Shown: one piece after another, positions 1 through 64,000 of the stretch
Position numbering within the stretch: position 1 is the first letter of the stretch
Layout of the letters: each line of letters opens with the position of its first letter
From: Omnitrophica WOR_2 bacterium RIFOXYA2_FULL_38_17
GTDB taxonomy: Bacteria; Omnitrophota; Gorgyraeia; Zapsychrales; Zapsychraceae
Assembly (NCBI GenBank): GCA_001805965.1
Contig: MHHG01000072.1
Coordinates: forward strand, 429-64,428
Direction: 5' to 3'
DNA: 64,000 bases
Translations under genes and position numbers: made by a program
The notes under the pieces: model-generated
The model's database searches: none
Told to the model about the DNA's origin: nothing
The model's input: only the letters and a program-made list of their open reading frames with translations

Positions 1-1
1 G

Positions 2-295
2 TATTTATTTAAAGATAAAGAATCGAAATGGCTTTTCCCGAGTAGTCGAGGTAACAAAATTTCTTCGAATAATTATCGTGAATATTTGGCAAAAATTTCT
101 CAGGAGCTATTAGGGAAGAGACTACATCCGCATTTATTTAGGCATTCATTTGTTGTTCAGGCTGCTCTTGCAGGTATGCCGATACGGGATGTCATGGCAA
201 TCACTGGCCATCTCGATATTGATGTTGTGCTAAAATATTACTCTCATTCAACCTCGCAAGGGCGAGAAAAAGTTCTAGCGATAAGTGAAATTTAA
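2..295 (+). CDS. tyrosine recombinase / phage-type integrase, C-terminal portion (5' end lies outside window)
   Basis: Frame-2 reading frame is open from the window edge (YLFKDKESKWLFPSSRGN...). C-terminal catalytic motifs LFRHSF (HxxR box) and GH...LKYYSH (catalytic Tyr region) are typical of XerC/D/phage integrases. Confidence 0.7.
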   Translation, partial: YLFKDKESKWLFPSSRGNKISSNNYREYLAKISQELLGKRLHPHLFRHSFVVQAALAGMPIRDVMAITGHLDIDVVLKYYSHSTSQGREKVLAISEI

Positions 296-332
296 GAATT
301 TCCGTGTAAATGAAAATCATAGGAGGATAAAA

Positions 333-608
333 ATGACTATAGAAGAGAGATTAAACGCCTTAGAAGAGCAAGTGGCCCATATGGCAGAAGCTTTAGGACA
401 TATAGATTCCATATTGTCTCAGCAGAATACTAATTTGAGAACAATTTATGAGGGGGCATCAATGAATATTTTTATAGTTGGTCATATTTTAAATGATAAA
501 TTAGAAATGAGTCGGGAAGATATTAATAGGCTAGTGGGCGATGCAAGAGCAAATCATCAGCAATTTGTTAATGAAACAAACGAAATACGTAAAATGTGGG
601 AGTTGTAA
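333..608 (+). CDS. hypothetical small coiled-coil protein (91 aa)
   Basis: AGGAGG Shine-Dalgarno lies 6-12 nt upstream of ATG at 333, which is an internal Met of the 285..608 ORF. Heptad-like [28 protein letters not shown]. No recognisable family. Confidence 0.4.
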
Positions 609-618
609 AAGTAGCAGG

Positions 619-1803
619 ATGTCTATGGGAGTATTTATGAAAATTGGAAGAAATGATCCCTGTCCCTGCGGTAGTGGGAAGAAATATAAAAAATGTTGTA
701 TTAATATGGGTGCGCAAACTTTTGATAATAGTAGTAGTGATTTTAATCAAAGACTCAAAGATATGTGTTTGTTAAGTATGGAGGATGTTAAGCAAAAGTA
801 TGGAGACATATTTAAACCAGAAGGAGAGATGAAAAAGATTTTTGGTGAGATCAATAAAATAACTTATCAAAAAATAAATATACCTTGTTTACACCCCAAT
901 AGGGACGAATGTTCTCCCGGCCCAATAAAGGCTCACTCTTTACCAAAATCTTTATTATCAAAGTTATCAGGTTCAACTAACCATGTGGCAATGTTCGGCG
1001 GGTCAATGCCGCTGTTTGATCCTCCAGAAATTACTATTAAACGTGTTGGAATAAAGAAAGCTACTATTTTTACTGGATTGTGTGCTTTTCATGATAATAA
1101 AATTTTTAAATTGATTGATACAGTTCCCCCTGAAAAATTTGACGATGAATATCAATTTTTGCTCTGCTACAGAGCGATATTAAAAGAATACTGCGCTAAG
1201 CTTTACCAGTACGAAGTTGCAGAGAAGCAATTTAATTTGGAAAATAACGAGTCACCTAAAGGGGTAGATAGCTTTATTGGCCAATACACCTACAGTTGCT
1301 ATTTGGGTTTGCACTATTCCACAGTCATGAGAAAAATTTTTGATAAAATCTTAAACACAAAAAAATTTTACGAGGAGCTAGAGTATGGCGTAAGAGAAAT
1401 AAATAAATTTGTTCCAATAGCTGTTAGTAGTGTTTTTACACCTATTCGTGATCGAAATAATGTTGTCATTAATGATTTATTAAGTGGTATGCCAAACTAC
1501 GTGTTTTTAACTGTGATTCCTTCCGATAAAAAAACATATGTGTTTTACGCGACTCTAAAGAGACAGACAGAAAAACTTCAAAGTTATATTCAACCTTTTA
1601 AGATGTTAAGCGAAGAGAGCCTTACAAATTATTTATCGGAAGCGATCCTTAGAGATATTGAAAACTTTGTTATGTCGTATTCCTATTGGGAAAGTTTTTC
1701 AGATTTAAAACAGAAAGAGATTCAAAAATTTTTTCATGAAACGATTATTGATAAAAAAGTTTTATATAATTCTTCTGTGCATAATTTGTTTACGAATAAT
1801 TAG
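619..1803 (+). CDS. SEC-C metal-binding motif protein with ~340-aa uncharacterised C-terminal domain
   Basis: N-terminal [18 protein letters not shown] is a canonical SecA C-terminal/YecA-type Zn-finger (SEC-C). Start placed at Met 619, after the upstream ORF stop at 608. Rest of protein has no motif I recognise. Confidence 0.55.
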
Positions 1804-1860
1804 TCGCATTTTGACTTGATTGACATTTTTGTGGTGGCTTTTTGGTGGTGAGATTTTTTA

Positions 1861-2931
1861 AAATGTAGGTTCAAGGGTCTAGCGCAACACTTTGAACTGC
1901 TATAATGGCAGGGAAAGGAGTTGCTAATGGCAAAATATCAAAGACTTAAGTGTTTTGAACGAGAAGAAATATCTCGACAAGTTGCATCAGGAAAGAGCCT
2001 CAGGGAAGTAGCTAAAAATCTCCACAGATCTCCAAGCACCATAACCCGAGAGATAAATAAAAGTGTTGTTGATCGTAAATTTTATCGGGCATTTTTTGCA
2101 CAAGGTCGCAGCAACAAAATTCTTCATCAACGGCATAAGAATCGTAAGCTTGATAACAATCGTGCATTGCGCAAAATTGTACTGTTTTATTTAGCCAAGA
2201 AATGGTCCCCAGAACAGATTGCTAAAAGAATAGTTCTCTTGTATCCTAATGATATGGATATGCGAATTTCACACGAAACAATTTATTCTTATGTGTATAT
2301 ATTGCCGCGCGGGGAATTAAAGCGCGAGTTAGCAGCATGTTTAAGGCGTGGTCATGCTAATCGATATAAGAACAAGAAAGATAGACGAGATAGTGGCGCG
2401 ATACAGAATTATTTGAGTATTGAAGAAAGGCCCAAGGAAGTAGCTGATCGTATAGTTCCAGGACATTGGGAAGGTGATTTGATTATAGGTGGGAGTCATG
2501 CTTCAGCTATTGGGACGCTTGTTGAAAGAACAACCAGAATGACATTTTTAGTTAAGCTGGAGAACAGGTATGCGAGGAATGTCAGAAAAGCTTTTGCTAA
2601 GGAATTTCAATATTTGCCAAAAGGGTTGAGAAAAACATTAACATATGATCAAGGCTCTGAAATGGCAGAACATAAGATTTTCACAAAAGAAACAAATATA
2701 TCTGTTTACTTTGCGCATCCCAGTTCCCCATGGGAACGAGGAACAAATGAGAATACGAATGGCTTATTAAGGCAATATTTTCCTAAAGGAACTGATTTTA
2801 CAAAAATATCAAAAGCTCAGCTTAAAGCAGTGCAAGACGAGCTTAATGACCGTCCTCGTAAGGCATTGGAATGGTATACACCACACGAAAGATTTTCAGA
2901 GTTGTTGCGTTAGAAACTTGAATCTACCTTT
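1861..2931 (+). mobile_element. IS30-family insertion sequence (~1.07 kb) with imperfect terminal inverted repeats
   Basis: Left end AAATGTAGGTTCAAGGGTC (1861-1879) matches the reverse complement of 2913-2931 (AAAGGTAGATTCAAGTTTC) at 15 of 19 positions. These flank a single IS30-type transposase ORF. Confidence 0.55.
1921..2913 (+). CDS. IS30-family DDE transposase
   Basis: N-terminal HTH region, then PGHWEGDLIIGG (IS30 signature G-H-W-E-G-D) and a downstream DDE-type core (TYDQGSEM..., NENTNGLLRQY). 330 aa is the typical IS30 transposase size. Confidence 0.85.
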   Translation: MLMAKYQRLKCFEREEISRQVASGKSLREVAKNLHRSPSTITREINKSVVDRKFYRAFFAQGRSNKILHQRHKNRKLDNNRALRKIVLFYLAKKWSPEQIAKRIVLLYPNDMDMRISHETIYSYVYILPRGELKRELAACLRRGHANRYKNKKDRRDSGAIQNYLSIEERPKEVADRIVPGHWEGDLIIGGSHASAIGTLVERTTRMTFLVKLENRYARNVRKAFAKEFQYLPKGLRKTLTYDQGSEMAEHKIFTKETNISVYFAHPSSPWERGTNENTNGLLRQYFPKGTDFTKISKAQLKAVQDELNDRPRKALEWYTPHERFSELLR

Positions 2932-3081
2932 ATTGTTTTTTAAGATCTGCAGTGATTGAGACGAGCAGAGAATCTCAGCGGAAGTATAGTGTTAACTAGT
3001 CATAATATTGTAAAAACCTCTTGATATTGCTTTTTGTGAATGCTTGAATGATACTGTTCAATTGAAAGAATTTTATTAGAT

Positions 3082-4560
3082 ATGAAGCTTAAAAACAATA
3101 TTATTCCTTTTATTCTATTTCTGGGAAGCTTTTTTCTACGCCTTTCTTTAATAAGCAAAGGCCCCTTTAATGTAGATTGTTTAGACCTTGCCACTCAGGC
3201 AGAAAGGTCTCTCTCTGCTGGACAGCTTCAAAACATGTATGGATCAGGGTATCCAATGGTAGTTATTCTTAGCGCCGGTCTTATCTATATATTCAGAATG
3301 ATCAATATTGTAGATCCTGTCAGTGCTGTCAACATGATGAGTGTTGTAACAACTTCAATCTGTGTTATATTTTTTTATAAAATTGCAGAAAGAATAACAA
3401 GTCAAAAAGCTGCAATATTTAGCACTATTCTTTTTTCATTAAATCCAGCATTTTTAGGAAACTCTGTTTTTGGAATAAGTCATGGCCCAGCATTGCTCTT
3501 TTTATCTGTATCTATATATTTTCTGATACTTTTCAAAGAGGACAATAAGTGTCTAAAATATTTATTTATTTCAGCAATATTTTTCGGATTTACTGGAGCT
3601 GCACGACTTCAAGACATGATATTTCTGATCATACCAATAGCTTCATTGATATTGATCCCACTAAAACCTTGTAATATAAAAAGATTTTTGTTATTTTCTC
3701 TCATTGCTGCTGCTTTTTGCGCCTTGTTTTATCTTCCATATATTATAACTGATGCACGTGAAGATTACTTTAGTCAGCTAAGAAGCTATCGTGCAGATTC
3801 TTTGCCTGTTTATAGCCTAGAATTTATTAGATATACGTTCTTAGAGCTTCATGGTTACCTTTGTGAGTTATTGTTGCCTGTTGGATTGTGCATAAGCATA
3901 TGCGGTCTGTTTATTCTAGGGCGAAAAAAGAATTCCTACTCTATGTTTATATATCTATGGTTCTTTGTTTCTTTCTATATTCTAATCATTTTCTCAACAA
4001 CAAGGCCGAGGTTTCTTTTATTGTCGTTAATGCCTTTAAGTATTGCTGCAGGAGAATGTTTGTCTTATTTATTTAATTTTAATCGGGTATTCAAATTTGT
4101 ATCTATCATCATGCTTTGTCTTCTTTTTCGCATGGGGTTCCTGCCTACATACTATCTTCTTAAATTTCGCCATCGGGTTTCAGTTATCATTGAATATTGT
4201 AAATGGCTTAATAAAAATACTGAAAAGAACTCTCTTATTATTACTTGTGATGATAAACCATTTATACGTTATTATGGTTCTAGGGAAAGCTTAGCTAGGC
4301 CAATGAATACTTTTAGTATTAGTATAGAACAATTAGAAATGTTTAAAAAAGGGCTTGATAAAAAGATTGAAGAAGGTTATCCGGTGTATATCACTGATAT
4401 CGGTCTTTACGCCTATGCGCCAAAAGGAGAATTTACCTCTTTCTTTAGGCATAATTATAGAATTGTTCCTGTGGGAAAAAGTCTTTATGAAGATTGGCAC
4501 CAAGGGGCATCAGAAGATCAACTTTTCTACAATAATCTTTATAAAGTGACAAAGAATTAA
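3082..4560 (+). CDS. polytopic membrane protein, GT-C-fold glycosyltransferase-like (PMT/ArnT/GT39-like), paralog A
   Basis: ~370 aa of multiple predicted TM helices with a short first extracytoplasmic loop (FNVDCLDL), then a ~120-aa soluble C-terminal domain. That topology is typical of lipid-linked-sugar GT-C transferases. 492 aa, same length as the downstream paralog. Confidence 0.45.
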   Translation: MKLKNNIIPFILFLGSFFLRLSLISKGPFNVDCLDLATQAERSLSAGQLQNMYGSGYPMVVILSAGLIYIFRMINIVDPVSAVNMMSVVTTSICVIFFYKIAERITSQKAAIFSTILFSLNPAFLGNSVFGISHGPALLFLSVSIYFLILFKEDNKCLKYLFISAIFFGFTGAARLQDMIFLIIPIASLILIPLKPCNIKRFLLFSLIAAAFCALFYLPYIITDAREDYFSQLRSYRADSLPVYSLEFIRYTFLELHGYLCELLLPVGLCISICGLFILGRKKNSYSMFIYLWFFVSFYILIIFSTTRPRFLLLSLMPLSIAAGECLSYLFNFNRVFKFVSIIMLCLLFRMGFLPTYYLLKFRHRVSVIIEYCKWLNKNTEKNSLIITCDDKPFIRYYGSRESLARPMNTFSISIEQLEMFKKGLDKKIEEGYPVYITDIGLYAYAPKGEFTSFFRHNYRIVPVGKSLYEDWHQGASEDQLFYNNLYKVTKN

Positions 4561-4839
4561 AGTCGTGGTTTGATATAGGCAGGGAAAAGAGCCTTATTAT
4601 TTTAGGAAACACTTTTTGGTTCCCAAAGGGTTCCCATCTGATACATAAACAAACCTAAATATCTGGACAGTGTGAAAGTGGTCAAGCTCGACACGATTTG
4701 AGTTAAATGGTCGGTAATAAAGGGAATATCTCTGACTGTTTAGTATTATTAACTTTTATCAAAATTATACATAAATTGCTTGAAATTGGTTTTTCTTAGT
4801 GCTTGAATTATAAAAATTAACCTTGAAATTTTATTAATT

Positions 4840-6318
4840 ATGAGATACAAGCACATCATTATTCCATGTATTTTATTGTTGGGCAGCTTTATCCTCCGCC
4901 TTTTATTAATTAGCAAAGGGCCGTTTAGTATAGATTGCTTCGATCTTGCTCTTAAAGCTGAAAAAACTTATTCCTCTGGGCAACTTCAATATATGTTTGG
5001 CCCAGGATATCCTTTCGCTATCATTCTCGGGGCGATGTTTATTTGGCTGTTTAATGCATTTAATATTTCGTCTCCTATTTTTGCTGTGAATATGATGAGT
5101 GTTGTTACGGGTTCTTTAGCAGTTTTCTTTTTCTATAGAATTTCTGAAAGTATTACAGATCAGAAATCAGCAATATTTGGCACTGTATTATTTTCATTAA
5201 ACCCAATTGTATTAGGATATTCCGTATATGGGACCAGTAATGCACCAACCTTGCTTTGGTTATGTGTATCGGTTTATTTTTTGATAATTAGCAGGGAGAA
5301 TAAAGATAGTCTGAAAAATTTATTGCTCTCTGCTGTCTTTTTTGGTCTGCTAGGAGGGACACGCCTGCAAGATATGATCTTTCTATCTATACCGATCGCT
5401 TCCTTATTGTTTATTTCTAAAAAAGCATATCGAATACGAAGAATTTTTGTATTTTTTCTCACAGCTGTTTCTGTAAGTATTTTGTTCTATCTTCCATTTG
5501 TTTTGACAGATATGAGGATTGAATATTTAAGCCAGTTAACCAGATTTCGTGCTCTCAACGTACCTACTTATAGCTGGGATTTTACGAAAGAATCCTTCTT
5601 TAAAATTCATATTTACCTTCTTAACGCATTATTGCCAATAGGATTAATAACTAGCTTATATGGACTATTTATTCTGGTGCGCAACAAGAACCCATTCACT
5701 CTGTTTTTGTTACTATGGTTCTTTATTCCTTTCGAAATTACAATAAGGTTTGCTACGACTTATTCGAGATATTTATTAATACCAATTGTGCCTTTAAGTA
5801 TTGCGGCAGGGGCATGTTTGTCTTATTTGTTTAGCAAGGGCCGCATATTTAAAATGGCTTCTATTCTGATCCTTTGCCGTATTTTTTATTTTAGTTTTCT
5901 GCCCATGTATAAGCTCTTGGATTTTCGTCACCATCGTTCAGTTATTATTGAATATTGTAAATGGATCAATGGTATTACTGAGAAAAATGCTTTTATGATT
6001 AGCTGTGATGATAGAAGCTTTATTAATCATTACGGGGATAGGGAAATTATCTCTAGGCCAATGGATAGTTTTCATATCAGCAGGGAACAATTAGAAGAGT
6101 TTAAAACAAGGTTGGATGAAAAATTAGAAGAGGGTTATCCTGTTTATATAACTGCTATCGGGCTTTATGATTATTCACCGAATGGAGAATTTACTTCTTT
6201 CATGGAGCTTCACTATAGGATCAAATATGCGGGAAAAGGTCTTTATGAGGATTGGCACAGTGGAGCAGAAGACAGGAGAATTTTTTATAATTCTCTTTAT
6301 AAAGTGACAAAGAAATAA
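4840..6318 (+). CDS. polytopic membrane protein, GT-C-fold glycosyltransferase-like, paralog B (tandem duplicate of 3082..4560)
   Basis: Collinear with paralog A over the full 492 aa (MRYKHIIIPCILLLGSFILRLLLISKGPFSIDCFDLA... vs MKLKNNIIPFILFLGSFFLRLSLISKGPFNVDCLDLA...; C-termini ...YNSLYKVTKK vs ...YNNLYKVTKN). About 40 bp of upstream leader (TTGAAANNTTTTATTANNTATGA) is also duplicated. Confidence 0.45.
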   Translation: MRYKHIIIPCILLLGSFILRLLLISKGPFSIDCFDLALKAEKTYSSGQLQYMFGPGYPFAIILGAMFIWLFNAFNISSPIFAVNMMSVVTGSLAVFFFYRISESITDQKSAIFGTVLFSLNPIVLGYSVYGTSNAPTLLWLCVSVYFLIISRENKDSLKNLLLSAVFFGLLGGTRLQDMIFLSIPIASLLFISKKAYRIRRIFVFFLTAVSVSILFYLPFVLTDMRIEYLSQLTRFRALNVPTYSWDFTKESFFKIHIYLLNALLPIGLITSLYGLFILVRNKNPFTLFLLLWFFIPFEITIRFATTYSRYLLIPIVPLSIAAGACLSYLFSKGRIFKMASILILCRIFYFSFLPMYKLLDFRHHRSVIIEYCKWINGITEKNAFMISCDDRSFINHYGDREIISRPMDSFHISREQLEEFKTRLDEKLEEGYPVYITAIGLYDYSPNGEFTSFMELHYRIKYAGKGLYEDWHSGAEDRRIFYNSLYKVTKK

Positions 6319-6332
6319 ATTAATAGCTCAAT

Positions 6333-6352
6333 AGCGCAGGGATAGCGCTTTT
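6333..6352 (+). terminator. weak hairpin + T-run after GT-C paralog B
   Basis: AGCGC-AGGGATA-GCGCT followed by TTT, 15 nt after the stop at 6318. Short 5-bp stem, so weak. Confidence 0.25.
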
Positions 6353-6477
6353 AAGTTTTGCAATAATTTCATAGCTATTAAATAGTTCTCATTTAATTAA
6401 TATCTTTTCTTGCCCGAATATTGCCCCTTATTCTTCGTAGCCTACCTAATTATTAGATTCTAATATATACTTTTATT

Positions 6478-9400
6478 ATGTTATTTAGGTACTATTTAAC
6501 TAAAAATAAGACCTTTTCTGGCTATGTAAATAAGTCCATCTGTTTGCTCGTATCTTTTATCTTTTTTACTGCAACTGTCTGTCCCGCGCAGGTGTTTGCT
6601 CAAGCTGTCTTAACGTTGCCGGCTCCCGGAACCATGGTTCCAACCTCTCCGGTTCATAACCCCGCAATGATCCTTGGGATGACCATTAATATGGATAATC
6701 CGTTTCAATTTGATTTTCTTGTGGATTCGGGAGATGAGAATCTTGAGGATGATGCCTTTCGAAAAGAAACAGGGAAGCTTATCAAATACTTTTTAACGGC
6801 ATTGACCGTGCCCGAAGAGGAAATGTGGGTTAATTTATCGCCTTATGAGAAGGACCGCATTATTGCAGATGGCCTTGGGGGAACCGAAATGGGTCGGGAT
6901 ATGCTCGCTCAGGACTATCTTTTAAAGCAGCTCTCTGCTTCATTGATGTACCCTGAAAATGATCTTGGCGCTGAATTCTGGGAAGACGTTTATGAGAAGA
7001 TGGGTGATGAATATGGGACAAAGGATATTCCCGTTGATACGTTCAATAAGATCTGGATCGTTCCAGAAAGGGCTGAGGTTTATGTCAACGGCGAGAGTGT
7101 TTATATTGTCGACAGCCATCTTAAGGTCATGCTTGATGAGGATTATCTTGCCTTAGAAGCTAATAAGAACACTATTGGGCATGGGCTTGGAGATATTAAG
7201 GAGGAAGACCTAAAGCAGCATTCAAAAGTATCGACCGATGCCATCCGCAAGATATTGATCCCGGCAATTGAAAAAGAGGTCAACGAAGGGCAAACATTTG
7301 CATCGTTGCGGCAAATATATAATTCACTGATTCTCGCGGCATGGTTCAAACAGAACCTCAAGAGCAGTATTTTAGGGCAGATCTATGTTGACCGCAGCAA
7401 ACTAAACGGCGTTGATATCGATGACAAAGATGCCAAGATAAGGATATACGAGCAATATTTGAGAGCTTTTAAAAAAGGCGTTTTTGACCTTGTCAAGGAT
7501 GAGTATGATTCGAGCACTCAGACGGTTATTTCCAGGAAGTATTTTTCCGGAGGGGAAAATTTTGCAAATATTGCGCAGGTTGTCCAGAATACAGGTTCTG
7601 ATAGTTCTATGTTGTCCTTCATGCGCAAGATCGTTGGCAGAACGATCAGGTCCGTAACAACTATAGTCAAAAGAGCCAGTCCCAAAAGATTGCCTGATGG
7701 GGAAGAACAAGAGAGCGAAGAACTTCTGGGACAATTGAATGAAATATTACAGAAAGCAGTTAAGGATAGGGCTGATCCTGGTGACTTTGAAAAAAAGCAG
7801 GAGGATCTCCAGGAGTATCAGCCGCCTCAGGCGCCGGAAGTTTCTTTTGAAGAGATCCCTTTACCGGAGGGTATACATACTTTTGACCTCATCACGTTCT
7901 TGCAGGCACAGAAACGTCTGAAGAGTTTATCTGCTGAGGATCTGGGTGCCCTTATGGTCTCTATGGGGATTCTTGATGAGGGCCAAACCTTGACGCGCGA
8001 TGACATAGACCAGCAATACGATATTATTTATAAGCATTTAGCTAAAGAAGGATACTCTGAAGAACTAGTCAGTCTGATCAAAGGTGAGGATGACCCGGAT
8101 GTTGCCTTGGATAGAACTGTCTCGTATCAAAGCGGAAGTTCGAAAATGCAGTCGATCATTGAAGCGGTCGCAAACAGCGTTGACGCCCTGGGAGGTTCCA
8201 TCGGCCAATTCGGAATGGGTGTCAAACAGATTTTAGCATGGCTGGAAGATGGGGAGCGTTTGGAGGTCGTATCTAAAAAGATAGATGATGTTCCCTATCG
8301 TTTGATCATAAGCAAGCAGGCGGGGAAGTTTAACATTGCAATAGATGCTATAAGCAGCGATGATTTTACCAGGGCGCTTGGAGGGGTTAAGTCTGAGAAA
8401 GGCACAGTCATCAATGTCGTCAAGAAAAGGGATGTTCCCACAGAAGGCGACGGAATTACATTGGAGCGTCTTGAGAAAATGGTACATAAGAGGTTTGCCT
8501 TTGTGAAATGGCTGAACCTTTGGACTCGAGGGGGTAATGCCGCTCTTAAGTTCGTAAACGGATGGGAGAGAAGAAGGGTCTTAGCTGGTTTGCAGAATTT
8601 GACGCATGAAAATATTGAGGAATCCGGAGCAGGCCGCGGTGAGAAAATGATCATTGTTTCGCTTGAGTCCCGTGCATTGAGGATCATGGATACAGGGGTG
8701 GGTATGGATTTTCAGGTTTTATCACGCATGTTCCTTCCGGTAGACGGTGGTGACAAAGAGAATAAGTCGCTGGATTCAGAAGAAGATATCAACGCGGAAA
8801 TCGAAAGAACAAGCATGGTCCATGATTGGCAAGGCCCGGTGACATCTGTTGTTTTTGCCAGAAATGGCGAGATGGTCATGGAAGTCCCTCTAAGTGAAGA
8901 GATCAGCGGTTCTATTCTAAAGGGTCAGTTGATGGTTGATCTTGGTAGATTGATACGTGTTTCTCCATCCCGTGACAAGATAGTCCTTCAGCGGAATCAG
9001 GATGAGGAGCCGTTAAAAAGAGGTTTTGTACATCTTGCGCAAGAGGTTATTCAAGGTAATATCTCTGATCAGGAGAAGATCCAGATCATCAACACGCTGA
9101 TAGGTGGTTTGGAAGGGATCGCTCCGGGAAATAAATCAGTTTCCGACATAATTGACGGGGTTAAGATCGCGCTGAAGAAAGAGACGAAGGCTTTTGTTAC
9201 TAAACTCAAGAGTAAAGGCATAATTCTTTTGCCGCTTCGCGGAGGCTATGATAATTTTCGTATTCCTGAAGGTAGAACGGTTGCTTTCCTTAATGAGAAC
9301 CTTTTCGATTGGAGAGGATCTGAATTGAAACAGCTCAAAGAGAATATGGGGGCTAAGGTTCTGCCCCTGGTCCTTGAGGGGAAAGACCCGGATACGGGGA

Positions 9401-12400
9401 TAGTGATACGTAATATTATTCTTGCTGCACCATATAAACAAAGCATTTGGAGTGGGTATCAAGGGAGAGATCTTCAGGAATTTGTTAAGATCGTTTCTCA
9501 GCAGGAATTGCCGGTCATAAAAGGTGACGGCTATGTTGTAGTTCCATCGCAGGTCAGCGAGATGATCGCCACGCTCTCGCAAGATAGCGATAGGATGATA
9601 GAGATCCTGGAGTTATTGAAAATTTTAACTGAAGAGGATACGGCCAACAGTTATGAATTTGAGATCAAGAAAACGGAAGCCTTTGCCGCCTTTGGAGCTG
9701 ATGCCGCTTCTGAAGGTACAGAAGGTCGCCAAACAAAATGGGGGAAAGAAATAGAATTCTTGACTTGGTTTAAAGAGGATGAGCCGACAGCTGAAATTAT
9801 ATCGACGCCATTCGGCCCTCAAAAGACCGAAAAAACGGTTACAGACACTATGCGTGCTTTCAGAGCGGAAAAAGTTGATTTTGATCGAATTTTTCGCGGG
9901 CAAGATATCTTTGCATCAAAACAGGATTTTGTGACAATGAAGAGCGCAAAAGTGGAGTTTTCTCAAGTCTCCCAAGTTGTTTTTACGAATATTTTTGTGA
10001 GGGATCAAGAAAAGCCCAGGATCGGTGAATATTTGGATTCATTGGGTAAAAGTGTAAGGAACCAGGAAGGGGCAAAATTTAGTTTATCAAATAAAGGCAC
10101 TGAAGATAAGGCAATGCTTAGCTTATCAAGCAAGATCGCTATTGAAGCATTAAGGAAATATCCTTTAGCAGAAATTGAAGGTATCAGCGAGTTTATGTTC
10201 GGTAATGATAAATATGTTGTCCGAAAGTATGACAGCGTGAATGGACCCCTACATATTTTGATAGAAAAGGACGGGAAGGATATTAAAAAATTCTGGGCGC
10301 TGGCTTTGCCTTTGGATGTTGAATCATGTCTGATAGATAAAGGAAGAGTGATCTTCAAGGAATCCGAAGGAAACAGGGAGGTCTATGTGGATCTTTTTGA
10401 TCCGGAAGGGGGCTTCCTGGTGAGCTTGAATGTTGAACCAGAAAAGAAGAAAGAGTGGTTAGTGAAACTGGAAAGCAGCTATGCTCAATTGCTCGAGCTT
10501 GTTCCTGATGATGTCATCGAAGGAAATCATTCAGAGTTCAAAGATATTTTCACACGTCTCAATGCGCTCATAAAAGAAAGGGCTGTTTATATTATAGAGG
10601 GTGGTGTAACGCCAGGCCAACAGGTCGCTGCCATTGATGCACTGGTTGATGAGGTGTCCAATGATCTTATTCGGATCGGCGCTACTGTAAAGGAAATGTG
10701 GGAAAATTTCGGGGATGAGAATATATTGCCCCTAAAAGCTCATGAGAGGGGAAGTTTCTTCACGCAGTTCATCAAGGTTCTTGTGCAGGCCGCGACGCTG
10801 GGCCAGTTGGGAGAAAAAGAGGATCTTGAGCAGATGGTTCGGATTATGGGACACGGATTTGTAGTTAAAAGCTCCGCTGATATTGAATCCGCTAAGGCTA
10901 TCGACAGGTTGGTTCAGGCGCTCAGGAAAAAGAATATGAAGGACTTCCCGGAATTATCTAAGATCGTGACGACGCTTCAGCTGACCTTGCGTAAAAGGGA
11001 TGCCGGGGCTGCGGGCCATTTGATAGATAAGATCAATATGATCCTCAATAGTGAGGAGTCGGGAAAATATCTGGAATTGATCTATAAAGAGTTTCAGAGT
11101 GCGGAGTGGATTAAAATAAATAGTGAGATAAGCGCGGGAAAATTTCAGGATCTTGATCGACTGGGGCGGTTGCTGATATTTCTGTCAAGCCGTTCGGACC
11201 TTGTTGCGGAAGATATGAGAAGTGAAGAAGATGATATGAATTGGGCAGTTGTTCCCGAACCTATGGGATTGGAGCAGCTTGATGTGTGGAGCTCATCGAA
11301 AAGCGGAGTCAGGACGGTCGATGAAGTTGTCCAAAAGCAGTCACAGATAAGGGCTTTGGACAATGAGGCTGTTGAGCGAGTTCGCCAGAATATACGATCG
11401 AAGGTCGAAGGATTAAGAGAGTCCGGTGGATATGCGGCTGAATTGATGCAGAATTTTCTGGATGCGATGGTACTGCTGAGGCAGGGCAAGACCGAACAAA
11501 AAGGAAAGCTCCAGGTAAAGTTCTATTATGATAAGGAAAGAGATGAATTTGTTGAAGAGATCAATGACAATGGTCCGGGAGCGCCTGTTGGAAAAGAGCT
11601 GGCGCTTCTTATCAGGAAATCGAACAAGTATGAATTGAACAAGGATCAGCAGGGCCTTGAAGGTCAGTTGGCGGGATTCTTTGGAACGGGTAAATTTACC
11701 ATGTATGCCGGCGCTGATAAAGTTGAGATAATTTCCCGGGGTGAAGAGAATGTCTATGTGTTCGTTCTTAAGGTTGACCGCAAGAACGGAAAGGTCTTTT
11801 TGGAAAAAGTAGGCCAGCGCCAGAGGCGTGAAGGGGAAGAAACAGGCGTGATGATCCGGAGGATCAAGGAAGCTGTATCTATTATTCCATCACTTGAGCA
11901 GATGTTTGCCGAATCTGCCTGGAAAATAAATGCGGGGTTTGCGGTAACGGATAAGGACAGCCTTGATATGGAGATCAATCATGCGATCCATCCGGTTGAA
12001 GTGGCAGGGCGCAAGGCGCTTTATCAGGGAGCATTTTATGCGCCCAATTTATCGACATCCGAAGAACATGGTGAGGAGCGTATAGATCATGGCATATTCA
12101 GGATATGGGAGCATAATGATCCCGAAGTTCCTTCACAGATTGTTGATAAGAAAGGCCTGCGCGTTGAGGATATCGCCCTTAAAGAAAAATTCCTCGAACT
12201 GGTCCCGCAGAGAATGCGTGATATGTTGGATAAAATGCATATAGTTATACAGATACCTCTAGCTCTTTATGAAAGCCGCAATGGATTTGCCCAGGAGGAT
12301 GAATATCTGCCCTTTATTCAAAGGCAGGTCGCTGTTGGGGTGTACCGGGCGCTGGTTAGCAAGTTTCTCTCGGATGAAAGCTTTACTATGGACAGGATCA

Positions 12401-13482
12401 TATCGAGCGATTTTGAAACGGGAATGACATACAATATGGCTTTTAACAGGCAGGCAAATGATCTTTATGTCGGAGAACGTCATTTATTTGATATTGTTAA
12501 AGACCTTAATTCTGAGCTGTCTGATCCAAGGCTGGGGGCAGTTACTAACGGGGAATTGGATGTTCTTAAAGGATGGTTTGATGGGGAGGGAACTGATCTC
12601 GAGAAGGGTTCAATAAAACAATTTTTATCTTTATTGGAGGTTGATTATCTGAATATGGAAAGCATTACTGAACGGGCGAGTATTGTAATGCGGAGAATTA
12701 AGGCGCTCAAGGATGTCGCGCCGCAATTAGCGGAGAATCTCGCTGGCAATACGGGGCGTTCCGTTGAAGATGCGGATAAGCTTAAGGACCGCTATTCTAA
12801 CGAGAGAAAAGCTCAGGCAGCTAGAAGTAAGGTGATTTCTGAAAACTCTCCTTCCTATTGGAGGGAGGCCCCGGTGACTGAAGAAGAAAGAGACCTCTTG
12901 AGGATCGGTGAGGAATTTTCAGCGATATTCGGGATCGAACAGGTTTGGTTAGCCAAAAGCGATGCGCCTTTCAGCGGTTTGTTCTTCGGGAGCGGAATGA
13001 TGCTGAATAAAAGCATTGCGGGGAAAATAGCATCTGAAGGTGGATTTTCTGAAAAGGTCGAAGTGATAGCGCATGAATTAGGGCATTTATTGCAGGCTGC
13101 AAAGCGTTCTGCCGGCAGGGTCGAAATGGTTGCTACCGAACAGCATGGTTTTAATGATTGGACCCATGATGATGAGTTCTCCGAAATGATGAAATGGGTC
13201 TCGTTCTTTATTCTATCAAAACAGTCTCCCGCAGCTAATCAAGCTGATCGGGGTAATACAGATACTACTGTAGAACAAGTAGAATCAGCCCCTGGTGGTA
13301 TCGATTTTAATACGCAGATGTTGAACCTTGAAAATACCGGTAAGCAGTTTCAGTACGATGTTCCGCAATTGTCACCTGAGCAAATGGAATATCTCTCTAT
13401 TGATGGATTGGTCCCGGTTATCATAAATATTTCTCCGGTTACAAACTTGCCGCTGCTTTTGGGATATAATATTGAGGAATAA
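6478..13482 (+). CDS. giant secreted multidomain protein (2334 aa): signal peptide, conserved N-module, two HSP90/sacsin-like GHKL segments, HExxH zincin motif, conserved C-module
   Basis: Single uninterrupted ORF. N-terminal hydrophobic segment ...LLVSFIFFTATVCPAQVFAQA is signal-peptide-like. At ~11440-11830, ELMQNFLDA (N box), EINDNGPGA (G1 box DxGxG), GFFGTGKFTMY (G2 box) and KVEIISRGEENVYVF sit in canonical HSP90/GHKL order and spacing. Degenerate copy at ~8150-8350 (IIEAVANSVDA..IGQFGMGVKQ). HELGH at 13072-13086. N- and C-terminal modules are shared with the 911-aa ORF at 46492..49227. Confidence 0.85.
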   Translation: MLFRYYLTKNKTFSGYVNKSICLLVSFIFFTATVCPAQVFAQAVLTLPAPGTMVPTSPVHNPAMILGMTINMDNPFQFDFLVDSGDENLEDDAFRKETGKLIKYFLTALTVPEEEMWVNLSPYEKDRIIADGLGGTEMGRDMLAQDYLLKQLSASLMYPENDLGAEFWEDVYEKMGDEYGTKDIPVDTFNKIWIVPERAEVYVNGESVYIVDSHLKVMLDEDYLALEANKNTIGHGLGDIKEEDLKQHSKVSTDAIRKILIPAIEKEVNEGQTFASLRQIYNSLILAAWFKQNLKSSILGQIYVDRSKLNGVDIDDKDAKIRIYEQYLRAFKKGVFDLVKDEYDSSTQTVISRKYFSGGENFANIAQVVQNTGSDSSMLSFMRKIVGRTIRSVTTIVKRASPKRLPDGEEQESEELLGQLNEILQKAVKDRADPGDFEKKQEDLQEYQPPQAPEVSFEEIPLPEGIHTFDLITFLQAQKRLKSLSAEDLGALMVSMGILDEGQTLTRDDIDQQYDIIYKHLAKEGYSEELVSLIKGEDDPDVALDRTVSYQSGSSKMQSIIEAVANSVDALGGSIGQFGMGVKQILAWLEDGERLEVVSKKIDDVPYRLIISKQAGKFNIAIDAISSDDFTRALGGVKSEKGTVINVVKKRDVPTEGDGITLERLEKMVHKRFAFVKWLNLWTRGGNAALKFVNGWERRRVLAGLQNLTHENIEESGAGRGEKMIIVSLESRALRIMDTGVGMDFQVLSRMFLPVDGGDKENKSLDSEEDINAEIERTSMVHDWQGPVTSVVFARNGEMVMEVPLSEEISGSILKGQLMVDLGRLIRVSPSRDKIVLQRNQDEEPLKRGFVHLAQEVIQGNISDQEKIQIINTLIGGLEGIAPGNKSVSDIIDGVKIALKKETKAFVTKLKSKGIILLPLRGGYDNFRIPEGRTVAFLNENLFDWRGSELKQLKENMGAKVLPLVLEGKDPDTGIVIRNIILAAPYKQSIWSGYQGRDLQEFVKIVSQQELPVIKGDGYVVVPSQVSEMIATLSQDSDRMIEILELLKILTEEDTANSYEFEIKKTEAFAAFGADAASEGTEGRQTKWGKEIEFLTWFKEDEPTAEIISTPFGPQKTEKTVTDTMRAFRAEKVDFDRIFRGQDIFASKQDFVTMKSAKVEFSQVSQVVFTNIFVRDQEKPRIGEYLDSLGKSVRNQEGAKFSLSNKGTEDKAMLSLSSKIAIEALRKYPLAEIEGISEFMFGNDKYVVRKYDSVNGPLHILIEKDGKDIKKFWALALPLDVESCLIDKGRVIFKESEGNREVYVDLFDPEGGFLVSLNVEPEKKKEWLVKLESSYAQLLELVPDDVIEGNHSEFKDIFTRLNALIKERAVYIIEGGVTPGQQVAAIDALVDEVSNDLIRIGATVKEMWENFGDENILPLKAHERGSFFTQFIKVLVQAATLGQLGEKEDLEQMVRIMGHGFVVKSSADIESAKAIDRLVQALRKKNMKDFPELSKIVTTLQLTLRKRDAGAAGHLIDKINMILNSEESGKYLELIYKEFQSAEWIKINSEISAGKFQDLDRLGRLLIFLSSRSDLVAEDMRSEEDDMNWAVVPEPMGLEQLDVWSSSKSGVRTVDEVVQKQSQIRALDNEAVERVRQNIRSKVEGLRESGGYAAELMQNFLDAMVLLRQGKTEQKGKLQVKFYYDKERDEFVEEINDNGPGAPVGKELALLIRKSNKYELNKDQQGLEGQLAGFFGTGKFTMYAGADKVEIISRGEENVYVFVLKVDRKNGKVFLEKVGQRQRREGEETGVMIRRIKEAVSIIPSLEQMFAESAWKINAGFAVTDKDSLDMEINHAIHPVEVAGRKALYQGAFYAPNLSTSEEHGEERIDHGIFRIWEHNDPEVPSQIVDKKGLRVEDIALKEKFLELVPQRMRDMLDKMHIVIQIPLALYESRNGFAQEDEYLPFIQRQVAVGVYRALVSKFLSDESFTMDRIISSDFETGMTYNMAFNRQANDLYVGERHLFDIVKDLNSELSDPRLGAVTNGELDVLKGWFDGEGTDLEKGSIKQFLSLLEVDYLNMESITERASIVMRRIKALKDVAPQLAENLAGNTGRSVEDADKLKDRYSNERKAQAARSKVISENSPSYWREAPVTEEERDLLRIGEEFSAIFGIEQVWLAKSDAPFSGLFFGSGMMLNKSIAGKIASEGGFSEKVEVIAHELGHLLQAAKRSAGRVEMVATEQHGFNDWTHDDEFSEMMKWVSFFILSKQSPAANQADRGNTDTTVEQVESAPGGIDFNTQMLNLENTGKQFQYDVPQLSPEQMEYLSIDGLVPVIINISPVTNLPLLLGYNIEE

Positions 13483-13575
13483 GCAAAGGTAACAGCTTAA
13501 AAGGTAATAATGACATAGGTGTATGTTTAATATCCAAAAATATTTAATTCTTCTAATTTCATAGATTTAATTTGA

Positions 13576-13584
13576 TGGTATACT
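13576..13584 (+). promoter_or_regulatory. extended -10 promoter element (TGGTATACT) upstream of 13608 gene
   Basis: TGn-TATACT lies 24 nt upstream of ATG and is followed by AAGGAGG RBS at 13593-13599. A possible weak -35 TTTCAT sits 16 nt upstream. Confidence 0.4.
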
Positions 13585-13607
13585 GAAAAAAAAGGAGGCA
13601 AAAAATA

Positions 13608-14117
13608 ATGAATGAGAATAAAAAGAATATACCGCTTATTGTTTCATTATCAATTCCCGTGTTAATGATCGCTCTGGTCGCTATTAGTATTTATGTCCCG
13701 ACAATATTCGTTAAACCTAAAATGGATTTTGTTTATAGTATTGGAAGAGACTATTGCTATCTGCAAAAATATTCGGTACAAAATAGTAAGATTGTTGAAA
13801 ATGAAATAAAAGAGGCTAAGGATCCGAATTATTGCCATAATAATAGCCGAGAACCAAAGCTTTATTATTATGATGTTGAGAAGGATTCTACAAAACAAAT
13901 CACTTTTGAAGAAGCTTCAAAATATATCTTAGATAGTAGTTACAGTTCTGAGGATGGATTTTCAGTGGTTTCAGGCAGCGGCCATTCTGACCTGTTTTTC
14001 TACAATGGATCATCTTATTATAAGAAATATATTAAAAAAGGGGCTTTTAGCAAAAAGCTTAATATTGGAGCAGATTATTATTATGATTTTAATTTCTTAG
14101 GTTGGGTGAAGGGGTAA
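13608..14117 (+). CDS. hypothetical N-terminally membrane-anchored protein (169 aa)
   Basis: Strong RBS. One N-terminal TM helix (IPLIVSLSIPVLMIALVAISIYV), then a Tyr/Ser-rich extracytoplasmic domain. No known family. Confidence 0.5.
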   Translation: MNENKKNIPLIVSLSIPVLMIALVAISIYVPTIFVKPKMDFVYSIGRDYCYLQKYSVQNSKIVENEIKEAKDPNYCHNNSREPKLYYYDVEKDSTKQITFEEASKYILDSSYSSEDGFSVVSGSGHSDLFFYNGSSYYKKYIKKGAFSKKLNIGADYYYDFNFLGWVKG

Positions 14118-14120
14118 ATC

Positions 14121-15095
14121 ATGAATAAAGAAAATATTTTAAAAAGTGTAGAGACCCTTGTTAAAGAAGGACAATTGACTAAAGAAGAACTGCTGGGCGT
14201 GTATGATAGGTCTATCAGCACAGATAAGCAGGAAACTTTAAATAAGCAATCCCGCATATCAAATATTCTTTATTATATAGGAGGAGGCATTGTTTTTTTA
14301 GGTGTTTGCATTTTCATTGGTACGAACTGGTCAGAATTAAATGATCTTACGAAGATCATTGCGACACTAGGAACGTCGGTCATGATGTATTATTCGGGTG
14401 TCCTGTTGACGCGTTATAAGAATTTGGAGAGGATATGTGACGCTTTTTATTTTCTTGCTGCTTTGGTAGCCCCTTTAGGTATTTTTGTGACAATGGATAT
14501 TGCGGGCATTGATACTGGCACAGCAGGATGTCATACTGTTATTGCGGCTATTTTGCTGGTTGTTAATCTTGTTTCTTATAATATTGACAAAAGAAACGTA
14601 TTTTTTGTTTTCAGCGTTATCTTTGGGTCATGGTTATTTTTTAGCTTAACAATATTTATGATAGGAGGAAGGCCATTTAGCGACTGGAATTTTGTCAAAT
14701 ATAGATGGTTAGTTGCGGGTTTATCACATATGATTTTGGGCTATGCTTTAAGAGATACCGATAAAAAAGGTCTAACGCGTTATCTTTATGGCTTTGGGGT
14801 TGTTGAATTTTTAACAGCTGCGCTTTGCTTGGGCGGCTATACTCCTAATCAAAATGTATTTTGGGAGCTAATATTCCCAGGATTGACTTTTGGTATAATT
14901 TTCCTAAGTGTTTATTTAAGGTCAAGGTCGTTTCTTATCTTTGGGACCCTGTATTTGATGTTTTATCTTTTTAAGATTACCGGAGAATATTTTACGAGCG
15001 GATTTGGATGGGCATTTTCATTGATTATTGTTGGTTTTGCATTGATGGGGATAGGCTATTTTGCATTTTATTTGAACAAGAAATATATCAGTTAA
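14121..15095 (+). CDS. hypothetical polytopic membrane protein (324 aa, ~8 TM)
   Basis: Start codon 3 nt after the previous stop (translationally coupled). ~45-aa soluble N-terminus followed by multiple hydrophobic helices. Confidence 0.5.
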   Translation: MNKENILKSVETLVKEGQLTKEELLGVYDRSISTDKQETLNKQSRISNILYYIGGGIVFLGVCIFIGTNWSELNDLTKIIATLGTSVMMYYSGVLLTRYKNLERICDAFYFLAALVAPLGIFVTMDIAGIDTGTAGCHTVIAAILLVVNLVSYNIDKRNVFFVFSVIFGSWLFFSLTIFMIGGRPFSDWNFVKYRWLVAGLSHMILGYALRDTDKKGLTRYLYGFGVVEFLTAALCLGGYTPNQNVFWELIFPGLTFGIIFLSVYLRSRSFLIFGTLYLMFYLFKITGEYFTSGFGWAFSLIIVGFALMGIGYFAFYLNKKYIS

Positions 15096-15213
15096 ATATT
15101 ATTATATTGAAACTTCAAAAGGTCTTTTAAATATAAGATATTAATGTACAGCAAGGTTTTCATGATTGCATATTTTAAAAAAGCTACATTTTGAAGAATA
15201 TATTAGTAAAAAA

Positions 15214-15242
15214 GGGCAATAAGATTCCTTATTGCCCTTTTT
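15214..15242 (+). terminator. rho-independent terminator
   Basis: Perfect 10-bp stem GGGCAATAAG / CTTATTGCCC with 4-nt loop ATTC, followed by TTTTT. It is flanked by A-run upstream, so could act in both directions. Confidence 0.7.
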
Positions 15243-15757
15243 ATTTAAAAAGCAATAAGCATAGATTTGAAGAACTGGTAACTATTTTTAGGCGCTTGAA
15301 TGAAAGTCAGTATCTCTTCTGTGTAAATGATGGTGTTTAGCCATATAAATACCATTAATTTTAGCTATTTTTAATTGTTTTTTTTATTGGAAATGTTATT
15401 ATTAATTACTAAGACAATTTTAAAGGAGGAGAAGTTCTCGGAATAATTTCATCTGTTTTTGATGATTATCAGATTTAAAATAATTTTTAAAACTGACGGG
15501 AAAAGAAAGTTTAACGTATTTTGGTATTTAGTTGTTGGACCTCTTTCAAGGGGGTTTGGTGGCTTTGCCGGGATACGTTTTTTTGTATCTTTTTAATGCA
15601 GAAAGGAGGCAATAAAAGAGATAATTGTCAGGTTTCTTTTAATTAGGTGGTGAAGGCAGGCTTCAAATATTGGCAGCTAATTTATTTTAAGAATTTTTAA
15701 AAGGTTAAATGTTGTCATGGCCTTTTTAAGGCCAAGAAAAAATGTTTTTAACAAATA

Positions 15758-16153
15758 ATGTTTATGAAAAAGGATTTAATAATGTTTAAAAAATTATGTT
15801 TCGCAATGATGCTATTAAGTTTTGTTTGTTCTTTTACAAATGTGTCTTCAGCCCAGGAAATGGATCAGTTTGATATCTCTTTTGGGACCATAGTTTCTGT
15901 TAGTGATAGTGAAGTTGTGATAAATGAAGAGGATTTAGAGACAGAGGAAGTAAGCCAAGCCGCATTTGTTACTGATCCGGGAATGATACTTGAGAACTTT
16001 GAAACGCTTGATGAGCTGACAGTGGGCACTTTTGTTGAGATATTTTATGAGCTTAAAGATAATTCAAAAGTTATAAACAGTATTACAATTACGAGTAAAG
16101 AAGAACTTGAAAAAGAAATGAATGAAACTGAACTTGAAATGGATGAAGAATAA
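15758..16153 (+). CDS. small secreted acidic protein (131 aa); true start may be Met at 15782
   Basis: Signal-peptide-like MFKKLCFAMMLLSFVCSFTNVSSA-QE, then a highly acidic mature region (EEDLETEE..., ELEMDEE). No family recognised. Confidence 0.45.
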   Translation: MFMKKDLIMFKKLCFAMMLLSFVCSFTNVSSAQEMDQFDISFGTIVSVSDSEVVINEEDLETEEVSQAAFVTDPGMILENFETLDELTVGTFVEIFYELKDNSKVINSITITSKEELEKEMNETELEMDEE

Positions 16154-16338
16154 TATGCCAAATAAAAAGAGATTCGATGATTATGTTATCAAGCACAATG
16201 AAGGTGTAAAAGAAAAATGGCAGGACAAGATGAGAACAAAGCAAATAAGAAAGCAAAGAAGACAAAAAGTAAGTGGCGCAAGAATCATTGAGTAGGATTT
16301 GTTGTGTTTAAATGATTGTTAGAATTTCATTGAAAAAA

Positions 16339-16369
16339 GGGGTAGCGGATTTATTATGCTACCCCTTTT
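16339..16369. terminator. bidirectional hairpin terminator between convergent genes
   Basis: GGGGTAGC ... GCTACCCC 8-bp stem with T-run downstream and A-run upstream. It lies between the + gene ending at 16153 and the - gene ending at 16412. Confidence 0.55.
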
Positions 16370-16411
16370 CATTTTAGATTTTCTAGCATTACAATTTCAT
16401 AAGCCAGCTAT

Positions 16412-17674
16412 TTATAATAAATTATTAATTATGATCTCACCAAGGTTTTCTGCTATTAGCTTGTTGCCTTTTGCCGTACAATGTCCAAAATCTCCACCAA
16501 AAATATCCACAAAATATTCGTCATAGCCATCTTTTGCTACAGCATCTTTAAATAGTTCTTCATTGTCCACGAAGATAGCGCCATTTTGATTATAAAATAA
16601 TCTTCTTAAATTGTTAACATCTCGCATTGGATATTGCATGCATATGAGCTTGATGTTTTTGTCTGTTACAGAGTCTTTAAGCTTATTGTAGTTGAGTTTC
16701 GTTGTAGCAAAATAGTTCTTTGACCGCAATTTCTGGGTCTTTTTAAAGTATATTCTTGCTGAGTTACTTTGGTTTTTAGCCATGTGTACAAGTGCTAAAA
16801 GCCCATATGAATTTGCGTCATTAATTGAGTATTTTATTGCTAATTTCAGGGTTTGTTCTGCTTTGTCGTATTCTTTCTTATCCCAAAAACATTTTGCCAG
16901 TTCACTATAAGCTAAGCCATTATTTTTGTTTTCAGAGATAGCTTGGCTTAAGATTTCTTCAGCTTTCAGCAAGTCTCCGGTCTTTCGGTAATGATGGCTT
17001 AAAGTTAAATATGCTTCATTTCTATCAAGGTTTTTAGTCCGCTTTTCATTATCTTTTAGGTTCTCTGCTTCCTCCTGCTTTACTTGCATGGTAATTATAT
17101 TTGAGGCATTATTTAGCTTTTGCTGGTAATTATCACGACCTGATAACTCACTGATGTTCTCACTTATTTTTGGCAATTCAGCTGAAGGATTTTGTAGATT
17201 CTCTGAGATATGAAGAAAAATTAATGCGAAGAGTTTATAGGCTCTGAAAGATTTGAATAAATCTAGAATATTGTGATCAATAATTTCTCCAGTATCGTTA
17301 ATTCCCATCATTGTGATTACCAGATCAGGATTATATTTGTTTAAGTTGTCTTCCAAGCTTGCAATGATCATTGTTGTATTACCAGCTATTATTCCTTCAT
17401 TTATTACAGTAAATCTTGTTCCTAAGTTTTTCTCATTTAAAAATCTTTCAAGTTGGTAAGGATAGCTGTTATTGCTACCCATTGCAGTGGTAGACTCTCC
17501 TAGGCATAAGATGCGATAATCTTGATTCTTGGCTGCGGATATTTTATTTCTGTGTTTCTGGAGCGATGATAAAATCAGCCCACCTGTTCTTAGGCCGATT
17601 TCCAATAAAGAAAAGCATAAGAAAAGGCCAAACATGATCAAAAGAATTTTTTGTTTTGTGGATGTTTTGTGCAT
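16412..17674 (-). CDS. SGNH/GDSL-family hydrolase with inserted TPR repeats, N-terminal membrane anchor
   Basis: Block I GESTT (GDSxT-like Ser), block III GINDT, C-terminal DFGH (catalytic DxxH). Central TPR-like helices (AYLTLSHHYRKTGDLLKAEEIL..., AYSELAKCFWDKKEYDKAEQTL...). N-terminal TM helix. Confidence 0.6.
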   Translation of the reverse strand: MHKTSTKQKILLIMFGLFLCFSLLEIGLRTGGLILSSLQKHRNKISAAKNQDYRILCLGESTTAMGSNNSYPYQLERFLNEKNLGTRFTVINEGIIAGNTTMIIASLEDNLNKYNPDLVITMMGINDTGEIIDHNILDLFKSFRAYKLFALIFLHISENLQNPSAELPKISENISELSGRDNYQQKLNNASNIITMQVKQEEAENLKDNEKRTKNLDRNEAYLTLSHHYRKTGDLLKAEEILSQAISENKNNGLAYSELAKCFWDKKEYDKAEQTLKLAIKYSINDANSYGLLALVHMAKNQSNSARIYFKKTQKLRSKNYFATTKLNYNKLKDSVTDKNIKLICMQYPMRDVNNLRRLFYNQNGAIFVDNEELFKDAVAKDGYDEYFVDIFGGDFGHCTAKGNKLIAENLGEIIINNLL

Positions 17675-17861
17675 TTATTTATGTGTTTAGTTTTTTTAGT
17701 CTTCTTAATAGTATATTCTGACCGAAGCATAAGGCTATAAAAATTATAAACATTTTTCATTATGAAGATAATGTTTGGCAGTATACTATAAGGCGAAATA
17801 GGAAGAAACGATCTGGGGGATTATGTTAATTCCAGAGTAATAATTTTGAAAGGAGAAAAGG

Positions 17862-18287
17862 ATGAAAAGAGTGGTCATATCAACGGTTATTTCTGCTTTA
17901 TTGTTTACAGGTATTGCAATAGCTGATAATAATGTTGAAAAAATAAACAACAGTCAGGCAGATATAGCGCTGAAGTGGGTTAATTTAATTGATGAAGAGG
18001 CTTATGATAAAAGCTGGGATGAGGCCGCAGCTTTCTTCAAACAAGCAGTTGTCAAAGATCTGTGGGTTGAAACGGTCGAAAAGGTAAGGGTCCCATTTGG
18101 TAAGGTTCTTAAAAGAGATCTAATCGACAGTCAGTATTTGACTTCACTTCCTGGTGTGCCTGATGGGGAGTATATGGTCATGCAATTTGCAGCTGAATTT
18201 GAAAAGAAGGAAAAAGCGATTGAAACAATAACTGTAATGCTGGATGAAGATGGAGAATGGAGAGTTGCAGGATATTATATTAATTAA
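17862..18287 (+). CDS. small secreted protein (141 aa), DUF4019-like
   Basis: RBS GGAGAAAAGG precedes ATG. Signal peptide MKRVVISTVISALLFTGIAIA. Size and composition match small periplasmic DUF proteins. Family assignment is from memory only. Confidence 0.45.
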   Translation: MKRVVISTVISALLFTGIAIADNNVEKINNSQADIALKWVNLIDEEAYDKSWDEAAAFFKQAVVKDLWVETVEKVRVPFGKVLKRDLIDSQYLTSLPGVPDGEYMVMQFAAEFEKKEKAIETITVMLDEDGEWRVAGYYIN

Positions 18288-18406
18288 AAGAAATCTTCCT
18301 TTGATCAATTCTGTTATAAAGAGCCGGTTGTAATGTGATATGGTGAATGTTCTTTTGTGAAAAAGTGGAGTTTGTTTTAATTATTTTTCTGCTAGAAAAG
18401 AAAATT

Positions 18407-18435
18407 TTGCTATAAATGCTTAAATGTTCTATATT
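18407..18435 (+). promoter_or_regulatory. sigma70-like promoter (TTGCTA-17 nt-TATATT) with no ORF downstream
   Basis: -35 TTGCTA (18407-18412), 17-nt spacer, -10 TATATT (18430-18435). No substantial ORF follows, and a terminator lies at 18556-18583. Confidence 0.35.
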
Positions 18436-18442
18436 TAGTATA

Positions 18443-18583
18443 GAGAAATATAGTGGTTTGACGAAATGGCAAAACCGTTGTAAAGCGGTGACGCAAAGCC
18501 ATAGGGTCCTCAGCAAGAGGATAGCCTGGTTACCGAATCAAGTTAAGAGAACGGGCCTATCCTTTTTTGGATAGGTTTTTTTT
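18443..18583 (+). ncRNA. candidate small RNA (~140 nt) bracketed by promoter-like element and intrinsic terminator
   Basis: Region has no ORF over 6 codons. It contains hairpins GGTTTgacgaaatggcAAAACC and TCCTCagcaaGAGGA, and ends in CCTATCC-TTTTTT-GGATAGG plus a T8 terminator. Identity unknown. Confidence 0.2.
18556..18583 (+). terminator. rho-independent terminator
   Basis: CCTATCC / GGATAGG 7-bp stem, 6-nt loop, followed by TTTTTTTT. Confidence 0.6.
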
Positions 18584-18695
18584 ATTGTCTCTTACGCGAA
18601 AGGTTATGGATCGGTTGAATAAAAAAGATTTTTAATAAAAATTTGAATAGGAAAAAAGTAAATTAATTTATATGGACATCTTATATTTGAAATGA

Positions 18696-19412
18696 TTGCT
18701 CATGCAAAAAACTAAACGAAAATATTTAATAGCATTTTTTATTATTGGGATTGTTAGTATCATCGTAGCTCTCAATAAATGGGTGGGTTGGCAGATAAAC
18801 AGCTTAGGTTCAAGCACGATCAATGTAAAAAAATCAACTGTTAAATCTTCACAAGGAGCACCTGCTCTTCATGGCCAGGTTATTAGGAAGATGAGATTGG
18901 ATGCAAACAGAAAGTTCTCTGAAAACATATTTTATATTGGTGATCAGGAAATAGCTCGGTTCAAAAATACAGGAGACGAAATATTCGACTATACTGGAAA
19001 AATACCTGACGGGAAAGTAAATTTTGTTAATGAAATAACAAATACATACGGCAGCGAATATTACATAAACGCAAAAAGGGACGGGAAGTATACAGAGTAT
19101 TATCCTGACGGAGTGGTTTTTCAGGAAATCAGCTACCGCAATGGAAAAATCAAAAAGCATTCTGTTTATTATGTTGATGGTACCCTTAAAAAGGAAGTTG
19201 ACTTTGAAGATTCTTTGCTTTTCATGAAAGATAAGGAAGTGGGAACTGGCAAGAAATATACCCGAGATGGCATATTAAAATACGAGTGGCATATAACAAA
19301 CATGGATGAAAATCGTTTTAAACGATCGTACAATATTAAAGGGAAGCTAGTAGAGGAAAAATTATTTGATAATATGGGAAATCTTATTGAAGTTAAGACC
19401 CCTAACAGTTAA
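18696..19412 (+). CDS. membrane-anchored MORN/YwqK-like repeat protein (238 aa)
   Basis: N-terminal TM (YLIAFFIIGIVSIIVAL). Repeated ~23-aa units with the G-x-Y/F-x-x-Y-Y-x-x-G pattern (GKYTEYYPDGVVFQEISYRNGKIKKHSVYYVDGTLKKEV) typical of MORN-variant/YwqK repeats. Confidence 0.5.
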   Translation: MLMQKTKRKYLIAFFIIGIVSIIVALNKWVGWQINSLGSSTINVKKSTVKSSQGAPALHGQVIRKMRLDANRKFSENIFYIGDQEIARFKNTGDEIFDYTGKIPDGKVNFVNEITNTYGSEYYINAKRDGKYTEYYPDGVVFQEISYRNGKIKKHSVYYVDGTLKKEVDFEDSLLFMKDKEVGTGKKYTRDGILKYEWHITNMDENRFKRSYNIKGKLVEEKLFDNMGNLIEVKTPNS

Positions 19413-19426
19413 AAAAGAAAGATCCT

Positions 19427-20131
19427 ATGGAAATAAAATCTATAAATTCTAAAAAAGCATTTACCCTGATAGAGCTTCTTATCGTTGTTGGGATCTTAGC
19501 TGTTGTTATTACGGGCATGATGCAGATATTTACATATATGCCACGGTTGTCAGAATCGGCCTCTAACTCAACAAAGGCAATGAATGAGATCAATAGTAAA
19601 CTGGAGGAAATGTATAGTACCTCTTTCAAGAATATAATATCAACTTACGCATGTGAATGTTTTGACTATATAGATAATGATATGGATGGGGCGATAGATT
19701 ATGACCACAATCCAAGCCATCCAAGCGATATGCAATGTTCCCAAATGTTAGATAACTCTGAGAGCAGTGATGCAGCCCCGGCCTCGTTTGATACTTCTCC
19801 GTGCAGTTTTGAATTAGAAGCATTTACGACACCGGCTGGCGAAAAAAGGGGCTGGGCGGTTATTTATTTGTCAAAGTCCCCATATTTTGATGCAACAAAA
19901 ACTGATGAAGAAAATGATAATTATAAAGATGGGGATGGCTTTATAAATGATGATGATGTGAACAATGATCTACTTGATGTCACAATTGTAGCTACTTGGA
20001 TTGATTCTTATGGGCGTACGATTGGAGAAGATATAAATTTAAATGGATATTTGGATAACAGTGAGGATAGCGATGGAGATGGCAGGCTGTCATCAACGGC
20101 CACAATTACAGCAAAGATTTCGAGGAGATAG
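19427..20131 (+). CDS. type IV prepilin-like (pseudo)pilin with acidic DxDxDG calcium-loop-like motifs
   Basis: Class III signal: KKAFTLIELLIVVGILAVVITG (prepilin cleavage/methylation region with conserved E+5). Mature part carries DNDMDGAID, DGDGFINDDD and DSDGDGRLS, which are EF-hand/DxDxDG-like loops. Confidence 0.75.
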   Translation: MEIKSINSKKAFTLIELLIVVGILAVVITGMMQIFTYMPRLSESASNSTKAMNEINSKLEEMYSTSFKNIISTYACECFDYIDNDMDGAIDYDHNPSHPSDMQCSQMLDNSESSDAAPASFDTSPCSFELEAFTTPAGEKRGWAVIYLSKSPYFDATKTDEENDNYKDGDGFINDDDVNNDLLDVTIVATWIDSYGRTIGEDINLNGYLDNSEDSDGDGRLSSTATITAKISRR

Positions 20132-20683
20132 ATGCTTAGGAATATAATAGCCAATAATAAAGCAGTTACATTAGTTGAGACGATGATGACGGTCTTTATC
20201 TTTATGCTTGTTTCAGGGGCGCTTTATTCTACTGTGGTGCTCGGAGAACGTTCCGGGATGGAAAACATAATTAAGATCGAACATCAGCAAGAAGTGCGTA
20301 AAGCTGCCGAGAGGTTGAAGCATGATCTATCTAAATCCGGGAGTGGTCAAATAACGGGTGTTCCCGTAGGAGGAGCATCAAGCAGTATCTCTTTTAATGT
20401 TGCTACCGGTGCAACATTCACTGGAAATCCAGTCTGGTCATCCTCTATTACTTATGCCCTGGCTGGAAGTGATTCCAATCAGCTTACAAGGACCCAGAAT
20501 GGAGTAGCTGTAATTGTTGCTAATAATATATCATCAATACAATTTTCAAGAAGTGTACACGATATCGTTGAGGTAACAGTAACAGGTCAATATCCGGATG
20601 ACCTTCTTGATCCGGATGACCAGGACAGGTCAATTGAGAAAATAAGTGCAACATTATCTTTTGTTGTTCATTTGAGGAATTAA
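20132..20683 (+). CDS. minor pseudopilin (PilW/GspJ-like) with prepilin-type N-terminus
   Basis: Start codon abuts the previous stop. N-terminal NKAVTLVETMMTVFIFMLVSGALY resembles the prepilin hydrophobic alpha1-N helix with Glu at +5. Confidence 0.55.
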   Translation: MLRNIIANNKAVTLVETMMTVFIFMLVSGALYSTVVLGERSGMENIIKIEHQQEVRKAAERLKHDLSKSGSGQITGVPVGGASSSISFNVATGATFTGNPVWSSSITYALAGSDSNQLTRTQNGVAVIVANNISSIQFSRSVHDIVEVTVTGQYPDDLLDPDDQDRSIEKISATLSFVVHLRN

Positions 20684-20687
20684 AAAT

Positions 20688-22310
20688 ATGGAACTATTAA
20701 GGAACAGGAAAAAAAGATCTAATTGTAAGTTTTTGAATAATAGGGGGAGCATGCTTCTGCTTTCTTATTTGGTCATTATTGTCTTGCTTGGGGTCAGTGC
20801 GGCTATAATGGTCTTAGGTGCTAGCGAGTCAAGAACTTCGAGGATCCAGAGATTAAGTTCGATAGCCTTTTCTATCGCTGAAGCTGGTCTTGAAAAGGCG
20901 TTGTATGACCTGAGAGAAGACTTTGTGAACGATTCATCCCCCAGCTGGAGTGATGGAGATATTAACGGGTATACCTTATCTCCGAGTACTGATAGCTATT
21001 ATACGATCCCATATGATGTCACATCTCTTAATGGCGGTTCTTATGAGGTACAGCTTCTAAATTCATCAAGTGCCAATGCTATCTGGGTAGAATCAACCGG
21101 GACAATAGAGGGGATGAGCCAGTCTTTGAGGGCTTATGTAACAGCAGTAAATATTTCTCCTTGGGATAATGCAATATTTGCCGGTGCCGGAGCTGCGGGT
21201 AAACTGATCAGTGGTAATGTGGACATTCGGGGGTCTGTGCATTTATTAGGAAATGGTCTTGCTCCCACGGATAATGCTGTTTACATGGGGGGCACCGCAG
21301 AGATAGTTGGGAATAATTATAGCGGAATGGCTGCTTATTTAGAGGATAAAATACCGAAATTACCCACAATTACTATTTCAGGGGAAGCGAGTCCATCGGA
21401 GACATTAAGCTCAGAGCTTCGTATTAAAAGAGGAATGATTGAATTGAGCGGTTCAGCAGCTGTAGGCCAGGAGACTAAAAATGCAGACAAAAACGATGGT
21501 GAGAAAGAAAATGTAGATGGAACATATGTAACAGACGGCTATGATTGCGGAGATGCTGATAACAGGATATGCAGTAGCGTTTACTCTGATAATGGTACAA
21601 CTGAGGCATATGATCTTGGCGATGCCGTGTCTTTCCCAAGCCTTGGTGATGATGCTCCTGAAGATACAACAAAAACAATTAAGCAATATTTCATAGATGA
21701 AGTACCCAGCCATAGCAATCCAACGGGAGTTGATTTAGCATCAGCTCTGAGCAACCTTCAAGCAAGCAGCAATTTTAAATATTATGATGATACAAACAAC
21801 AATAATATATTTGATGCCAATGAGGATGGTATAAGCATGGATGGCAGTGGTAATATGTATATTTCCGGAAGAATATATGTTAATGGTGCAGTAAGTATTG
21901 GAGGTTCCGATCCTATTACTTATACGGGAACGGGAACTATTTTGGCTGAAGGCAATGTGGCTATTAAAACGAGCTTAATAACACCTGCCCCGGCAGACCC
22001 ATCAGACCCTGCGCTGAAAACATATCCCGAGAATATAATCGGCATTATGACACCAGGGGATATCTCTTTAGGAGAGTCTGCACAAATAGATATTATGGGC
22101 TTGTTCTATGCCGAGAATCAAGTTGTAGTAAATAAGCAGACAGATGTTATTGGAACACTAGTGACAAACTACTTTGATACCGGAGGACAGGTCCCGGCAG
22201 TTTATCAAGTTCCTGAAGTGGTAAATAATTTACCAGAAGGGCTTATAACGAGTTCTGAAGTATGGTTTTTAAAAGTTGTATGGAAAGAAATAGATGCCCC
22301 GACCCCATAA
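20688..22310 (+). CDS. large minor pilin, PilX-like (540 aa)
   Basis: Hydrophobic N-terminal helix (MLLLSYLVIIVLLGVSAAIMVLGASESRTSRIQ...AFSIAEAGLEKALYDL) resembles the PilX_N domain. Long Ser/Thr/Gly/Asn-rich beta-type body. Third gene of a tightly packed pilin operon. Exact start uncertain. Confidence 0.5.
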   Translation: MELLRNRKKRSNCKFLNNRGSMLLLSYLVIIVLLGVSAAIMVLGASESRTSRIQRLSSIAFSIAEAGLEKALYDLREDFVNDSSPSWSDGDINGYTLSPSTDSYYTIPYDVTSLNGGSYEVQLLNSSSANAIWVESTGTIEGMSQSLRAYVTAVNISPWDNAIFAGAGAAGKLISGNVDIRGSVHLLGNGLAPTDNAVYMGGTAEIVGNNYSGMAAYLEDKIPKLPTITISGEASPSETLSSELRIKRGMIELSGSAAVGQETKNADKNDGEKENVDGTYVTDGYDCGDADNRICSSVYSDNGTTEAYDLGDAVSFPSLGDDAPEDTTKTIKQYFIDEVPSHSNPTGVDLASALSNLQASSNFKYYDDTNNNNIFDANEDGISMDGSGNMYISGRIYVNGAVSIGGSDPITYTGTGTILAEGNVAIKTSLITPAPADPSDPALKTYPENIIGIMTPGDISLGESAQIDIMGLFYAENQVVVNKQTDVIGTLVTNYFDTGGQVPAVYQVPEVVNNLPEGLITSSEVWFLKVVWKEIDAPTP

Positions 22311-22583
22311 AATTGTTTCTTTTGCAGGGTATTAGCAGGATTAGCTATACTGCCCTAGTATCATGAGTTTCTTGCTCCCCCAATAATTTTCAACTCCTTA
22401 AATTGAAGTTCTGTAAGTTGCTTTCCTGTTCTTAAGGGATTGATCTGAAAAAAACCAATGAAAATCTGTTTCGTCGCTATAATGTTGAATAGAATAGGCT
22501 TTTGAACTTGTTCTAAAATGAAATTTAGTGTAGAATACCTCCGTTATGATTGCTAATAGATCAAAAAAACATTTAATAGTTAA

Positions 22584-22611
22584 GACAGTTCCAAAGGGAC
22601 TGTTTTTTTTT
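22584..22611 (+). terminator. leader hairpin + T9 run immediately upstream of the DUF1846 RBS (possible attenuator)
   Basis: GACAGTTCC-AAA-GGGACTGT imperfect stem followed by TTTTTTTTT. It sits ~10 nt before the AAGGAGA RBS of the 22633 gene and ~100 nt downstream of a TATAAT box at ~22478. Confidence 0.35.
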
Positions 22612-22632
22612 GTGTGAAAAGAAGGAGAAACA

Positions 22633-24150
22633 ATGGGTAAAAAGATAGGTTTTGACAACGAAAAATATTTAAAAGAACAAACAGAAGCTATTTTAAATAG
22701 AGTTGATCAGTTTGATGATAAACTATACCTGGAGTTTGGTGGCAAGCTGCTTTATGATTATCATGCTTCCAGAGTTCTTCCCGGCTTTGATCCCAATGTA
22801 AAGATGAGGCTTTTGAAACAATTAAAGGACAAATCAGATATTATTTTGTGTATATATGCAGGCGATATTGAACGTAAGAAGATAAGGGCGGATTTCGGAA
22901 TTACTTATGATATGGATGCTTTCAAATTGATAGATGACCTTAAAGATTGGGAGATCAATATATGTGCGGTTGTCATTACAAGGTATGAGAATCAGCCTTC
23001 TGCAAATGTGTTTAAGAACAAATTAGAGCGCCAGGGCATCAGGGTTTATACCCATAGTTTTACAAAAGGTTATCCTACAGATGTGGACCTTATTGTGAGC
23101 GATCAGGGGTATGGAGCTAATGATTATATTGAAACAAAGAACAAACTTGTTGTGGTGACTGCGCCAGGCCCAGGAAGCGGCAAGCTGGCTACTTGTTTAT
23201 CCCAACTTTATCATGAACACAAAAGAGGTGTGAGGGCTGGTTATGCAAAATTTGAGACTTTTCCTATATGGAATTTGCCGCTTAAGCATCCTGTGAATAT
23301 TGCTTATGAATCCGCAACTGCTGACCTTAGAGATTACAATATGCTAGATTCTTTCCATCTTGAGAAGCATAATGTGAGATCAGTGAACTATAACCGAGAT
23401 ATGGAAGTGTTCCCCGTACTTAAACGTATCTTGGAGAAGATCATGGGGGAATCAATGTATTCATCTCCGACGGATATGGGAGTTAATTGCGCAGGTTTTG
23501 GTATTGTTGATGACGATGTAGTTCAAGCGGCAGCAAAACAGGAGATCATAAGGCGGTATTTTAGGTCTAAATACGAGTATGCAATGGGCTTGGTTGATAA
23601 AGATGCAGTTCAGAGATGCGAGCTGTTGATCGAAGAGATAGGGGTTAAATCCTATGATCGAACAGTAGTCCAGCCGGCAAGAGATGTTGCAAAAGAAGCA
23701 GAAGAGAAAGGTCTGGGCAATAAGGGCGTGTATTGCGGGGCAGCTATTGAGCTGCAGGATGGAACTATTATTACAGGCAAGAATTCACCGCTTATGCATG
23801 CAGCATCTAGCTTGATCCTGAATGTGCTTAAACATCTGGCGGAGATACCTGATAAGATCCCGCTGCTTTCCGAGAACATCATTCATTTTATTTCTAAATT
23901 AAAAAGGGATATTTTAGAATTGAACACCATAAGTTTGAACTTGGATGAAACGCTGATAAGCTTAAGCATTAGTGCGGCGACAAATCCGGCAGCAAAAATA
24001 GCTTTGGAAAAACTAAAGGAAATCAGGGGGTGCGAGGTTCATATGACGCATATCCCGACATCCGGGGACGAAGTGGGCCTGAGATGTTTAGGTGTGAATT
24101 TGACTACTGATCCAAATTTCTCGTCAAAGAGCTTTTACGAAGTTGCGTAA
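22633..24150 (+). CDS. UPF0371/DUF1846 family protein
   Basis: Collinear with the UPF0371 family throughout: KLYLEFGGKLL, ARVLPG, VVTAPGPGSGKLATC, YAKFETFPIWNLPLKHPVNIAYE, NYNRDMEVFPVLKRILEKI, SPTDMGVN. ~500 aa, as for the family. Confidence 0.85.
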   Translation: MGKKIGFDNEKYLKEQTEAILNRVDQFDDKLYLEFGGKLLYDYHASRVLPGFDPNVKMRLLKQLKDKSDIILCIYAGDIERKKIRADFGITYDMDAFKLIDDLKDWEINICAVVITRYENQPSANVFKNKLERQGIRVYTHSFTKGYPTDVDLIVSDQGYGANDYIETKNKLVVVTAPGPGSGKLATCLSQLYHEHKRGVRAGYAKFETFPIWNLPLKHPVNIAYESATADLRDYNMLDSFHLEKHNVRSVNYNRDMEVFPVLKRILEKIMGESMYSSPTDMGVNCAGFGIVDDDVVQAAAKQEIIRRYFRSKYEYAMGLVDKDAVQRCELLIEEIGVKSYDRTVVQPARDVAKEAEEKGLGNKGVYCGAAIELQDGTIITGKNSPLMHAASSLILNVLKHLAEIPDKIPLLSENIIHFISKLKRDILELNTISLNLDETLISLSISAATNPAAKIALEKLKEIRGCEVHMTHIPTSGDEVGLRCLGVNLTTDPNFSSKSFYEVA

Positions 24151-24193
24151 TTCTTAAATCTTGAAAATCAAAAAATATTGAAAAGGGGAAATT

Positions 24194-27100
24194 ATGCCAA
24201 GACGAAATGATATTAATAAAATCCTTATCATAGGTTCTGGCCCGATAATTATTGGCCAAGCTTGTGAATTTGATTATTCAGGGACGCAGGCTTGTAAGGT
24301 CTTAAAGGAAGAAGGGTTCGAAGTGGTTCTTGTCAATTCCAACCCTGCAACGATCATGACTGATCCTGGTATGGCGGATAAGACATATATTGAGCCTCTT
24401 ACCGTTGAAAGTTTGACTGCCATAATTGATAAAGAAAGGCCGGATGGCATACTTCCAAATTTAGGAGGACAAACCGGACTAAATCTTTCTTCAGCTTTAA
24501 GCAAAGCAGGAATACTGAAACGATATGGAGTTGAGATAATTGGCGTTAAAATAGATGCTATTGAGAGAGGCGAAGACAGGATTGCTTTTAAGGAAACGAT
24601 GAACAAGCTGGGTATTCCTATGGCGAAATCTGAGCCGTCTCATTCTATCGAAGAGGCTGAATTGATCGCTGAAAGGCTGGGTTATCCGGTTGTTTTACGT
24701 CCTGCTTATACAATGGGCGGAACAGGCGGAGGGTTAGTCTACAATGTTGAAGAATTGAGAACTGTTATGGCCAGGGGGCTTTCTGCAAGTATAGTAGGCC
24801 AGGTCTTGGTTGAAGAGTCAGTTCTAGGCTGGGAAGAATTGGAGCTTGAAGTTGTCAGAGATGTAAAGAACCAGATGATAACGGTTTGTTTTATTGAAAA
24901 TATTGATGCGATGGGTGTTCATACAGGTGACAGTTTTTGTACTGCCCCTATGATGACGGTCCCTAAGGAGCTGCAAAAAAGAATGCAGGATATGAGCTAT
25001 AAGATCGTTGAGGCCATAGGCGTTGTTGGAGGAACAAACATACAGTTTGCCCATAACCTTAAGGACGACCGTATAGTTGTAATTGAAATAAATCCAAGGA
25101 CTTCCCGCTCATCTGCTCTTGCATCGAAAGCTACGGGTTTTCCAATAGCAAGGATTTCAACTAAATTAGCTGCCGGATTGACAATGGATGAGATCCCATA
25201 TTGGCGCGATGGAACGCTGGAAAAATATACGCCGTGGGGAGATTATGTTGTTATCAAATTTGCACGTTGGGCATTTGAAAAATTTCCACAGGCAAAGGAT
25301 GTCCTTGGAACACAGATGAAAGCTGTTGGCGAAGTAATGAGCATAGCTAAGACATTTAAGGAGGCTTTTCAAAAGTCAATTCGCTCTCTTGAGATAAAAC
25401 GCTATGGATTGGGTGGTGCAAAGAATTTTAAAGGTCTACCGTTGGAAGAGATCAAAAAGAAGATTGCTCTTCCTTCCAGCGAGAGAATATTCTTGATGTA
25501 TGAAGCCTTGCGTCAGGGTATGGAAGTGGAAGAATTATATAACACTACATATATCGGAAGAACATTTATCAAAGAAATGAAGGAGCTTGTTGATTTTGAA
25601 GAAGAGATCCTTCATTCCGATTGGAAAAATCTTGTGCCAGCGAAATTGAGGAAAGCAAAAGAAATGGGTTTTTCAGACAGGTATCTAGCAGGCCTTTTTA
25701 TGATCAAAGAAAAAGAGGTTAGGGAAAAAAGGGCAGCTCTTGGGATAAATGTCCGCTATGAAGCTGTGCCGGTTAGCGGAGTAGAGAACGCGGCCTATTA
25801 TTATTCTACATATACCGAAGGTGAAGACCAGGTTACAGTTTCTCCTAACAAGAAGATCATGATATTAGGGGGCGGACCAAACCGAATAGGGCAGGGAATT
25901 GAATTTGATTATACCTGTGTTCATGCGGCATTTACTTTGAGGGAAGAAGGGTATGAATCAATAATGATAAACTGCAATCCAGAGACGGTTTCTACAGATT
26001 ATGATACTTCTGACAAACTATATTTTGAGCCGTTAACTATTGAAGATGTATTAAATATATATAATAAAGAAAAGCCTGAAGGAGTAATTGTTCAGTTTGG
26101 AGGGCAAACTCCCCTTAATTTGGCACAGGAGCTTAAGGATAATGGAGTGAAAATATTAGGGACGACTCCGGAATGTATACACTTTGCAGAAGATAGAGAA
26201 AGATTCCGCGATAAAATGATGGAGCTGGATATCCCTCAGCCGGAAGGCGGAATTGCAAGATCGTTGAAGGAGGCTCTTGAGACCGCGAGTAAAATAGGTT
26301 ATCCTTTGATGGTTCGTCCTTCCTATGTGTTGGGTGGAAGAGGAATGGAGGTCATATATGATGAAGTATCATTAAGAAAATATGCGCTTGAGGCTATTGA
26401 TGTAAGCCCGGAACATCCTATGCTTATCGATAGGTTTTTGGAAAAAGCGATCGAAACTGAAGTTGATGCTTTGTCAGATGGGCAAGAAGTTTTTGTTGCT
26501 TCTATTATGGAACATACTGAACTAGCAGGTGTACATTCCGGAGACTCAGCTTGTACGATACCTTCAAGAACAATAAGTGAAAAGCACATTGAGACTATAG
26601 AAAGATATACAAAAGCCATTGCAATGGAGTTGAATGTAATCGGCTTAATGAACATTCAATTTGCAATATGTGAAGATAGGGTTTATATTCTTGAAGCAAA
26701 TCCCAGGGCTTCACGAACGGTTCCTATCGTTTCTAAGGTGGCTGGGATATCTTTGGCAAGATTAGCGACACAAGTTATGCTTGGCAAGAAATTGAGTGAT
26801 TTTAGCGATGAATTAAAGGTCAGAAAAATACCATATGTCGGAGTCAAAGAAGCAGTGTTTCCGTTCAACATGTTCCCTGAAGTTGATCCGGTCCTTGGCC
26901 CTGAAATGAGGGCTACTGGTGAGGTTATGGGTCTGGCTGATAATTTCGGCATGGCTTTTTATAAAGCCCAAGAAGCCGCGGGATATAGATTGCCTTTAAA
27001 GGGGAATGTTCTTTTAACCGTTGCCAGGAGAGACAGAGAAAACATGTTTCCTGTCGCAGAAAAGCTTCAGATGTTGGGTTTTAAAATATTTGCGACTGAA

Positions 27101-27433
27101 GGAACAGGTAGGTTCTTAGGAGAAAAAGGGATTAGTTCTACAATCATAAACAAAATGCACGAAGGAAGGCCTAATGTTGCTGATGTGATAAAAAATGGAG
27201 AAGTCCAGTTGATTATTAATACCCCGATAGGGAAGAATAGTAAATATGATGATAGTTATATTCGCATGGAAGCAATTCAAAGAAAGCTTCCTTATGTGAC
27301 ATCTATTGCAGCAGCTCAGGCAACTGTTTATGGTATTGAAGAAATGATCAAAGGGAAAAAAGTGCCCAAGTCATTACAGGAATATCATAAAGAACTTGAG
27401 GGGCAGGAGCTAGTAATAGAAAGTACAAACTAA
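24194..27433 (+). CDS. carB: carbamoyl-phosphate synthase large subunit
   Basis: 1079 aa. Duplicated ATP-grasp halves (ILIIGSGPIIIGQACEFDYSGTQA... and IMILGGGPNRIGQGIEFDYTCVHA...), oligomerisation domain, C-terminal MGS-like domain. Unmistakable CarB architecture. No carA adjacent. Confidence 0.95.
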   Translation: MPRRNDINKILIIGSGPIIIGQACEFDYSGTQACKVLKEEGFEVVLVNSNPATIMTDPGMADKTYIEPLTVESLTAIIDKERPDGILPNLGGQTGLNLSSALSKAGILKRYGVEIIGVKIDAIERGEDRIAFKETMNKLGIPMAKSEPSHSIEEAELIAERLGYPVVLRPAYTMGGTGGGLVYNVEELRTVMARGLSASIVGQVLVEESVLGWEELELEVVRDVKNQMITVCFIENIDAMGVHTGDSFCTAPMMTVPKELQKRMQDMSYKIVEAIGVVGGTNIQFAHNLKDDRIVVIEINPRTSRSSALASKATGFPIARISTKLAAGLTMDEIPYWRDGTLEKYTPWGDYVVIKFARWAFEKFPQAKDVLGTQMKAVGEVMSIAKTFKEAFQKSIRSLEIKRYGLGGAKNFKGLPLEEIKKKIALPSSERIFLMYEALRQGMEVEELYNTTYIGRTFIKEMKELVDFEEEILHSDWKNLVPAKLRKAKEMGFSDRYLAGLFMIKEKEVREKRAALGINVRYEAVPVSGVENAAYYYSTYTEGEDQVTVSPNKKIMILGGGPNRIGQGIEFDYTCVHAAFTLREEGYESIMINCNPETVSTDYDTSDKLYFEPLTIEDVLNIYNKEKPEGVIVQFGGQTPLNLAQELKDNGVKILGTTPECIHFAEDRERFRDKMMELDIPQPEGGIARSLKEALETASKIGYPLMVRPSYVLGGRGMEVIYDEVSLRKYALEAIDVSPEHPMLIDRFLEKAIETEVDALSDGQEVFVASIMEHTELAGVHSGDSACTIPSRTISEKHIETIERYTKAIAMELNVIGLMNIQFAICEDRVYILEANPRASRTVPIVSKVAGISLARLATQVMLGKKLSDFSDELKVRKIPYVGVKEAVFPFNMFPEVDPVLGPEMRATGEVMGLADNFGMAFYKAQEAAGYRLPLKGNVLLTVARRDRENMFPVAEKLQMLGFKIFATEGTGRFLGEKGISSTIINKMHEGRPNVADVIKNGEVQLIINTPIGKNSKYDDSYIRMEAIQRKLPYVTSIAAAQATVYGIEEMIKGKKVPKSLQEYHKELEGQELVIESTN

Positions 27434-27480
27434 TTAATAAAACAAATTCATATTCGGCAAGTAATAATGGGAGAGATTAA

Positions 27481-28932
27481 ATGAGTGGTTTATTCGGTGC
27501 TGTGTCGCAAAAAGATTGTGTTAAGACATTGTTTTATGGAATAGATTATCATTCTCACTTGGGAACAGAGTATGGGGGGATGGTTGTTTTAGGAGATGAT
27601 TTTGAAAGACATATACATGACATTAGTAAAAGCCAATTCAAATCGAAATTTTATGATGATTACAAAGGGCTAAAAGGCAATAAGGGCATTGGTGTTATCA
27701 GCGATTGTGACCCACAGCCAATTTATTTACATTCAAAATTTGGACCTTATTGTATTGTTACGACAGGATTTATAGAGAATAAAAAGGAGCTGGAAGAATA
27801 CCTTTTCAGAAAAGGAATTTCTTTTAGCGAGGTTTCTTCAACAGGTGTAAATATGACGGAGCTAATAGCGAAGCTTGTCAGCTTAGGTGAAAATATTGTT
27901 GAAGGTATTGAAAAAATGTTTGAAATGATCGAAGGCTCATGCTCTTTGCTGATCTTGACCAAGGATGGCATATATGCTGCGCGCGATAGATTAGGGTATA
28001 CACCTCTCGTTATAGGGAAAAAGGACGATGAATGGGTTGTTGCCTCTGAGAGCAATTCCTTTTGTAACTTTGGATATAAATTGAAGAAGTTCTTGATGCC
28101 TGGGGAAATAATCTTGATCAATGAAGATGGAATATCCGTAAAAAACAAAGGGACAGAAGATAGCCAGATATGTGCCTTCTTGTGGATATACACGGGTTTT
28201 CCTGCAGCGTATTATGAAGGGATAAATGTTGAAACTGTTAGAGAAAATTGCGGAAGGGCTTTAGCAATGAAGGATAAGGATATCAAGGCTGATGTTGTTT
28301 CAGGTGTTCCTGATTCTGGAACTGCTCATGCAATAGGTTATGCTATGGAATCGGGAGTTCCTTATCGCAGGCCGCTGATAAAATATACTCCGGGATATGG
28401 CAGAAGTTATACTCCTCCCAGCCAGGAAACAAGAGACCTTGTTGCAACAATGAAGCTTATTGCTATTGATGATATTATTAAAGGAAACAGGCTTATTGTT
28501 TGTGATGACTCCATTGTTCGTGGCACACAGCTAAAGAATTATCTTGTTAAGAAATTGGAAAATGCAGGAGCAAAAGAGATACATGTTAGACCGGCTTGCC
28601 CGCCGCTTATGTTCCCCTGTAAGTTCTGCCTTTCAACCCGAAGCATAAATGAGCTTGCTGCCAGGAAAGCTATTAAAGCAATTGAAGGGAAAGATATAGA
28701 TGATGTTTCTGGATATATCGATGCTAACAGTGAAAAATATAAAAAAATGGTCGATTGGATAGAAAAAGACCTGGGTGTTACAACTCTAAGATTTCAGGAT
28801 ATTGAAGATATGGTCAAGGCTATTGGTTTGCCGCGCGAAAAATTATGTTTATACTGCTGGACCGGAGAGTGTCCTTCAAAAAGAGAAAAAAATGATACTA
28901 AAGTTAAGCAAGAACCATGTTTGACAAAATAA
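27481..28932 (+). CDS. amidophosphoribosyltransferase (PurF)-like protein with Ser in place of the N-terminal Cys nucleophile
   Basis: MSGLFGAV...FYGIDYHSHLGTEYGGM aligns to the PurF MCGIVGI.../YYGLHSLQHRGQEGAGI Ntn-glutaminase start, with Cys1 replaced by Ser. In-frame stop sits immediately upstream of the ATG. PRTase motif LIVCDDSIVRGTQL. C-terminal Cys cluster (CPPLMFPCKFC...CLYCWTGEC) like the [4Fe-4S] site of B. subtilis-type PurF. Confidence 0.7.
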   Translation: MSGLFGAVSQKDCVKTLFYGIDYHSHLGTEYGGMVVLGDDFERHIHDISKSQFKSKFYDDYKGLKGNKGIGVISDCDPQPIYLHSKFGPYCIVTTGFIENKKELEEYLFRKGISFSEVSSTGVNMTELIAKLVSLGENIVEGIEKMFEMIEGSCSLLILTKDGIYAARDRLGYTPLVIGKKDDEWVVASESNSFCNFGYKLKKFLMPGEIILINEDGISVKNKGTEDSQICAFLWIYTGFPAAYYEGINVETVRENCGRALAMKDKDIKADVVSGVPDSGTAHAIGYAMESGVPYRRPLIKYTPGYGRSYTPPSQETRDLVATMKLIAIDDIIKGNRLIVCDDSIVRGTQLKNYLVKKLENAGAKEIHVRPACPPLMFPCKFCLSTRSINELAARKAIKAIEGKDIDDVSGYIDANSEKYKKMVDWIEKDLGVTTLRFQDIEDMVKAIGLPREKLCLYCWTGECPSKREKNDTKVKQEPCLTK

Positions 28933-28935
28933 ACA

Positions 28936-29544
28936 ATGCATTTACAGCCGTTTAAATTAAATACCAGCCTAGAAGCTTTAACAAGCACAATTGAGACAGA
29001 TAATGAGATTGCTAATTGGTTTTATTATTTGTTATCAGAATCGTCGCTAGAAAATGAATTTGGAAAAGGTTCTCAGTTCTCGGCTGAACTTGCACATTTG
29101 CGCCAGAAAGTTCTTTTACAAAACTCAGCTAAAATTACGGTTATACTATTTTTGATCATTGTGATCTTCTGGGGGAGAATAGAACATTTCTTGGCGTTTA
29201 TACCTATGGCGGTATTGTTTATTATTAATGATAAAAACATCAAAAAAGATATCGCGAAGTTAAGTCAAAGTGTTCTATTGCGGGATTTTATAGATAATGA
29301 TTTTCAGGATAAATCCTTATATCAGATAGGTGAGAATTATAGCAAGAAATACAGTATTGCTTCTTTGGTCAAAATACAGTTTTTCTCAGTGAATTTTGTC
29401 CGGATAGTGTTCGTGTCTTCGGTTATTGTTTTTGCTTTTGCCGTTCCTTTAAAAATTCTGCAGAGCTATACATTAATAGCCACGCTTTTTTATGCGGCTC
29501 AGGTAATAACAGGTTTTCATTTTATATTCAATAGAATGAAGTAG
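28936..29544 (+). CDS. hypothetical membrane protein (202 aa)
   Basis: ORF with 3-4 predicted TM helices (ITVILFLIIVIFWG, LAFIPMAVLFIIN, IVFVSSVIVFAFAV). No family recognised. Its 3' end overlaps the convergent radical-SAM gene by 28 nt. Confidence 0.4.
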   Translation: MHLQPFKLNTSLEALTSTIETDNEIANWFYYLLSESSLENEFGKGSQFSAELAHLRQKVLLQNSAKITVILFLIIVIFWGRIEHFLAFIPMAVLFIINDKNIKKDIAKLSQSVLLRDFIDNDFQDKSLYQIGENYSKKYSIASLVKIQFFSVNFVRIVFVSSVIVFAFAVPLKILQSYTLIATLFYAAQVITGFHFIFNRMK

Positions 29545-31445
29545 AGTTTTATTGATATTGTTATTATTGTGACGCTGAATAGTGTAAGAAAAGATATAAT
29601 CAGCCCGCCAGAAGAGGCCGTAAGGTTTATAAAGCTATAGACTAATGGGAACAATCGGGTAACTGTTGAGCTTTTGAGATTGTTATGCTTGAAAACCATA
29701 TAAGAGAGGGAATATCGACGCCAGTTAAGGTTTGTAATGCGGTTTTCAGATGACACTTTATTGTAAAATTTGCTTCCAGGAAGAGGGGTAAGCAGCGAGG
29801 TTGATGAATATTCAGGCATAATTGCCAGGCTGAATTTCCATATATCGAATATATTTCTTAGGGTGTCGTTCTCAAACCCAAAGATAAATTGTGCTTTAAC
29901 TTTTATGCCAAGTTTTTGTATTTTTTTTGTAAATTCAACATATTTATCTGCCATTGAATATTTGCCTTTTTTTTCTTTTTCTTTTGAACCTGCGATAATT
30001 TCATAACCAAACAGCATTGAAGTACAGCCACTTTCCTTTGCAAGCCTTAAGGCTTCATCATCTTTAGCAATGTCTATCGTGCATTGCATTCTCCATGTAA
30101 TATTCAATTTCTTCATTTCAGCAAATAATTCTTTTGCATATTGAGGGTTGTTAAATAGATTTGTGTCGATAAACCCCAAATGCTTATATTGTGTTTTTGC
30201 TTTATTTAATAGCGCGATAACATCTGCAATAGGGCGTTTGTAAATTGCCGCATTGCTTAAGTAGGGCACAGAACAGAAGTCACATTGAAATTTGCATCCG
30301 CGAGTGGTTTCAAGATATCCAGCGATATCTTGAGGGGATAGATCTAAAAGTGCAGCATTTACCTTATGATGATCTTCCTCGGAAATAGGCTTAAAATACT
30401 TTTGCTTTAAACTGTCATTCTCGTAATCTTGTATTATATCTGGCCAAACAGATTCACAGTCCCCGATAACAACAGAGTCACAATACTCCAGAGCTTCATC
30501 AGGAAGGCAACTTATATGCGGACCACCCATAACTACTTTTGAACCGGCATCTTTAAACCCTTTGGCAATGGCATATGCTTCGAAGGCATTAGATGTAAAG
30601 CATGTTATTGCAACCAGCTTATTTTTCCGGAAATATCTTTTTCTCCAATAAAGACGGTTGAATTCCCGGATCTTATAGTGTTTGGGAGTGATCGCCTTGA
30701 ATATTGCGAAAACTGAAGCAGGAGGAAGCCCTGAAAATTTAAAGGCGAACCCGGATATTATCCCGCCATTTATTGGATTCACTAAGAACAATTCTTTTTG
30801 GGACTCATTATGCGCAGCTATTTCCGGATAATGATCAAGAATCAATGCTGTAAAGTAGGAGAACATTATAAGTTGTAAATAAATTGAACAAAATCTCATT
30901 ATATTAAGCAGCATGGGGCTGGATATGTATGAGTTAATAATTATGTTTTCGCAAAAAATATTTAATAAATATAAGAATGCTATGACAACAGTATTTCTGC
31001 TGGATAGTTTAAATTTTCTATTTGATATATTTAAGGGTTTTAAATATTTGTCGCGTATCATCAAATTGCTTAATAAATAGTAGATTATCAGGCTGAACAT
31101 GGCATATGCAATGTTGAAAGGCATGATTTCAAATATGCCGATCGTAATAAAAGATATGAAGTAGATTGCAAAAGGGCATATTGAAAAAAGAAGCAATAAT
31201 ATCCAATAATGATTTGCATTTCTAAAAATGGATTCTTTATTGAAAACAATATTTTCTTTGCTTGTTACTTCAACAATTGCCCCGAATATACCACTTAGAA
31301 AGTAAGATTTAAGAAAAGGAAAAATTATAATGTTAAGATTTATCAGTGGTTGGTAGGTGATAGTTCCATAAAGATTATCTGCCAGATAAACAAAAAAAAC
31401 AAAGATCAATGCTGAGTTTATTATTTTTAGAATCTTTGAGAACAT
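29517..31445 (-). CDS. membrane-embedded B12-binding-domain radical SAM protein (class B rSAM fused to N-terminal polytopic domain)
   Basis: N-terminal ~240 aa has ~6 TM helices. Then a B12-binding Rossmann-like segment (LVAITCFTSNAFEAYAIAKGFKDAGSKVVMGGPH) and the radical-SAM motif TTRGCKFQCDFCSVPY (CxxxCxxC). A C-terminal TM helix follows. Confidence 0.7.
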   Translation of the reverse strand: MFSKILKIINSALIFVFFVYLADNLYGTITYQPLINLNIIIFPFLKSYFLSGIFGAIVEVTSKENIVFNKESIFRNANHYWILLLLFSICPFAIYFISFITIGIFEIMPFNIAYAMFSLIIYYLLSNLMIRDKYLKPLNISNRKFKLSSRNTVVIAFLYLLNIFCENIIINSYISSPMLLNIMRFCSIYLQLIMFSYFTALILDHYPEIAAHNESQKELFLVNPINGGIISGFAFKFSGLPPASVFAIFKAITPKHYKIREFNRLYWRKRYFRKNKLVAITCFTSNAFEAYAIAKGFKDAGSKVVMGGPHISCLPDEALEYCDSVVIGDCESVWPDIIQDYENDSLKQKYFKPISEEDHHKVNAALLDLSPQDIAGYLETTRGCKFQCDFCSVPYLSNAAIYKRPIADVIALLNKAKTQYKHLGFIDTNLFNNPQYAKELFAEMKKLNITWRMQCTIDIAKDDEALRLAKESGCTSMLFGYEIIAGSKEKEKKGKYSMADKYVEFTKKIQKLGIKVKAQFIFGFENDTLRNIFDIWKFSLAIMPEYSSTSLLTPLPGSKFYNKVSSENRITNLNWRRYSLSYMVFKHNNLKSSTVTRLFPLVYSFINLTASSGGLIISFLTLFSVTIITISIKLYFILLNIK

Positions 31446-31748
31446 ATTGGCGGTATTTTTACTATTTGTTTATTTGGGTTGATTTGTTTTAAAACCCATC
31501 GTTAAATACTATACATTAGTTTACGTTGATTTATTTAAAGATTCAATCTATGATTTTAAATACTGATATTTGCGAACAAGAATGGTTTTTTAAATAAATC
31601 CGGAAAATGGCTTTATGCGAAATGTGTAAATAGCTGTAATTTAACGATATATGTAGTAAAATAGCAAATAATTAAATTTCCGAAACTTTTGTTTTATTTT
31701 TGTGTTTAAAGAAATGAACCAGGTAACAAAGTGGAAAGGGAGGTAAAG

Positions 31749-32612
31749 ATGATGAAAATAAAAGTTTTATTAATTGCAGGGATCTTGATCTTTTCTGGCG
31801 GGATTTTGTATGCTCAGGAAGAGGCTGTTGAAACAGATTTAAGAGAAGAACACAAAGACTATGTTCAAAATCAGAAAGATGAGAAGCAGAAGTGGCAGGA
31901 AGATTTTAACGCTAGAAGGAAAGCAGCTTTAGATGAGTATAAAGCTCAAGGATTATCACAAAAAGAAATACAAGAGAAGATGCAGGAATTTCGTGATGAA
32001 AAGGGTGCATATATAAAGAGTAAAAATCAAGAAAGACGTGAGTATATGAAGGAACAGAGAGAGAATAATCCGGGTCAGGGAAGGACTGCTGCAGAAAGAA
32101 AAAGAGATCATATAGAGGAAAAATTAGATAGAAAAGAAGATGTAATAGATAAAAGTGAAAATAGGTGGGATAGAAGAGAGGATGTTAGGGATAGGAATGA
32201 GGATAAACGTGACAGAAGGGAAGATGTTCGTGATAGAACAGAGGATGTCAGAGATTCAAAGAATGATGAAATAAAAGAAAAGAGGTTGGGTGACTTGCAG
32301 GGACGTTATACAAATTCAAATGACCCAGAACAGCAAAAAAGATTAGAAAAGCGAATAGGAAGATTAGAAAAGAACATAAAGAGAGATAAGAAAGAAGATG
32401 TTTTGGATAAACGGGAAGATGTCAAAGATAGACGAGAAGATGTTAGAGATAAAAGAGAAGATAAAAGAGATAAGAAGGAAAATGTTAGGGACCGTAGGGA
32501 GAATCGAAGAGATCGAAGAGAGGATTTTAGTCATAAATCTCCAAGATCTGACAGAAAACAGGGTCAAATTCGTAAGAATGTCCATAATAGTAGGGTTCGT
32601 AAAAATAAATAA
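31749..32612 (+). CDS. secreted highly charged repeat protein (REDVRDR-type low-complexity repeats)
   Basis: GGGAGG RBS precedes ATG 31749. Signal peptide MMKIKVLLIAGILIFSGGILYAQE. Body is ~60% K/R/E/D with iterated (K/R)EDV(R/K)D(R/K) units. Confidence 0.6.
   Translation: MMKIKVLLIAGILIFSGGILYAQEEAVETDLREEHKDYVQNQKDEKQKWQEDFNARRKAALDEYKAQGLSQKEIQEKMQEFRDEKGAYIKSKNQERREYMKEQRENNPGQGRTAAERKRDHIEEKLDRKEDVIDKSENRWDRREDVRDRNEDKRDRREDVRDRTEDVRDSKNDEIKEKRLGDLQGRYTNSNDPEQQKRLEKRIGRLEKNIKRDKKEDVLDKREDVKDRREDVRDKREDKRDKKENVRDRRENRRDRREDFSHKSPRSDRKQGQIRKNVHNSRVRKNK
32140..32540 (+). repeat. tandem degenerate 27-nt / nonapeptide coding repeats (R-E-D-V-R-D-R-x-E)
   Basis: Recurring gaagatgt(t/c)(a/c)g(g/a)gata(g/a) units at DNA level encode REDVRDRNE, DKRDRREDV, RDRTEDVRD, KREDVKDRR, EDVRDKRED ... 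Confidence 0.55.
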
Positions 32613-32772
32613 GGAAAAAAAGAAACTTTCAGCAAAAAATAATCCCTATTGAACATATGTTCAATAGGGATTATTTTTGCATATTTTTAAATATATCTTG
32701 TAATTATTTTGAACATGAATTAATCTAAGCAAAAAGAAGAGAAGTAATAATCAGTTTAAGAAAGGATTTGAT

Positions 32773-33162
32773 ATGAGTTTAAATAGCGTAAATATCATGG
32801 GAAACCTTACCAGGGATCCAGAGATGAAATATACTTCATCGGGACGTGCCGTTTGCAATTTATCAATTGCAAATAATAGAATATTTTCAAAAAACGGCGA
32901 AAAGGTTACAGAAGTTTCTTTCTTTGATATAGAAGTTTGGGGTGTTATTGCTGAAAATTGTTCAAAGTACCTATCAAAAGGTAGCGGAATCATTGTTGAA
33001 GGCCGTTTAAGGCAGGATCGCTGGGAAAAAGACGGAAAAACACAGAGCAGGGTTAGGATAGCAGCCAATAATGTACATTTTTTACCAAGGAAAAAAGATG
33101 ATAGTAGCGTGGAAGTCCCTAATGATGCACCAGTATCAGATGATATTGCCTGGGATGATTAG
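32773..33162 (+). CDS. ssb: single-stranded DNA-binding protein (short form, 129 aa)
   Basis: OB-fold SSB signature: VNIMGNLTRDPEMKYTSSGRAVCNLSIA...FFDIEVWG..AE......KGSGIIVEGRLRQDRWEKDGKTQSRVRI.A. Acidic C-terminal tail ...SDDIAWDD. Confidence 0.75.
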   Translation: MSLNSVNIMGNLTRDPEMKYTSSGRAVCNLSIANNRIFSKNGEKVTEVSFFDIEVWGVIAENCSKYLSKGSGIIVEGRLRQDRWEKDGKTQSRVRIAANNVHFLPRKKDDSSVEVPNDAPVSDDIAWDD

Positions 33163-33174
33163 GAGAAGTGTTTG

Positions 33175-33552
33175 TTAGCTGTTTACAGCAAGAAGTTCGT
33201 TGACAGCTTTTAATATATCTTCAGTTGCAAATGGTTTCGTAAAAGAATATTTAACGCTTGATAGCATTTTTGTTGATTCAAGGTAGTCGTTAGCATTTCC
33301 TCTGCCGCCACCAGATATAGCTATTACCTTTAGTAGCGGAAACTCTTTTCCAAGTTCGTAGATTGTATCAACCCCGTCCTTCTCCGGCATAATTATATCA
33401 GTTATAACTAAGTCGGCGGGTTCCTGGCGATAAATATCAATTCCTTCACGGCCATTGGAAGCAACTACTACCTCATAATTTTTTCTTTCTAGCAGCTCTT
33501 TTAACATTTCTCTTACGTCATCATCATCATCTATGACTAATATTCTTGCCAT
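33175..33552 (-). CDS. stand-alone response-regulator receiver (CheY-like, 125 aa)
   Basis: MARILVIDDDDDVREML...DLVITDIIMP...AISGGG...KP: acidic pocket DD, phospho-acceptor Asp in LVITD, conserved Ser/Thr and Lys-Pro. No output domain. Confidence 0.85.
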   Translation of the reverse strand: MARILVIDDDDDVREMLKELLERKNYEVVVASNGREGIDIYRQEPADLVITDIIMPEKDGVDTIYELGKEFPLLKVIAISGGGRGNANDYLESTKMLSSVKYSFTKPFATEDILKAVNELLAVNS

Positions 33553-33595
33553 TTAGTTCTCCTTTTATATCTTTTAAGATATTCAATAATAATTC

Positions 33596-35479
33596 TCAAA
33601 TTGCATTTGTTCTTGGTAAATATATCGTAAAGATAGTCCCTTTGCCTACTTCACTTTCAACAGTTATTTCCCCATTGTAACTTTTAATGATTCCCTGCAC
33701 CATTGATAATCCCAGGCCAGTACCTTTCCCGACTTCTTTAGTAGTGAAGAATGGTTCGAAGACCCTGTCAAGGGTATCCTTATCTATTCCATGTCCATTA
33801 TCTTCGATGCTTATTTTGACATAGTCACCCTCTTTTAGGTCCTTATGTCTTGAGGCAAGACCCACATCAATAGAGATCCTTGATAATGATATTTCAATAA
33901 ATCCATTTGGCTTATTCATTGAGTGTACGCTGTTTGTGCATATATTTAAGATAACATGTTGTATTTGATTTGAGTCAGCCAATACGTAGCCACAATTATT
34001 ATCAATGTTTTCTCTTATTTCTATTGCGCCTTTTACCGAGGCTTTAAACATGGACAATACCTCCTTAATAACAGGGGATATGGCAATATTTTGGGCCTCC
34101 TCTTTGTAGGATCTGCTATAAATAAGCATCTGCTGGGCTAATTTTTGTGCGCTAATAACACCTTTTATTACTTTTTGCAGATCGCTATGGGTGCGACTGT
34201 TTTGATCTGTATCATCGAGCGCCATTTCAGTATAGCCACGAATTGTGGCAAGGATGTTGTTAAAATTGTGTGCAATGCCGCTAGCCATAGTACCAATGGA
34301 CTCCATCTTTTGTGATTGTAAAAGTTGTCTTTGCAAGTTTTCTTTTTCGTCTGAGGCCTGTTTAGTTTTTGTTATATCTCGATTAACGCCTCTGTAACCT
34401 ACCATCTTACCTTCAGGATCCAGGATAGGTACTCCGGTAGTGACTATAATGATGTTGTTTCCATCTTTTCTTAATCCATAGTTAATGAAGTCTTTGATTT
34501 CTTTCTTGTTATGGAATGCTGTAAAAACCTTGGTCATAAATTCTTCTTTTTCATTAGGGGGATAGAAGTCGTAGAAGAATTTTCCTAAAATATACTCAGA
34601 TTTATACCCTAAAATATTCTCAACGGTATGATTAGAATAAACATATCTTCCTTGAGCATCTACTTCCCAGATCCAGTCGCCACTACTTTCGGCAACATCT
34701 CTAAAGCGCTGTTGTTCTTTCTCCAATATATTTATAGAAACCGTGGTATTTCTCAGGTCAGCAGTCATTTTGTTGATCGAGTCGGCTAATTCTCCGATTT
34801 CACTTTTATCATTAGATTCTACAATGTGGGATAATTTTCCTGCGCTGATCATTTTTACACCATGGACTAATGCGTTGATTGGTTGAGTGATTGATAAAGA
34901 TAAAAGATATGAGACCATAAGGCTTAGCATGATAAATACTGTAACTAAGAAAATGGATGATCTTGTTCTATTCATAACTTCTTTGTCAATTCTTTGAAGA
35001 GACATCCCAAGCTGAACGGCTCCAACTATTTCATTTTCATATATTACGGGTGTGAGAATTTCAAGCACAGGGATTCTTTTTTTGTCTCTTAGTAAAGAGG
35101 AGAGATATGTTTCTTGTGGAAGGGATTTAAGCGTTTGATTATCTTCAAAGGTCTCAATAATAAAGATTCTTGTTATTAATTTGGTGTTTAAATCCCCATA
35201 AATGCTCACGTATCCAATATCAGGATAAGTTTCTAATTTGTTAGCGGAATTATCAAGTAATAAAATATCTTCAATCAATACACCTTCTGCCACTTTTTTT
35301 GCAAATTCTGTTGCTAGAAGAAGCCCTCTGTTTCTAAAAGATTCAAGCATGTTCTGCCTTATATTGTTTAGCAGGAAGAAAGATGTTGCCCCCATAGAGA
35401 TAACTATTAGAGCAGCGATAATTACGAATATCCTAGTTTGTAGCCTGAGGCCTTTTATTTTAAATGAGGTATTTTTCAA
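33596..35479 (-). CDS. sensor histidine kinase (2 TM, periplasmic domain, HAMP, PAS, HisKA, HATPase_c)
   Basis: Two TM helices flank a ~150-aa periplasmic region. HAMP ([15 protein letters not shown]), PAS, H-box [12 protein letters not shown] box NLVxNSVHS-like ([12 protein letters not shown]), G1 DNGHGI, G2 GTGLGLS. Confidence 0.85.
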
Positions 35480-35517
35480 ATTTGTGCCTTATTGCCTTTT
35501 TTTATAAAAAATTATTT

Positions 35518-36828
35518 CTATTCATCTCCAAAAACTATCATAGCGCTGGATAAGGATCCATGAAAACAGCCATAGCCTTTTATATTGCCTTGTTCTCCGG
35601 AAGTAAAGCCTCCGATAAAAGGTTTTCCATTCATTTCTTTTTTCATTTCGAAAACTATTTTTTGCAATTCTTCAGGGTCCCTGCCTATTTGACCAAAGGC
35701 TGCAGACCTGGAATAAACATGAATTCCGCCAGCTAGAGTATTTTTCTTGACTCTTCCGTCTATCAACGCTTTTGTTATAATGGTTCCAGCCCGTATTATG
35801 TAGCCTTTTCTTGATGCTGAAGGATAGTATATTCTATCTCCTACTTTCATATCAATTCCTACAAGAAGGGTTTTGTCAGGGTATATTTCTGTCGGGAGCG
35901 TGACCGTAGTTACAGTTTTTTCCTCTCCCAGGTCATGTATTTTCACAATAGGTATTCTTCCGGCAGTTTCCCAAATAGCAAGGGGTGCTGTGAGGGCATT
36001 TATGTCGATATTATTAAAGAGACCGCCAGACCACTCATTGTAAACATCGAAAGCAGGAAGATTATCGATCATTTTTAAATGTTTGTTTGTGGGTCCTGTT
36101 TCAGTGACGATTCCAGATAGTTTTTTATCAATTCTGACGCCTGAGTGGTAGCCGACTCCGACCTTAGAATCAGCATAAAAGACGGCTAAAGCAAAACCGC
36201 CGTCAATTACATTGTTATTAGAAAAGACAGTTGAATTTGCAGGAGTTCCTCCCATAAGCTTTATTTCGTGACCGAAAAATTCTTCTATAGCTTCTAATAT
36301 TGGCTGCTCTTTTAATTTTGCAGGAGAAATTAAAATGAAGCTTGGTTTGTCTGAAATCGATTTTCCTGCATCCTTTACTGCAGAAATAATTGTTTGCGAA
36401 GTAATTTCTTTAATATCTTTCATTGTAGTCTTTTGGGACATGTCTGCTATGCCTAAGCCGATTTTCCAGGAGGGGGCCTCTATGCCTAGCATAGCCAAAG
36501 AACCTTTTTCCCCTTTATGTATACCTTCTTGAGTGAAGACAGCAAAAGAAACCTCTAAGCCAAACAATTTTGCGTCTTTAAAGGTCTCGCGTAGTTGTTC
36601 GATAATTATACTTTTGTCATATTCTGATTCAACCATAAGGTATATGAAATCTGGGTTGGGAATAGTTCTTTTAAGCATTTGAATTGCTTCATTAGCTGCT
36701 TTAGATTCTTCAATGTTTACGCTCCAGCCCGAACCAATTTTTACTTTAGCATGTGAAACGTTTGGTATAAGACAAAATACTGTTGAAGTTAATAAGGTAA
36801 TGAAGAGTGCCCTTAGAAGGCTTTTCAT
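35518..36828 (-). CDS. periplasmic FIST-like sensor-associated protein (436 aa)
   Basis: Signal peptide. C-terminal ...PFIGGFTSGEQGNIKGYGCFHGSLSSAMIVF resembles the FIST_C ending (G-F-x-S-x-G-E-I ... h-N-x-T). Heads a three-gene minus-strand unit with the HK and REC genes. Family call is tentative. Confidence 0.4.
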   Translation of the reverse strand: MKSLLRALFITLLTSTVFCLIPNVSHAKVKIGSGWSVNIEESKAANEAIQMLKRTIPNPDFIYLMVESEYDKSIIIEQLRETFKDAKLFGLEVSFAVFTQEGIHKGEKGSLAMLGIEAPSWKIGLGIADMSQKTTMKDIKEITSQTIISAVKDAGKSISDKPSFILISPAKLKEQPILEAIEEFFGHEIKLMGGTPANSTVFSNNNVIDGGFALAVFYADSKVGVGYHSGVRIDKKLSGIVTETGPTNKHLKMIDNLPAFDVYNEWSGGLFNNIDINALTAPLAIWETAGRIPIVKIHDLGEEKTVTTVTLPTEIYPDKTLLVGIDMKVGDRIYYPSASRKGYIIRAGTIITKALIDGRVKKNTLAGGIHVYSRSAAFGQIGRDPEELQKIVFEMKKEMNGKPFIGGFTSGEQGNIKGYGCFHGSLSSAMIVFGDE

Positions 36829-37134
36829 TGTGGCCTTTCTATTAAAAAGGAAAGAAATCTTATTTTCAGTTAAATTTATTTCTCAAAATATCTTAAATAA
36901 TATACCATGTTAATATTGTATGGATAAGTGTTTTTATTCAAAATATGATTTGAATTGTATATGAAATAAAGCAGATATGTTCTTGAATTTTGGGTTAGAA
37001 TCATCAGGATATCGTAACTATTATCATTGATATCTATAGAATAATAAAAGAATGTGTGGTAATATTTTAAATATTAGGAATTTAGTCATTAGACGAAAAT
37101 TGAGTGATTTTACAGGAGAATAGTATATTTTCTT

Positions 37135-39204
37135 ATGAGAATGACCATTGGCAAAAAATTATGGATCAGTTTTGGGATACTTATATCCTTGATGCTTATA
37201 ATGTCAGCGATATCTTTTTATTCAATTCAGAACATTAAAGATGTCATGGAGATAGAAGTAGAGAAAATTTTTAAAGATGTTTCAAGCTCGGCTGACAGAA
37301 CTTTTTCTTTAAATCGTGACCTAGATGGTTCTGATGAACAAATTAATAGAAATATTGAGGAGATTTCTAATCTGCTCCAGAAAAAAATTGACTTGATTGT
37401 TAAAAAAGGAATGTTAGATACAAATGATAATATAGTTAAGTCAAGTCGTGTTGCTAAAATAGCTGTAGTTCTCATGGGTGTGCTGAGCGTAGTTTTAGGA
37501 TTGGGTTTATTGACAATAATAGACAGAATGGTATCTGTTCCGATATCAAAGTTGAACCATGCAACTGATGAATTAAGTAAGGGCAATTTGAGCATCAATA
37601 TTGATATTGACACTAAAGATGAAATTGGTGATTTAGCAGCTTCGTTTAATCAGATGACAAAGAACCTGCGCAATACGATTTATTCTAGGGATTGTGAGAT
37701 CACTGAACGTGAGTGGGCTGAAGAAAAAGTCAGGGAGTCAAAGGAAGAGCTTGATGTTGTTATTAGGAATATTAACGATATTGTTTTCCAGCTCACACCT
37801 TTAGGCTTTTACAGGTATATTAATCCGCGCTCAAAAAAGATCTTGGGGTATGACCCGGGTGAGTTGATCGGTAAACACATAAAAGTTACAACACCATTAA
37901 ATGATATTACAAAAGTTTCTGATGCTTTGATGCGGGTTCTTAAGGGAAGAGAGGTTTTTGGCTTAGAAATAAGACAGAAGCATAAAGAGGGAGAAGTCCT
38001 TTTTGTTGAGATTAACGCTGTTCCAATAAAAAAAGATGGTAAGGTCATTGCTATACAAGGGATAATGAGGGATGTAACTGACAGGAAAAAGGCTGAAGAG
38101 GTTGCTTTTCAAATGTTTGATGTTGCCGCAGATGGTATGAGGCTTATTGATAAGGATTTTAATATGTTGAGGGTTAATGACACTTTTCTTCATATGTCGG
38201 GTGTTAGCAAGGATAAGATAGAGAATGTGAAATGCTATGATTATTTTCAATGTGAATTTTGTGAAACAGAGCAATGCCCGATGTTTCAAATGTCCAGAAA
38301 AAAGAGAAGAATAGAATTGGAAGTTGTTTGCATGAAAGCGGACGGTAATGGTATTCCATGTATTTTAACAGCCACTCCTTTTATGAATGCTAGCGGTGAG
38401 TTTGTTGGTATTATTGAAGACTTTAAGGATATATCCGAGTATAAAAAGGCTGAAGAAAAGAGACTGGGGCTTGAATCTCAGTTAAGACAATCACAAAAAT
38501 TAGAGTCAATTGGTACCATGGCCAATGGAATTGCCCATAGTTTGAATAATATTATTGGAGCTATTCGAGGTTATGCTGATATGGCTATGGAAAATCAGCC
38601 CAAAGATACAAAAATAAGAAATTATATTGAACACATTATTAAAGGGACTAAAGACGCAAAAGAACTCTCAAGTCAGATGCTTATCTTTAGCAGGAAAGAA
38701 ATAACGGATCTAAGAGAAGTGCAGCTTCAACATTACATTGAAGAAGCAGTTAATTTTGTTGAAGCAGCTATGACATCTCCTGTTAAAGTTGTTAGAAATA
38801 TTAATGAAAAATGTGGAAGTGTTTTAGCTGATCCTAATCAAATCCAGCAGGTTGTTATGAATCTTTGTATGAATGCGTATCAAGCAATGAGTGAAAAGGG
38901 CGGCGGGGTTCTTGAGATCGTTTATGATGAGTTTAGAATAGATCAAGAGTTTGCTGAAAAATATGCAAATTTATATGAGGGAAAGTATGCAAAATTATCG
39001 ATAATTGATACAGGAAGCGGTATTGATGAAATGACTATGGTGAGGATGTTTGAGCCATTTTTTACGACTAAAAAAGTTGGAGAGGGAAGTGGCTTGGGTC
39101 TTTCTGTTGTTCATGGTATAGTTAGAGAACATAATGGAGAGATTATTGTAAATAGTGAAAAAGACAAGGGCACATGTTTTGATGTTTATCTGCCGTTGGC
39201 ATAA
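37135..39204 (+). CDS. sensor histidine kinase (TM, HAMP, tandem PAS, HisKA, HATPase_c)
   Basis: HAMP (IGDLAASFNQMTKNL). PAS segments (one Cys-rich: CYDYFQCEFCETEQCPMF). H-box NGIAHSLNNII, G1 DTGSGI, G2 GSGLGLS. Paralogous to the 33596..35479 kinase. Confidence 0.85.
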   Translation: MRMTIGKKLWISFGILISLMLIMSAISFYSIQNIKDVMEIEVEKIFKDVSSSADRTFSLNRDLDGSDEQINRNIEEISNLLQKKIDLIVKKGMLDTNDNIVKSSRVAKIAVVLMGVLSVVLGLGLLTIIDRMVSVPISKLNHATDELSKGNLSINIDIDTKDEIGDLAASFNQMTKNLRNTIYSRDCEITEREWAEEKVRESKEELDVVIRNINDIVFQLTPLGFYRYINPRSKKILGYDPGELIGKHIKVTTPLNDITKVSDALMRVLKGREVFGLEIRQKHKEGEVLFVEINAVPIKKDGKVIAIQGIMRDVTDRKKAEEVAFQMFDVAADGMRLIDKDFNMLRVNDTFLHMSGVSKDKIENVKCYDYFQCEFCETEQCPMFQMSRKKRRIELEVVCMKADGNGIPCILTATPFMNASGEFVGIIEDFKDISEYKKAEEKRLGLESQLRQSQKLESIGTMANGIAHSLNNIIGAIRGYADMAMENQPKDTKIRNYIEHIIKGTKDAKELSSQMLIFSRKEITDLREVQLQHYIEEAVNFVEAAMTSPVKVVRNINEKCGSVLADPNQIQQVVMNLCMNAYQAMSEKGGGVLEIVYDEFRIDQEFAEKYANLYEGKYAKLSIIDTGSGIDEMTMVRMFEPFFTTKKVGEGSGLGLSVVHGIVREHNGEIIVNSEKDKGTCFDVYLPLA

Positions 39205-39233
39205 ATTGGACTTAATATAAAAGGGGGTGTTTT

Positions 39234-39611
39234 ATGGCGAGAATTCTTGTAATTGACGATCATGATGAGTTTCAGAGCATGCTATGTGAGCTGCTCAGAA
39301 AAGCTGGTCATGAAGTAACAGGTGCATCTGATGGGAACGAGGGAATATTGTTGGGTAAAAAATTGAATTTGGATTTAGTCATTACTGATATCATTATGCC
39401 CAATAAAGAGGGAATGGAAACAATTATAGAATTTAAGAAGTTGCTTCCGAATTTGCCAATTATTGCTATCTCCGGAGGAGGCAGAGGGGATCCTCAGAAT
39501 TATTTAAAGGGGACAAGGCTGTTGTCTAATGTGAAGTACACTTTTGCAAAACCATTAGAGACAGATAAATTGTTGCAGGCAATAGATGATTTGGTCGGAA
39601 AAGAATTATGA
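39234..39611 (+). CDS. stand-alone response-regulator receiver (paralog of 33175..33552)
   Basis: MARILVIDDHDEF...LDLVITDIIMPNKEGMETI...AISGGGRGDPQNYLKGTRLLSNVKYTFAKP. About 55-60% identical to the other REC, including the unusual ISGGGRG(N/D) loop. Confidence 0.85.
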   Translation: MARILVIDDHDEFQSMLCELLRKAGHEVTGASDGNEGILLGKKLNLDLVITDIIMPNKEGMETIIEFKKLLPNLPIIAISGGGRGDPQNYLKGTRLLSNVKYTFAKPLETDKLLQAIDDLVGKEL

Positions 39612-39786
39612 CCTTATTTTTCAGGTAGTGTTTTCTGCTTTTGCATTGCAATAAAATGAATGTTGACTTATATTATTTGTTAATCATTCAGCTTTTGATA
39701 AAAGTTATTAATCCTATTCGTTTTTATTTTAATATTCTGGCAAAGAATTTTTGTATAAAATAATAATGGCTACTTGAGATTAAGTT

Positions 39787-41679
39787 ATGGATTTTAAAGG
39801 TTTATTAAAAGAACAGATAGCGAAGCGTTTTGGGTTAAAAGATAATATTCCTGACAAATTAATGCCTTTTATTGAAGAGGTTGATAGCTTGTATGGGCAG
39901 ATGGCGAAGGAGCATACAGGTAAAGATGCGCAGATCCAAGAATTAAACAAAGAGATAGAAGCTTTGAAGCTGCAATTAGAAAGATATACGATTTCTTCGC
40001 TTGGATCCGAAGAAGGTTTATGGGATTGGAATTTTGACACTAATGAGATTTATTATTCAAAGAACTGGAAGAAGATCATTGGCTATGAAGATGATGATAT
40101 CACGGGGACGCCTGATGAATGGTTCGCAAAGATACATCTTAATGATGTTGATCGGGTAAAAAAAGTTTTTTCAGTTAATAAGAAAAATCCAAATTCTACA
40201 GTCAGCACCACTTATCAAATCCTGCATTCTGATGGAGAATATCGTTGGGTTACAACAAAAGGAACCTTCCTTGATAATAAGGATGGAAGAATCAACAGGA
40301 TCGTTGGATCCCATAAGGATATTACGCTTCAGAAAGTAGCGGAGCATCAATTGCTTCATGATGCGCTTCACGACAATCTTACCGGCTTAGCTAATAGAGC
40401 TTTATTTTTTGATAGATTGACTTTTTTCATTGAACGTGCAAAGAGAGTAAAAGACTATAAATATGCAGTTGTATTTATGGATTTGGATAGATTCAAGGTC
40501 ATTAATGATAGTTTAGGCCATTTATTTGGAGATCAACTGCTTATTCAAATAGCCGAGATTTTGAAAAAGAATATGAGAGGTAACGACACAATTGCTCGAT
40601 TAGGAGGAGATGAGTTTACTATCCTTTTAGATAATGTTGAGGATATTGGAGATGCAATACGGTTTTCAAAACGTATTCAAAGAGAGATAACAACATCATT
40701 TAATATTAAAGGCCATGATGTTTTTGTGACAGCAAGTATTGGCATTGCAATAAGTACGCCAGAAATAAAGAGGCCGGAAGAGATATTGAGAAATGCAGAT
40801 ATATCAATGTATCAAGCAAAAGCAAAGGGAAGATCCAGGCACGAAGTATATCGACCCGAAATGCATACGACGGCCTTAAATCTCTTTTATCTGGAAAAAG
40901 ATTTAAGAAATGCAATTGACAATAAAGAATTTGAACTATATTTTCAGCCGATCATTTCGTCAGAAAGTGGAAAAATTGTACGATTGGAATCATTGATCAG
41001 ATGGAATCATCCTGAAAGAGGGCTTGTTAATCCATTGTCATTTATACCGCTGGCTGAGGAAACGGGTATGATTATAGATATTGGCGAGTGGGTGTTGAAA
41101 CAATCTTGTGTCGAGAGCAAGAAGTGGCAGGATTTATTTAATATTGATATTGGGGTTTCTGTCAATTTTTCTGCAAGACAGTTTCAATTTCAGAATATTG
41201 CTAAATTGATCCAAAAAGTATCAAAAGATACAAATATTAATCTTCATAATTTGGAGATAGAGATCACTGAAACAACGGCAATGAAGAATATTGATTATAG
41301 CGTTAAAGTTCTAAATGAGTTGAAGTTATTGGGTCTAAAAATTTCAATTGATGATTTCGGGATCGGATATTCTTCTTTAAGCTGTATAAATATTTTGCCG
41401 ATAGATTCAATTAAGATTGATCGTACGTTCACAAGGAATATTGGAGGTGACACAAAGAACGTAATAATTGTAGAGAATCTTATATCAATGGCCCATAATC
41501 TTAATTTAAAGGTTGTGGCAGAAGGAGTAGAAACTCCGGAACAGCTTCAATTCTTAATGGAAAAGAAGTGCGATGAATTGCAGGGATACTTGTTTAGTAA
41601 GCCATTGTCGCGTGAAAAGATGTATGAATTTATTGAAAAACAAAACAATGGATATGATCTCAAGGCTTACTATAAATAG
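39787..41679 (+). CDS. PAS-GGDEF-EAL protein (c-di-GMP cyclase/phosphodiesterase)
   Basis: N-terminal coiled coil plus PAS/PAC (WDWNFDTNEIYYS...YRWV). GGDEF active site RLGGDEFTIL. EAL domain with LESLIRWNHP (EAL signature position), DDFGIGYSSL, KID. Confidence 0.85.
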   Translation: MDFKGLLKEQIAKRFGLKDNIPDKLMPFIEEVDSLYGQMAKEHTGKDAQIQELNKEIEALKLQLERYTISSLGSEEGLWDWNFDTNEIYYSKNWKKIIGYEDDDITGTPDEWFAKIHLNDVDRVKKVFSVNKKNPNSTVSTTYQILHSDGEYRWVTTKGTFLDNKDGRINRIVGSHKDITLQKVAEHQLLHDALHDNLTGLANRALFFDRLTFFIERAKRVKDYKYAVVFMDLDRFKVINDSLGHLFGDQLLIQIAEILKKNMRGNDTIARLGGDEFTILLDNVEDIGDAIRFSKRIQREITTSFNIKGHDVFVTASIGIAISTPEIKRPEEILRNADISMYQAKAKGRSRHEVYRPEMHTTALNLFYLEKDLRNAIDNKEFELYFQPIISSESGKIVRLESLIRWNHPERGLVNPLSFIPLAEETGMIIDIGEWVLKQSCVESKKWQDLFNIDIGVSVNFSARQFQFQNIAKLIQKVSKDTNINLHNLEIEITETTAMKNIDYSVKVLNELKLLGLKISIDDFGIGYSSLSCINILPIDSIKIDRTFTRNIGGDTKNVIIVENLISMAHNLNLKVVAEGVETPEQLQFLMEKKCDELQGYLFSKPLSREKMYEFIEKQNNGYDLKAYYK

Positions 41680-41787
41680 TCTTAAAATCTCATATGAAAG
41701 TATTTCTTTTAATTAAGATGGTTTTTTCTTGAGAGATAATTGTACGTGGATCAATTCTTTGCGAAGAAAGCGGAAATTGAAAAAGAT

Positions 41788-42180
41788 TTAAGTGTTGTCG
41801 GTTCTTTCCTCTATAGCTCTTTCAACAACTCCTAAAACCTCTCCATTGTCAAATGGTTTGTACAGATAGTATACGTGTCCGCCAGATGCGACAAAATTCT
41901 TTTCGGTGTCTCTGATAGAATCATCTAATGACCCAGTCATTAAAACGAGGATCGCTCCTGTCCCAAATTTGGCAATCTCTTTACAGGTTTCAACTCCATT
42001 TAGCCCTGGCATAACGTAATCAATAAGGACAACATCATATTTGTTTTCTTGAGCAAGTTGTATCGCTTCCTTGCCTGATTCAACGCAGGTCACTTCATAA
42101 TCGGCCTCTTCAAGTTCTTTCTTGATAACTCTAAGAATAATTGTACAATCATCAACGATTAATATTTTTCCTTTGTTCAT
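41788..42180 (-). CDS. stand-alone response-regulator receiver (131 aa; ORF-track start at 42276 probably too long)
   Basis: AGGGGAAAAAA RBS precedes the internal ATG at 42180 (MNKGKILIVDDCTIILRVI...). D-D pair, LIDYVMPGLNG, TG...KP motifs. Confidence 0.75.
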   Translation of the reverse strand: MNKGKILIVDDCTIILRVIKKELEEADYEVTCVESGKEAIQLAQENKYDVVLIDYVMPGLNGVETCKEIAKFGTGAILVLMTGSLDDSIRDTEKNFVASGGHVYYLYKPFDNGEVLGVVERAIEERTDNT

Positions 42181-42333
42181 TTTTTTCCCCTGTTCATCAT
42201 ATTTGTTCTTTAAAAGCTGTTTTTTACTCAAATAAATATTTATAAAACTGTTAGCGAGTATTAACTTGTTTGACAATCTAAATATAATCTTAACACATCA
42301 TTAAATTTAATGCTATTGCATTAATGATAAAAT

Positions 42334-43869
42334 TTATATTGTTTGCTCAAAGGTCTCAGTTGCTAAAATCGGAAAGGCTATAATAAATTTTGTCCCGAAG
42401 CCGACTTCGCTTTCAATGAAAATTTTGCCGTTATGCTTATCAATAATGCCATTAGAAACTGCAAGGCCAAGGCCAGTGCCTCTTCCGATCTCTTTTGTTG
42501 TAAAGAAAGGGTCGAATATTTTGACCAGATGCTCTTTCTTTATGCCACTGCCCGTATCTGCAATTTCAAGCAGAACATTTTTTCCGCTGGAAGATACTTT
42601 TGTGGTGATTGTGATCTCTCCGCCATCAGGCATCGCATCTTTAGCATTCGAGATCAAATTGACCACTACCTGCTGAATCTTTCCTTTATCGCCATTGATA
42701 AATGGTAGAAATGGGTCAAGGTATTTATTAACTTTGATTTTGGCTTTTATCAATTGGTATAAAATAAAGTTCAAAGACGAGTCTACGGCATCATTTATAT
42801 TTAGTTTTGTTAGTTTTAACTTTGAGTCGCGCGAGAAGCTTAAGAGATCAGTTACAATCGCTGCTATATGTTCACAGGCAGATATCATATCAAGATAATC
42901 AAGGTAATCTTCTGACTCCTTATTAAGCTTCTTCTTTCTTAGCCTAAGGAGCGTTAGGACACCGGCTAATGGATTATTGATCTCATGGGCAACCCCGGAG
43001 GCCAGCATTCCAAGGCTGGATAGCTTTTCCGATTGTATTAATTTGTTTTGGGTTTTCTTGATTTCCATTGCCATTTTTCGAAAAGAATCTGCAAGGTCGC
43101 CAATTTCGTCGGATCTGTTGATAGGGATTTCAACATCGTATTCACCAGCTCCAATTTTTGCAGTTAATTTTGATAGTCTTGCTATTGGTTCGGCAAGTCT
43201 TTTTCCAATCAAAAAAGCTAAGATCACTCCTAAAAGAGCAGAAGAAAGGGCTACTATGTGTATAGTGACAACATTATGGCTCAAGCCTATTTTTCTAAAA
43301 AAGGTGTGGTCCTCTTTTATCGAGGAGATGTCTTTTCTCATTTTTTCCAAAGAAAAGCCTACTCGGATACCTCCAATAATTTTATTGTCATAAAAAATAG
43401 GGTTTGAAGCATCTATTATTTCGTTCGAGTACTGTATCAGCATTTTGTTTGATTCAATAGCGTTTCTGCTTATTCTATCCGCAAGGACATTTCCTTTTAA
43501 AAAAGCATCATTTTTGTACCCGCTTTCAATTATCTTTCCCTTATTGTCATAAATGTAAGAATATTCTATTTCGGGAAAGGCCGAAGTTGATTCTAAAATA
43601 GAGCGCATTTCCTCAAAGTCGGAATTATAAAGAGGATTTTTCAATGCGATCCCTAAATAAGTAACAAGCATTTGAGCTTTTTGTTTAACTTGGTATAAAT
43701 ACTTTTCTTCAAAAGAACGTGCACTAGTTTCCTTTATTTGATTTAAAGTGGTATTAAATTGAAGAAAAGATGTGTAGGATAAGACACTGACAGTGGAGAA
43801 TGTAACTGCAATAATAGTTAATGCATATCGGCTACCCAGAGGGATTTTAAAAAGCTTTTTTTGAGCCAT
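42334..43869 (-). CDS. sensor histidine kinase with periplasmic Cache-like domain, HAMP, HisKA, HATPase_c
   Basis: TM1 (YALTIIAVTFSTVSVLSY), ~200-aa periplasmic domain, TM2, HAMP (IGDLADSFRKMAMEI). H-box SGVAHEINNPL, N box NLISNAKDA, G1 DTGSGI, G2 GTGLGLA. Start placed at Met 43869 (MAQKKLFK...). Confidence 0.8.
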   Translation of the reverse strand: MAQKKLFKIPLGSRYALTIIAVTFSTVSVLSYTSFLQFNTTLNQIKETSARSFEEKYLYQVKQKAQMLVTYLGIALKNPLYNSDFEEMRSILESTSAFPEIEYSYIYDNKGKIIESGYKNDAFLKGNVLADRISRNAIESNKMLIQYSNEIIDASNPIFYDNKIIGGIRVGFSLEKMRKDISSIKEDHTFFRKIGLSHNVVTIHIVALSSALLGVILAFLIGKRLAEPIARLSKLTAKIGAGEYDVEIPINRSDEIGDLADSFRKMAMEIKKTQNKLIQSEKLSSLGMLASGVAHEINNPLAGVLTLLRLRKKKLNKESEDYLDYLDMISACEHIAAIVTDLLSFSRDSKLKLTKLNINDAVDSSLNFILYQLIKAKIKVNKYLDPFLPFINGDKGKIQQVVVNLISNAKDAMPDGGEITITTKVSSSGKNVLLEIADTGSGIKKEHLVKIFDPFFTTKEIGRGTGLGLAVSNGIIDKHNGKIFIESEVGFGTKFIIAFPILATETFEQTI

Positions 43870-44140
43870 GAGTTCTATATAGTTTATAACATTAGTTAAT
43901 AATATTTTTATATGCACTCATATTGTTACATTTAATAACCAAAATTTGCAAGTAAAGAATTTACTTTATTGCAAGTAGTGTGCTTATGGCAAGGTTGTTA
44001 TTTGTGATAAAATTGTTGTTGATAGAATATTGCATGATATATATAATGTTTCTATGTTATTGCTGTGTAAAGACATAAAAATTTAATTGGCGATCCTTGG
44101 GAAGGATTGCCTTTTTTTATTTGAGAGGAGATAAAAGATA

Positions 44141-46291
44141 ATGTTCAATTTAAAAAAGTTTTTTCAGTTATTGTTGATCATTTTTTTGATGGCTGCAGCA
44201 CCAAAGGATTTATTTGCAGGTTCAATTAAAGGAAAGTTGCAGGAGAGGCTTAATGAAGAAAGCAATATACAATATGAGCCATATTATATGGACAGTAATG
44301 CGTCTAGACAGCAAAGAGCTGAAATGCCGATGACTAATGCTGTTGCAGCAAGAAATAGGGTGGATCAAAGTGCTCAGGTCATGAATATGGTTGCTGAAGA
44401 ATTAATAGCTCCTAATGATCCATATCAGCCTGTCTTATCACCATTTGCTATTTACAACATGAATTACACGGCAGAACTTGATGAAAATGTTGTTACAGTT
44501 AAAGGAAAAGTGATCTTTGAGATTTTCAAGAAAGAAGGATGGACCCAATTGCCTATTGTTAATAATAGTGTAGGCTTGATCGATGTTAGGGTGAATAAAG
44601 GTAAATCATTTGTAGTTAATCAGAATGGTCAATACTATCTTATGATAGACAAGCCGGGTCGATATAATTTAGATGTTGAATATTTAATTAAAGCAAAACG
44701 TGAAAGGGAATTCGGACCGGGCAATTTTATAGTAGATGTAATGCCAGCCCCAATCTCACAATTTGAATTCATTATACCAGAGCAAAATGTTCAGGTATTC
44801 ATAGAGCCGGCAATTAAAGTTGAGCTATCAAAAGAGGCAGACAAGACCATAGCTTGGGCGGTTATGCCTAATACCAGCACGATCTCTGTCAGATGGACAA
44901 AGGCGTTGACAAGGGAAGAAATCGTTCCCATAAAATTAGAGCCAAAGGCCTATGTTACGACGTCTACTAATTCTTCTGTTGGCGGTGGCGTAATAAGCAG
45001 CCAGTCAATTTTGAACTATTCTATTTTACAGTCTGAGATATCTTCATTTAGAGTAGCTTTGGCTGAAGATGTTAGCGTGCTTGATGTCAGATGCAATGAC
45101 CTGCGTGATTGGAAAATAGTTAAGAAAGATGGCATGCAGGTCCTCGAAGTATTCTTGAATTTTGGGATAAAGGGAAACGTGCAATTAACTATTACATATG
45201 AAAGAGCAATAGGGGAAGGCTCTCAAATTGTTCAAATGCCCTGGGTGAGAGCTTTGGATGTTGAACGTGAAAATGGTTTCTATGGAGTCGCCGCAAGTAC
45301 TAATGTTGAGTTGGCCGTAAAAAGTTCAGACAAGGTTACAGAGATAGATACCAAACAGCTTCCAGCAGAAATCTGGAGAAGTTCAGCCAATCCTATATTA
45401 TTGGCATTTAAATATCTCAATCACCCTTTTGATATTAATATTGAAGTTACCCGCCATGAAGAGTTGCCTGTTCTTATTGCGGCAATAGATTCAGCTGATC
45501 ATGTTACTTTGTATACAAATGAAGGGAAGATCCTTACAAAAGTGACTTATTTGGTAAGAAATAATGTAAAACAGTTCTTAAGAATAAATCTTCCAAAAGA
45601 TGCTGTTATCTGGAGTGCTTTTGTTTCAGGTGAGCCGGTGAAACCTGCCAAAGATAAAAGCGGCCACATTATGATACCATTAAAGAAGTCTCAGCAAAGC
45701 GGGCAGAACCTGACACAGGTCCCGGTTCAGATCGTTTATCTGGATAAGAGCCCTAAAATGGGGATGTTCGGTAAGTTAAAGATCCAATTACCAAAAGTTG
45801 ATGTTCCTATCAATCAATTTAACTGGTCTATCTTTATGCCTGATGAATATTCTTATTTTAATTTTGACGGGGATATTAAGAAGGTTGAAAATGTTTATAG
45901 AAGGCAAAGAAGAAGTAATATTCCAATTGTGGGAGAGTATCTTGCAAGAGGTGTTCAGGGGCGTATGAGATCTTCTGCAGACCAGATCGGTGATCAATTC
46001 TCGCCAATGCAACAAAGGATGGAAATTCAAAGAGAATTTGAAGATATATCCACAAATGTGGCCAAAGGAATATTGCCAATTCAAATTGATGTGCCTCAAG
46101 AAGGAAAGCTTTTGCAGTTTTCAAAGCTTCTTGTTGTTGAAGGTGAGAGCCCTTGGATGAGCGCTAGCTATACAGCAGTCATTGAAAAGGCAAAAAAACC
46201 GATTAAGGTGATCATCTGGGGATTGGCTGTTCTGTTATCGTTTTTAGTTATTAAAAAACACGGTAAGAAAAAGAAGGAAAAAGTTAATTAG
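44141..46291 (+). CDS. hypothetical secreted protein with C-terminal TM anchor and Lys-rich tail (716 aa)
   Basis: RBS GAGAGGAG. Signal peptide MFNLKKFFQLLLIIFLMAAAPKDLFA. Long beta-rich body. C-terminal IKVIIWGLAVLLSFLVIKKHGKKKKEKVN is a tail anchor plus basic stop-transfer. Directly upstream of the 911-aa modular paralog. Confidence 0.5.
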   Translation: MFNLKKFFQLLLIIFLMAAAPKDLFAGSIKGKLQERLNEESNIQYEPYYMDSNASRQQRAEMPMTNAVAARNRVDQSAQVMNMVAEELIAPNDPYQPVLSPFAIYNMNYTAELDENVVTVKGKVIFEIFKKEGWTQLPIVNNSVGLIDVRVNKGKSFVVNQNGQYYLMIDKPGRYNLDVEYLIKAKREREFGPGNFIVDVMPAPISQFEFIIPEQNVQVFIEPAIKVELSKEADKTIAWAVMPNTSTISVRWTKALTREEIVPIKLEPKAYVTTSTNSSVGGGVISSQSILNYSILQSEISSFRVALAEDVSVLDVRCNDLRDWKIVKKDGMQVLEVFLNFGIKGNVQLTITYERAIGEGSQIVQMPWVRALDVERENGFYGVAASTNVELAVKSSDKVTEIDTKQLPAEIWRSSANPILLAFKYLNHPFDINIEVTRHEELPVLIAAIDSADHVTLYTNEGKILTKVTYLVRNNVKQFLRINLPKDAVIWSAFVSGEPVKPAKDKSGHIMIPLKKSQQSGQNLTQVPVQIVYLDKSPKMGMFGKLKIQLPKVDVPINQFNWSIFMPDEYSYFNFDGDIKKVENVYRRQRRSNIPIVGEYLARGVQGRMRSSADQIGDQFSPMQQRMEIQREFEDISTNVAKGILPIQIDVPQEGKLLQFSKLLVVEGESPWMSASYTAVIEKAKKPIKVIIWGLAVLLSFLVIKKHGKKKKEKVN

Positions 46292-46491
46292 TAAGCAATA
46301 TATATTAATGACAAGAAGCCAGGAAGTCTTATAAGTTATTGGTAATAAATGGTTTATCGATAACAATGGGGTTCCTGGTTTTTTATTATTACTATTCTTA
46401 ATCTTATTTAGAGGCTTTACTTGTTATTATTTGTTTAGTATTTTATACTTAAATAGATCTTTCTAATACTAATAAACTTATTGAGATTTTT

Positions 46492-49227
46492 ATGTTTAGC
46501 AAAGCTATAAAAAAAGTTATAGTATCGTTAATGGTTTTTGCATTTTTAGGGGCGCAAGTTTTTCCACTTTGTCCCGTAGATGCTAATGCCCAGAGTGCGC
46601 TTGTTTTGCCTTCAGCCGGAGCTATGATCCAAACAAGCCCTCCATTCAGTCCCGCAGTGATCCAAGGCATTACTTTATATCCAGAAAATCCTCTAAAGTT
46701 TGATTTTATAATTGATAAAGGTGATACCTATTTTGAATCAGAAGAATTTCAGGATGAAGCTAATAGGCTTATCAATTATTTTATGGCGTCACTGACTGTT
46801 CCTGAAGATGAGATGTGGGTCAATCTTTCACCATATGAGAAAGATAGGATTATTGCCGATGGTTTAATTCAAACGGAGCTAGGACGTGATATGCTTGCGC
46901 AGGATTATTTATTGAAACAGATAACAGCTTCTTTTATGCATCCTGATGGAAGTGTCGGGGCTGAATTCTGGAAGAAAATATATGAAAAGGCACAAGCCCT
47001 TTATGGGACGACAGAAATGCCTGTTAATACCTTTAATAAAGTTTGGATCGTTCCTGAAGAGGCGGTTGTTTATGTGCATGGAACAAGCGCTTTTGTTGTT
47101 GAGAGCCACCTGAAAGTCATGTTAGAAGGTGATTATATGGCTCTTGACAATAATTCGTTCAATAAAAAAATAGGAACGGACCAAATAGAAAAGAGAGATG
47201 TCGAAAAGATCAGTGATGTTTCATCTGCTATTGTCCGGGATGTAATCCTTCCAGAGCTTGAAAAAGAAGTCAATGAAGGAGAGAACTTTGCTACTCTTCG
47301 CCAGATGTTCAATTCGATGATACTTGCAACATGGTATAAGCAGAATCTGAAAAATAGCTTGTTTGGAGAAGCATATATTAACAGGAATAAAGTTTCTGGA
47401 ATTGACCTTGCAGAGCGGGGCGTTAAGGAAAAGATATATGACCAGTATGTAGAAGCTTTTAAAAAGGGAGTTTATGATTTCGTAAGGGAAGAATATGATG
47501 ATGCTACTCAAGAGATAATTCCTAGAAAGTATTTTTCAGGTGGGATTGTCGGACAGAAATCTGTAAAAGATACTTCTATGTTGGGAGACAATGACAAAAT
47601 AGGATCATTGTTGGATGGTGAAAATAAAGAGAAAGTTACAGTTGAGATAAAAGTTGGCGATAGAGATGTAAGTGATGCTACGAGAGCCTCTGATGCAGTT
47701 GTTTCAGACAATAGAGAGGAGTATCCACTTAGAGTTGAGGGGGATACCGGAGATTATACTTATTCTTTATCATTTGTTAATCCTAAAAGAAGAAGACCGA
47801 CAATGGTTCCAAATGCGATAGAGGTAAACAGAAAGCTTACCAGAAAAGAATTGGATGAATATAATGAACTTTCTTCCGAAGAAAAAGCAAAAAGAAGAGT
47901 TGATAGCGGCATAGAGAAGGTTGATATTGATTTGAGAAGAATCATTCATGAGAAATTTGAGGGATTTTTAACCAGGACTGATTATGTTCAGAATGTTCTT
48001 GGAGATATTGACTCTGACGTATATTTTCAAGATATAAAACATATAGACATAGAGTTTATTAGATTATCAGAGAGAGTAGTTTTCAATGTAAAAATATACA
48101 CTAAAGATGGAGGATCTGAGCCTAGTGAGGAGTTTATAGCTAAGGTAGTAAGGAAAAGAAATCAGCTTGAAGCGGGCGAGAACGAATTTGAATTTGAGCA
48201 GATTGCAGATCAGCAGGTGGAAGCTTTTGAAAAACTTAAAAGTAGAGGAGTAAGATTTGTCCCAAGGTATGCAAAAACTGTTGATGGTGTTTATTATGAG
48301 GAGGTTATTAGGGGAAAATCAATTTTGCAATATGCTGCAAGTGAAGGGTTGACAACTGAAGAGATTGAAGAGATTGCATATACGTGGCTGACTATTTGGA
48401 GGCATGTTAAGGATTCTTCGGATCCTACTTCGTCTGATCCCAAAATGCTTGACCTGAATCCTGGCAATATCATGATAAGGGAAGGGGAAGACCTTCTTGA
48501 CAGTCATGTTGTTATTGATATATTTAGCACCTCAAAGGGTAGTTATAATCCCAAGAGCCTGGTTAGAGATTTGTTGAGGTTTTATGTCTACGGCGGTAAT
48601 CCTGCAGTGACAGTCAAATCAAAAAAGTCAAATGATATTGAGCCTGTACTCGAGGGTATTTATAGAGGGCTTGATTATGACAGGGCGCAAACGATAAAGT
48701 TCCTTACGAGCATAACTCATTCGCCTGTTGTGCCTTTTAGGCAGTGGAGCGGGAAGGGGCAGGACCCAAGGATCAGTGATCTTGAGTTTTATGCAGTGAT
48801 TGAACAGTTTTTAAAAAGGGAATTTGGTTATCAAGAAACTACAACTGCTCTTGAAAGATATAACAATATAGAAAATTTTAAAGGGAATCAAAGAAAGGAG
48901 CGCGCTATTGCAAATATGAGAGCAAGAGCAGAGAATGCGACAGGGGAAAATTCAAGAAATTCATCAGATAGTATTGCGGCTCGCGGAACAGAATCTCCTA
49001 CAGCAAACCCTGGTGGTATCGACCTTGATGCTGATAATATGAACTTAAAAGTTGAAGGGAATATGTTCAATTTTCAATTGCCTGATGATTTTGAGGGCAT
49101 TGATATTAATGCAGAAGGATTTTTGCCTGTCATAATAAATATCTCACCAATTATCGATATGCCGCTTCTTCTTGGAGTTGCAGAAGATGAGGAATACCAG
49201 CCGCAGTTAAGTTATTCATTAAATTGA
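46492..49227 (+). CDS. secreted modular protein (911 aa): conserved N-module, atypical protein-kinase-like core, conserved C-module; paralog of 6478..13482
   Basis: Signal peptide ...FLGAQVFPLCPVDANA. Residues ~40-390 are ~65% identical to the giant protein N-module (e.g. MWVNLSPYEKDRIIADGL, GRDMLAQDYLLKQ, KVWIVPEEA, HLKVMLEGDY, LEKEVNEGENFATLRQ). Core has IAKVVRK (beta3 Lys-like), LDLNPGNIMI (catalytic-loop-like HxDLxPxN) and VIDIFS (DFG-like). C-terminus PGGIDLD...LPVIINISPIIDMPLLLG is shared with the giant protein. Confidence 0.8.
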   Translation: MFSKAIKKVIVSLMVFAFLGAQVFPLCPVDANAQSALVLPSAGAMIQTSPPFSPAVIQGITLYPENPLKFDFIIDKGDTYFESEEFQDEANRLINYFMASLTVPEDEMWVNLSPYEKDRIIADGLIQTELGRDMLAQDYLLKQITASFMHPDGSVGAEFWKKIYEKAQALYGTTEMPVNTFNKVWIVPEEAVVYVHGTSAFVVESHLKVMLEGDYMALDNNSFNKKIGTDQIEKRDVEKISDVSSAIVRDVILPELEKEVNEGENFATLRQMFNSMILATWYKQNLKNSLFGEAYINRNKVSGIDLAERGVKEKIYDQYVEAFKKGVYDFVREEYDDATQEIIPRKYFSGGIVGQKSVKDTSMLGDNDKIGSLLDGENKEKVTVEIKVGDRDVSDATRASDAVVSDNREEYPLRVEGDTGDYTYSLSFVNPKRRRPTMVPNAIEVNRKLTRKELDEYNELSSEEKAKRRVDSGIEKVDIDLRRIIHEKFEGFLTRTDYVQNVLGDIDSDVYFQDIKHIDIEFIRLSERVVFNVKIYTKDGGSEPSEEFIAKVVRKRNQLEAGENEFEFEQIADQQVEAFEKLKSRGVRFVPRYAKTVDGVYYEEVIRGKSILQYAASEGLTTEEIEEIAYTWLTIWRHVKDSSDPTSSDPKMLDLNPGNIMIREGEDLLDSHVVIDIFSTSKGSYNPKSLVRDLLRFYVYGGNPAVTVKSKKSNDIEPVLEGIYRGLDYDRAQTIKFLTSITHSPVVPFRQWSGKGQDPRISDLEFYAVIEQFLKREFGYQETTTALERYNNIENFKGNQRKERAIANMRARAENATGENSRNSSDSIAARGTESPTANPGGIDLDADNMNLKVEGNMFNFQLPDDFEGIDINAEGFLPVIINISPIIDMPLLLGVAEDEEYQPQLSYSLN

Positions 49228-49360
49228 CCTAATACAACATAATCTAAGATTGAAATAATGAAAAAAATTATTGTTCATTTTTTTGAAAAATAATAAATTT
49301 TTAGGTTATAATCGATATTATACTAATTTATACTATTAATATTAAATTGGGAGGATTTTT

Positions 49361-50257
49361 ATGAAAAGGTTTATTTGCTTACTGATAATTATGTTATGTT
49401 TTATATCGGTTGCTTTTGCATCAATTGTTGTTCTTGAAACCGGGCAGACAATCGATGGAGAGATAACAGAAAGAAATGATGATCATATAAAAATAAATTA
49501 TGAGGGGATTGAGGTAACTTTTTATTTAGATGAAATAAGCACTATTGATAATGTTGCTGTTGAAGTGCCAGAGGCTGAAGATTATAGTGAAACAGATTCT
49601 CAAGCATATGCCGAGATTGAGCCTGAGCAAGAAGATTATTCAGCGTTTGTTGATGCGCCTGTGCAGGATAATCTGGTTGAACAGGTTGAACAGGTTGATT
49701 CAGGATCATATTTTTCAGGTGAAAAAAGCGGCCAGGTCTCACAGGCTTTAAGTAGCAGTTCCAGAGCCTCAACGGATAATGTTTTTGGTGCTCAACAAGG
49801 TTTTGGGGCACAGAAAACTATGTCTTTAAGTGAGAAGTTGGCTCAAAGAGGTATGGGGCAAGGTGAAATTCCAAGGGCAGCTTTGGGTGCCGTGTTGGCA
49901 CCTTTCATGATTGTAATGATGTTTTTATTGCTTATACTTGCAGCTAACTGGAGAATATATTCAAAGGCTGGTTATCCAGGATGGGCCTCTATTGTGCCAA
50001 TTTATAATATTTACATATTGGTGAAAATAGCCGGAAAGCCGGTCTGGTGGATGCTTTTGATGTTTATCCCGATCGTTTCGATCGTTATTTTTATTGTAAT
50101 CAATATCGGTATTGCGCAGAATTTTGGTAAAGGGATTGGATACGGATTAGGATTAACGTTTTTGCCTTTGATCTTTGTTCCTTTGCTAGGCTTTGGCAAT
50201 GCGCAATATATATCTAATCAGAAGGTTGGCAATCCTCTGGCTGACATTGCTGTCTAA
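49361..50257 (+). CDS. hypothetical membrane protein: signal/anchor, acidic linker, C-terminal 3-4 TM bundle
   Basis: RBS GGGAGG. N-terminal hydrophobic MKRFICLLIIMLCFISVAFA. Asp/Glu/Gln-rich middle. C-terminal helices (WASIVPIYNIYILVKIAG, WWMLLMFIPIVSIVIFIVINIGIA, GLGLTFLPLIFVPLLGFG). Confidence 0.45.
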   Translation: MKRFICLLIIMLCFISVAFASIVVLETGQTIDGEITERNDDHIKINYEGIEVTFYLDEISTIDNVAVEVPEAEDYSETDSQAYAEIEPEQEDYSAFVDAPVQDNLVEQVEQVDSGSYFSGEKSGQVSQALSSSSRASTDNVFGAQQGFGAQKTMSLSEKLAQRGMGQGEIPRAALGAVLAPFMIVMMFLLLILAANWRIYSKAGYPGWASIVPIYNIYILVKIAGKPVWWMLLMFIPIVSIVIFIVINIGIAQNFGKGIGYGLGLTFLPLIFVPLLGFGNAQYISNQKVGNPLADIAV

Positions 50258-50305
50258 GTTGTTACAGTTCCGGGAAGGTTATGTCTGAAAATACAAAGAG
50301 AGGAA

Positions 50306-51754
50306 TTGATGGGGAAGAATAGAAAGCTTTTACTTGTGATTGTTTTTGTTTTGTTCGGATTGACGACAGGTATTATTTCTGCGAACGAAAAGGCCCAGAC
50401 AGTAGCTTCGCAACAAGAGTCAAAAAAATTCAGTGTTCTTACGATCGAGAATTTTATCGCGCTTGCTGCGACCAACGACACGGTTTTTGAGTCTATCTTG
50501 ATCGATGAGCTTGCTCTTAAATATAAGAAAGACCTTAAGCTTCCGGCAAAGGACCTGGTTTTTTCAGTTAAGAATGAATATGATATGTTCTTAAGTAAGG
50601 ACAAGGAAGACCCAAGTTCTACAGTGTCACTTAGTAAACTTTTTCCGAATACCGGCACAAGCCTGACCGCAGGTTATCAATCTACTCCATCGTTCACATC
50701 AACAACAAATTCATCAGAGTTTACGTTCACAATTTCTCAACCTATCGCTGAAAATGCTTTCGGCAAATCCACCAGGCTTTATGATCAGATATTAGGGATT
50801 GAGATCGATGTTGCAAAACACCAGATAATTGAGGCATATGAGGATTATATGGCTACGATCATAGGAGTTTATTATGATTGGTATGAGGCATATACTAACT
50901 TAATGATAGGCCAGTCTTCATATCAGGAAAATTTAAAATTGCTGGAAAATACCAAAGAGCGGGAGAAAAGCAAGATAGCCCTACCTATTGATGTAAATAA
51001 GGTCAATATTCAAGTGCTTGCTAAAAAAGAAAAGCTGAGTAATTTAACAGGAGCTTATGACAAGGCTCTTAATATTATGGTAACAGCTATTCGCTATGAA
51101 GGATCTGAGCCCTTAATACCACAAGAGCCTTTTATTTATAGCGGCAAGGAAATTGAATTCTCTTCAGAATATAACGATTTTGTGGAGAATAGCAGAACAT
51201 ATCAAGTTCTGCGTTTATTGGAGGATAAAAGTTCTTTTGAAGTGGATAAGAACGCTAATGAGCTGTTGCCTTCTATTAATCTTCTTGTGGGTTATGAAGT
51301 TAATGGTGATGATTTTGGTATTAAAAATGAGGACAATATGGTTTATGCAGGTATTTCAATGGACTGGCCAATTGGAGAGCAGATTGAGAGGGCTGAATAT
51401 GAAACTTCAAAAGTCACGCTTAGTAAAACGCGTTTAACAAAAAAAAATGCACATTTTCAGCTTCAAACTGACCTTAAGAACCTGCATCGTCAGATTATAA
51501 GGGAAAAGGAAATCATTGGGATAATTGACCAAAAGATAGAGCTTGCAGAAGCGGTTTTAGCCGACGAGACCGAGAACTATTCTTTTGGGAAGGTGACCCT
51601 TAATGATTTTATCCAGGCAGTTAATGTTTTGGATGACAATCGTTTTAGTGAAATACAACATTCTGTAGAAAAGAGAAAGCTTATAGTTGAATGGCTGAGG
51701 CTTACTGATCAGCTTATCAGAAAAGATTCAATTGTAAGAGAGGATTCAAGATGA
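50306..51754 (+). CDS. TolC-family outer-membrane efflux protein-like (482 aa)
   Basis: Signal peptide. N-terminal LTIENFIALAATNDTVFESILIDELAL matches the OEP consensus (L-s-L-x-e-a-i-x-x-A-l-x-n-n-p). Two coiled-coil-rich repeats, size typical. Confidence 0.5.
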   Translation: MMGKNRKLLLVIVFVLFGLTTGIISANEKAQTVASQQESKKFSVLTIENFIALAATNDTVFESILIDELALKYKKDLKLPAKDLVFSVKNEYDMFLSKDKEDPSSTVSLSKLFPNTGTSLTAGYQSTPSFTSTTNSSEFTFTISQPIAENAFGKSTRLYDQILGIEIDVAKHQIIEAYEDYMATIIGVYYDWYEAYTNLMIGQSSYQENLKLLENTKEREKSKIALPIDVNKVNIQVLAKKEKLSNLTGAYDKALNIMVTAIRYEGSEPLIPQEPFIYSGKEIEFSSEYNDFVENSRTYQVLRLLEDKSSFEVDKNANELLPSINLLVGYEVNGDDFGIKNEDNMVYAGISMDWPIGEQIERAEYETSKVTLSKTRLTKKNAHFQLQTDLKNLHRQIIREKEIIGIIDQKIELAEAVLADETENYSFGKVTLNDFIQAVNVLDDNRFSEIQHSVEKRKLIVEWLRLTDQLIRKDSIVREDSR

Positions 51755-53238
51755 AGTATATACTATCAATTGATCAGGGGACGACGGGAAGCAGGGCTAT
51801 CCTTTATGATAAGAAAGGCATGATCAAAGCTAGTTCTTACAAAGAGTTCAGACAGATCTTTCCAAAGCCTGGGTGGGTTGAGCATGACCCTATAGAAATA
51901 TGGCAAAGCGTTAAAAGCTCGATACAAAATGTTTTGAAAAAGGTCTCTTCCTCAGATATTGAAGCTATCGGTATTACGAATCAAAGAGAGACTACGGTTG
52001 TTTGGGATAAGGATACAGGCAAGCCTATATATAATGCAATATGCTGGCAGTGCAGGAGGACTTCGTTAAGATGTGATAAATTGAAAAATAAAAAGGGTGA
52101 AGTTAAATTGTTTAGGGATCTAACGGGGCTTCCTATCGACGCCTACTTCTCAGCAACAAAAATTGAATGGATCTTGAAGAATGTTAAAGGTGCTTTAGCA
52201 AAAGCGCGATCAGGAAAACTGCTTTTTGGTACGACGGATTCATGGGTCTTATGGAATTTGACTAAGGGTAAGGTTCATGCAACAGATTACACTAATGCCT
52301 CGAGAACCATGATCTTTAACATTGATAAACTAAAATGGGATGATGTGCTGCTTAAGAGGTTTAATATCCCAAAACAGATGCTGCCATCTGTTAAACAATC
52401 CTCCGGCGTGTTTGGTTATACTGAAAAAACAGGTAAGTTGAAAAAAGGTATACCGATCTGTGGCCTTGCTGGAGACCAGCAGGCTGCTCTTTTCGGTCAG
52501 GCATGTTTTTTACCGGGCACTATGAAGAATACTTATGGAACAGGGGCATTTGTTCTTCTTAACACCGGAGAGAAAAGAGCTCATTCTAAGTTTGGCCTTA
52601 TTACAACGCTAGGTTGCGGCCCAAAAGGTGAGCCCGTTTATGTTTTAGAGGGGGCAATATTTATTGCCGGAGCAGCTATCCAGTGGCTTCGAGATGGGAT
52701 TAAAATTATTTCGAATCCAAGTGAAACAATGAAAATGGCTAAGTCATTAAATTCGAATGAGGGTGTTTATCTGGTTCCAGCTTTTGTTGGGCTGGGGGCT
52801 CCGTATTGGGATCAGAACTCGCGCGGGATAATACTTGGATTGACAAGAGGGACAAAAAGGGAAAATATTGTTCGCGCGGCTTTAGAGGCGATGTGTTATC
52901 AGACTAAAGATGTTATTGAGGCTATGCAGAAAGATTCCGGTTTGAGGATCAAAAGCCTGAAGGTTGACGGTGGCGCTGTTGCAAACGAGTTTTTGTGCCA
53001 GTTCCAGGCGGATATTGCTGGCATTGATATTGTCAGGCCCAAGACAATTGAAACCACTTCTTTGGGGGCTGCCTATTTAGCCGGCCTTGCTGTAGGTTAT
53101 TGGAAGAACACTCAAGAGATCGGCAAATGCTGGATGCAAGATAAGAAGTTTTCTCCCAAAATGCAAAAGAAAGACATTCAAAAATATTATTCTGAATGGA
53201 AAAATGCTATTTCAAAAACACTTTCTTGTAATAAATGA
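51751..53238 (+). CDS. glpK: glycerol kinase
   Basis: FGGY kinase signatures: ILSIDQGTTGSRAILYD, GWVEHDPIEIW, ITNQRETTVVWDK, LFGTTDSWVLWNLT, GDQQAALFGQ, VDGGAVANEFLCQFQADI. Confidence 0.9.
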   Translation: MKYILSIDQGTTGSRAILYDKKGMIKASSYKEFRQIFPKPGWVEHDPIEIWQSVKSSIQNVLKKVSSSDIEAIGITNQRETTVVWDKDTGKPIYNAICWQCRRTSLRCDKLKNKKGEVKLFRDLTGLPIDAYFSATKIEWILKNVKGALAKARSGKLLFGTTDSWVLWNLTKGKVHATDYTNASRTMIFNIDKLKWDDVLLKRFNIPKQMLPSVKQSSGVFGYTEKTGKLKKGIPICGLAGDQQAALFGQACFLPGTMKNTYGTGAFVLLNTGEKRAHSKFGLITTLGCGPKGEPVYVLEGAIFIAGAAIQWLRDGIKIISNPSETMKMAKSLNSNEGVYLVPAFVGLGAPYWDQNSRGIILGLTRGTKRENIVRAALEAMCYQTKDVIEAMQKDSGLRIKSLKVDGGAVANEFLCQFQADIAGIDIVRPKTIETTSLGAAYLAGLAVGYWKNTQEIGKCWMQDKKFSPKMQKKDIQKYYSEWKNAISKTLSCNK

Positions 53239-54671
53239 CAAATAAAAATTACGATATTATTATTATTGGCGGAGGGGTTGTGGGCTGCTCAATAGCTCGT
53301 GAACTCTCAAAATATGATTTGAAGATCGCTCTTCTTGAAAAAGAAGTTGAACTTGCTTTTGGGGTTTCAAAATCTAATAGCGGTATAATCCATCCCGGAA
53401 CACAGGCCAAGTCGGATTCACTAAAGGGGAGGCTGTGTGTAGAGGGTAACAAATTAATAAGAAAGATCGCAAAAGAATTAGGAATAGATTTTCAGGAGGT
53501 TGGCGAGCTTATTGTTGCGTTCAGTGAAAAAGATATTGCTAAGCTTAAAGCGATAAAGGCAGAGGCACAGAAGCTTGGTGTTGAGAATATGCGAATTGTT
53601 GGCCGGCGCTGGCTAAAGGTGAACGAGCCGAACTTGAGCAAGGATGTTGTTGCCGCATTGTTCATTCCGAGCGCCGGTATAATCAGCCCTTACAGAATGA
53701 CCTATGATCTTAGCGAGAATGCAGCAAAGAATGGAGTTGAAATATTCACTAATAATGAAGTTAATGATATTGTTTTTAAAAAGAAGAATTCCTTTGAAAT
53801 AAAGACCGCTAAGCGTGTATTTAAAACGAGGTATGTTGTTAATGCTGCTGGTTTATTCGCTGATAAGATCTCAGGGATGGTGGGCATAAATGATTTTAAA
53901 ATAACACCGCGTAAGGGGCAGGAGTTTTTGCTTGATAAGAAAAGAGAGAATGTTGTAAATCATATTATTTTCCCGCTACCGACAAAAACATCAAAAGGCG
54001 TTTTGGTCATTAAAACTTCCGACGGGAATCCAATGGTGGGCCCGACAGCCCGGGATGTAGATGACAAGGAAGACCTTTCAACAACAGATGATGGCCTTAA
54101 AGAGGTCCTATCTTCGGTTAAGCAAATGGTCCCATCAATAAATGAAAGTGACATTATTGCATATTTTTCCGGGTTAAGGCCGGTTGCCGGAGATGATTTT
54201 ATTATCAGGCATGAATCAAGTGTGCCTGGATTTGTTAATGTGGCTGGTATTCAGTCGCCAGGATTAACAGCAGCTCCGGCTATAGCTAAAATGGTTTGTT
54301 CGGTTTTGCAGAATAACGGATTAACGCTTTTAAGGAAAAAAGATTTTAAAAGATACCGAGCGCAAACGGCGCATCTTTTTAAAATAAGCAAAGCCAAGGC
54401 CAAGAAGCTTATTAAAGAGCATGAAGGTTACGGAGATATAGTCTGCAGATGCGAGATGGTATCCCGCAAGGAAATAGAAGAGGCGATAGATAGAGGAGCA
54501 ACCACACTTGACGGAATTAAATTCAGAACAAGGGCGCAGGCAGGAAGATGCCATGGCGGGTTTTGCACGACAAGGATATTAAAAATACTTTCAGAGAAAC
54601 TTAATGTGCCGATAACTTCGGTAACTAAAAGAGGAAAAGGGTCTTTGATAGTAAAAGGTAAAAGAGCTTAA
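53235..54671 (+). CDS. FAD-dependent glycerol-3-phosphate dehydrogenase-like oxidoreductase with C-terminal BFD-like [2Fe-2S] domain
   Basis: ATGA overlap with glpK. N-terminal FAD Rossmann DIIIIGGGVVGCSIAREL. C-terminal VCRCEMVSRKEIEEAI...CHGGFC (BFD-like Cys pairs). Confidence 0.75.
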   Translation: MTNKNYDIIIIGGGVVGCSIARELSKYDLKIALLEKEVELAFGVSKSNSGIIHPGTQAKSDSLKGRLCVEGNKLIRKIAKELGIDFQEVGELIVAFSEKDIAKLKAIKAEAQKLGVENMRIVGRRWLKVNEPNLSKDVVAALFIPSAGIISPYRMTYDLSENAAKNGVEIFTNNEVNDIVFKKKNSFEIKTAKRVFKTRYVVNAAGLFADKISGMVGINDFKITPRKGQEFLLDKKRENVVNHIIFPLPTKTSKGVLVIKTSDGNPMVGPTARDVDDKEDLSTTDDGLKEVLSSVKQMVPSINESDIIAYFSGLRPVAGDDFIIRHESSVPGFVNVAGIQSPGLTAAPAIAKMVCSVLQNNGLTLLRKKDFKRYRAQTAHLFKISKAKAKKLIKEHEGYGDIVCRCEMVSRKEIEEAIDRGATTLDGIKFRTRAQAGRCHGGFCTTRILKILSEKLNVPITSVTKRGKGSLIVKGKRA

Positions 54672-55648
54672 TGAAAGAACGTGAACTTGTAATAGTCGGA
54701 GGAGGGCCTGCTGCAATGGCGGCGGCTATTTCTGCACATGAACGAGGGGTCAGGGATATTCTGCTTCTTGAGAGAGACCAGTTCCTTGGCGGAATATTGA
54801 ACCAGTGTATTCACACTGGCTTTGGCCTTAACTATTTTAAAGAATTGCTCTCTGGTCCGGAATATGCCCATAGATTTATTGAAAAGATCAAGGGGATCAA
54901 GGATATCGAGATATCATTGCAGTCGTTTGTCACTCATTTAAACAGCGATAAAGAATTAATATATTTAAGGCCTGGAGAAATGAAAGAGGTCCGTGCCAGA
55001 GCTATTATTATGGCAACTGGCTGCAGGGAAAGGACAAGAGAGATGATACATGTCGCAGGCACGAGGCCGGCGGGTATCTTTTCAGCAGGACTTGCCCAAA
55101 AACTTATAAATTCTGAGGGGCTTCTTCCGGGACAAGAAATAGTTGTGGTCGGATCTGGGGACATCGGACTTATCATGGCCCGCAGGTTCACTCTTGAAGG
55201 CGCAAAGGTCAAGGCCGTGATCGAGATACAAAAGGAAACTAAGGGATTGGTCAGGAACGTTGTCCAATGCCTGAATGATTTTAATATACCTCTTTATTTG
55301 AGCCATAAGATATCCAGGATTTATGGAAAAGACAGGGTTGAAAAAGTTGATGTGATCGCGGTTGATGATAACTTCAATGAAGTTGATAATTCAAAATTTG
55401 AAATTGAATGTGATACGGTTTTGATCTCAGCAGGACTTATACCTGAAAATGAATTAATTGAAATGGCGCAGGTAAAAATGGACAAGAGGACTAATACCCC
55501 TATATCTGAAAAAACCAATAAGACGTCTATCGAAGGGCTTTTTGTGTGCGGTAATGCTTTTAAGATCTATGACCTCGTGGATTCAGTAACAAGAGATAGT
55601 ATTGCTGCCGGAGAAATGGCAGCGGAATACTTGGGATATAAAAAATGA
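54671..55648 (+). CDS. NAD(P)/FAD-dependent pyridine-nucleotide-disulfide-type oxidoreductase subunit
   Basis: Two dinucleotide-binding GxGxxG/A motifs (LVIVGGGPAAMAAA; IVVVGSGDIGLIMARR). Overlaps the neighbouring genes at both ends (operonic). Confidence 0.7.
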   Translation: MKERELVIVGGGPAAMAAAISAHERGVRDILLLERDQFLGGILNQCIHTGFGLNYFKELLSGPEYAHRFIEKIKGIKDIEISLQSFVTHLNSDKELIYLRPGEMKEVRARAIIMATGCRERTREMIHVAGTRPAGIFSAGLAQKLINSEGLLPGQEIVVVGSGDIGLIMARRFTLEGAKVKAVIEIQKETKGLVRNVVQCLNDFNIPLYLSHKISRIYGKDRVEKVDVIAVDDNFNEVDNSKFEIECDTVLISAGLIPENELIEMAQVKMDKRTNTPISEKTNKTSIEGLFVCGNAFKIYDLVDSVTRDSIAAGEMAAEYLGYKK

Positions 55649-56001
55649 AAAAAGAGATCATATGCATAGAGTGTCCTAACGGCTGTGTCTTATCGCTTGA
55701 GATCAAAGACGGGGAGATCGTTAATTTGGAAGGTAATAAATGCGATAAGGGAAAAGTATATGCTGTGAGCGAGATCGAGAATCCTGTCAGGGTCTTAACG
55801 ACCACTGTTATGTCAGAAGGGTTATCTGTTCTCATGGTGCCTGTAAAGACAAGGGAGCCTATTCCCAAAAGCGAGCTGCTAAATGCCATGGAAAAGATAA
55901 GAAAGATAAAAGTTAAAAGGTCTGTCGAAGCAGGAGAAGTGATTGTGAGGAATTTTATGGGTTTGGGAGTTGATCTTGTTGCAACGCGCAGCGTTAGCTG
56001 A
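55645..56001 (+). CDS. DUF1667-like small Cys-containing protein (118 aa)
   Basis: ATGA overlap with the upstream gene. IICIECPNGCVLSLE Cys cluster. This small protein recurs 3' of the two oxidoreductase genes beside glpK in anaerobes (recalled, not searched). Confidence 0.5.
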   Translation: MKKEIICIECPNGCVLSLEIKDGEIVNLEGNKCDKGKVYAVSEIENPVRVLTTTVMSEGLSVLMVPVKTREPIPKSELLNAMEKIRKIKVKRSVEAGEVIVRNFMGLGVDLVATRSVS

Positions 56002-56022
56002 TAGGGGCGATAGGGTATTTTT

Positions 56023-56265
56023 ATGTATTTACTGATCGAAGAAATAATAGTATTGCTTTTTATATTGATATCTGTTCCTGCTTTTGTTTATGCTCTTGGA
56101 AAATTGACTAAGAGAAAGCTGTTCAATAAAAAATGGATCGTTCTGCTTTATGCTCTGATTTTTTATATATTTTTTATGAACGCTGAGAAAATCATGCGCA
56201 ACATCAAGGATGATTATAAATTAATAATACCAGGTTTTAAAAGTGAATTATTGGAAAAGGAGTAA
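56023..56265 (+). CDS. hypothetical small membrane protein (80 aa)
   Basis: Two hydrophobic helices (IIVLLFILISVPAFVYALG; WIVLLYALIFYIFF). Tightly spaced between operon neighbours. Confidence 0.3.
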   Translation: MYLLIEEIIVLLFILISVPAFVYALGKLTKRKLFNKKWIVLLYALIFYIFFMNAEKIMRNIKDDYKLIIPGFKSELLEKE

Positions 56266-56267
56266 AA

Positions 56268-56582
56268 ATGGATTTTAAAGAGTATCAGCAAAAATGTCTT
56301 AATACTTGGTTTGGTGAACAAAAGCTGCTTAGGGCATTTTTTGGAGTTGCCGGAGAAGCCGGCGAACTTTCAGAAAAGATAAAAAAACACCTTAGAGGGG
56401 ATTATGACCTCGAGGAATTAAAGAACAGGTCAGAAAAAGAAATAGGGGATACTTTGTATTATTTGGCTGTCACTGCGCATGAGCTTGGGCTGGACCTTGG
56501 ACAGATTGCAGAGAATAATATTGCTAAGCTTGCTAAAAGGAATATAGAAGGTAAAATTAAGGGAGATGGAGATAACCGGTAA
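56268..56582 (+). CDS. MazG-like nucleotide pyrophosphohydrolase domain protein (104 aa)
   Basis: FGVAGEAGELSEKIKKHLRGDYD...EIGDTLYYLAVTAHELGLDLGQIAENNIAKLAKR is the MazG/NTP-PPase four-helix EExxE...DxxY signature. Confidence 0.6.
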   Translation: MDFKEYQQKCLNTWFGEQKLLRAFFGVAGEAGELSEKIKKHLRGDYDLEELKNRSEKEIGDTLYYLAVTAHELGLDLGQIAENNIAKLAKRNIEGKIKGDGDNR

Positions 56583-56669
56583 TTAACAGAGCATATTGTA
56601 AAGATGGGTTTTCTTAAGGGATGTCTCCAGGCTAAATAAGATCTAGACAATATCTAAAGGGTTCTTATC

Positions 56670-58370
56670 ATGCTAGAAAATGTAAAAAAAATAGTAGGAG
56701 AAAGATTGATCAAGTCAGGTATTGTTGATCAAGATCAATACCTCTTAGCGCTGGAGAGACAAAAGGACACGGGTGTTTGCTTAAAACAGATTTTGGTCGA
56801 CCTTGGATATATTTCAGAAGCCGAGCTTGCGGATTATAAGTGGGCATCCTTCAATATTCCTTTTATGGAAGATGTCCTAGATAAAGTAGTAGACCCTCAA
56901 ATCATTCAGATGATACCCGAAGCCATTTGTAGAAATAATAATGTTATGCCCTTATTTAAGGTAATGGATGTACTTATAATCGCTATGCTAAATCCTTTAG
57001 ATAAGAGCTTAATTGATGATCTTAAAATGGTAACAGGATGCCAAATTGACGGTGTTCTGGTAAAAAAAGAAGAGCTTGTTAAGTCTATAGATATGTTTTA
57101 TGGAAAAGCTGACGGGTCAAGTAAGATAGTTAAAAGAATGGTTGATGATGAGGAAGAATTATTTTTGATAAATGAGAACAAAGAGACCGAATCTTCTTTG
57201 AAGACAACAACTACTCTTGATGCCCCGGTCATTAGAATTGTTAATGCAATTATAAGCCAGGCGATCAAAAAAGGCGCAAGCGAAATTCATTTTGACCCTG
57301 ATGAAGATATCTTGAGGGTAAAATATCGTATTGATGGCGTATTAAGAGATGCAATGATCACTACTAGGAGCCTGCAGCCTTCAATAATATCAAGGATTAA
57401 AATTATGGCTTCATTTGATATTTCAGTCAAAAGAACGCCACAGGAAGGCAAGTTCAAAGTTAATTCATATAATAAAGATTTTGATGTGCGTGTTCTCACT
57501 GTTCCTGCGATCTATGGGGAGAAGATTGTTATGAGATTGTTAGATCAGATAAGCATAAAACTTGGATTAAAGGATTTAGGTTTTACTAAGGAATGTTATG
57601 AAAAATTTACTGAATTGATAAAGAGCCCGTATGGGATCATTTTTGTAACTGGCCCCACAGGCAGTGGAAAGACAACGACACTTTATCTTGCATTGCAGGA
57701 GATTCATTCTTATAAGCGCAATATCATCACAATTGAAGACCCTATTGAATGTGTTCTTGACGGAATAGACCAGATAGAGGTAAACGCGAAGGCAGGAGAG
57801 ACCTTTGCCGAGAATCTAACTTCTGTTTTGGAGCAGGAGCCTGATGTGATTATGGTTGGAGAGATAAGCGACCTTGAGACGGCTGACATTGCCGTGAGGG
57901 CAGCATTAACAAATCATTTAGTGTTCAGCACTCTTTCTTCAAGAGATACTCCCGGTGCGATAGCTCGTATGATTGATATTGGCATACAGCCTTATTTAGT
58001 TACTTCCTCAATTATTTGCATTCTTACCCAGAGATTGGTTAGGGTTATTTGTCTTGATTGCAGGGAGAAGTATATTATGTCAGAAAGCGAGTTTAAGGAA
58101 TCTGGATTAGTGGGCCAGAAAGGAGAATATACTTTCTTCAAAGGTGCTGGCTGCAGTCAATGTTCAGGCTCGGGGTATCGTGGTAAGACAGGGATCTTTG
58201 AGCTTATGATCATTGATAAGGAATTAAGGGGTTTGATACAGTCTGGAAAATCAGCTGAGATGATTATGTATGCCGCTCGCAGAGCAGGCATGAAAACATT
58301 ATGGGAGGATGGCATAGAGAAAGTTAAAAAGGGTATAACAACCTTTGAAGAACTTAAAAGAACAATTTAG
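56670..58370 (+). CDS. type II secretion / type IV pilus assembly ATPase (GspE/PilB family)
   Basis: N-terminal GspE_N-type domain. Walker A GPTGSGKTTT, Asp box, Walker B VIMVGEISD. Tetracysteine Zn motif CLDC...CSQCSGSG. Confidence 0.85.
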   Translation: MLENVKKIVGERLIKSGIVDQDQYLLALERQKDTGVCLKQILVDLGYISEAELADYKWASFNIPFMEDVLDKVVDPQIIQMIPEAICRNNNVMPLFKVMDVLIIAMLNPLDKSLIDDLKMVTGCQIDGVLVKKEELVKSIDMFYGKADGSSKIVKRMVDDEEELFLINENKETESSLKTTTTLDAPVIRIVNAIISQAIKKGASEIHFDPDEDILRVKYRIDGVLRDAMITTRSLQPSIISRIKIMASFDISVKRTPQEGKFKVNSYNKDFDVRVLTVPAIYGEKIVMRLLDQISIKLGLKDLGFTKECYEKFTELIKSPYGIIFVTGPTGSGKTTTLYLALQEIHSYKRNIITIEDPIECVLDGIDQIEVNAKAGETFAENLTSVLEQEPDVIMVGEISDLETADIAVRAALTNHLVFSTLSSRDTPGAIARMIDIGIQPYLVTSSIICILTQRLVRVICLDCREKYIMSESEFKESGLVGQKGEYTFFKGAGCSQCSGSGYRGKTGIFELMIIDKELRGLIQSGKSAEMIMYAARRAGMKTLWEDGIEKVKKGITTFEELKRTI

Positions 58371-58414
58371 TGAATGATGAGTAATTTGTTTGTTTTTTGA
58401 TCCTATATAAAGAA

Positions 58415-58810
58415 TTATACGGATATGTATTTCAGCCAGACAGTCCTGTTTCTTGGGCCGTCAAATTCCATGAAAAATATTCCTTGCCAGGTGCCTAAAA
58501 GAACTTGTCCGTTCTCAACGATAAAATTATAGGAGAAATTCATCAAGCTGGCTTTAATATGGGCATCGGAATTACCTTCAATGTGAGCAAAACCAAAATC
58601 TTGGGGGATTTTTTTATTAAGGAAAGCAATAATGTCTTTTTTGACATCCGGATCGGCATTTTCGTTTACTGTTATGCCTGCAGTGGTATGCGGAGAGAAG
58701 ACTGTTAAGATCCCTGAGGAATAACCGTTCTTCGCAATGTATTGCTGGATTTGAGGGGTGATATCAATTATTTGTTCTCTTTGTCTTGAGGATATCTTTA
58801 GTATTTCCAT
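58415..58810 (-). CDS. YjbQ/UPF0047 family protein (secondary thiamine-phosphate synthase-like), 131 aa
   Basis: MEILKISSRQREQIIDIT...SGILTVFSPHTTAGITVNENADPDV..D.......P......H.EGNSDAHIKASL...S....V..G.LLGTWQGIFF.EFDG matches the YjbQ family. The ORF-track start at 58975 adds 55 non-family residues and would overlap the divergent yidD start. The internal Met at 58810 is preferred. Confidence 0.7.
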   Translation of the reverse strand: MEILKISSRQREQIIDITPQIQQYIAKNGYSSGILTVFSPHTTAGITVNENADPDVKKDIIAFLNKKIPQDFGFAHIEGNSDAHIKASLMNFSYNFIVENGQVLLGTWQGIFFMEFDGPRNRTVWLKYISV

Positions 58811-58926
58811 TTTTGGCTTTTGCCTTTCATTGTGATAGATATTAAGGACTGAAGACAGGATGATTATACTAGTTTGAGAAAAGGGTAGCAAATTGTATTT
58901 GGATCTAATAATATTTTTAAAAGAGA

Positions 58927-59196
58927 ATGATAAGATTGTTAAATAAACTGTTTGTTTCAATTTGTGTTTTTGCAATACGAATGTATCAAAAGGTTATTGC
59001 ACCCTATTTTCCTTCTCAATGCAGGTTTCAGCCAAGCTGCTCAAGATATATGGAAGATTCTTTAAATAGGTTCGGGTTCTTTAAGGGTTTATACTTGGGA
59101 ATAAAAAGGATATTGCGCTGTAATCCCAGGGGCAAACATGGATATGACCCGGTGCCGATGAAAGAAGATGGCCTTAAGGACGAAAAGGACAAATAG
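58927..59196 (+). CDS. yidD: membrane protein insertion efficiency factor YidD
   Basis: VIAPYFPSQCRFQPSCSRYMEDSLNRFGFFKGLYLGIKRILRCNP.....YDPVP is the YidD consensus including conserved Cys residues. Confidence 0.8.
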   Translation: MIRLLNKLFVSICVFAIRMYQKVIAPYFPSQCRFQPSCSRYMEDSLNRFGFFKGLYLGIKRILRCNPRGKHGYDPVPMKEDGLKDEKDK

Positions 59197-59270
59197 TTTG
59201 TGTCTAGGTCAATGGATTTTGAAATTTAGATAAAATATTTTTCATAGGACAAGAAAGAAAGTTAGGAGAA

Positions 59271-60107
59271 ATGATGGAAGGCTGGGCATATTTACAATAC
59301 AGAATCAATCCTGTTTTCGTCTCGATCGGGCCTGTAAGTATTCACTGGTATGGGATAATGTACTTGATAGCTTTTTTTCTTACATATTATTTGGTTAAGT
59401 ACAGGATCAAAGCTGAGAAATTAAATTATTCAAAAGATTTGATATATGATTTTATGACGCAGGCAATCTTAGGCGCGGTTTTAGGCGGAAGATTGGGGTA
59501 TGTGCTGTTTTATAATTTGGGATATTTTATGCAACATCCTCTTGAGATAGTTTCTCCTTTTGATCTTTCGGATGGGATCAGATTTGTTGGTATATATGGG
59601 ATGTCTTATCACGGGGGATTGTTGGGAGTCGCAGCTGTTTTTGCTCTTTTTTGCAAAAAAAGGAAACTGGACCTATTTAGGTTCGTTGACCTTATTGTCC
59701 CGGCTTTTCCATTGGGCTATATGTTTGGAAGGATAGGGAACTTTATTAATGGTGAGTTGTTTGGGCGGGCCACGGATGTTGCTTGGGGCATGTATTTTAA
59801 GAGCGATATGCTTGATCAGTTGCGTCATCCTTCACAGCTTTATGAAGCATTCTTTGAAGGATTGTTGTTGTTTGCGGTTCTTTGGTATTTAAGAACAAGA
59901 TCAAAGTTTGAAGGTTTTTTGTTCTCGGTATATTTGATCGGTTATGGAGTTGTAAGGTTTTTTATAGAATATTTTCGTGAGCCTGATGCGCATTTGGGGT
60001 TTATTGTAGGCTCTTTTTCTATGGGGCAGCTCTTGTGCCTTGTGATGATAGCTGCAGGTATAATAGTTCTTTCCTTAAAAAATAAAAAGTCCGTTAACTG
60101 TAAGTGA
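59271..60107 (+). CDS. lgt: prolipoprotein diacylglyceryl transferase
   Basis: Lgt signature GPVSIHWYGIMYLIAFF, plus YHGGLLG and GRIGNFINGELFG motifs. Polytopic, 278 aa. Confidence 0.9.
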   Translation: MMEGWAYLQYRINPVFVSIGPVSIHWYGIMYLIAFFLTYYLVKYRIKAEKLNYSKDLIYDFMTQAILGAVLGGRLGYVLFYNLGYFMQHPLEIVSPFDLSDGIRFVGIYGMSYHGGLLGVAAVFALFCKKRKLDLFRFVDLIVPAFPLGYMFGRIGNFINGELFGRATDVAWGMYFKSDMLDQLRHPSQLYEAFFEGLLLFAVLWYLRTRSKFEGFLFSVYLIGYGVVRFFIEYFREPDAHLGFIVGSFSMGQLLCLVMIAAGIIVLSLKNKKSVNCK

Positions 60108-60129
60108 CATTTAGAATGGGATCAATCTA

Positions 60130-61710
60130 ATGAATAGAAGTGTATTAATAGTAGTGCTTGTTCTGGCTACTTTCTTTTTTTATTCTTCTGCTTTAGATAA
60201 TGGTTTTACTAATTGGGATGATCCAAAATATCTAACACAGAATAAAAGAGTGCAGGTCCTATCTTTTGAAAGTATTGCAGACCTGTTTACCCGAACAAAG
60301 ATAGGTTATCATCACTATATCCCCTTAACATTGTTGTCTTTTGCTATAGAAAATCATTTCTTTGGGCTTGATCCAAAGATCTTTATCTTGAACAATATTT
60401 TGCTTCATTGTGTAAATGTGCTCTTGGTTCTATGGTTTGTGTTTCTTTTATTGAAGCGGTTCGATATTGCATTTATGACCGCTGCGCTATTTGCAGTACA
60501 TCCGGTGCACGTTGAATCGGTTGCGTGGATAGTTGAAAGAAAGGATGTTCTTTATACGCTTTTTTATTTAGGTTCAATTATCAGTTTTATTTATTCTGCA
60601 AAAAGAGAGCAGAAAAAGAACAGTTTTTATTCGCTTTCTTTATTATTATTTTTGTTTTCATTGTTCTCAAAGCCTGCAGCAGTGACGCTGCCTATAGTGC
60701 TTTTGCTGATAGATCTTTATTTTCATGGGGATATCTATGTTTTTGACTGGAAGAAGATGGCTGGCGCCTTGTTCAATAAGATACCTTTTTTTATACTTTC
60801 CGGAATATTTGTTTTTATTGCTTTTGGGCAGCAAAAGCCGGGTTTATTTGATATTTATTCTCGATTGGAGCATATCATGATAGGCAGCTATGGTTTCATG
60901 TTTTATGTTGTAAAGCTGATTATGCCGTCGGGTCTGTCTTGTTTTTATCCTGTTCCCGCAAAAATAAATAATAGTTTGCCGATTTTATTTAGTATTGCTC
61001 CGGCAGTATTAATCGCGGCAGTATTTTCCTTGGCCTTTGTTTTTAGAAAGAAAAGGGAGCTATTGTTCGGCTTATTGTTTTATTGCGTGACGATATCTTT
61101 AGTGACATTTTTTGGGGCGTCTACGGCTTTGGCGTCAGATAGATATACTTATGTTCCTTCTATCGGGGTATTTCTGATAGCTTCTTATCTTGTTTGTCAT
61201 TTGGTGAGTCATGAATCAATAAAAAATATGGCTGTCAGGCTTTCTTTGAAGTTCTTGATATCTTGTTTTTTTGTAGTGCTTGCAATCATGACTTTTGACA
61301 GGTGCAAAATTTGGGAAAATGGTATTACGCTTTGGAGCGATGTTATATCAAAATATGACAATGTTATAGAAGCTTATGTGAATAGAGGCAATGAATATGG
61401 CAGGAACAAGGAATATGACCTGGCTTTGGAAGATTACAAAAAGGCGCTAGAGCTTGAACCTAGTAATCTTACTGCACTAACCAGTCGTGGTTATTTGTTT
61501 TATTTGATGGGCTTTTATGATAGGGCCATTGATGATTATACTAAGGCAATTTCAGCTTATCCCCAATATGTTCCCGCATATCTAAATAGGTCGCTAGCCT
61601 ATGAAAGAATTGGAGAATTTAGAGGTGCGGTTGATGACCTTATGAAGGCAAGAATGATTGATCCGAATGTCTCTATTGAGCGTCTTAATGATTTGAAGAA
61701 AATAAAATAA
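60130..61710 (+). CDS. TMTC-like membrane protein: DUF1736/PMT_2-type GT-C domain fused to C-terminal TPR repeats
   Basis: N-terminus ...LDNGFTNWDDPKYLTQN...YHHYIPLTLLSFAIENHFFGL...HPVHVESVAWI is typical of bacterial TMTC/PMT_2 proteins. C-terminal ~130 aa form TPR units (AYVNRGNEYGRNKEYDLALEDYKKALELEP...). Confidence 0.5.
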   Translation: MNRSVLIVVLVLATFFFYSSALDNGFTNWDDPKYLTQNKRVQVLSFESIADLFTRTKIGYHHYIPLTLLSFAIENHFFGLDPKIFILNNILLHCVNVLLVLWFVFLLLKRFDIAFMTAALFAVHPVHVESVAWIVERKDVLYTLFYLGSIISFIYSAKREQKKNSFYSLSLLLFLFSLFSKPAAVTLPIVLLLIDLYFHGDIYVFDWKKMAGALFNKIPFFILSGIFVFIAFGQQKPGLFDIYSRLEHIMIGSYGFMFYVVKLIMPSGLSCFYPVPAKINNSLPILFSIAPAVLIAAVFSLAFVFRKKRELLFGLLFYCVTISLVTFFGASTALASDRYTYVPSIGVFLIASYLVCHLVSHESIKNMAVRLSLKFLISCFFVVLAIMTFDRCKIWENGITLWSDVISKYDNVIEAYVNRGNEYGRNKEYDLALEDYKKALELEPSNLTALTSRGYLFYLMGFYDRAIDDYTKAISAYPQYVPAYLNRSLAYERIGEFRGAVDDLMKARMIDPNVSIERLNDLKKIK

Positions 61711-61824
61711 TAAAAGATTACCTTGGTGCAAGAAATTGACAACTATGTTAGAATGAATTTAATTTCCTGTAATAAGAATATTGGCATGCCTTATTTAAAA
61801 TTTCAAAAAAAGGAGTGAAGTATT

Positions 61825-62592
61825 ATGTCTAGAAAAAGTAAAATGTTTATAGGTTTACTGGTCATGGTTTTTTTGGCTGGATTTTGGGCCGTTGGGGCTA
61901 TGGCTCAGAAAGATGCCGGTAAAGATCTCAAGCCGTATATCAATAATGTGGAAGAGGCTAAAGGCGGGATGACAGTATTTCAGATGATGAAGGCTGGTGG
62001 TTTTATCATGATCATCCTAGCCGCGATCTCTGTAGTTGCGGTTGCTTTTATAGTTTATAACTTCAGGGTATTGAAGATAGAGAACTTAGTGCCGGCCAAA
62101 TTCACTGATGATCTTATCACGATGCTTGAAGAAGGCGAAGGCAAGCGTGCATATGCGTTGTGTCAGACGCAAGACAATATTGTCTCGAATATCGTTGTCG
62201 CTGGTTTAGAGAAGCGTGATAAAGGCGATGTTTTTGCTAAAGAAGCTATTGAGGCGGTTGCACGTCAGGAAGTTGGCGCATTGTGGCAAAATATCAGTTA
62301 TTTGGCAGATATCGCTACTGTGGCGCCATTAATAGGTTTGCTTGGAACAGTTTTGGGTATGATACAGGCTTTTAATGTTATTGCCTTTCAGACAGCTGTC
62401 GTCAAACCTATACTTTTGGCTGGCGGTGTTTCAAAGGCCATGGTTACAACTGCCGGGGGCTTGATAGTTGCAATTCCTGCTATGCTTTTTTATTCATATT
62501 TTAAGGGAAAAGTCATCGAAATATCCAACCTCGTAGAAAGTTATTCGACTGATATAACTAAACTTATCCAGGAATTAAAAAAGGGAAAATAG
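61825..62592 (+). CDS. MotA/TolQ/ExbB-family proton-channel protein
   Basis: Signal/anchor, then a 3-TM core with conserved ...IATVAPLIGLLGTVLGMI.AF and GGVSKAMVTTAGGLIVAIPA segments. Confidence 0.75.
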   Translation: MSRKSKMFIGLLVMVFLAGFWAVGAMAQKDAGKDLKPYINNVEEAKGGMTVFQMMKAGGFIMIILAAISVVAVAFIVYNFRVLKIENLVPAKFTDDLITMLEEGEGKRAYALCQTQDNIVSNIVVAGLEKRDKGDVFAKEAIEAVARQEVGALWQNISYLADIATVAPLIGLLGTVLGMIQAFNVIAFQTAVVKPILLAGGVSKAMVTTAGGLIVAIPAMLFYSYFKGKVIEISNLVESYSTDITKLIQELKKGK

Positions 62593-62595
62593 AAA

Positions 62596-63018
62596 ATGGC
62601 TAATTTAAATGTTTCAGAATATCAAAAACAAGGGCCGGTTATTCAGATGGCACCGCTTATCGATATTATTTTCTTAACATTAGTCTTTTTTATGACGCTT
62701 TCTGTCTTTAGTCAGCTTGAATCAGAGCTGAATATCAGTGTGCCTAAATCAAAAGAGTCAAAAGAGACGGTCAGGAGTCCGGGCGAGGTGATTATTAATA
62801 TTACCAAAGAAGGCAAGGTCATTGTTAACCAGAAGGTTCTTACTACTGAAGGGCTTGAAGAAATGTTGATGAAGGTTTCCTCTCTTTTTCCGGATCAGCC
62901 TGTTATCATTAGGGCGGATGAAAAAACATATCATAAATATGTGGTTGGTGTTCTTGATGCTTGTGCCCAGGCAGAAATATGGAATATTTCATTCTCAGCG
63001 ACTAAAGAAGAAATGTAA
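62596..63018 (+). CDS. ExbD/TolR-family biopolymer transport protein
   Basis: Single N-terminal TM (MAPLIDIIFLTLVFFMTLSVF) plus a periplasmic domain. Immediately follows the ExbB-like gene. Confidence 0.7.
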   Translation: MANLNVSEYQKQGPVIQMAPLIDIIFLTLVFFMTLSVFSQLESELNISVPKSKESKETVRSPGEVIINITKEGKVIVNQKVLTTEGLEEMLMKVSSLFPDQPVIIRADEKTYHKYVVGVLDACAQAEIWNISFSATKEEM

Positions 63019-63045
63019 TAATTGTTTGATATTTTGAATATAAAA

Positions 63046-64000
63046 ATGATGAATTGTTATAGAAAAGTTGTATGCGCGGCTTTGTTTTGTGGATTATTAT
63101 TTTGCAGTGATAGTGTCTTTTCACAAGAAGAAGTGCAGATCAAAGAGGAACAATCTGAAGAGAAAGAGGCTCTTTCTAAAGATATTGAGCAGCTTGATTT
63201 TGCTAATGGCCTTTTTGAAAGAGGTCTCTTCAAAATGGCAGATAAGGAATATGAGAAGTTTATAAAATTATATCCTGAAAGTAGCCTGCGGATCGAAGCT
63301 TATTACGGGGCGCCGGAAAGTCTTTTCTTTGATCAGTCTTACAAAAAAGCTATAGAGAAATTTAAACGGTACAGGGAGTTTTTCCCTGATGATAATAAGA
63401 ACAATCTTGCTGTTTTAAGGATCGGCCAGTCATATTATCTGGTAGGTAATTTAGATGAGGCGATTGCTACTTTTCATTCTGTGGATGATTCAAAGCTTAC
63501 CGACAATTTTAAACAGACCCTTTATTATTATCTTGGGAAGGCTTATCGGGACAAAGGAGACAAGTCAAGAAGTATTGAAAGTTATAAAAAGGCAACACAG
63601 GTTCCCAACGATAGTAAATATGTCACTCAGTCATATTTCGATATGGGTGATATCTATGGCGAGGACAGTAAGTTTGGTGAAGCTATCGAAGTTTATAGTA
63701 AAGCCTATGACTCTGCAGTTTTAGACAAATCAAAAGTGCAGGCGCTTTTTAAGAAAGGCGAGATGAGCTTTCTTTCAAAGGACTATGAGGCTTCTATCTC
63801 TACTTTTGGTAATATTGTTGGACAGTTTCCGGATGATGATTTAGCAAAAGAGGCTTTTTCCAATCTCGTTTCTTCTCTATACAACGCATCTAAGTATGAA
63901 GAGATATTGATAGAATATAAAAAGCATTCTGATTTGGTAGCAAAGACCAATAATGCTAGCGGCATTATGCTAATGACGGCTCGAGCGTTTCTTCAGCTTG
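63046..64000 (+). CDS. secreted TPR-repeat protein (YbgF/Tol-Pal-associated-like), 3' end beyond window
   Basis: ATGATG at 63046. Signal peptide MMNCYRKVVCAALFCGLLFCSDSVFS. Repeated TPR units (AYYGAPESLFFDQSYKKAIEKFKRY..., LYYYLGKAYRDKGDKSRSIESYKKA..., YFDMGDIYGEDSKFGEAIEVYSKAY...). Frame is open to the window end. The ORF-track entry 63068..63265 is in a different frame and probably spurious. Confidence 0.6.
   Translation, partial: MMNCYRKVVCAALFCGLLFCSDSVFSQEEVQIKEEQSEEKEALSKDIEQLDFANGLFERGLFKMADKEYEKFIKLYPESSLRIEAYYGAPESLFFDQSYKKAIEKFKRYREFFPDDNKNNLAVLRIGQSYYLVGNLDEAIATFHSVDDSKLTDNFKQTLYYYLGKAYRDKGDKSRSIESYKKATQVPNDSKYVTQSYFDMGDIYGEDSKFGEAIEVYSKAYDSAVLDKSKVQALFKKGEMSFLSKDYEASISTFGNIVGQFPDDDLAKEAFSNLVSSLYNASKYEEILIEYKKHSDLVAKTNNASGIMLMTARAFLQL

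Follow-up and report, generated by a model that had tools for sequence, protein, structure and literature searches.

The locus analyzed here raises the question of what two adjacent, paralogous membrane-protein genes do, and whether they act on the very large secreted-type protein encoded immediately downstream. Members of the Omnitrophota have not been cultured; they are often ultra-small and may be predators or parasites. In the window (the whole 64,000-nt stretch of DNA that was analyzed), the two genes, here called copies A and B, lie between a transposase gene and the gene for a 2334-aa protein. Based on sequence comparisons and a predicted structure, A and B are probably lineage-specific tandem duplicates from a vertically inherited Omnitrophota family of inner-membrane GT-C (PMT_2/ArnT-like) glycosyltransferases. 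By analogy with characterized GT-C enzymes, they most likely transfer lipid-carried sugars to targets outside the cytoplasm. The features discussed below are as follows.

1921..2913, + strand: IS30-family transposase with HTH_38 and rve domains, ~150 nt before copy A
3004..3081, + strand: leader of copy A, part of the duplicated unit
3082..4560, + strand: ORF of 492 aa, putative GT-C paralog A, the "conservative" copy
4562..4778, no strand: spacer between the duplicated units, 217 nt, unique, with no A/B similarity
4762..4839, + strand: leader of copy B, duplicated counterpart of 3004-3081
4840..6318, + strand: ORF of 492 aa, putative GT-C paralog B, the "divergent" copy
6478..13482, + strand: ORF for the 2334-aa protein, with a signal peptide; a neighbor to which no functional link with A and B is assigned
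60130..61710, + strand: multi-TM protein with TPR matches, NWDD, SKPAAVT and DRYTY motifs and a TMTC-like layout

The duplicated pair and its surroundings

The two proteins are collinear over their full length, as a preliminary description of this DNA had held, with 285/492 identical residues (58%), 74% positives and no gaps in BLASTP. At the nucleotide level, blastn aligned positions 3020-4561 with 4779-6319 across 1561 columns, of which 68.4% were identical. Because the similarity starts upstream of the two ATGs, the duplicated unit takes in the leader. The B-like gene of one relative (L056) is similar to both copies from 78 nt before the ATG (positions 3004 and 4762), and the common leader is therefore placed at ~60-80 nt; the duplication of the leader noted earlier stands, although its length had been given as ~40 bp. 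The ~80-nt segments preceding the two ATGs, which were also aligned with MAFFT, gave a global alignment score of 25, compared to a mean of -0.7 (sd 4.1, maximum 12) over 500 shuffles. The conserved blocks of the copy A leader are CTTGAWATTG, GTGCTTGAAT and TTGA..AATTTTATTA. In the copy B leader, the sequence is TTGAAATTTTATTAATTATGA, which aligns to copy A with a 3-nt gap; the string quoted previously contained two T's too many. The spacer had no RNA family match and folded no better than its shuffles, and an Rfam search of the locus returned no match. Terminator and promoter scans around the A and B genes were likewise no better than shuffles, and the hairpin at 6333-6349 scored z = -0.6.

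Six assemblies carry the two ORFs in intact form. Tandem pairs of the same family are also present at loci L036 and L014, and in all three cases the two copies are mutual closest relatives (58% identity in the window, 48% at L036 and 53% at L014). Judged by sequence, the three duplications arose independently. The IS/integrase region that had been described upstream is present as the IS30-type transposase gene, for which no clear terminal inverted repeats were found. This element is strain-variable: other assemblies of the same population lack it and carry smpB in its place, and the window matches them only from position 2929 onward, with smpB upstream there. Because the element is absent from those assemblies, the pair is not the cargo of an island.

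The gene at 60130..61710 had been described as a third GT-C gene with TPRs. Its C-terminal TPRs are evident (TPR_1, 74.6 bits, with many further TPR models at aa ~400-520). Its membrane domain, a possible GT-C domain, had no match to the PMT, PMT_2 or DUF1736 Pfam models even at an E value of ≤10. TM1 is followed by an NWDD motif, and two further sequences, SKPAAVT and DRYTY, resemble TMTC motifs (PMC7801869); a weak BLAST match (E 1e-3) links the protein to a PMT/PMT_2 protein, P0010. Kinship with the A/B family at the sequence level was considered and rejected (hhalign probability, 5%).

Predicted GT-C fold and an Omnitrophota family

The assignment of A and B as GT-C-type polytopic glycosyltransferases, made in the preliminary description, agrees with the Pfam matches, the structural comparison and a conserved Asp in the first loop. 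The Pfam model PMT_2 (PF13231) matched copy A with 35.2 bits and copy B with 40.4 bits, both above the gathering cut-off for whole-protein scores of 26.1 bits; for the TMEM260-like model (PF11028; cut-off, 24.2 bits), copy B was above with 37.1 bits and copy A below with 21.5 bits. An AlphaFold (AF2) model of copy B (pLDDT 83.2, pTM 0.83) was compared to the PDB with Foldseek. All 28 matches at an E value of ≤1e-3 were GT-C proteins (STT3, AglB, PglB, ArnT, ALG9/12, DPY19, AftA and Pmt4), with no transporter or other non-GT fold among them. The best match was STT3 (8age_A; E 1.8e-9), and the best size-matched superposition was ArnT (5f15; TM 0.63/0.58). GPI-transamidase chains from two families followed at E values of 0.0035-0.027, and other unrelated folds appeared from E ≥0.25. 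A profile search against PDB sequences returned AglB (E 7.7e-4) and, marginally, ArnT (E 4.4e-3). The modeled fold is that of the GT-C superfamily, of the GT-C_A type.

The acidic motif reported for the first loop corresponds to D32, which 98-100% of the family retains (98% of 133 members and 43/43 locus sequences). In the AF2 model, TM1 is the helix spanning residues 4-22, and D32 follows it by 10 residues, where the first loop helix begins. The catalytic Asp residues of other GT-C enzymes occupy the same loop (ArnT D55, Pmt1 D77 and TMTC1 D52; PMC7801869), and D32 may be their structural equivalent. Sequence position, conservation and analogy suggest that D32 and the conserved Arg/His residues share one active site. 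The soluble C-domain, previously put at ~120 aa, is C-terminal and spans ~125 aa; a Kyte-Doolittle TM scan lacked the resolution to place it on either side of the membrane.

A word-indexed search recovered only 5-10 relatives of the pair, and it was the exhaustive HMMER search that revealed the family, which falls into about 300 clusters when grouped at 50% identity, with 299 representatives matching at E ≤1e-30. Of the best 150 of these 299 representatives, most are ~500 aa and cover nearly the whole profile; copy A matches the family HMM with an E value of 3.8e-174. A scan of genome contigs with narrow peptide patterns found 2 loci only, and a scan of viral contigs found none. A and B belong to a distinct ~500-aa GT-C family that has its own ~125-aa C-terminal domain and is apparently confined to Omnitrophota. 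Every organism-named match to this family, or to the family of the 2334-aa protein, is labeled Omnitrophota or Omnitrophica. The invariant residues are G27, N84, R175, R310 and Y436, and D32, D78, R363, H364 and D390 are conserved in at least 90% of members.

Across ~43 loci, members are usually single copy and stand among housekeeping genes, with smpB, rlmN, accA and biotin genes as recurring neighbors. The commonest operon-like partner, found at 8 loci, is secreted and carries an STI1/HOP DP domain; in the window, the HMM of this partner gave only a weak match, to a DUF5684 gene (E 7e-5). The 169-aa gene that follows the 2334-aa gene was considered as a conserved downstream partner and rejected, the partners elsewhere being STI1/HOP DP-domain proteins. 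Neither the scanned window ORFs of at least 120 aa nor the recurrent neighbors at 43 family loci included a polyprenyl-phosphate sugar synthase or a flippase.

The two copies differ in how far they follow the family consensus. Copy A retains the ancestral set, with all of the family-conserved residues (including D32, D78, N84, H134, R175, D178, R310, R363, H364 and D390). Copy B keeps D32, N84, R175, D178, R310, R363, H364 and D390 and differs by D78S and H134N; the first of these two positions is conserved in 88% of family members (the tally above puts D78 at 90% or more) and the second in 86%. Only one other of the 43 locus sequences lacks D78. Because the dS between A and B is 1.19, near saturation, selection was judged only from copy B and a relative with 89% identity that carries the same two substitutions. 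The resulting dN/dS of 0.14 (0.053/0.366) indicates that copy B is under purifying selection. The substitutions could impair catalysis, and they occur in copy B alone of the pair, as would be expected if B were a decaying or noncatalytic duplicate and A the sole enzyme. We consider that outcome improbable, given that the ORF of copy B is full-length and intact, without indels relative to A, that its two substitutions are shared with a relative from which it diverges under constraint, that the other conserved residues (including D32, R175 and R310) are kept, and that the relative is a single gene on a 3.9-kb contig, which suggests that B works alone. Since purifying selection acts on copy B despite its changes at two conserved positions, sub- or neofunctionalization is the most fitting reading of the pair, with differing donor or acceptor specificities or with assembly into a Pmt1-Pmt2-like heteromer.

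Candidate acceptors and the neighboring giant protein

In the mechanism that we favor, the N terminus would be cytoplasmic and TM1 would lead into an extracytoplasmic loop in which D32 activates or positions the acceptor, as in characterized GT-C enzymes (PMC7801869, PMC11127046). R175, R310 and R363-H364 would bind the donor, a polyprenyl-phosphate sugar, through its phosphate; this donor would be made and flipped by the products of genes elsewhere in the genome. The ~125-aa C-terminal alpha/beta domain (D390, Y436, E470 and W472) may help select the acceptor. That acceptor may be a periplasmic or secreted protein or, almost as likely, a glycolipid or polysaccharide of the envelope, the kind of target used by ArnT or Gtr enzymes; there is a small chance that it is something else.

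The 2334-aa protein was the acceptor proposed initially, with the pair modifying it, for example by O-mannosylation. Its gene is present downstream of the pair as described, on the same strand and 159 nt beyond copy B. The protein consists of a signal peptide, a conserved N-module of ~360 aa, a cargo region and a conserved C-module of ~80 aa. The cargo region includes GHKL-ATPase-like segments, with a weak HSP90-family match at aa 1652-1788, and an HELGH motif (HExxH at aa 2199). More than 2200 homologs were found, and what they have in common is mainly the N-module and the C-module; by sequence, the protein belongs to a very large Omnitrophota class bracketed by conserved N- and C-modules.

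The adjacency, the shared strand and the signal peptide are what a dedicated O-mannosylation system would predict, as is the membership of PMT_2 and TMEM260-like proteins in protein O-mannosyltransferase families. In addition, the closest relative of the giant (71% identity, at locus L010) has a PMT_2 gene two genes upstream, together with a radical-SAM gene. That PMT_2 gene, however, is not orthologous to A and B (no tblastn match; hhalign probability, 56%), and the arrangement is not conserved: 5/6 relatives of the giant (those with 53%, 53%, 35%, 35% and 32% identity) have no GT-C gene nearby. Conversely, the 89% relative of copy B lies alone between a PNPOx gene and a GlgE-like gene, apart from both the giant and copy A. 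Each copy has its own conserved leader, the family is normally single copy amid housekeeping genes, and the giant has no Ser/Thr-rich tract (Ser plus Thr, 10.6% overall and at most 33% in any 30-aa window). It is thus very unlikely that A and B are dedicated to O-mannosylating the adjacent protein, and a dedicated modification system is not supported. A possible but doubtful alternative is ArnT- or Gtr-like envelope remodeling, in which sugar would be added to lipid A, the LPS core or a surface polysaccharide and duplication would diversify the surface. The size-matched ArnT superposition and marginal ArnT profile match, the ArnT-like architecture of a polytopic domain followed by a ~125-aa periplasmic C-domain, and a core-genome context suited to a housekeeping envelope role all point this way. 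They are offset by the absence of arn- or gtr-type partners (sugar-modifying enzymes, polyprenyl-phosphate GT2 and flippase) from the window and the recurrent neighbors, by the lack of a match to any NCBIfam ArnT model and by the secreted STI1/HOP DP-domain partner, which suggests protein rather than lipid biology.

The adjacency to N/C-module proteins, together with the PMT_2 gene at L010, leaves some room for a link at the level of this protein class. An N/C-module gene is the immediate same-strand neighbor of the GT-C family at 4 of ~43 loci (the window, L008, L035 and L036), and the 430 flank ORFs include 6 N/C-module genes in all, these four among them. All three tandem-duplicate loci with usable flanks fall within the four (hypergeometric p about 0.001, post hoc). 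If N-module genes occur in the background once per 30-75 kb, however, at least 4 adjacent cases in about 66 neighbor slots have a rough Poisson probability of 0.01 to 0.14, the numbers are small, and about 39/43 loci have no such neighbor. The cargos of the neighbors are unrelated, so the modules alone are common to them. The N-module has an invariant N-L-S within WVNLSP, in a low-confidence loop; an AlphaFold model of the giant's N-module (pLDDT 68) had no fold match in the PDB (best E, 0.11). That the GT-C proteins glycosylate the N- or C-module, for example at the WVNLSP loop, accords with this invariant N-L-S, with the oligosaccharyltransferase catalytic subunits that head the Foldseek matches and with the restriction of the named matches of both families to one phylum. 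Against it, the sequon is followed by Pro, and the GT-C family has neither a WWDxG motif nor the large oligosaccharyltransferase C-terminal domain. We regard such glycosylation as unlikely, and it is similarly doubtful that extra tandem copies arise beside particular substrates. There is little likelihood that the two families form one phylum-confined system for export, anchoring or protection, and, in such a system, the invariant WVNLSP loop or the GGIDFN C-module would be candidate glycosylation sites. If true, the link would mean that glycosylation takes part in the biogenesis of the long secreted proteins that characterize the phylum.

For the favored reading of A and B as GT-C glycosyltransferases acting outside the cytoplasm, the present yield is a well-supported but ordinary gain in annotation, namely, two uncharacterized PMT_2-type transferases. 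A core GT-C family with its own C-domain provides a handle on envelope or secreted-protein decoration in Omnitrophota, and the recurrent, independent tandem duplications suggest that its specificity is still diversifying.

Comparison with known glycosyltransferase systems

STT3, AglB and PglB (GT66) gave the best Foldseek E values (1.8e-9 to 8.5e-7), and AglB was the best sequence-profile match in the PDB. Their target-normalized TM scores are only 0.34-0.50, however, and members of the A/B family are about 200-350 aa shorter; WWD is absent from both copies, which have a conserved YEDWHxG instead and a C-domain of ~125 aa. ArnT (undecaprenyl-phosphate-L-Ara4N:lipid A transferase; CAZy GT83; PDB 5ezm/5f15) shares with A and B the GT-C fold, a similar size and a polytopic domain followed by a small periplasmic C-domain, and the Asp of its first periplasmic loop, the putative counterpart of D32, is catalytic (PMC7801869). 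It differs in sequence (about 9-11% identity) and in its loop motif, which is D-E in ArnT and D-C in A and B; the C-terminal domain of A and B is family specific, with no Pfam match, and no arn genes lie nearby in the window.

The three-component periplasmic glycosylation systems (GtrA/GtrB/Gtr* and GT136 systems; PMC11127046) also place a GT-C enzyme on the outer face of the inner membrane, with a presumed polyprenyl-monophosphate sugar as donor. Their polyprenyl-phosphate sugar synthase and flippase genes are clustered with the transferase, in contrast to A and B, which have none adjacent in the window, and to the family, whose recurrent neighbors include none. In the NCBIfam search, no model matched copy A, and the only match of copy B was to the LA_3751/LA_3752 putative glycosyltransferases of Leptospira (NF047440; E 4e-5, aa 66-360); at 22.6 bits against a cut-off of 200, B is not a member. 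The LA_3751/LA_3752 family is itself uncharacterized, and the numbering suggests that its two genes are adjacent.

For the PMT_2, TMEM260-like (DUF2723) and GT39 group, the Pfam scores are above cut-off, for the TMEM260-like model in copy B only. No PF02366 (PMT) or MIR match was obtained at E ≤1, the loop-1 motif is DC rather than DE, and a Ser/Thr-rich substrate next door is not evident. The Foldseek matches to Pmt1 and Pmt4 cover ~260 columns in most entries, with one Pmt4 entry reaching a TM score of 0.54. As in this group, the genes stand without donor-synthesis partners, an arrangement nearer to that of actinobacterial Pmt than to gtr or arn operons, and the pairing of two paralogs recalls the Pmt1-Pmt2 heterodimers.

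Tandem paralogs of an Omnitrophota GT-C family

The proteins A and B, encoded in tandem ahead of the gene for a 2334-aa giant protein, are lineage-specific paralogs within an uncharacterised core Omnitrophota family of GT-C (PMT_2/ArnT-like) glycosyltransferases. The pair and its surroundings are laid out as follows.

1921..2913: IS30-family transposase; element end near 2928, about 150 nt upstream of A
3082..4560, + strand: ORF A, 492 aa
4562-4778: unique 217-nt spacer between the A and B units
4840..6318, + strand: ORF B, 492 aa
6478..13482, + strand: giant protein gene

As the preliminary description held, A and B are collinear over their full length, with 285/492 identities (58%), 74% positives, and 0 gaps by BLASTP. 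The nucleotide match (3020-4561 versus 4779-6319, 68.4% identity) starts 5′ of both ATGs, so the leader belongs to the duplicated unit. Alignment of the ~80 nt before each ATG scored 25, compared with −0.7 ± 4.1 and a maximum of 12 in 500 shuffles; the duplicated leader is thus real but somewhat longer than the ~40 nt first described, and the string quoted for B contained two extra T's. A relative's B-like gene (L056) aligns with A and B alike, beginning 78 nt upstream of each ATG. At least six public assemblies, among them an 822 kb Rifle aquifer scaffold and GCA_001805995.1, carry A, B, and the giant gene (99.9% identity). The IS30 transposase upstream of A is strain-variable: the element is present in the window and in part in GCA_001805995.1, whereas further assemblies of this population lack it, match the window only from position 2929 on, and carry smpB upstream. 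Clear terminal inverted repeats were looked for in the IS30 element and not found. Just upstream of it, a gene at 541..1803 encodes a 420-aa protein with an N-terminal SEC-C zinc motif and otherwise no recognisable domain; other assemblies of the population do not have this segment at this position.

Both proteins pass the Pfam PMT_2 cut-off of 26.1 bits (A, 35.2; B, 40.4), and B also exceeds that of the TMEM260-like model (37.1 versus 24.2 bits), with A just under it. No curated NCBIfam model claims A or B, the sole match being to the Leptospira LA_3751/LA_3752 family, far under the cut-off. The AlphaFold2 model of B (pLDDT 83.2, pTM 0.83) places an alpha/beta domain (aa ~368-492) after roughly a dozen membrane helices. 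When this model was compared to the PDB with Foldseek, 28/28 matches with an E value of ≤1e-3 were GT-C glycosyltransferases, among them STT3, AglB, PglB, ArnT, ALG9/12, DPY19, and AftA; Pmt4 fell just short of the threshold (E 1.5e-3). The unrelated folds comprised two GPI-transamidase chain families (E 0.0035-0.027) and others only at E ≥ 0.25. ArnT gave the best size-matched superposition (Foldseek TM 0.63/0.58), and the family profile marginally matched the PDB sequences of AglB (E 7.7e-4) and ArnT (E 4.4e-3). Because both proteins pass PMT_2 and all 28 PDB matches at E ≤ 1e-3 are GT-C enzymes, no transporter or other non-GT fold is assigned, and the original GT-C-type reading survives.

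An exhaustive HMMER search at E ≤ 1e-30 placed 299 representatives (50% clusters) in the family. Most of the best 150 of these are ~500 aa long and align along almost the full profile, C-terminal domain included; Pfam has no model for that domain. Relatives in reference genomes carry the label Candidatus Omnitrophota. Residues G27, N84, R175, R310, and Y436 are invariant, and D32, D78, R363, H364, and D390 are ≥90% conserved. A retains every family-conserved residue. B carries the substitutions D78S and H134N, which are rare among family members and are shared by its 89% relative. The dN/dS of B (0.053/0.366 = 0.14) indicates purifying selection, and by its sequence B is evidently not a pseudogene but a copy that has diverged and still works.

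Recurrent duplication and genomic neighbourhoods

The family was surveyed at 43 loci (3 from genomes, 39 usable from metagenomes, and the window), and further tandem pairs were found at L014, L035, and L036. The pair members in the window (58%), L036 (48%), and L014 (53%) are mutual nearest relatives, so these three duplications arose independently; the two L035 copies share only 33% identity. The usual surroundings are housekeeping genes (smpB, rlmN, accA, and biotin genes). At eight loci, the GT-C gene is followed after 21-68 nt by the gene of a ~180-aa secreted STI1/HOP DP domain protein (L007, 11544..12044; also L020, L023, L030, L035, L036, L047, and L051), made up of a signal peptide, a small domain rich in beta structure, a low-complexity linker that varies, and STI1/HOP DP repeats. 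This protein is a candidate partner or acceptor of the glycosyltransferase; no such gene lies directly downstream of the GT-C genes in the window.

More than 2200 proteins, the giant among them, were detected in which a ~360-aa N-module, located after the signal peptide, and a ~80-aa C-module bracket unrelated cargo (for example PGI, PGK, M48, UbiB, GHKL, and GDE/GH77); PGI, PGK, UbiB, and M48 exemplify the cytoplasmic-type enzymes often found there. The window encodes a second member at 46492..49227. The N-module has the invariant motifs WVNLSP, QDYxLKQ, and FNKxWIxP, and the C-module has the motif GGIDFN...PVIxxIxP. Pfam does not cover the N-module, its AF2 model (pLDDT 68) matches no PDB fold, and no description of it was found in the Omnitrophota papers searched. 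All hits in this class that bear an organism name, including the named homologs of the giant, are labelled Omnitrophota or Omnitrophica. The cargo of the giant includes, at aa ~550-570 and 1652-1788, two GHKL/HSP90-like ATPase N-box motifs, SIIEAVANSVDA and ELMQNFLDA, and a weak HSP90-family match (aa 1652-1788); a HELGH metalloprotease-like motif lies near the C terminus (aa 2199), and HATPase_c_3 is present in more distant homologs.

The pair and the giant

The preliminary description suggested that the pair modifies a surface or secreted substrate, for example by O-mannosylating the giant, or remodels the envelope. No GT-C gene neighbours the giant's relatives at 53%, 53%, 35%, 35%, and 32% identity. 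Upstream of the closest relative (71%, locus L010) lie a 417-aa PMT_2 gene distinct from A/B and a radical-SAM/SPASM gene (716..3087); the former shows no tblastn match to A/B and an hhalign probability of 56%, and is judged non-orthologous to them from these comparisons. It is a second, non-orthologous GT-C beside the same giant lineage. B's 89% relative is a solitary gene, with PNPOx on one side and a GlgE-like gene on the other. No Ser/Thr-rich tract was found in the giant, and among the window ORFs of 120 aa or more that were scanned, neither a donor synthase nor a flippase lies near A/B, whereas Gtr-type three-component systems include both (PMC11127046). Given the unconserved synteny and these missing features, a dedicated module in which the two GT-C enzymes modify the giant is not supported.

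A broader association was also considered. In the window, L008, L035, and L036, the GT-C family has an N/C-module gene directly beside it on the same strand; these cases account for 4/6 of the N/C-module genes among 430 flank ORFs, and all three tandem-duplicate loci with usable flanks adjoin one. The cargos of the four neighbours are unrelated. With a background density of one N/C-module gene per 30-75 kb, the chance of at least four adjacencies in ~66 neighbour slots is 0.01-0.14 by a rough Poisson estimate; for the tandem duplicates, a post-hoc hypergeometric estimate gives p ~0.001. The adjacency signal is suggestive only, and we consider a real family-level link improbable.

Third gene and predicted function

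Elsewhere in the window lie the following features.

18458..18537, + strand: c-di-GMP-I riboswitch (66 bits, E 1e-10)
39787..41679: GGDEF-EAL protein gene
60130..61710: third gene, multi-TM plus TPR, after lgt (59271..60107)

Downstream of the riboswitch lie genes (18696.. and 19427..) for a MORN-repeat protein and for a protein whose N terminus has a pilin-like methylation motif. The third gene had been described as a further GT-C+TPR (TMTC-like) gene; its TPR array was confirmed, but it has no PMT-type Pfam match and no relation to A/B was found. Its product carries NWDD after TM1 and SKPAAVT and DRYTY motifs similar to those of TMTC, and weakly matches by BLAST a PMT/PMT_2 protein (E 1e-3) and TPR membrane proteins near GT-C family members in L035 (10942..12768, − strand) and L047 (10043..11668, − strand). 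The membrane domains of these two relatives likewise escape all Pfam models, and all three proteins have a TMTC-like DD motif there. For the third gene, the TMTC-like label is plausible.

A and B would most likely move a sugar from a polyprenyl-phosphate carrier onto an extracytoplasmic acceptor, using D32. A protein acceptor is slightly favoured over a glycolipid, since the proteins encoded recurrently beside the family are secreted and genes of arn or gtr type are absent from the context. Interest in the pair is moderate to low unless the N/C-module link is confirmed. D32 lies in the first loop, shortly after TM1, the position of the essential Asp of GT-C/PMT-clan enzymes (ArnT D55, Pmt1 D77, and TMTC1 D52; PMC7801869); the motif in this family is DC, with Cys after D32, in contrast to the DE or DD of those enzymes.

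Follow-up and report, generated by a model that had tools for sequence, protein, structure and literature searches.

An ATG-started open reading frame runs from 6478 to 13482 on the forward strand of the window, the 64,000-nucleotide stretch of Omnitrophota DNA analysed here, and encodes 2334 amino acids plus a stop codon. An identical protein, P0001, is found on a JGI metagenome contig. The 7-kb frame had been called in a first-pass annotation, and every motif quoted there is indeed located at its quoted coordinates. In order, the chain carries a signal peptide, an N-module, an acidic linker, two HSP90-like modules (A and B) joined by a second linker, a small zincin and a C-module. Its two ends form a bracket shared with a large protein family, and the ATPase and zincin domains between them are called cargo below.

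Module B comprises an HSP90-type Bergerat domain and a second, middle/transducer-like domain (residues 1645-1965; 11410..12372, +), continued by a helical connector (residues 1966-2150; 12373..12927, +) that appears in the AF2 secondary structure with pLDDT values mostly of 85-95. The GHKL elements follow one another within a Bergerat alpha/beta sandwich: the N box of ExxxNxxD type, ELMQNFLDA (residues 1655-1663, nt 11440-11466); the G1 box, EINDNGPGA (residues 1694-1702, nt 11557-11583); the G2 box, GFFGTGKFTMY (residues 1733-1743, nt 11674-11706); and, after it, the strand KVEIISRGEENVYVFVLK (residues 1748-1765). Conservation was scored in an alignment of 15 homologues with 28-76% identity. 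There, E1655, N1659 and D1662 of the N box are at least 90% conserved, while D1697, G1699 and G1701 of G1 (DxGxG) and G1733, G1736 and G1738 of G2 (GxxGxG) are invariant. As the N-box, G1 and G2 residues, together with those of the HExxH motif described below, are invariant or nearly so across the 15 homologues, the motifs are more than chance occurrences. The GHKL signature placed at ~11440-11830 by the first-pass annotation thus stands, both in its HSP90-type fold and in the conservation of its three boxes. The second domain contributes a loop, IQIPLALYESRNGF (nt 12247-12288), whose R1934 is invariant and whose PL..L...R pattern we take to resemble the HSP90 catalytic loop PLN(I/L)SRE. Since the N-box Glu and Asn, the G1 and G2 glycines and R1934 are all conserved, the ATPase of module B is probably active.

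The best sequence and fold matches of module B are HSP90-family N and N+M domains, and its sequence profiles match HSP90 only. As in HtpG, TRAP1 and GRP94, the Bergerat fold bears its N, G1 and G2 boxes in the same order and spacing, the G2 box precedes a DKVEIISR-type strand, and an invariant Arg occupies the PL..L...R loop. Identity to HSP90 is, however, only ~14%: the NCBIfam equivalog model NF010683 scores 20.1 bits where its cut-off is 455, Pfam HSP90 and HATPase models give no match to the protein at E<=10, and only the N+M-like parts align. Unlike HSP90, the module belongs to a 2334-residue chain with a signal peptide, a permuted second copy upstream and a zincin downstream, in which sequence searches showed no C-terminal dimerisation domain. 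Pfam and NCBIfam searches with the whole protein and with five pieces of it returned nothing significant beyond the weak HSP90 match. The Pfam model HATPase_c_3 (PF13589, of MORC/sacsin type) matches 5 of the 15 homologues, at best with an E-value of 9.3e-7, and is assigned to P0007, P0011 and P0012 in the precomputed domain table. The GHL ATPases MORC2/3, SMCHD1, MutL, GyrB/ParE and topo VI-B offer another comparison set for module B; in contrast to them, the protein showed no parts of DNA-binding, CW, S5-coiled-coil or Toprim type.

The connector leads to a domain (residues 2151-2250; 12928..13227, +) that is predicted to be a small HExxH zincin of Wss1/SprT-like type. Its HELGH motif (residues 2199-2203, nt 13072-13086) lies at the position given earlier but 132 residues from the C-terminus, instead of the ~150 then estimated. 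H2199, E2200 and H2203 are invariant in the 15 homologues and sit on a helix of the model (573-591 of the modelled segment), so that the proposed C-terminal zincin holds at the level of the HExxH motif. The candidate third ligand, H2230 or D2231, belongs to a THD triplet (residues 2229-2231) kept in most sequences, not all; the model has pLDDT below 50 between the HELGH helix and the next one. The nearest known zincins are the minimal zincins Wss1/WLM and SprT/Spartan, and projannalysin-type minigluzincins. They differ in their short HExxHx(5-ish)H spacing, the THD here lying 25 residues past the motif (H2230 after H2203), and in the protein here DNA-binding and SUMO/ubiquitin-binding parts are absent. 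Neither SprT-like PF10263 nor WLM PF08325 matches the protein itself; Pfam matches of Wss1/SprT type are weak and confined to single homologues, the SprT-like model being found in 1 of 15 (E 0.014).

Module A (residues 521-1061; 8038..9660, +) precedes module B. The A-B linker between them (residues 1062-1644; 9661..11409, +) has no domain recognisable with Pfam or NCBIfam; according to the BLAST map it can be aligned in the close relatives P0002-P0005, and its length varies among family members. In module A, a lid/G2-like element, EAVANSVDALGGSIGQFGMGVKQ (nt 8161-8229), is placed upstream of the G1 box MDTGVGMD (nt 8686-8709). The module has 92 relatives among 1.84 billion representatives. 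Its G1 box, DNGxGM, is invariant, and a G2-like IGQFGxG is found upstream of it; in 4 of 8 distant members Pfam HATPase_c matches the G1 region weakly, at 24-28.6 bits (cut-off 26.4). Searched against the PDB in native order, the module A profile finds HtpG at an E-value of 2.6e-4 and TRAP1 at 0.11, the latter in two reversed stretches. Once re-permuted, it finds TRAP1 in one stretch at 3e-4, with 23.5 bits instead of 14.3, and matches at E<=1 rise from 12 to 118, the 60 listed all being of the HSP90 family. Residues ~549-765 look like an HSP90-type ATPase domain, probably in circularly permuted form; the permutation is based on this gain of 9 bits in the profile search. To our knowledge, no permuted GHKL domain has been described so far. 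The plural HSP90-like modules announced by the first-pass annotation are partly supported: it had located only one of them, and the other is the divergent, seemingly permuted first module. A profile-profile comparison of modules A and B matched the G2 strand alone, with a probability of 11.8%; hence they are not recent duplicates.

The iteration of HSP90-like modules had earlier been likened to sacsin. Sacsin consists of three SRR repeats with UBL, XPCB, DnaJ and HEPN domains. Like it, the present protein is very large and has more than one HSP90-like ATPase module; yet it holds two modules instead of three, the first of them permuted, and it is bacterial, with a signal peptide and a zincin. 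None of the UBL, XPCB, DnaJ and HEPN domains was found, and no common descent is evident beyond the GHKL superfamily: the likeness is not one of homology. Matches to HSP90-family N and N+M domains would favour a true HSP90/HtpG chaperone or a bacterial sacsin orthologue. Given the score of 20 against 455 and the absence of C-terminal dimerisation, DnaJ, HEPN and UBL domains from the search results, we ruled out both, and their combined probability is negligible.

Modules A and B occur together in most module A proteins of at least 1600 residues, whether or not the N-module is present. Stand-alone proteins of ~1900 residues lack both signal peptide and TM segment, and one of them comes from Candidatus Dojkabacteria. 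The existence of this ATPase-zincin cassette in other bacteria, free of any signal peptide, had been missed in the first-pass annotation. The best explanation is that the cargo is a pre-existing, rare cassette of about 1700-1900 residues, with two Bergerat modules and then a small zincin. A word-index homology search with residues 1323-2271 gave one match, P0121, and did not recover the query itself, an apparent limitation of the index. P0121 had at first seemed to be module B on its own, but the start of its gene is 94 nt away from the end of a contig, and it is probably truncated.

At both ends, the cassette is enclosed by sequences of a different distribution. The N-module (residues 42-361; 6601..7560, +; LTLPAPGTMV ... 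WVNLSP ... YFSGG) is shared with family N-termini, and the C-module (residues 2270-2334; 13285..13479, +; PGGIDFN ... GLVPVIINISPVTNLPLLLG, then a short acidic tail) with family C-termini; the acidic, Gln-rich linker that follows the N-module (residues 362-520; 7561..8037, +) is conserved in close orthologues only. We mapped the architecture by BLAST of 120 homologues, in which the N- and C-modules are common and the middles unrelated. The N-module (residues ~20-360 in this map) is 44-61% identical in the proteins that have nothing but the N- and C-modules in common with the query, and 50-61% identical to the N-termini of more than 100 listed proteins with differing middles; the C-module (residues ~2273-2329) is 31-56% identical to the C-termini of most listed members. 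Overall, the signal peptide with the ~320-residue N-module, and the ~60-residue C-module, recur at 40-60% identity in more than 2200 protein clusters. Across 41 members, 56 columns of the N-module are invariant; the consensus of the C-module reads GGIDLNP..L.L...G...I.GF.PVIINI.P..N.P.LLG. We define this family, unnamed so far, by a signal peptide, an N-module (LNLPxPG ... WVNLSP ... YFSGG) and a C-module (GGIDxNP ... PVIINIxP..N.P.LLG), all of which the protein has. Term searches, and selected sections of published papers, yielded no earlier description of the bracket, and the first-pass annotation had overlooked that its protein is one member of a very large bracketed Omnitrophota family.

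The family counts 2242 protein clusters at E<=1e-3, with proteins of 0.9-4.5 kaa. It is restricted to Omnitrophota, to which all of its named clusters belong. Of its 79 genome loci, several per MAG, 77 come from MAGs whose titles read Omnitrophota/Omnitrophica, "uncultured Planctomycetales" or just "bacterium", and the other two from bins titled "Peribacteria" and "archaeon". The bracketed middles are mutually unrelated and mostly cofactor-dependent enzymes of cytoplasmic type, Fe-S, SAM, NAD and CoA enzymes among them. Precomputed Pfam domains include the metabolic PGK, PGI, PGM, enolase, transketolase, NDK, UDPGP and radical SAM, and further response regulator, GGDEF, HATPase_c, DnaJ, MutS_V, TetR_N, M48 and UbiB. 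A second member, of 911 residues, is encoded in the window itself (46492..49227, +); in tblastn its N-module is 52% identical to that of the query (E 6e-134), and its C-module matches at 1e-11. Its own cargo has no Pfam or PDB match, and a kinase reading made by eye from LDLNPGNIMI was dropped, as neither database supports it. Neither Pfam nor NCBIfam matches the N-module, which also has no PDB relative, either by sequence or in a fold search with a model of this paralogue. The first hairpin of the C-module has a pLDDT of ~90 in the same model, in which, judging by pLDDT, the C-module may dock onto the N-module. From their position and conservation, the two modules could act as a common handle for trafficking or retention.

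The N-terminal 41 residues (6478..6600, +) have the sequence of a Sec-type signal peptide, as judged by hydropathy and family statistics, in agreement with the secretion signal first proposed. All Sec/SPase I features are present: a net charge of +4 in the n-region, an h-region at residues 21-37 (Kyte-Doolittle 2.05-2.67) and, further on, a small-x-small site in the c-region PAQVFA/QA. Residues 21-39 (KD 2.05) are the sole strongly hydrophobic stretch of the protein, a scan of the whole chain having found no second segment above KD 1.7. In 110 of the 118 family members the n-region is positive, the core is hydrophobic, and an xAQ site directly precedes the LNLPxPG motif. Sequence features thus predict that the protein would be exported and cleaved.

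ATP- and cofactor-dependent cargo behind such a signal is a paradox, which would vanish for the whole family if the N-terminus served as an inner-membrane anchor, or were no export signal; the bulk would then stay in the cell's own cytoplasm, with the N- and C-modules as a membrane-proximal scaffold. The stand-alone cassette, cytoplasmic by its sequence, is consistent with such tethering. Nielsen and Lui (10.64898/2026.06.07.730766) interpret TM-only giant proteins as having their enzyme content on the cytoplasmic face, and West-Roberts et al. (10.1101/2023.11.21.568195) note that the topology of such proteins is not reliably predicted. Against it, the n-region is positive (median +3 in the family) and the stretch downstream of the motif net-negative (median -2), so that an N-in, C-out orientation is predicted. 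A helix-breaking Pro and a small-x-small/Q site, moreover, are kept in 106-110 of 118 members and are typical of cleaved signal peptides, which argues against an anchor. We consider the cytoplasmic tether unlikely.

The protein might, conversely, be exported and function independently of cellular ATP, its HSP90-like modules serving for binding, as a scaffold or in hydrolysis of extracellular ATP, and its zincin as an ordinary secreted protease. A Sec signal and a zincin that adjoins the C-terminus would suit this role, and the periplasm is devoid of ATP. Retained ATP chemistry is nonetheless argued by the catalytic and nucleotide-binding residues of module B, invariant at 28-76% identity and also in homologues that have no signal peptide. 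Kinases, radical-SAM enzymes and the other cargo of sister proteins would also be left unexplained, and we regard this possibility as very improbable.

Our preferred reading, to which we give even chances, is that the protein is a Sec-targeted carrier with its cargo. The signal peptide would direct the chain through SecYEG, and the N- and C-modules would serve as a handle after Sec, for retention at the surface or coat, for secretion across the outer membrane or for delivery to an attached cell, host or prey. As an ATP-driven clamp or chaperone, the cargo would take hold of a macromolecular substrate and offer it to the zincin next to it. The carrier-cargo reading leaves unexplained the source of ATP for an exported chain of 2300 residues with ATP-dependent domains. 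As the bracket is shared and the cassette also exists without a signal peptide, this paradox of ATP outside the cell concerns the family as a whole, not this protein.

A specific sub-case, and a stronger claim, is that of an effector directed at a host or prey, the reading favoured in the first-pass annotation, which named extracellular ATP hydrolysis as the alternative. The bracket would then lead to a contact-dependent route (T2SS/Tad-type or a cell-cell bridge), and the protein would act in the cytoplasm of an attached archaeon or bacterium. Family cargo is nearly all of cofactor-dependent cytoplasmic types and would therefore make sense only where ATP, NAD and SAM exist; the catalytic motifs of module B are intact. 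Several papers describe Omnitrophota as ultra-small and host-dependent or predatory (PMC10066038; bioRxiv 10.1101/2023.11.21.568195; bioRxiv 10.64898/2026.06.07.730766). Episymbiosis or predation, and giant genes often near T2SS/Tad genes, are described in the two preprints, and another paper reports predator RNA in dead prey cells (PMC13153191). The window itself contains a T2SSE ATPase gene at 56670..58370. The housekeeping metabolism of much of the cargo (PGK, enolase, PGI) is, however, odd for toxins, and no translocation domain was recognised: Pfam and NCBIfam detected no PAAR, Rhs, LXG, TPS or T9SS CTD in the protein. No conserved neighbour gene hinting at a partner machine was found either; a comparison of 81 loci showed no recurrence of the flanking genes of the window, PMT_2 adjacency being limited to the closest orthologue. 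PADLOC returned no match for the protein, its paralogue or the stand-alone cassette proteins, and there was no toxin-type match. The sole fold hint, to ClyA-family pore formers for the N-module of the paralogue model, was not significant and was dropped. An effector role is possible, and we propose it only tentatively.

Like polymorphic toxins and effectors, the bracket family combines a constant delivery part with a variable payload, has many paralogues per genome and is confined to a single lineage, whose way of life is antagonistic or symbiotic. In contrast to theirs, its payload is central, not C-terminal, and consists mostly of metabolic and signalling enzymes, not of nucleases, deaminases or pore formers.

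The Omnitrophota giants ("Archaeovorins" and others of at least 10 kaa) come from the same phylum and, as described in PMC10066038, 10.1101/2023.11.21.568195 and 10.64898/2026.06.07.730766, have enzyme domains of similar kinds that follow signal peptides or TM helices. Like the bracket family, they join a signal peptide or TM helix to cytoplasmic-type domains (HATPase_c, PGM, starch synthase, radical SAM), and the same localisation puzzle is discussed for them in 10.1101/2023.11.21.568195 and 10.64898/2026.06.07.730766. At 2.3 kaa against 10-147 kaa, the protein is far smaller, with one hydrophobic segment instead of many TM helices; it has conserved N- and C-modules and no SecA_DEAD, C39 or dockerin domain. 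It was not assigned to the Archaeovorin or dockerin types, which in West-Roberts et al. are characterised by more than 30,000 residues, many TM helices and either SecA_DEAD and C39 domains or dockerin/TSP3 repeats.

Two uncurated building blocks emerge from this locus: the N-module, with no Pfam, NCBIfam or PDB relative, and the double-GHKL and zincin cassette, which is rare and also present in Candidate Phyla Radiation (CPR) bacteria. If the first HSP90-like domain of the cassette is indeed permuted, the Bergerat fold would exist there in an unusual version, possibly a structural first. Speculatively, the signal peptide, N-module and C-module may constitute a phylum-specific trafficking or display system for hundreds of cofactor-dependent "cytoplasmic" enzymes, the permuted-ATPase machine included. 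The N-module would be its sorting or assembly handle, of a new fold, and the enzymes would leave the cytoplasm of their producer either for an attached cell, host or prey, or for an energised coat or compartment outside the cytoplasm. In the bracket family, the giant-protein puzzle, that of ATP-, SAM- or NAD-dependent domains outside the cytoplasm, recurs very commonly and in compact form; because its constant N/C bracket lends itself to searches, modelling, tagging and tracking in the one available enrichment culture, the localisation is directly testable.

The gene of the giant protein occupies window positions 6478..13482 (+), with an ATG start and 2334 codons, as the first-pass annotation had it, and every peptide listed there is present: ELMQNFLDA from nt 11440 (aa 1655), EINDNGPGA at aa 1694-1702, GFFGTGKFTMY at aa 1733-1743, KVEIISRGEENVYVFVLK at aa 1748-1765 and HELGH at nt 13072-13086 (aa 2199-2203). 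A JGI metagenome contig encodes an identical protein (P0001) with the same neighbours.

The protein starts with MLFRYYLTKNKTFSGYVNKS, of net charge +4, continued by ICLLVSFIFFTATVCPA, its sole segment with a Kyte-Doolittle hydropathy above 1.7, and then by QVFA/QAVLTLPAPG. Among 118 family members, this n-region is positive in 110 (median +3) and the best 12-mer hydropathy has a median of 2.52. Within at most 16 residues before a conserved LNLPxPG motif, an xAQ site is found in 110/118 and a small-x-small site in 106/118; for the 40 residues past the motif, the median net charge is -2. Together these features are those of a predicted cleaved Sec signal, oriented N-in/C-out and under selection across the family. 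The secretion signal proposed earlier holds as a prediction from sequence, the Sec-type pattern being kept in 110 of the 118 members. The main rival, a tether holding the protein on the cytoplasmic face, would dissolve the paradox of cofactor-dependent enzymes behind export signals; neither the conserved cleavage-type site nor the way the charges are distributed agrees with it, and we consider it unlikely.

A search with the full protein returned 2242 clusters at E ≤ 1e-3 among 8000 candidates scored. Among the listed relatives, only P0002-P0015 have the cargo in common with it; the others share two end pieces, aa ~20-360 (44-61% identity) and aa ~2273-2329 (31-56%), which we call the N-module and the C-module. 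Between these shared ends, the precomputed Pfam table places unrelated domains. Many are metabolic enzymes: PGK, glucose-6-phosphate isomerase, phosphoglucomutase, UDP-glucose pyrophosphorylase, enolase, transketolase, NDK, isocitrate lyase/PEP mutase and starch synthase. Others include radical SAM with B12-binding, response regulators, GGDEF, HATPase_c, M48 with UbiB kinase, DnaJ, MutS_V, RNA polymerase alpha CTD, TetR_N, methyltransferases and NUDIX. The source names of the relatives are all Candidatus Omnitrophica or Omnitrophota, bar P0100, an unclassified hydrothermal-vent metagenome record. Scanning one genome for each species gave 79 loci; 77 lie in MAGs whose title is Omnitrophota/Omnitrophica, 'uncultured Planctomycetales' or just 'bacterium', and the remaining two in bins titled 'Peribacteria' and 'archaeon'. 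MAGs have several loci each, the counts being at least six for ND2_Bin_17 and four for REEB252.

Across 41 members, 56 columns of the N-module are invariant, including WVNLSP.E, T..G.D.L.QDY.LKQ, TF.K.W..P, E.N.G..F..LRQ and Y..GG; Pfam and NCBIfam have no match for it. A second family member, a 911-aa paralogue, lies in the window at 46492..49227 (+). Against the giant protein, its N-module shows 52% identity (E 6e-134) and its C-module matches at E 1e-11. Its neighbours (window 44141-46291 and 49361-51754, +) are a 716-aa ORF for which Pfam has no match, a DUF5684 protein and a TolC-like outer-membrane efflux protein. The paralogue's cargo of ~450 aa has no match in Pfam or the PDB; by eye only, the motif LDLNPGNIMI in it is kinase-like. 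We modelled this paralogue in place of the giant protein, which exceeds the workable length, using 41 aligned full-length members. Its N-module is predicted to combine helices and beta-hairpins in one domain (pLDDT about 80-96); in the C-module the first hairpin (GGIDL...) reaches about 90 and the PVIINI...LLG tail about 55, and the cargo is poorly modelled. A Foldseek search of the PDB with this model found no significant match. Eight of the nine best-ranked matches are ClyA-family alpha-pore-forming toxin components (MakA/B/E, VCA0883, NheA), with SmhB at rank 49; at E 0.07-1, probability <0.1 and TM <0.15, and with the aligned part of the model not reported, this resemblance is a weak lead only.

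Within the cargo of the giant protein, the ATPase part at aa 1645-1965 (module B) has no significant Pfam match. NCBIfam gives a single weak HSP90-family match (aa 1652-1788, E 2e-4) at 20 bits versus a cut-off of 455, and HSP90 proper was rejected on this failure of the family model. With phmmer, aa 1602-2271 retrieve exclusively HSP90-family N-domains from all PDB sequences (best E 0.006). An alignment was built from aa 1620-2270 and the corresponding parts of 14 homologues (28-76% identity). In this alignment, E1655, N1659 and D1662 of the N-box, D1697-x-G1699-x-G1701 of the G1 box, G1733-xx-G1736-x-G1738 of the G2 box and R1934, the Arg of an IQIPL..L...R..F loop, are invariant or at least 90% conserved. 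Its profile has HSP90 N-domains as its only significant matches (best E 1.3e-4), and five of its 15 sequences match Pfam HATPase_c_3 (best E 9.3e-7).

Compared by fold, module B scores 15.2 with TRAP1 (318 residues aligned), 15.0 with GRP94, about 14 with Topo II, ParE and topo VI-B, 13.9 with SMCHD1, 13.0-13.7 with MORC2/3, 13.1 with MutL, 11.3 with sacsin SR1 and about 6-7 with histidine kinases. Since the alignments span 260-318 residues, a second domain is present beside the Bergerat domain, one that corresponds to the middle domain of HSP90 or the transducer domain of GHL proteins. These long alignments to TRAP1 and other GHKL/GHL proteins bear out the central structural proposal of the first-pass annotation, an HSP90-like GHKL ATPase. 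Module B belongs to the GHKL superfamily and to no named family of it; from its modelled fold, it is predicted to work like an HSP90/GHL ATPase. Contrary to sacsin, the giant protein lacks all of sacsin's accessory domains; its zincin (aa 2151-2250) resembles Wss1/SprT, yet fails the Wss1/SprT family models.

Further upstream, a search with aa 441-1061 against 1.84 billion representative proteins yields just 92 relatives (E ≤ 1e-3), the strong matches being mostly in proteins of 2000-7700 aa. The core of this module A reads ...EAVSNSLDALG..IGQFGxGVKQ..WLE..G.DR.dV.T..., followed ~150 residues on by ...I.I.DNG.GM....RMFVP..G.K. Pfam HATPase_c matches the DNGxGM region weakly in four of eight distant members tested (24-28.6 bits versus a cut-off of 26.4). 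A profile in native order matches the HtpG G1 region in the PDB (E 2.6e-4); with TRAP1 it gives two separate stretches, each insignificant, in reversed order relative to TRAP1. When 18 sequences were re-permuted in silico (aa 665-763, then aa 555-664) and searched anew, the TRAP1 match rose from 14.3 to 23.5 bits (E 0.11 to 3e-4), as a single contiguous stretch over G1, lid helix, G2 and the next strand. PDB matches at E ≤ 1 went from 12 to 118, of which the best 60 are all HSP90-family. An invariant Asn, N694 ('VNG'), lies 44 residues ahead of the G1 Asp, which we take to be the HSP90 spacing for the N-box Asn. The evidence is good but not conclusive that module A (window 8038-9660, aa 549-765) is a circularly permuted HSP90-type Bergerat domain, with lid/G2 before N-box/G1. 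When their profiles are compared with each other, modules A and B match at the G2 strand alone, with 11.8% probability, so the two are not recent duplicates.

Most module A carriers of at least 1600 aa also have module B, 1100-2000 residues downstream, independently of whether an N-module is present. Nine proteins of ~1650-2400 aa (P0169, P0174, P0176, P0179, P0183, P0184, P0185, P0188, P0193) are stand-alone cassettes with little else; their N-termini are hydrophilic, with no signal peptide or TM segment, and their loci lie amid ordinary housekeeping genes. The loci of P0185, P0174 and P0184 (L080, L085, L086; proteins of 1673-2417 aa) are in small genomes and have no conserved neighbour. Candidatus Dojkabacteria is the sole named source, for one protein. 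The family is an uncommon one: a word-index search gives 11 clusters. Run with the cargo alone (window 10444-13290), the word-index method returned one protein and missed the identical entry P0001, which makes its negatives for this region untrustworthy. No PADLOC model matches the cassette. The linkage of A and B in most carriers, and in signal-less proteins too, argues that the cargo is a pre-existing, apparently cytoplasmic, two-ATPase and zincin protein.

The giant gene has a G+C of 41-45% (window 6001-14000) versus 32-35% in the 4-kb flank on either side; as other well-conserved genes of the window (20-27 kb, 52-56 kb) are likewise at ~41%, we do not take this as evidence of transfer. An IS30-type transposase (HTH_38 + rve; 1921..2913, +) lies ~3.5 kb upstream, two tandem PMT_2/TMEM260-like glycosyltransferase paralogues of 492 aa each (3082..4560 and 4840..6318, +) directly upstream, and a 169-aa ORF and a DUF2157 membrane protein downstream. 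None of these recurs beside other family members. A PMT_2 gene is also upstream of a 71%-identical orthologue (L083) and absent at a more distant one (L084), a pattern more suggestive of local synteny than of a link in function. The putatively exported protein may be glycosylated. The remaining window is ordinary chromosome, with carbamoyl-phosphate synthase, histidine kinases, glycerol kinase, a T2SSE ATPase and a TolC-like protein; the T2SS/T4P ATPase is at 56670-58370.

We see about an even chance that the giant protein is a Sec-exported carrier of cargo. The signal peptide would take the chain through SecYEG. The N- and C-modules, being common to all members, would serve whatever all members need past Sec: being kept in a surface coat, crossing the outer membrane or being transferred to an attached cell. 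The cargo itself would be an ATP-driven clamp or chaperone, with two HSP90-type modules, coupled to the zincin. Its catalytic residues are intact, also in homologues without signal peptide, which argues that ATP chemistry is retained; the protein should then act where ATP exists. Published work makes a host-directed role plausible. Omnitrophota are bacteria of ultra-small size that depend on hosts or live as predators (PMC10066038), their far larger giants combine export signals with cytoplasmic-type enzymes near T2SS/Tad genes (10.1101/2023.11.21.568195; 10.64898/2026.06.07.730766; PMC12419801), and predator RNA is seen inside dead prey cells (PMC13153191). A toxin would fit poorly with the metabolic nature that much of the cargo has across the family.

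Large exported multi-enzyme proteins are an already known kind in Omnitrophota. Neither Pfam, NCBIfam, PADLOC and the PDB nor the accessible portions of the literature hold a record of the constant N/C bracket (more than 2200 clusters), of the double-GHKL and zincin cassette, or of the apparent permutation of the first ATPase domain. Altogether, the frame around the cargo is a bigger story than the ATPase-zincin cargo: the N/C bracket turns a vague puzzle, that of cofactor-dependent enzymes behind export signals, into one that is countable, modellable and testable in the existing V. archaeovorus enrichment.

Follow-up and report, generated by a model that had tools for sequence, protein, structure and literature searches.

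Interchangeable enzymes bracketed by two conserved modules and preceded by an export signal suggest a novel sorting or delivery route in Omnitrophota

An export signal, together with interchangeable enzymes set between two conserved modules, suggests a novel sorting or delivery route in Omnitrophota. We give a probability of roughly one half to the reading that these proteins constitute a Sec-exported family in which an N-terminal and a C-terminal module (N-module and C-module) form a bracket around swappable cargo, and that one common step of sorting or delivery after Sec passage recognises this bracket as its handle. The sequences show the family, its layout, the export-signal features, the diversity and swapping of the cargo, the lack of known homologues and the co-variation of the two modules; export and cleavage themselves, a contact of both modules within one molecule and the role in sorting or delivery are what we infer. 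Thousands of family proteins with an export signal share the two-part bracket, and the giant-gene literature that we read says nothing of this gene family: in searches for work on giant genes of Omnitrophota, on Velamenicoccus, and on secretion or effectors, neither module was described. Omnitrophota are widespread, uncultured nanobacteria, presumed to be predators or parasites and thought to depend on host cells.

Two family members in a 64-kb window

The window, that is, the whole 64-kb stretch of DNA that was analysed, contains exactly two family copies according to a six-frame motif scan and HMM searches. P1 is an ORF of 2334 aa at 6478-13482 and P2 an ORF of 911 aa at 46492-49227 (ORF list and translation). 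The original prediction had spoken of at least two members, a large understatement for a family in the thousands. The surroundings look like ordinary chromosome, with carB, glycerol kinase, lgt, exbB, a pilus/T2SS ATPase and two-component genes. The features of both proteins are the following:

6478..13482, + strand: P1, whole family member with signal peptide, N-module, 1.9-kaa cargo and C-module (ORF, HMM matches)
6478..6600, + strand: P1 Sec-type signal peptide, aa 1-41, predicted cleavage VFA|QA (basic n-region, hydrophobic segment 17-35, family profile)
6601..7554, + strand: P1 N-module, aa 42-359, ending in KYFSGG (BLASTP against P2, family alignment invariants, FSGG position)
6826-6849, + strand: WVNLSPYE motif inside the P1 N-module
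7555..13293, + strand: P1 variable cargo, without Pfam match
about 11431-11841, + strand: weak HSP90/GHKL-ATPase-like stretch in the P1 cargo (marginal NCBIfam and PDB matches)
13072-13086, + strand: HELGH (HExxH) motif in the P1 cargo, seen in sequence only
13294..13479, + strand: P1 C-module, GGIDFN...GLVPVIINISPVTNLPLLLG, with short acidic tail YNIEE (BLASTP, motif scan, HMM)
46492..49227, + strand: P2, whole family member, 911 aa
46492..46590, + strand: P2 Sec-type signal peptide, aa 1-33, predicted cleavage ANA|QS (cleavage inferred)
46591..47544, + strand: P2 N-module, aa 34-351
46738-46797, + strand: P2 N-module helix 83-102, co-varying with the C-module
46816-46839, + strand: P2 N-module WVNLSPYE motif, co-varying with the C-module
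47545..49011, + strand: P2 linker and variable cargo, ~490 aa
48451-48468, + strand: DLNPGN motif in the P2 cargo
49012..49224, + strand: P2 C-module, GGIDLDADNMNLKVEG...GFLPVIINISPIIDMPLLLG, with acidic tail VAEDEEYQPQLSYSLN (BLASTP, motif scan, model)

Comparison of the two proteins by BLASTP gave one N-terminal alignment (197/376 identities, 52%, E 2e-128) and one C-terminal alignment (30/84 identities, 36%, E 7e-11), with no significant similarity beyond these; the cores are unrelated. Over the in-frame N-module stretches 6607-7560 and 46600-47550, protein identity is 55.5% (176/317), lower than the ~65% that had been predicted, and nucleotide identity is 61%. Only 81 of the 176 identical residues use the same codon; synonymous sites are therefore near saturation, which supports the proposed old duplication and the reading of P1 and P2, on their sequences, as two old paralogues of a very large family. 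The C-terminal motif proposed to be shared was recovered in both proteins, but its predicted starts (13290 and 49005) lie 2 nt out of frame: GGID begins at 13294 in P1 and 49012 in P2, and PLLLG at 13450 and 49162. The N-module HMM matches P1 with E 2e-184 and P2 with E 6e-188, and the C-module HMM with E 3e-25 and 4e-26, 5 and 16 residues before the protein end, respectively. Protein A2Y03_00865, encoded by Omnitrophica WOR_2 bacterium GWF2_38_59 (MHGE01000054.1), matches P2 with 100% identity.

Extent, architecture and export signal of the family

Profile searches, which the original prediction had proposed as a check, revealed a very large family. With full-length P2 as the query, at least 3763 protein clusters match at E<=1e-20, and the N-module alone gives 1181 matches. 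The C-module is present in 6245 cluster representatives (50% identity) with protein lengths of up to 5808 aa, and it occupies the extreme C-terminus in all of the best 150 of these 6245. Among species-representative genomes we confirmed at least 584 copies; a single genome often has 10 or more of them, and they often lie in tandem. Among the best 79 loci, 57 are labelled Omnitrophota/Omnitrophica, one of them a Candidatus Aceula lacicola MAG; the family was seen almost only in Omnitrophota, and it is probably among the largest lineage-specific gene families of this phylum.

Members share one layout: a signal peptide (A-x-A|Q), directly followed by an N-module of ~320 aa that ends in KYFSGG, a flexible linker, one or more interchangeable cargo domains, a second linker, a C-module of ~56-60 aa (consensus GGIDLNP...GFxPVIINIxPxxNLPLLLG) and an acidic tail. 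The N-module carries the motifs WVNLSPYE, DYxLKQ, FNKVWIVP and KYFSGG, and about 45 of its columns are invariant among 57 family members, so the similarity is not one of low-complexity sequence. The cargo boundaries are nearly invariant as well, with K-Y-F-S-G-G before and G-G-I-D-L/F-N-P after the variable part. Both modules are found in 73 complete locus ORFs. Most ORFs with only the N-module reach the end of the 20-kb locus, and those with only the C-module are found at locus starts or right behind an N-only ORF (split genes), except one in locus L036. The two modules also stand together in 110 of 117 database matches; many short matches contain a C-module without an N-module and look like fragments. 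Judging from these sequences, the two modules appear to be strictly coupled.

In agreement with the original prediction, scans of P1 and P2 with Pfam, NCBIfam, PADLOC and PHROGs assign no named domain to either module. Sequence and profile searches of the PDB with the N-module, the C-module, a P2 orthologue profile and both cores found no match except the marginal HSP90/GHKL-like stretch of P1, whose similarity to the HSP90 N-domain (E 0.02) and to the NCBIfam HSP90 family (E 1.9e-4, well short of the cut-off) is slight. The N-module is predicted to be mixed alpha/beta; it is modelled confidently and has no solved structural relative.

The signal peptides follow a consistent family profile: position -3 is A, V, S or G in 78% of members, position -1 is A in 79%, and position +1 is Q in 78%. 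Apart from the N-terminal segment, P1 and P2 contain no hydrophobic segment other than the C-motif. Eighteen of 110 members have no obvious hydrophobic N-terminus, and some of these are truncated gene calls. From these sequence features, family members would be exported via the Sec pathway and have their signal peptide cleaved. The alternative that they are not exported, the N-terminus being an uncleaved anchor or a miscalled start and the bracket a tether for cytoplasmic enzymes at the inner membrane face, seems very improbable to us. It would suit the overwhelmingly cytoplasmic type of the cargo and a 2026 preprint in which many long proteins of Omnitrophota are interpreted as anchored in the membrane with their domains in the cytoplasm (bioRxiv 10.64898/2026.06.07.730766). 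Nevertheless, the basic residues ahead of the hydrophobic core imply an N-in, C-out orientation that puts the remaining protein outside the cytoplasm, the canonical A-x-A|Q site is kept in about 79% of members, and some of the cargo is clearly extracytoplasmic (LysM, 3D domain, peptidases).

The original prediction had also considered the hydrophobic C-motif as a sorting, anchoring or secretion signal. The forms of such a signal that we tested do not fit: Asn, Asp and three Pro residues occur within the hydrophobic stretch, no basic tail follows it, and the tail is acidic (22% D+E against 9% K+R). NCBIfam sorting-signal models had no match on P1 or P2. Sortase, exosortase and rhombosortase substrates (LPXTG, PEP-CTERM, GlyGly-CTERM) were rejected as candidates, the tripartite signal of such substrates (short motif, transmembrane helix, basic tail) being absent from both proteins.

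Co-variation of the modules and diversity of the cargo

A mean-field DCA on 233 paired N/C sequences placed pairs between the two modules at ranks 8, 10, 11 and 19 among all pairs. The top four scores of such pairs (1.69-1.49) exceed the maxima of four pairing permutations (1.10-1.22), a control which does not preserve phylogeny, and beta-hairpin contacts of the model were recovered in the same run. The pairs form two clusters, one between GGIDLNP and WVNLSPYE/TEMGRDLL and another between PVIINI and one helix face. This suggests that the C-motif may pack against the N-module rather than acting alone. The two modules would then touch within one molecule, although co-variation cannot separate intramolecular from intermolecular contact. 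In the full-length P2 model, the first half of the C-module forms two strands with a pLDDT of 83-84 while the adjoining linker and cargo are not confident; the second, PVIINI half has a pLDDT below 40, and the confidence of the WVNLSPYE loop is lower in this full-length model.

Head-to-tail docking, with the C-module of one protomer inserted into the N-module of the next, fits the co-variation equally well. It belongs to a different explanation, an envelope coat or scaffold in which the bracket anchors proteins to the envelope or joins them into chains, so that a layer outside the cell or in the periplasm would present many different enzymes and binding domains. Near-invariant interface motifs across paralogues, as promiscuous docking between members would require, and the many, often tandem paralogues per genome are both in line with it, as is the extracellular coat of giant multi-enzyme proteins with a similar domain repertoire that has been proposed for Omnitrophota, including Velamenicoccus (PMC10066038; bioRxiv 10.1101/2023.11.21.568195). 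We consider a coat unlikely: when positions co-vary in one polypeptide, an intramolecular contact is the simpler explanation, scans of P1 and P2 with Pfam and NCBIfam found no SLH, constant LysM, lipobox or sortase signal as an anchor, and ATP- or NAD-dependent cargo would be idle at the surface.

The cargo varies enormously from member to member, and most of it is of cytoplasmic type. It includes metabolic enzymes (PGK, enolase, Glu/Ala dehydrogenases, RmlD, starch synthase, PGM, UDPGP, PPDK_N, thymidylate kinase, transketolase, ROK, PGAM) as well as receiver, HATPase_c, PP2C, NUDIX, methyltransferase, DnaJ, Pkinase, Macro, HD, HAD, GNAT, LysM, peptidase and 3D domains; the cargo of P0282 is a full-length PGK (phosphoglycerate kinase). 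Exchange of this cargo between conserved ends is evident in 565 of the 594 pairs with an N-module identity above 70%, which have no core similarity. For example, P0251, P0255, P0258, P0265 and P0278 have N-modules 91-94% and C-modules 79-93% identical around unrelated cargo. Pairs with homologous cores, in turn, can show merely background N-module identity, and the P2 cargo is common only to its orthologues P0242 (84%) and P0243 (65%). The claim of a two-module family with swappable cores is supported.

The boundaries of the cargo bear on a further alternative, a pro-protein or polyprotein whose modules are transit pro-domains (chaperone or inhibitor) cut at the GG boundaries, or at SSPV in one sub-clade, to free the cargo. 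Gly-Gly is invariant at both boundaries (YFSGG, GGID), and SSP[VILMA] is enriched 11-fold, at sites immediately behind the N-module, immediately ahead of the C-module and, in multi-domain members, at the borders between domains; for the giant proteins of Omnitrophota, C39 or S8 peptidase domains have been suggested to carry out processing (bioRxiv 10.1101/2023.11.21.568195). Against this, the GG pairs lie inside conserved, apparently structured motifs and not in exposed linkers (GGID is part of a strand in the model), a 320-aa pro-domain kept at 58% identity would be unusually large, no protease gene is linked among the conserved neighbours of the 79 loci, and P1 and P2 have no SSPV. We regard this processing model as improbable.

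Under the sorting or delivery reading that we prefer, the protein would be exported by Sec and lose its signal peptide, after which the C-module would fold back onto the N-module. The GGIDLNP hairpin would rest on the WVNLSPYE / TEMGRDLLAQDY region, while one face of the first long helix would take up the hydrophobic PVIINI strand, so that both modules would make a single composite bracket domain and the cargo would loop out between its halves. The constant bracket may then be recognised by one common downstream step, either crossing of or attachment to the outer envelope or transfer to a host or prey cell, and cargo would be exchanged by recombination between the conserved ends. Delivery is proposed because cytoplasmic-type enzymes outside the cell would be without ATP or NAD unless delivered into another cell; the mostly nucleotide-dependent cargo most likely acts in a nucleotide-containing compartment outside the producer's cytoplasm, for example in a host or prey cell. 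A shortage of ATP and NAD outside the cell is also compatible with a non-exported location.

In a more specific and rather doubtful form of this proposal, the bracket may be the address tag of a post-Sec pathway specific to Omnitrophota, a self-closing clasp whose C-terminal strand docks into the N-terminal domain, which accepts any cargo and by which enzymes are placed onto or injected into partner cells. If so, dozens of active metabolic and signalling enzymes, such as phosphoglycerate kinase, enolase, transketolase, kinases and receiver domains, would reach the partner cells of these ultra-small, host-dependent bacteria, and the insert-tolerant clasp could serve as a protein-engineering scaffold. 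With the two HMMs, candidates for secreted or effector proteins can be listed for any genome of Omnitrophota, and the list can serve as a starting point for phyletic profiling in search of the partner machinery. Clustering of flanking ORFs in the 79 loci revealed no conserved transporter or dedicated partner gene; the only recurrent neighbours are generic response regulators, histidine kinases and ABC-F proteins, and no Omp85-type, immunity-like or conserved small downstream gene families are among the flanking-gene clusters.

Comparison with known systems

Conserved ends flanking variable enzymatic middles had led to a comparison with MARTX-type and scaffold-plus-cargo architectures. The latter logic fits, and the MARTX relation is not supported: there are no RTX/MARTX repeats (Pfam, NCBIfam, E<=0.1) and no peptidase C80 (cysteine protease domain) match, the conserved ends are single-copy globular modules, and a Sec signal with an A-x-A site contrasts with type 1 export. 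More generally, membership in a known toxin or secretion-substrate family (MARTX, type 1 RTX, type 9 CTD cargo, TpsA, sortase/exosortase) is hardly credible. The architecture alone is similar, whereas no matching Pfam or NCBIfam model is found on P1 or P2 at E<=0.1, type 1 substrates have no Sec signal, the tail is acidic and not basic, and neither a beta-helical N-module nor a recurrent Omp85-type gene in the flanking clusters is present. What bracket proteins do share with polymorphic toxins and MARTX is the combination of conserved trafficking parts with variable enzymatic modules exchanged by recombination, seen here as near-identical ends with unrelated cargo. Unlike in polymorphic toxins, the variable part is internal and the C-terminus conserved, no immunity-like gene recurs in the 79 loci, and the cargo consists mostly of ordinary metabolic and signalling enzymes, not nucleases, deaminases or pore formers.

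Type 9 CTD cargo of Bacteroidota resembles the family in its Sec signal, its arbitrary domains and a conserved C-terminal module of ~60-100 aa in dozens of paralogues per genome, one address tag serving many cargoes. It differs in that P1 and P2 have no Por_Secre_tail or TIGR04183-type CTD match (Pfam, NCBIfam), the C-module profile has no PDB relative, and the bracket family adds an obligatory 320-aa N-module, with which its C-module appears to be paired instead of forming a free beta-sandwich; the phylum is also a different one. No type 9 genes (PorK/L/M/N, Sov, PorU/V) are among the annotated ORFs of the 64-kb window. TpsA proteins, too, carry a Sec signal; behind it, a conserved domain of ~250-300 aa near the N-terminus tags very long, variable passengers for a common outer-membrane step. 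Their N-proximal domain is a beta-helix, in contrast to the predicted mixed alpha/beta N-module; the bracket proteins have no Pfam TPS-domain match, no adjoining Omp85-type TpsB gene in the 79 loci, and an extra conserved C-terminal module.

The Omnitrophota giants ('Archaeovorins'; bioRxiv 10.1101/2023.11.21.568195, 10.64898/2026.06.07.730766) are alike in phylum, signal peptides and cargo (HATPase_c, PPDK_N, NUDIX, HAD, methyltransferases, receiver domains, starch synthase, phosphoglucomutase, HEAT). Bracket members, however, measure 0.55-5.8 kaa, carry one or few cargo domains, mostly have no internal transmembrane helices, and are defined by the N/C bracket, which is absent from the descriptions in both preprints. 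Through this family, the puzzling giants may be linked to a simpler class of proteins that is easier to handle in experiments. Finally, the mycobacterial PE/PPE proteins are likewise a lineage-restricted, highly expanded family, whose conserved N-terminal domain commits very variable proteins to a single route of export. They have no homology to the bracket family, leave the cell by type 7 secretion with no Sec signal, and lack a conserved partner module at the C-terminus.

Conserved ends of P1 and P2 and the extent of their family

It was predicted from the sequence that two proteins of the window, P1 and P2, share an N-module and a C-module around variable cores (their cargo), and our BLASTP comparison confirms this with corrected numbers: their N-terminal 376 residues are 52% identical (E 2e-128) and their final 84 residues 36% identical (E 7e-11), with no significant segment beyond these two. 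The N-module segments originally proposed lie in frame in both proteins, and over exactly those segments identity is 55.5% (176/317) at the protein level, not the ~65% first stated, and 61% at the nucleotide level. The same codon is used at 81 of the 176 identical residues, and these few shared codons, together with the nucleotide identity, support the claim that the duplication is old. The C-module coordinates proposed had been two bases out of frame; the corrected motif positions are as follows.

Proteins and C-module motifs in the window
6478-13482, + strand: P1, ORF of 2334 aa
46492-49227, + strand: P2, ORF of 911 aa
13294 (P1) and 49012 (P2), + strand: start of GGID
13450 (P1) and 49162 (P2), + strand: PLLLG

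Motif scans and HMM searches found only these two copies within the window. The protein A2Y03_00865 of Omnitrophica WOR_2 bacterium GWF2_38_59 (contig MHGE01000054.1) has the same sequence as P2 (100% identity). In agreement with the initial statement that neither module is a domain that can be named, single-sequence and profile searches with both gave no match in Pfam, NCBIfam, PADLOC, PHROGs or PDB sequences.

The N-module alone matched 1181 database clusters; the best 120 of these are all 49-60% identical, and their source-named entries are mostly labelled Omnitrophota/Omnitrophica. At least 3763 clusters match full-length P2 at E<=1e-20 (8000 candidates scored), and the C-module profile matches 6245 representatives at 50% identity, 3522 of them at E<=1e-10; in 150/150 best matches the C-module is the extreme C-terminus, in proteins of up to 5808 aa. 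Species-representative genomes yielded at least 584 confirmed copies. The label Omnitrophota/Omnitrophica applies to 57 of the best 79 of these loci, one of which is from a Candidatus Aceula lacicola MAG, and the remainder carry the database labels 'uncultured Planctomycetales', generic labels or, once, Bacteroidales. Counting these 79 loci only, single MAGs contribute 10-11 copies, and the genes often stand in tandem arrays of three or four.

Architecture of the family and coupling of its two modules

In the 79 loci and the window, the N-module is N-terminal in all 115 ORFs that carry it and the C-module C-terminal in all 88, with 73 ORFs having both. The majority of N-only ORFs extend past the edge of the stored locus, and several complete ones have a C-only ORF directly behind them, a sign of a split gene; C-only ORFs are found at locus starts or right behind such N-only ORFs, with one exception in the 20-kb locus L036. 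Both modules are present in 110 of 117 full-length database matches, and members range from 549 to 5808 aa (median 1181).

The family N-termini are predicted Sec-type signal peptides, with basic residues, a hydrophobic core and a c-region. The predicted cleavage region has A, V, S or G at -3 (78%), A at -1 (79%) and Q at +1 (78%), and the conserved LNLPxPGTMV begins right after it, while the terminal K-Y-F-S-G-G of the N-module is 91-99% conserved. The C-module opens with G-G-I-D-(L/F)-N-P; in consensus it reads GGIDLNPxxLDLQIKRDGxGxPLP...IxGFxPVIINIxPVxNLPLLLG, and 2-50 residues, mostly acidic, come after it. A scan of P1 and P2 for hydrophobic segments found none beyond the PVIINI...LLLG stretch and the signal peptide.

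The majority of the C-module-only matches among database relatives P0358-P0478 resemble fragments. Some are long proteins without a detectable N-module, such as P0468 (1830 aa), which starts with a different hydrophobic anchor, and P0455 (1529 aa); there may be a second N-terminal type for C-module-bearing proteins. In addition, 76 of 230 family members (for example, locus ORF L006:9905-16084 and relatives P0251, P0255, P0258, P0265 and P0278) contain the short linker motif SSP[VILMA] ('SSPV'), which is 11-fold over the composition expectation and absent from P1 and P2. Its sites lie 10-50 aa past YFSGG, 0-30 aa ahead of GGID and at apparent domain boundaries of multi-domain members. SSPV may serve as a site of processing or as an O-glycosylation sequon; that the family consists of processed pro-proteins or polyproteins is, in our judgement, quite unlikely.

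The predicted model of full-length P2, with the N-module retained, is poor overall (pLDDT 58.6); GGIDL...NLKVEG forms two strands (pLDDT 83-84) and the PVIINI...LLLG half falls below 40. Mean-field direct-coupling analysis of 233 paired sequences (effective number 212) placed N-C pairs at ranks 8, 10, 11 and 19 of all pairs. Within GGIDLNP, the L and P are coupled to the M preceding WVNLSPYE and to the M and L of TEMGRDLLAQDY; within GFxPVIINI, the F and I are coupled to residues of the first long helix spaced i, i+3, i+4, i+8; pairs fitting the beta-hairpin of the model are also recovered. The top four N-C scores are 1.69-1.49 versus maxima of 1.10-1.22 in four permutations of N-C pairing, which do not preserve phylogeny, so that the signal is only suggestive. 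It suggests that the two modules combine into a single composite unit in which the cargo is inserted; another reading is docking of one molecule's C-module into the N-module of a second molecule.

Content and apparent exchange of the cargo

The cores are mutually unrelated, with 7% mean column identity among the 57 compared. Pfam domains in this set include phosphoglycerate kinase (PGK; E 9e-108), enolase, Glu/Leu dehydrogenase, Ala dehydrogenase, RmlD, starch synthase, phosphoglucomutase, UDP-glucose pyrophosphorylase, PPDK_N, receiver domains, HATPase_c, PP2C, NUDIX, methyltransferases, GT2 and HEAT. Recorded Pfam matches of additional members are DnaJ, thymidylate kinase, transketolase, ROK, phosphoglycerate mutase, protein kinase, Macro, HD, HAD, GNAT, GH130, GT1, LysM, 3D domain and several peptidases. 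The PGK cargo of the relative P0282 (residues 404-805) aligns end to end with solved PGKs, best with Pyrococcus horikoshii 2cun (E 1e-51); this archaeal structure ranks ahead of the bacterial ones. Apart from a HELGH motif, the P1 cargo shows only one stretch of marginal HSP90/GHKL likeness (E 1.9e-4 in NCBIfam and 0.02 in PDB). The P2 cargo, common only to two orthologues, had no other match in Pfam, database or PDB searches.

Across the 233 paired sequences, N-modules have a background identity of 58% and C-modules one of 42%. Of 594 pairs with N identity >70%, 565 have no core similarity. For example, P0251, P0255, P0258, P0265 and P0278 have N-modules 91-94% and C-modules 79-93% identical around unrelated cargoes (Macro, DUF218, LysM or no recorded Pfam domain), and in BLAST-checked pairs similarity ends ~50-70 residues past YFSGG and restarts shortly ahead of GGID. 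Conversely, homologous cores are sometimes paired with merely background N identity. Therefore, either cargo has been exchanged between conserved ends or the ends have been homogenised among paralogues, and the swappable cores of the original prediction hold under both.

Genomic context, proposed role and known systems

The window resembles ordinary chromosome, with the following genes around P1 and P2.

Other features of the window
541-1803 and 1921-2913, + strand: SEC-C-motif protein and transposase-like gene (HTH_38 plus rve integrase core), upstream of the P1 region
3082-4560 and 4840-6318, + strand: two tandem PMT_2/TMEM260-like GT-C glycosyltransferases, immediately upstream of P1
19427-20131, + strand: pseudopilin-like protein with N-terminal methylation motif
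33596-43917, both strands: dense signalling cluster with three histidine kinase-like genes, several receiver proteins, FIST and a PAS-GGDEF-EAL protein
44141-46291, + strand: 716-aa ORF without Pfam match, directly upstream of P2
49361-51754, + strand: DUF5684 membrane protein and TolC-like outer membrane efflux protein (OEP), downstream of P2
56670-58370, + strand: T2SSE/PilB-type secretion ATPase with MshEN domain

No dedicated neighbour gene recurs across the 79 loci, whose flanking-ORF clusters comprise only response regulators, histidine kinases and ABC-F proteins. Enzymes of the PMT_2/TMEM260-like GT-C type modify exported proteins at the outer face of the membrane; none is among the recurrent flanking clusters of other family loci. 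The 716-aa ORF is syntenic in 4/4 contigs carrying P2; its N-terminus resembles a signal peptide, and residues 686-704 form a hydrophobic segment at the C-terminal end. Beside the OEP in the window there was no sign of a membrane-fusion or ABC partner; glycerol kinase and glycerol-3-phosphate dehydrogenase-like genes follow. Pilus and type 2-like systems have been reported beside the genes of the giant Omnitrophota proteins.

The best-supported reading, to which we give a probability of about one half, is that these are exported proteins whose constant bracket (N-module plus C-module) serves as a handle for a shared downstream step. After Sec export and signal-peptide cleavage, the two modules would form the bracket, which would be the handle for outer-envelope passage, attachment or transfer to a partner cell, and the cargo between its parts would be freely exchangeable. 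An envelope coat or polymer built by the bracket proteins is an unlikely, though the most credible, alternative to this exported handle. That the family members are membrane tethers that are not exported we consider very improbable. The majority of the cargo depends on ATP, NAD or phosphorylated intermediates, and therefore its most economical site would be inside a host or prey cell. Such a site agrees with the host-dependent or predatory way of life that has been proposed for Omnitrophota (PMC10066038; bioRxiv 10.1101/2023.11.21.568195) and with the similar domain repertoire of their giant proteins (bioRxiv 10.64898/2026.06.07.730766).

The N- and C-modules are not mentioned in the Omnitrophota papers accessible to us. 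The logic of the bracket family resembles that of type 9 CTD cargo, TpsA proteins, polymorphic toxins, MARTX toxins and PE/PPE families, yet all of their defining features testable here, except cargo exchange, are absent, so that membership of an already known secretion family is effectively excluded. The MARTX-type architecture first suggested thus stands in its logic and cargo exchange and fails in every other defining feature testable here. We read the bracket family as a secretion or sorting substrate family defined by its address modules, and there is a real chance that it marks a new pathway.
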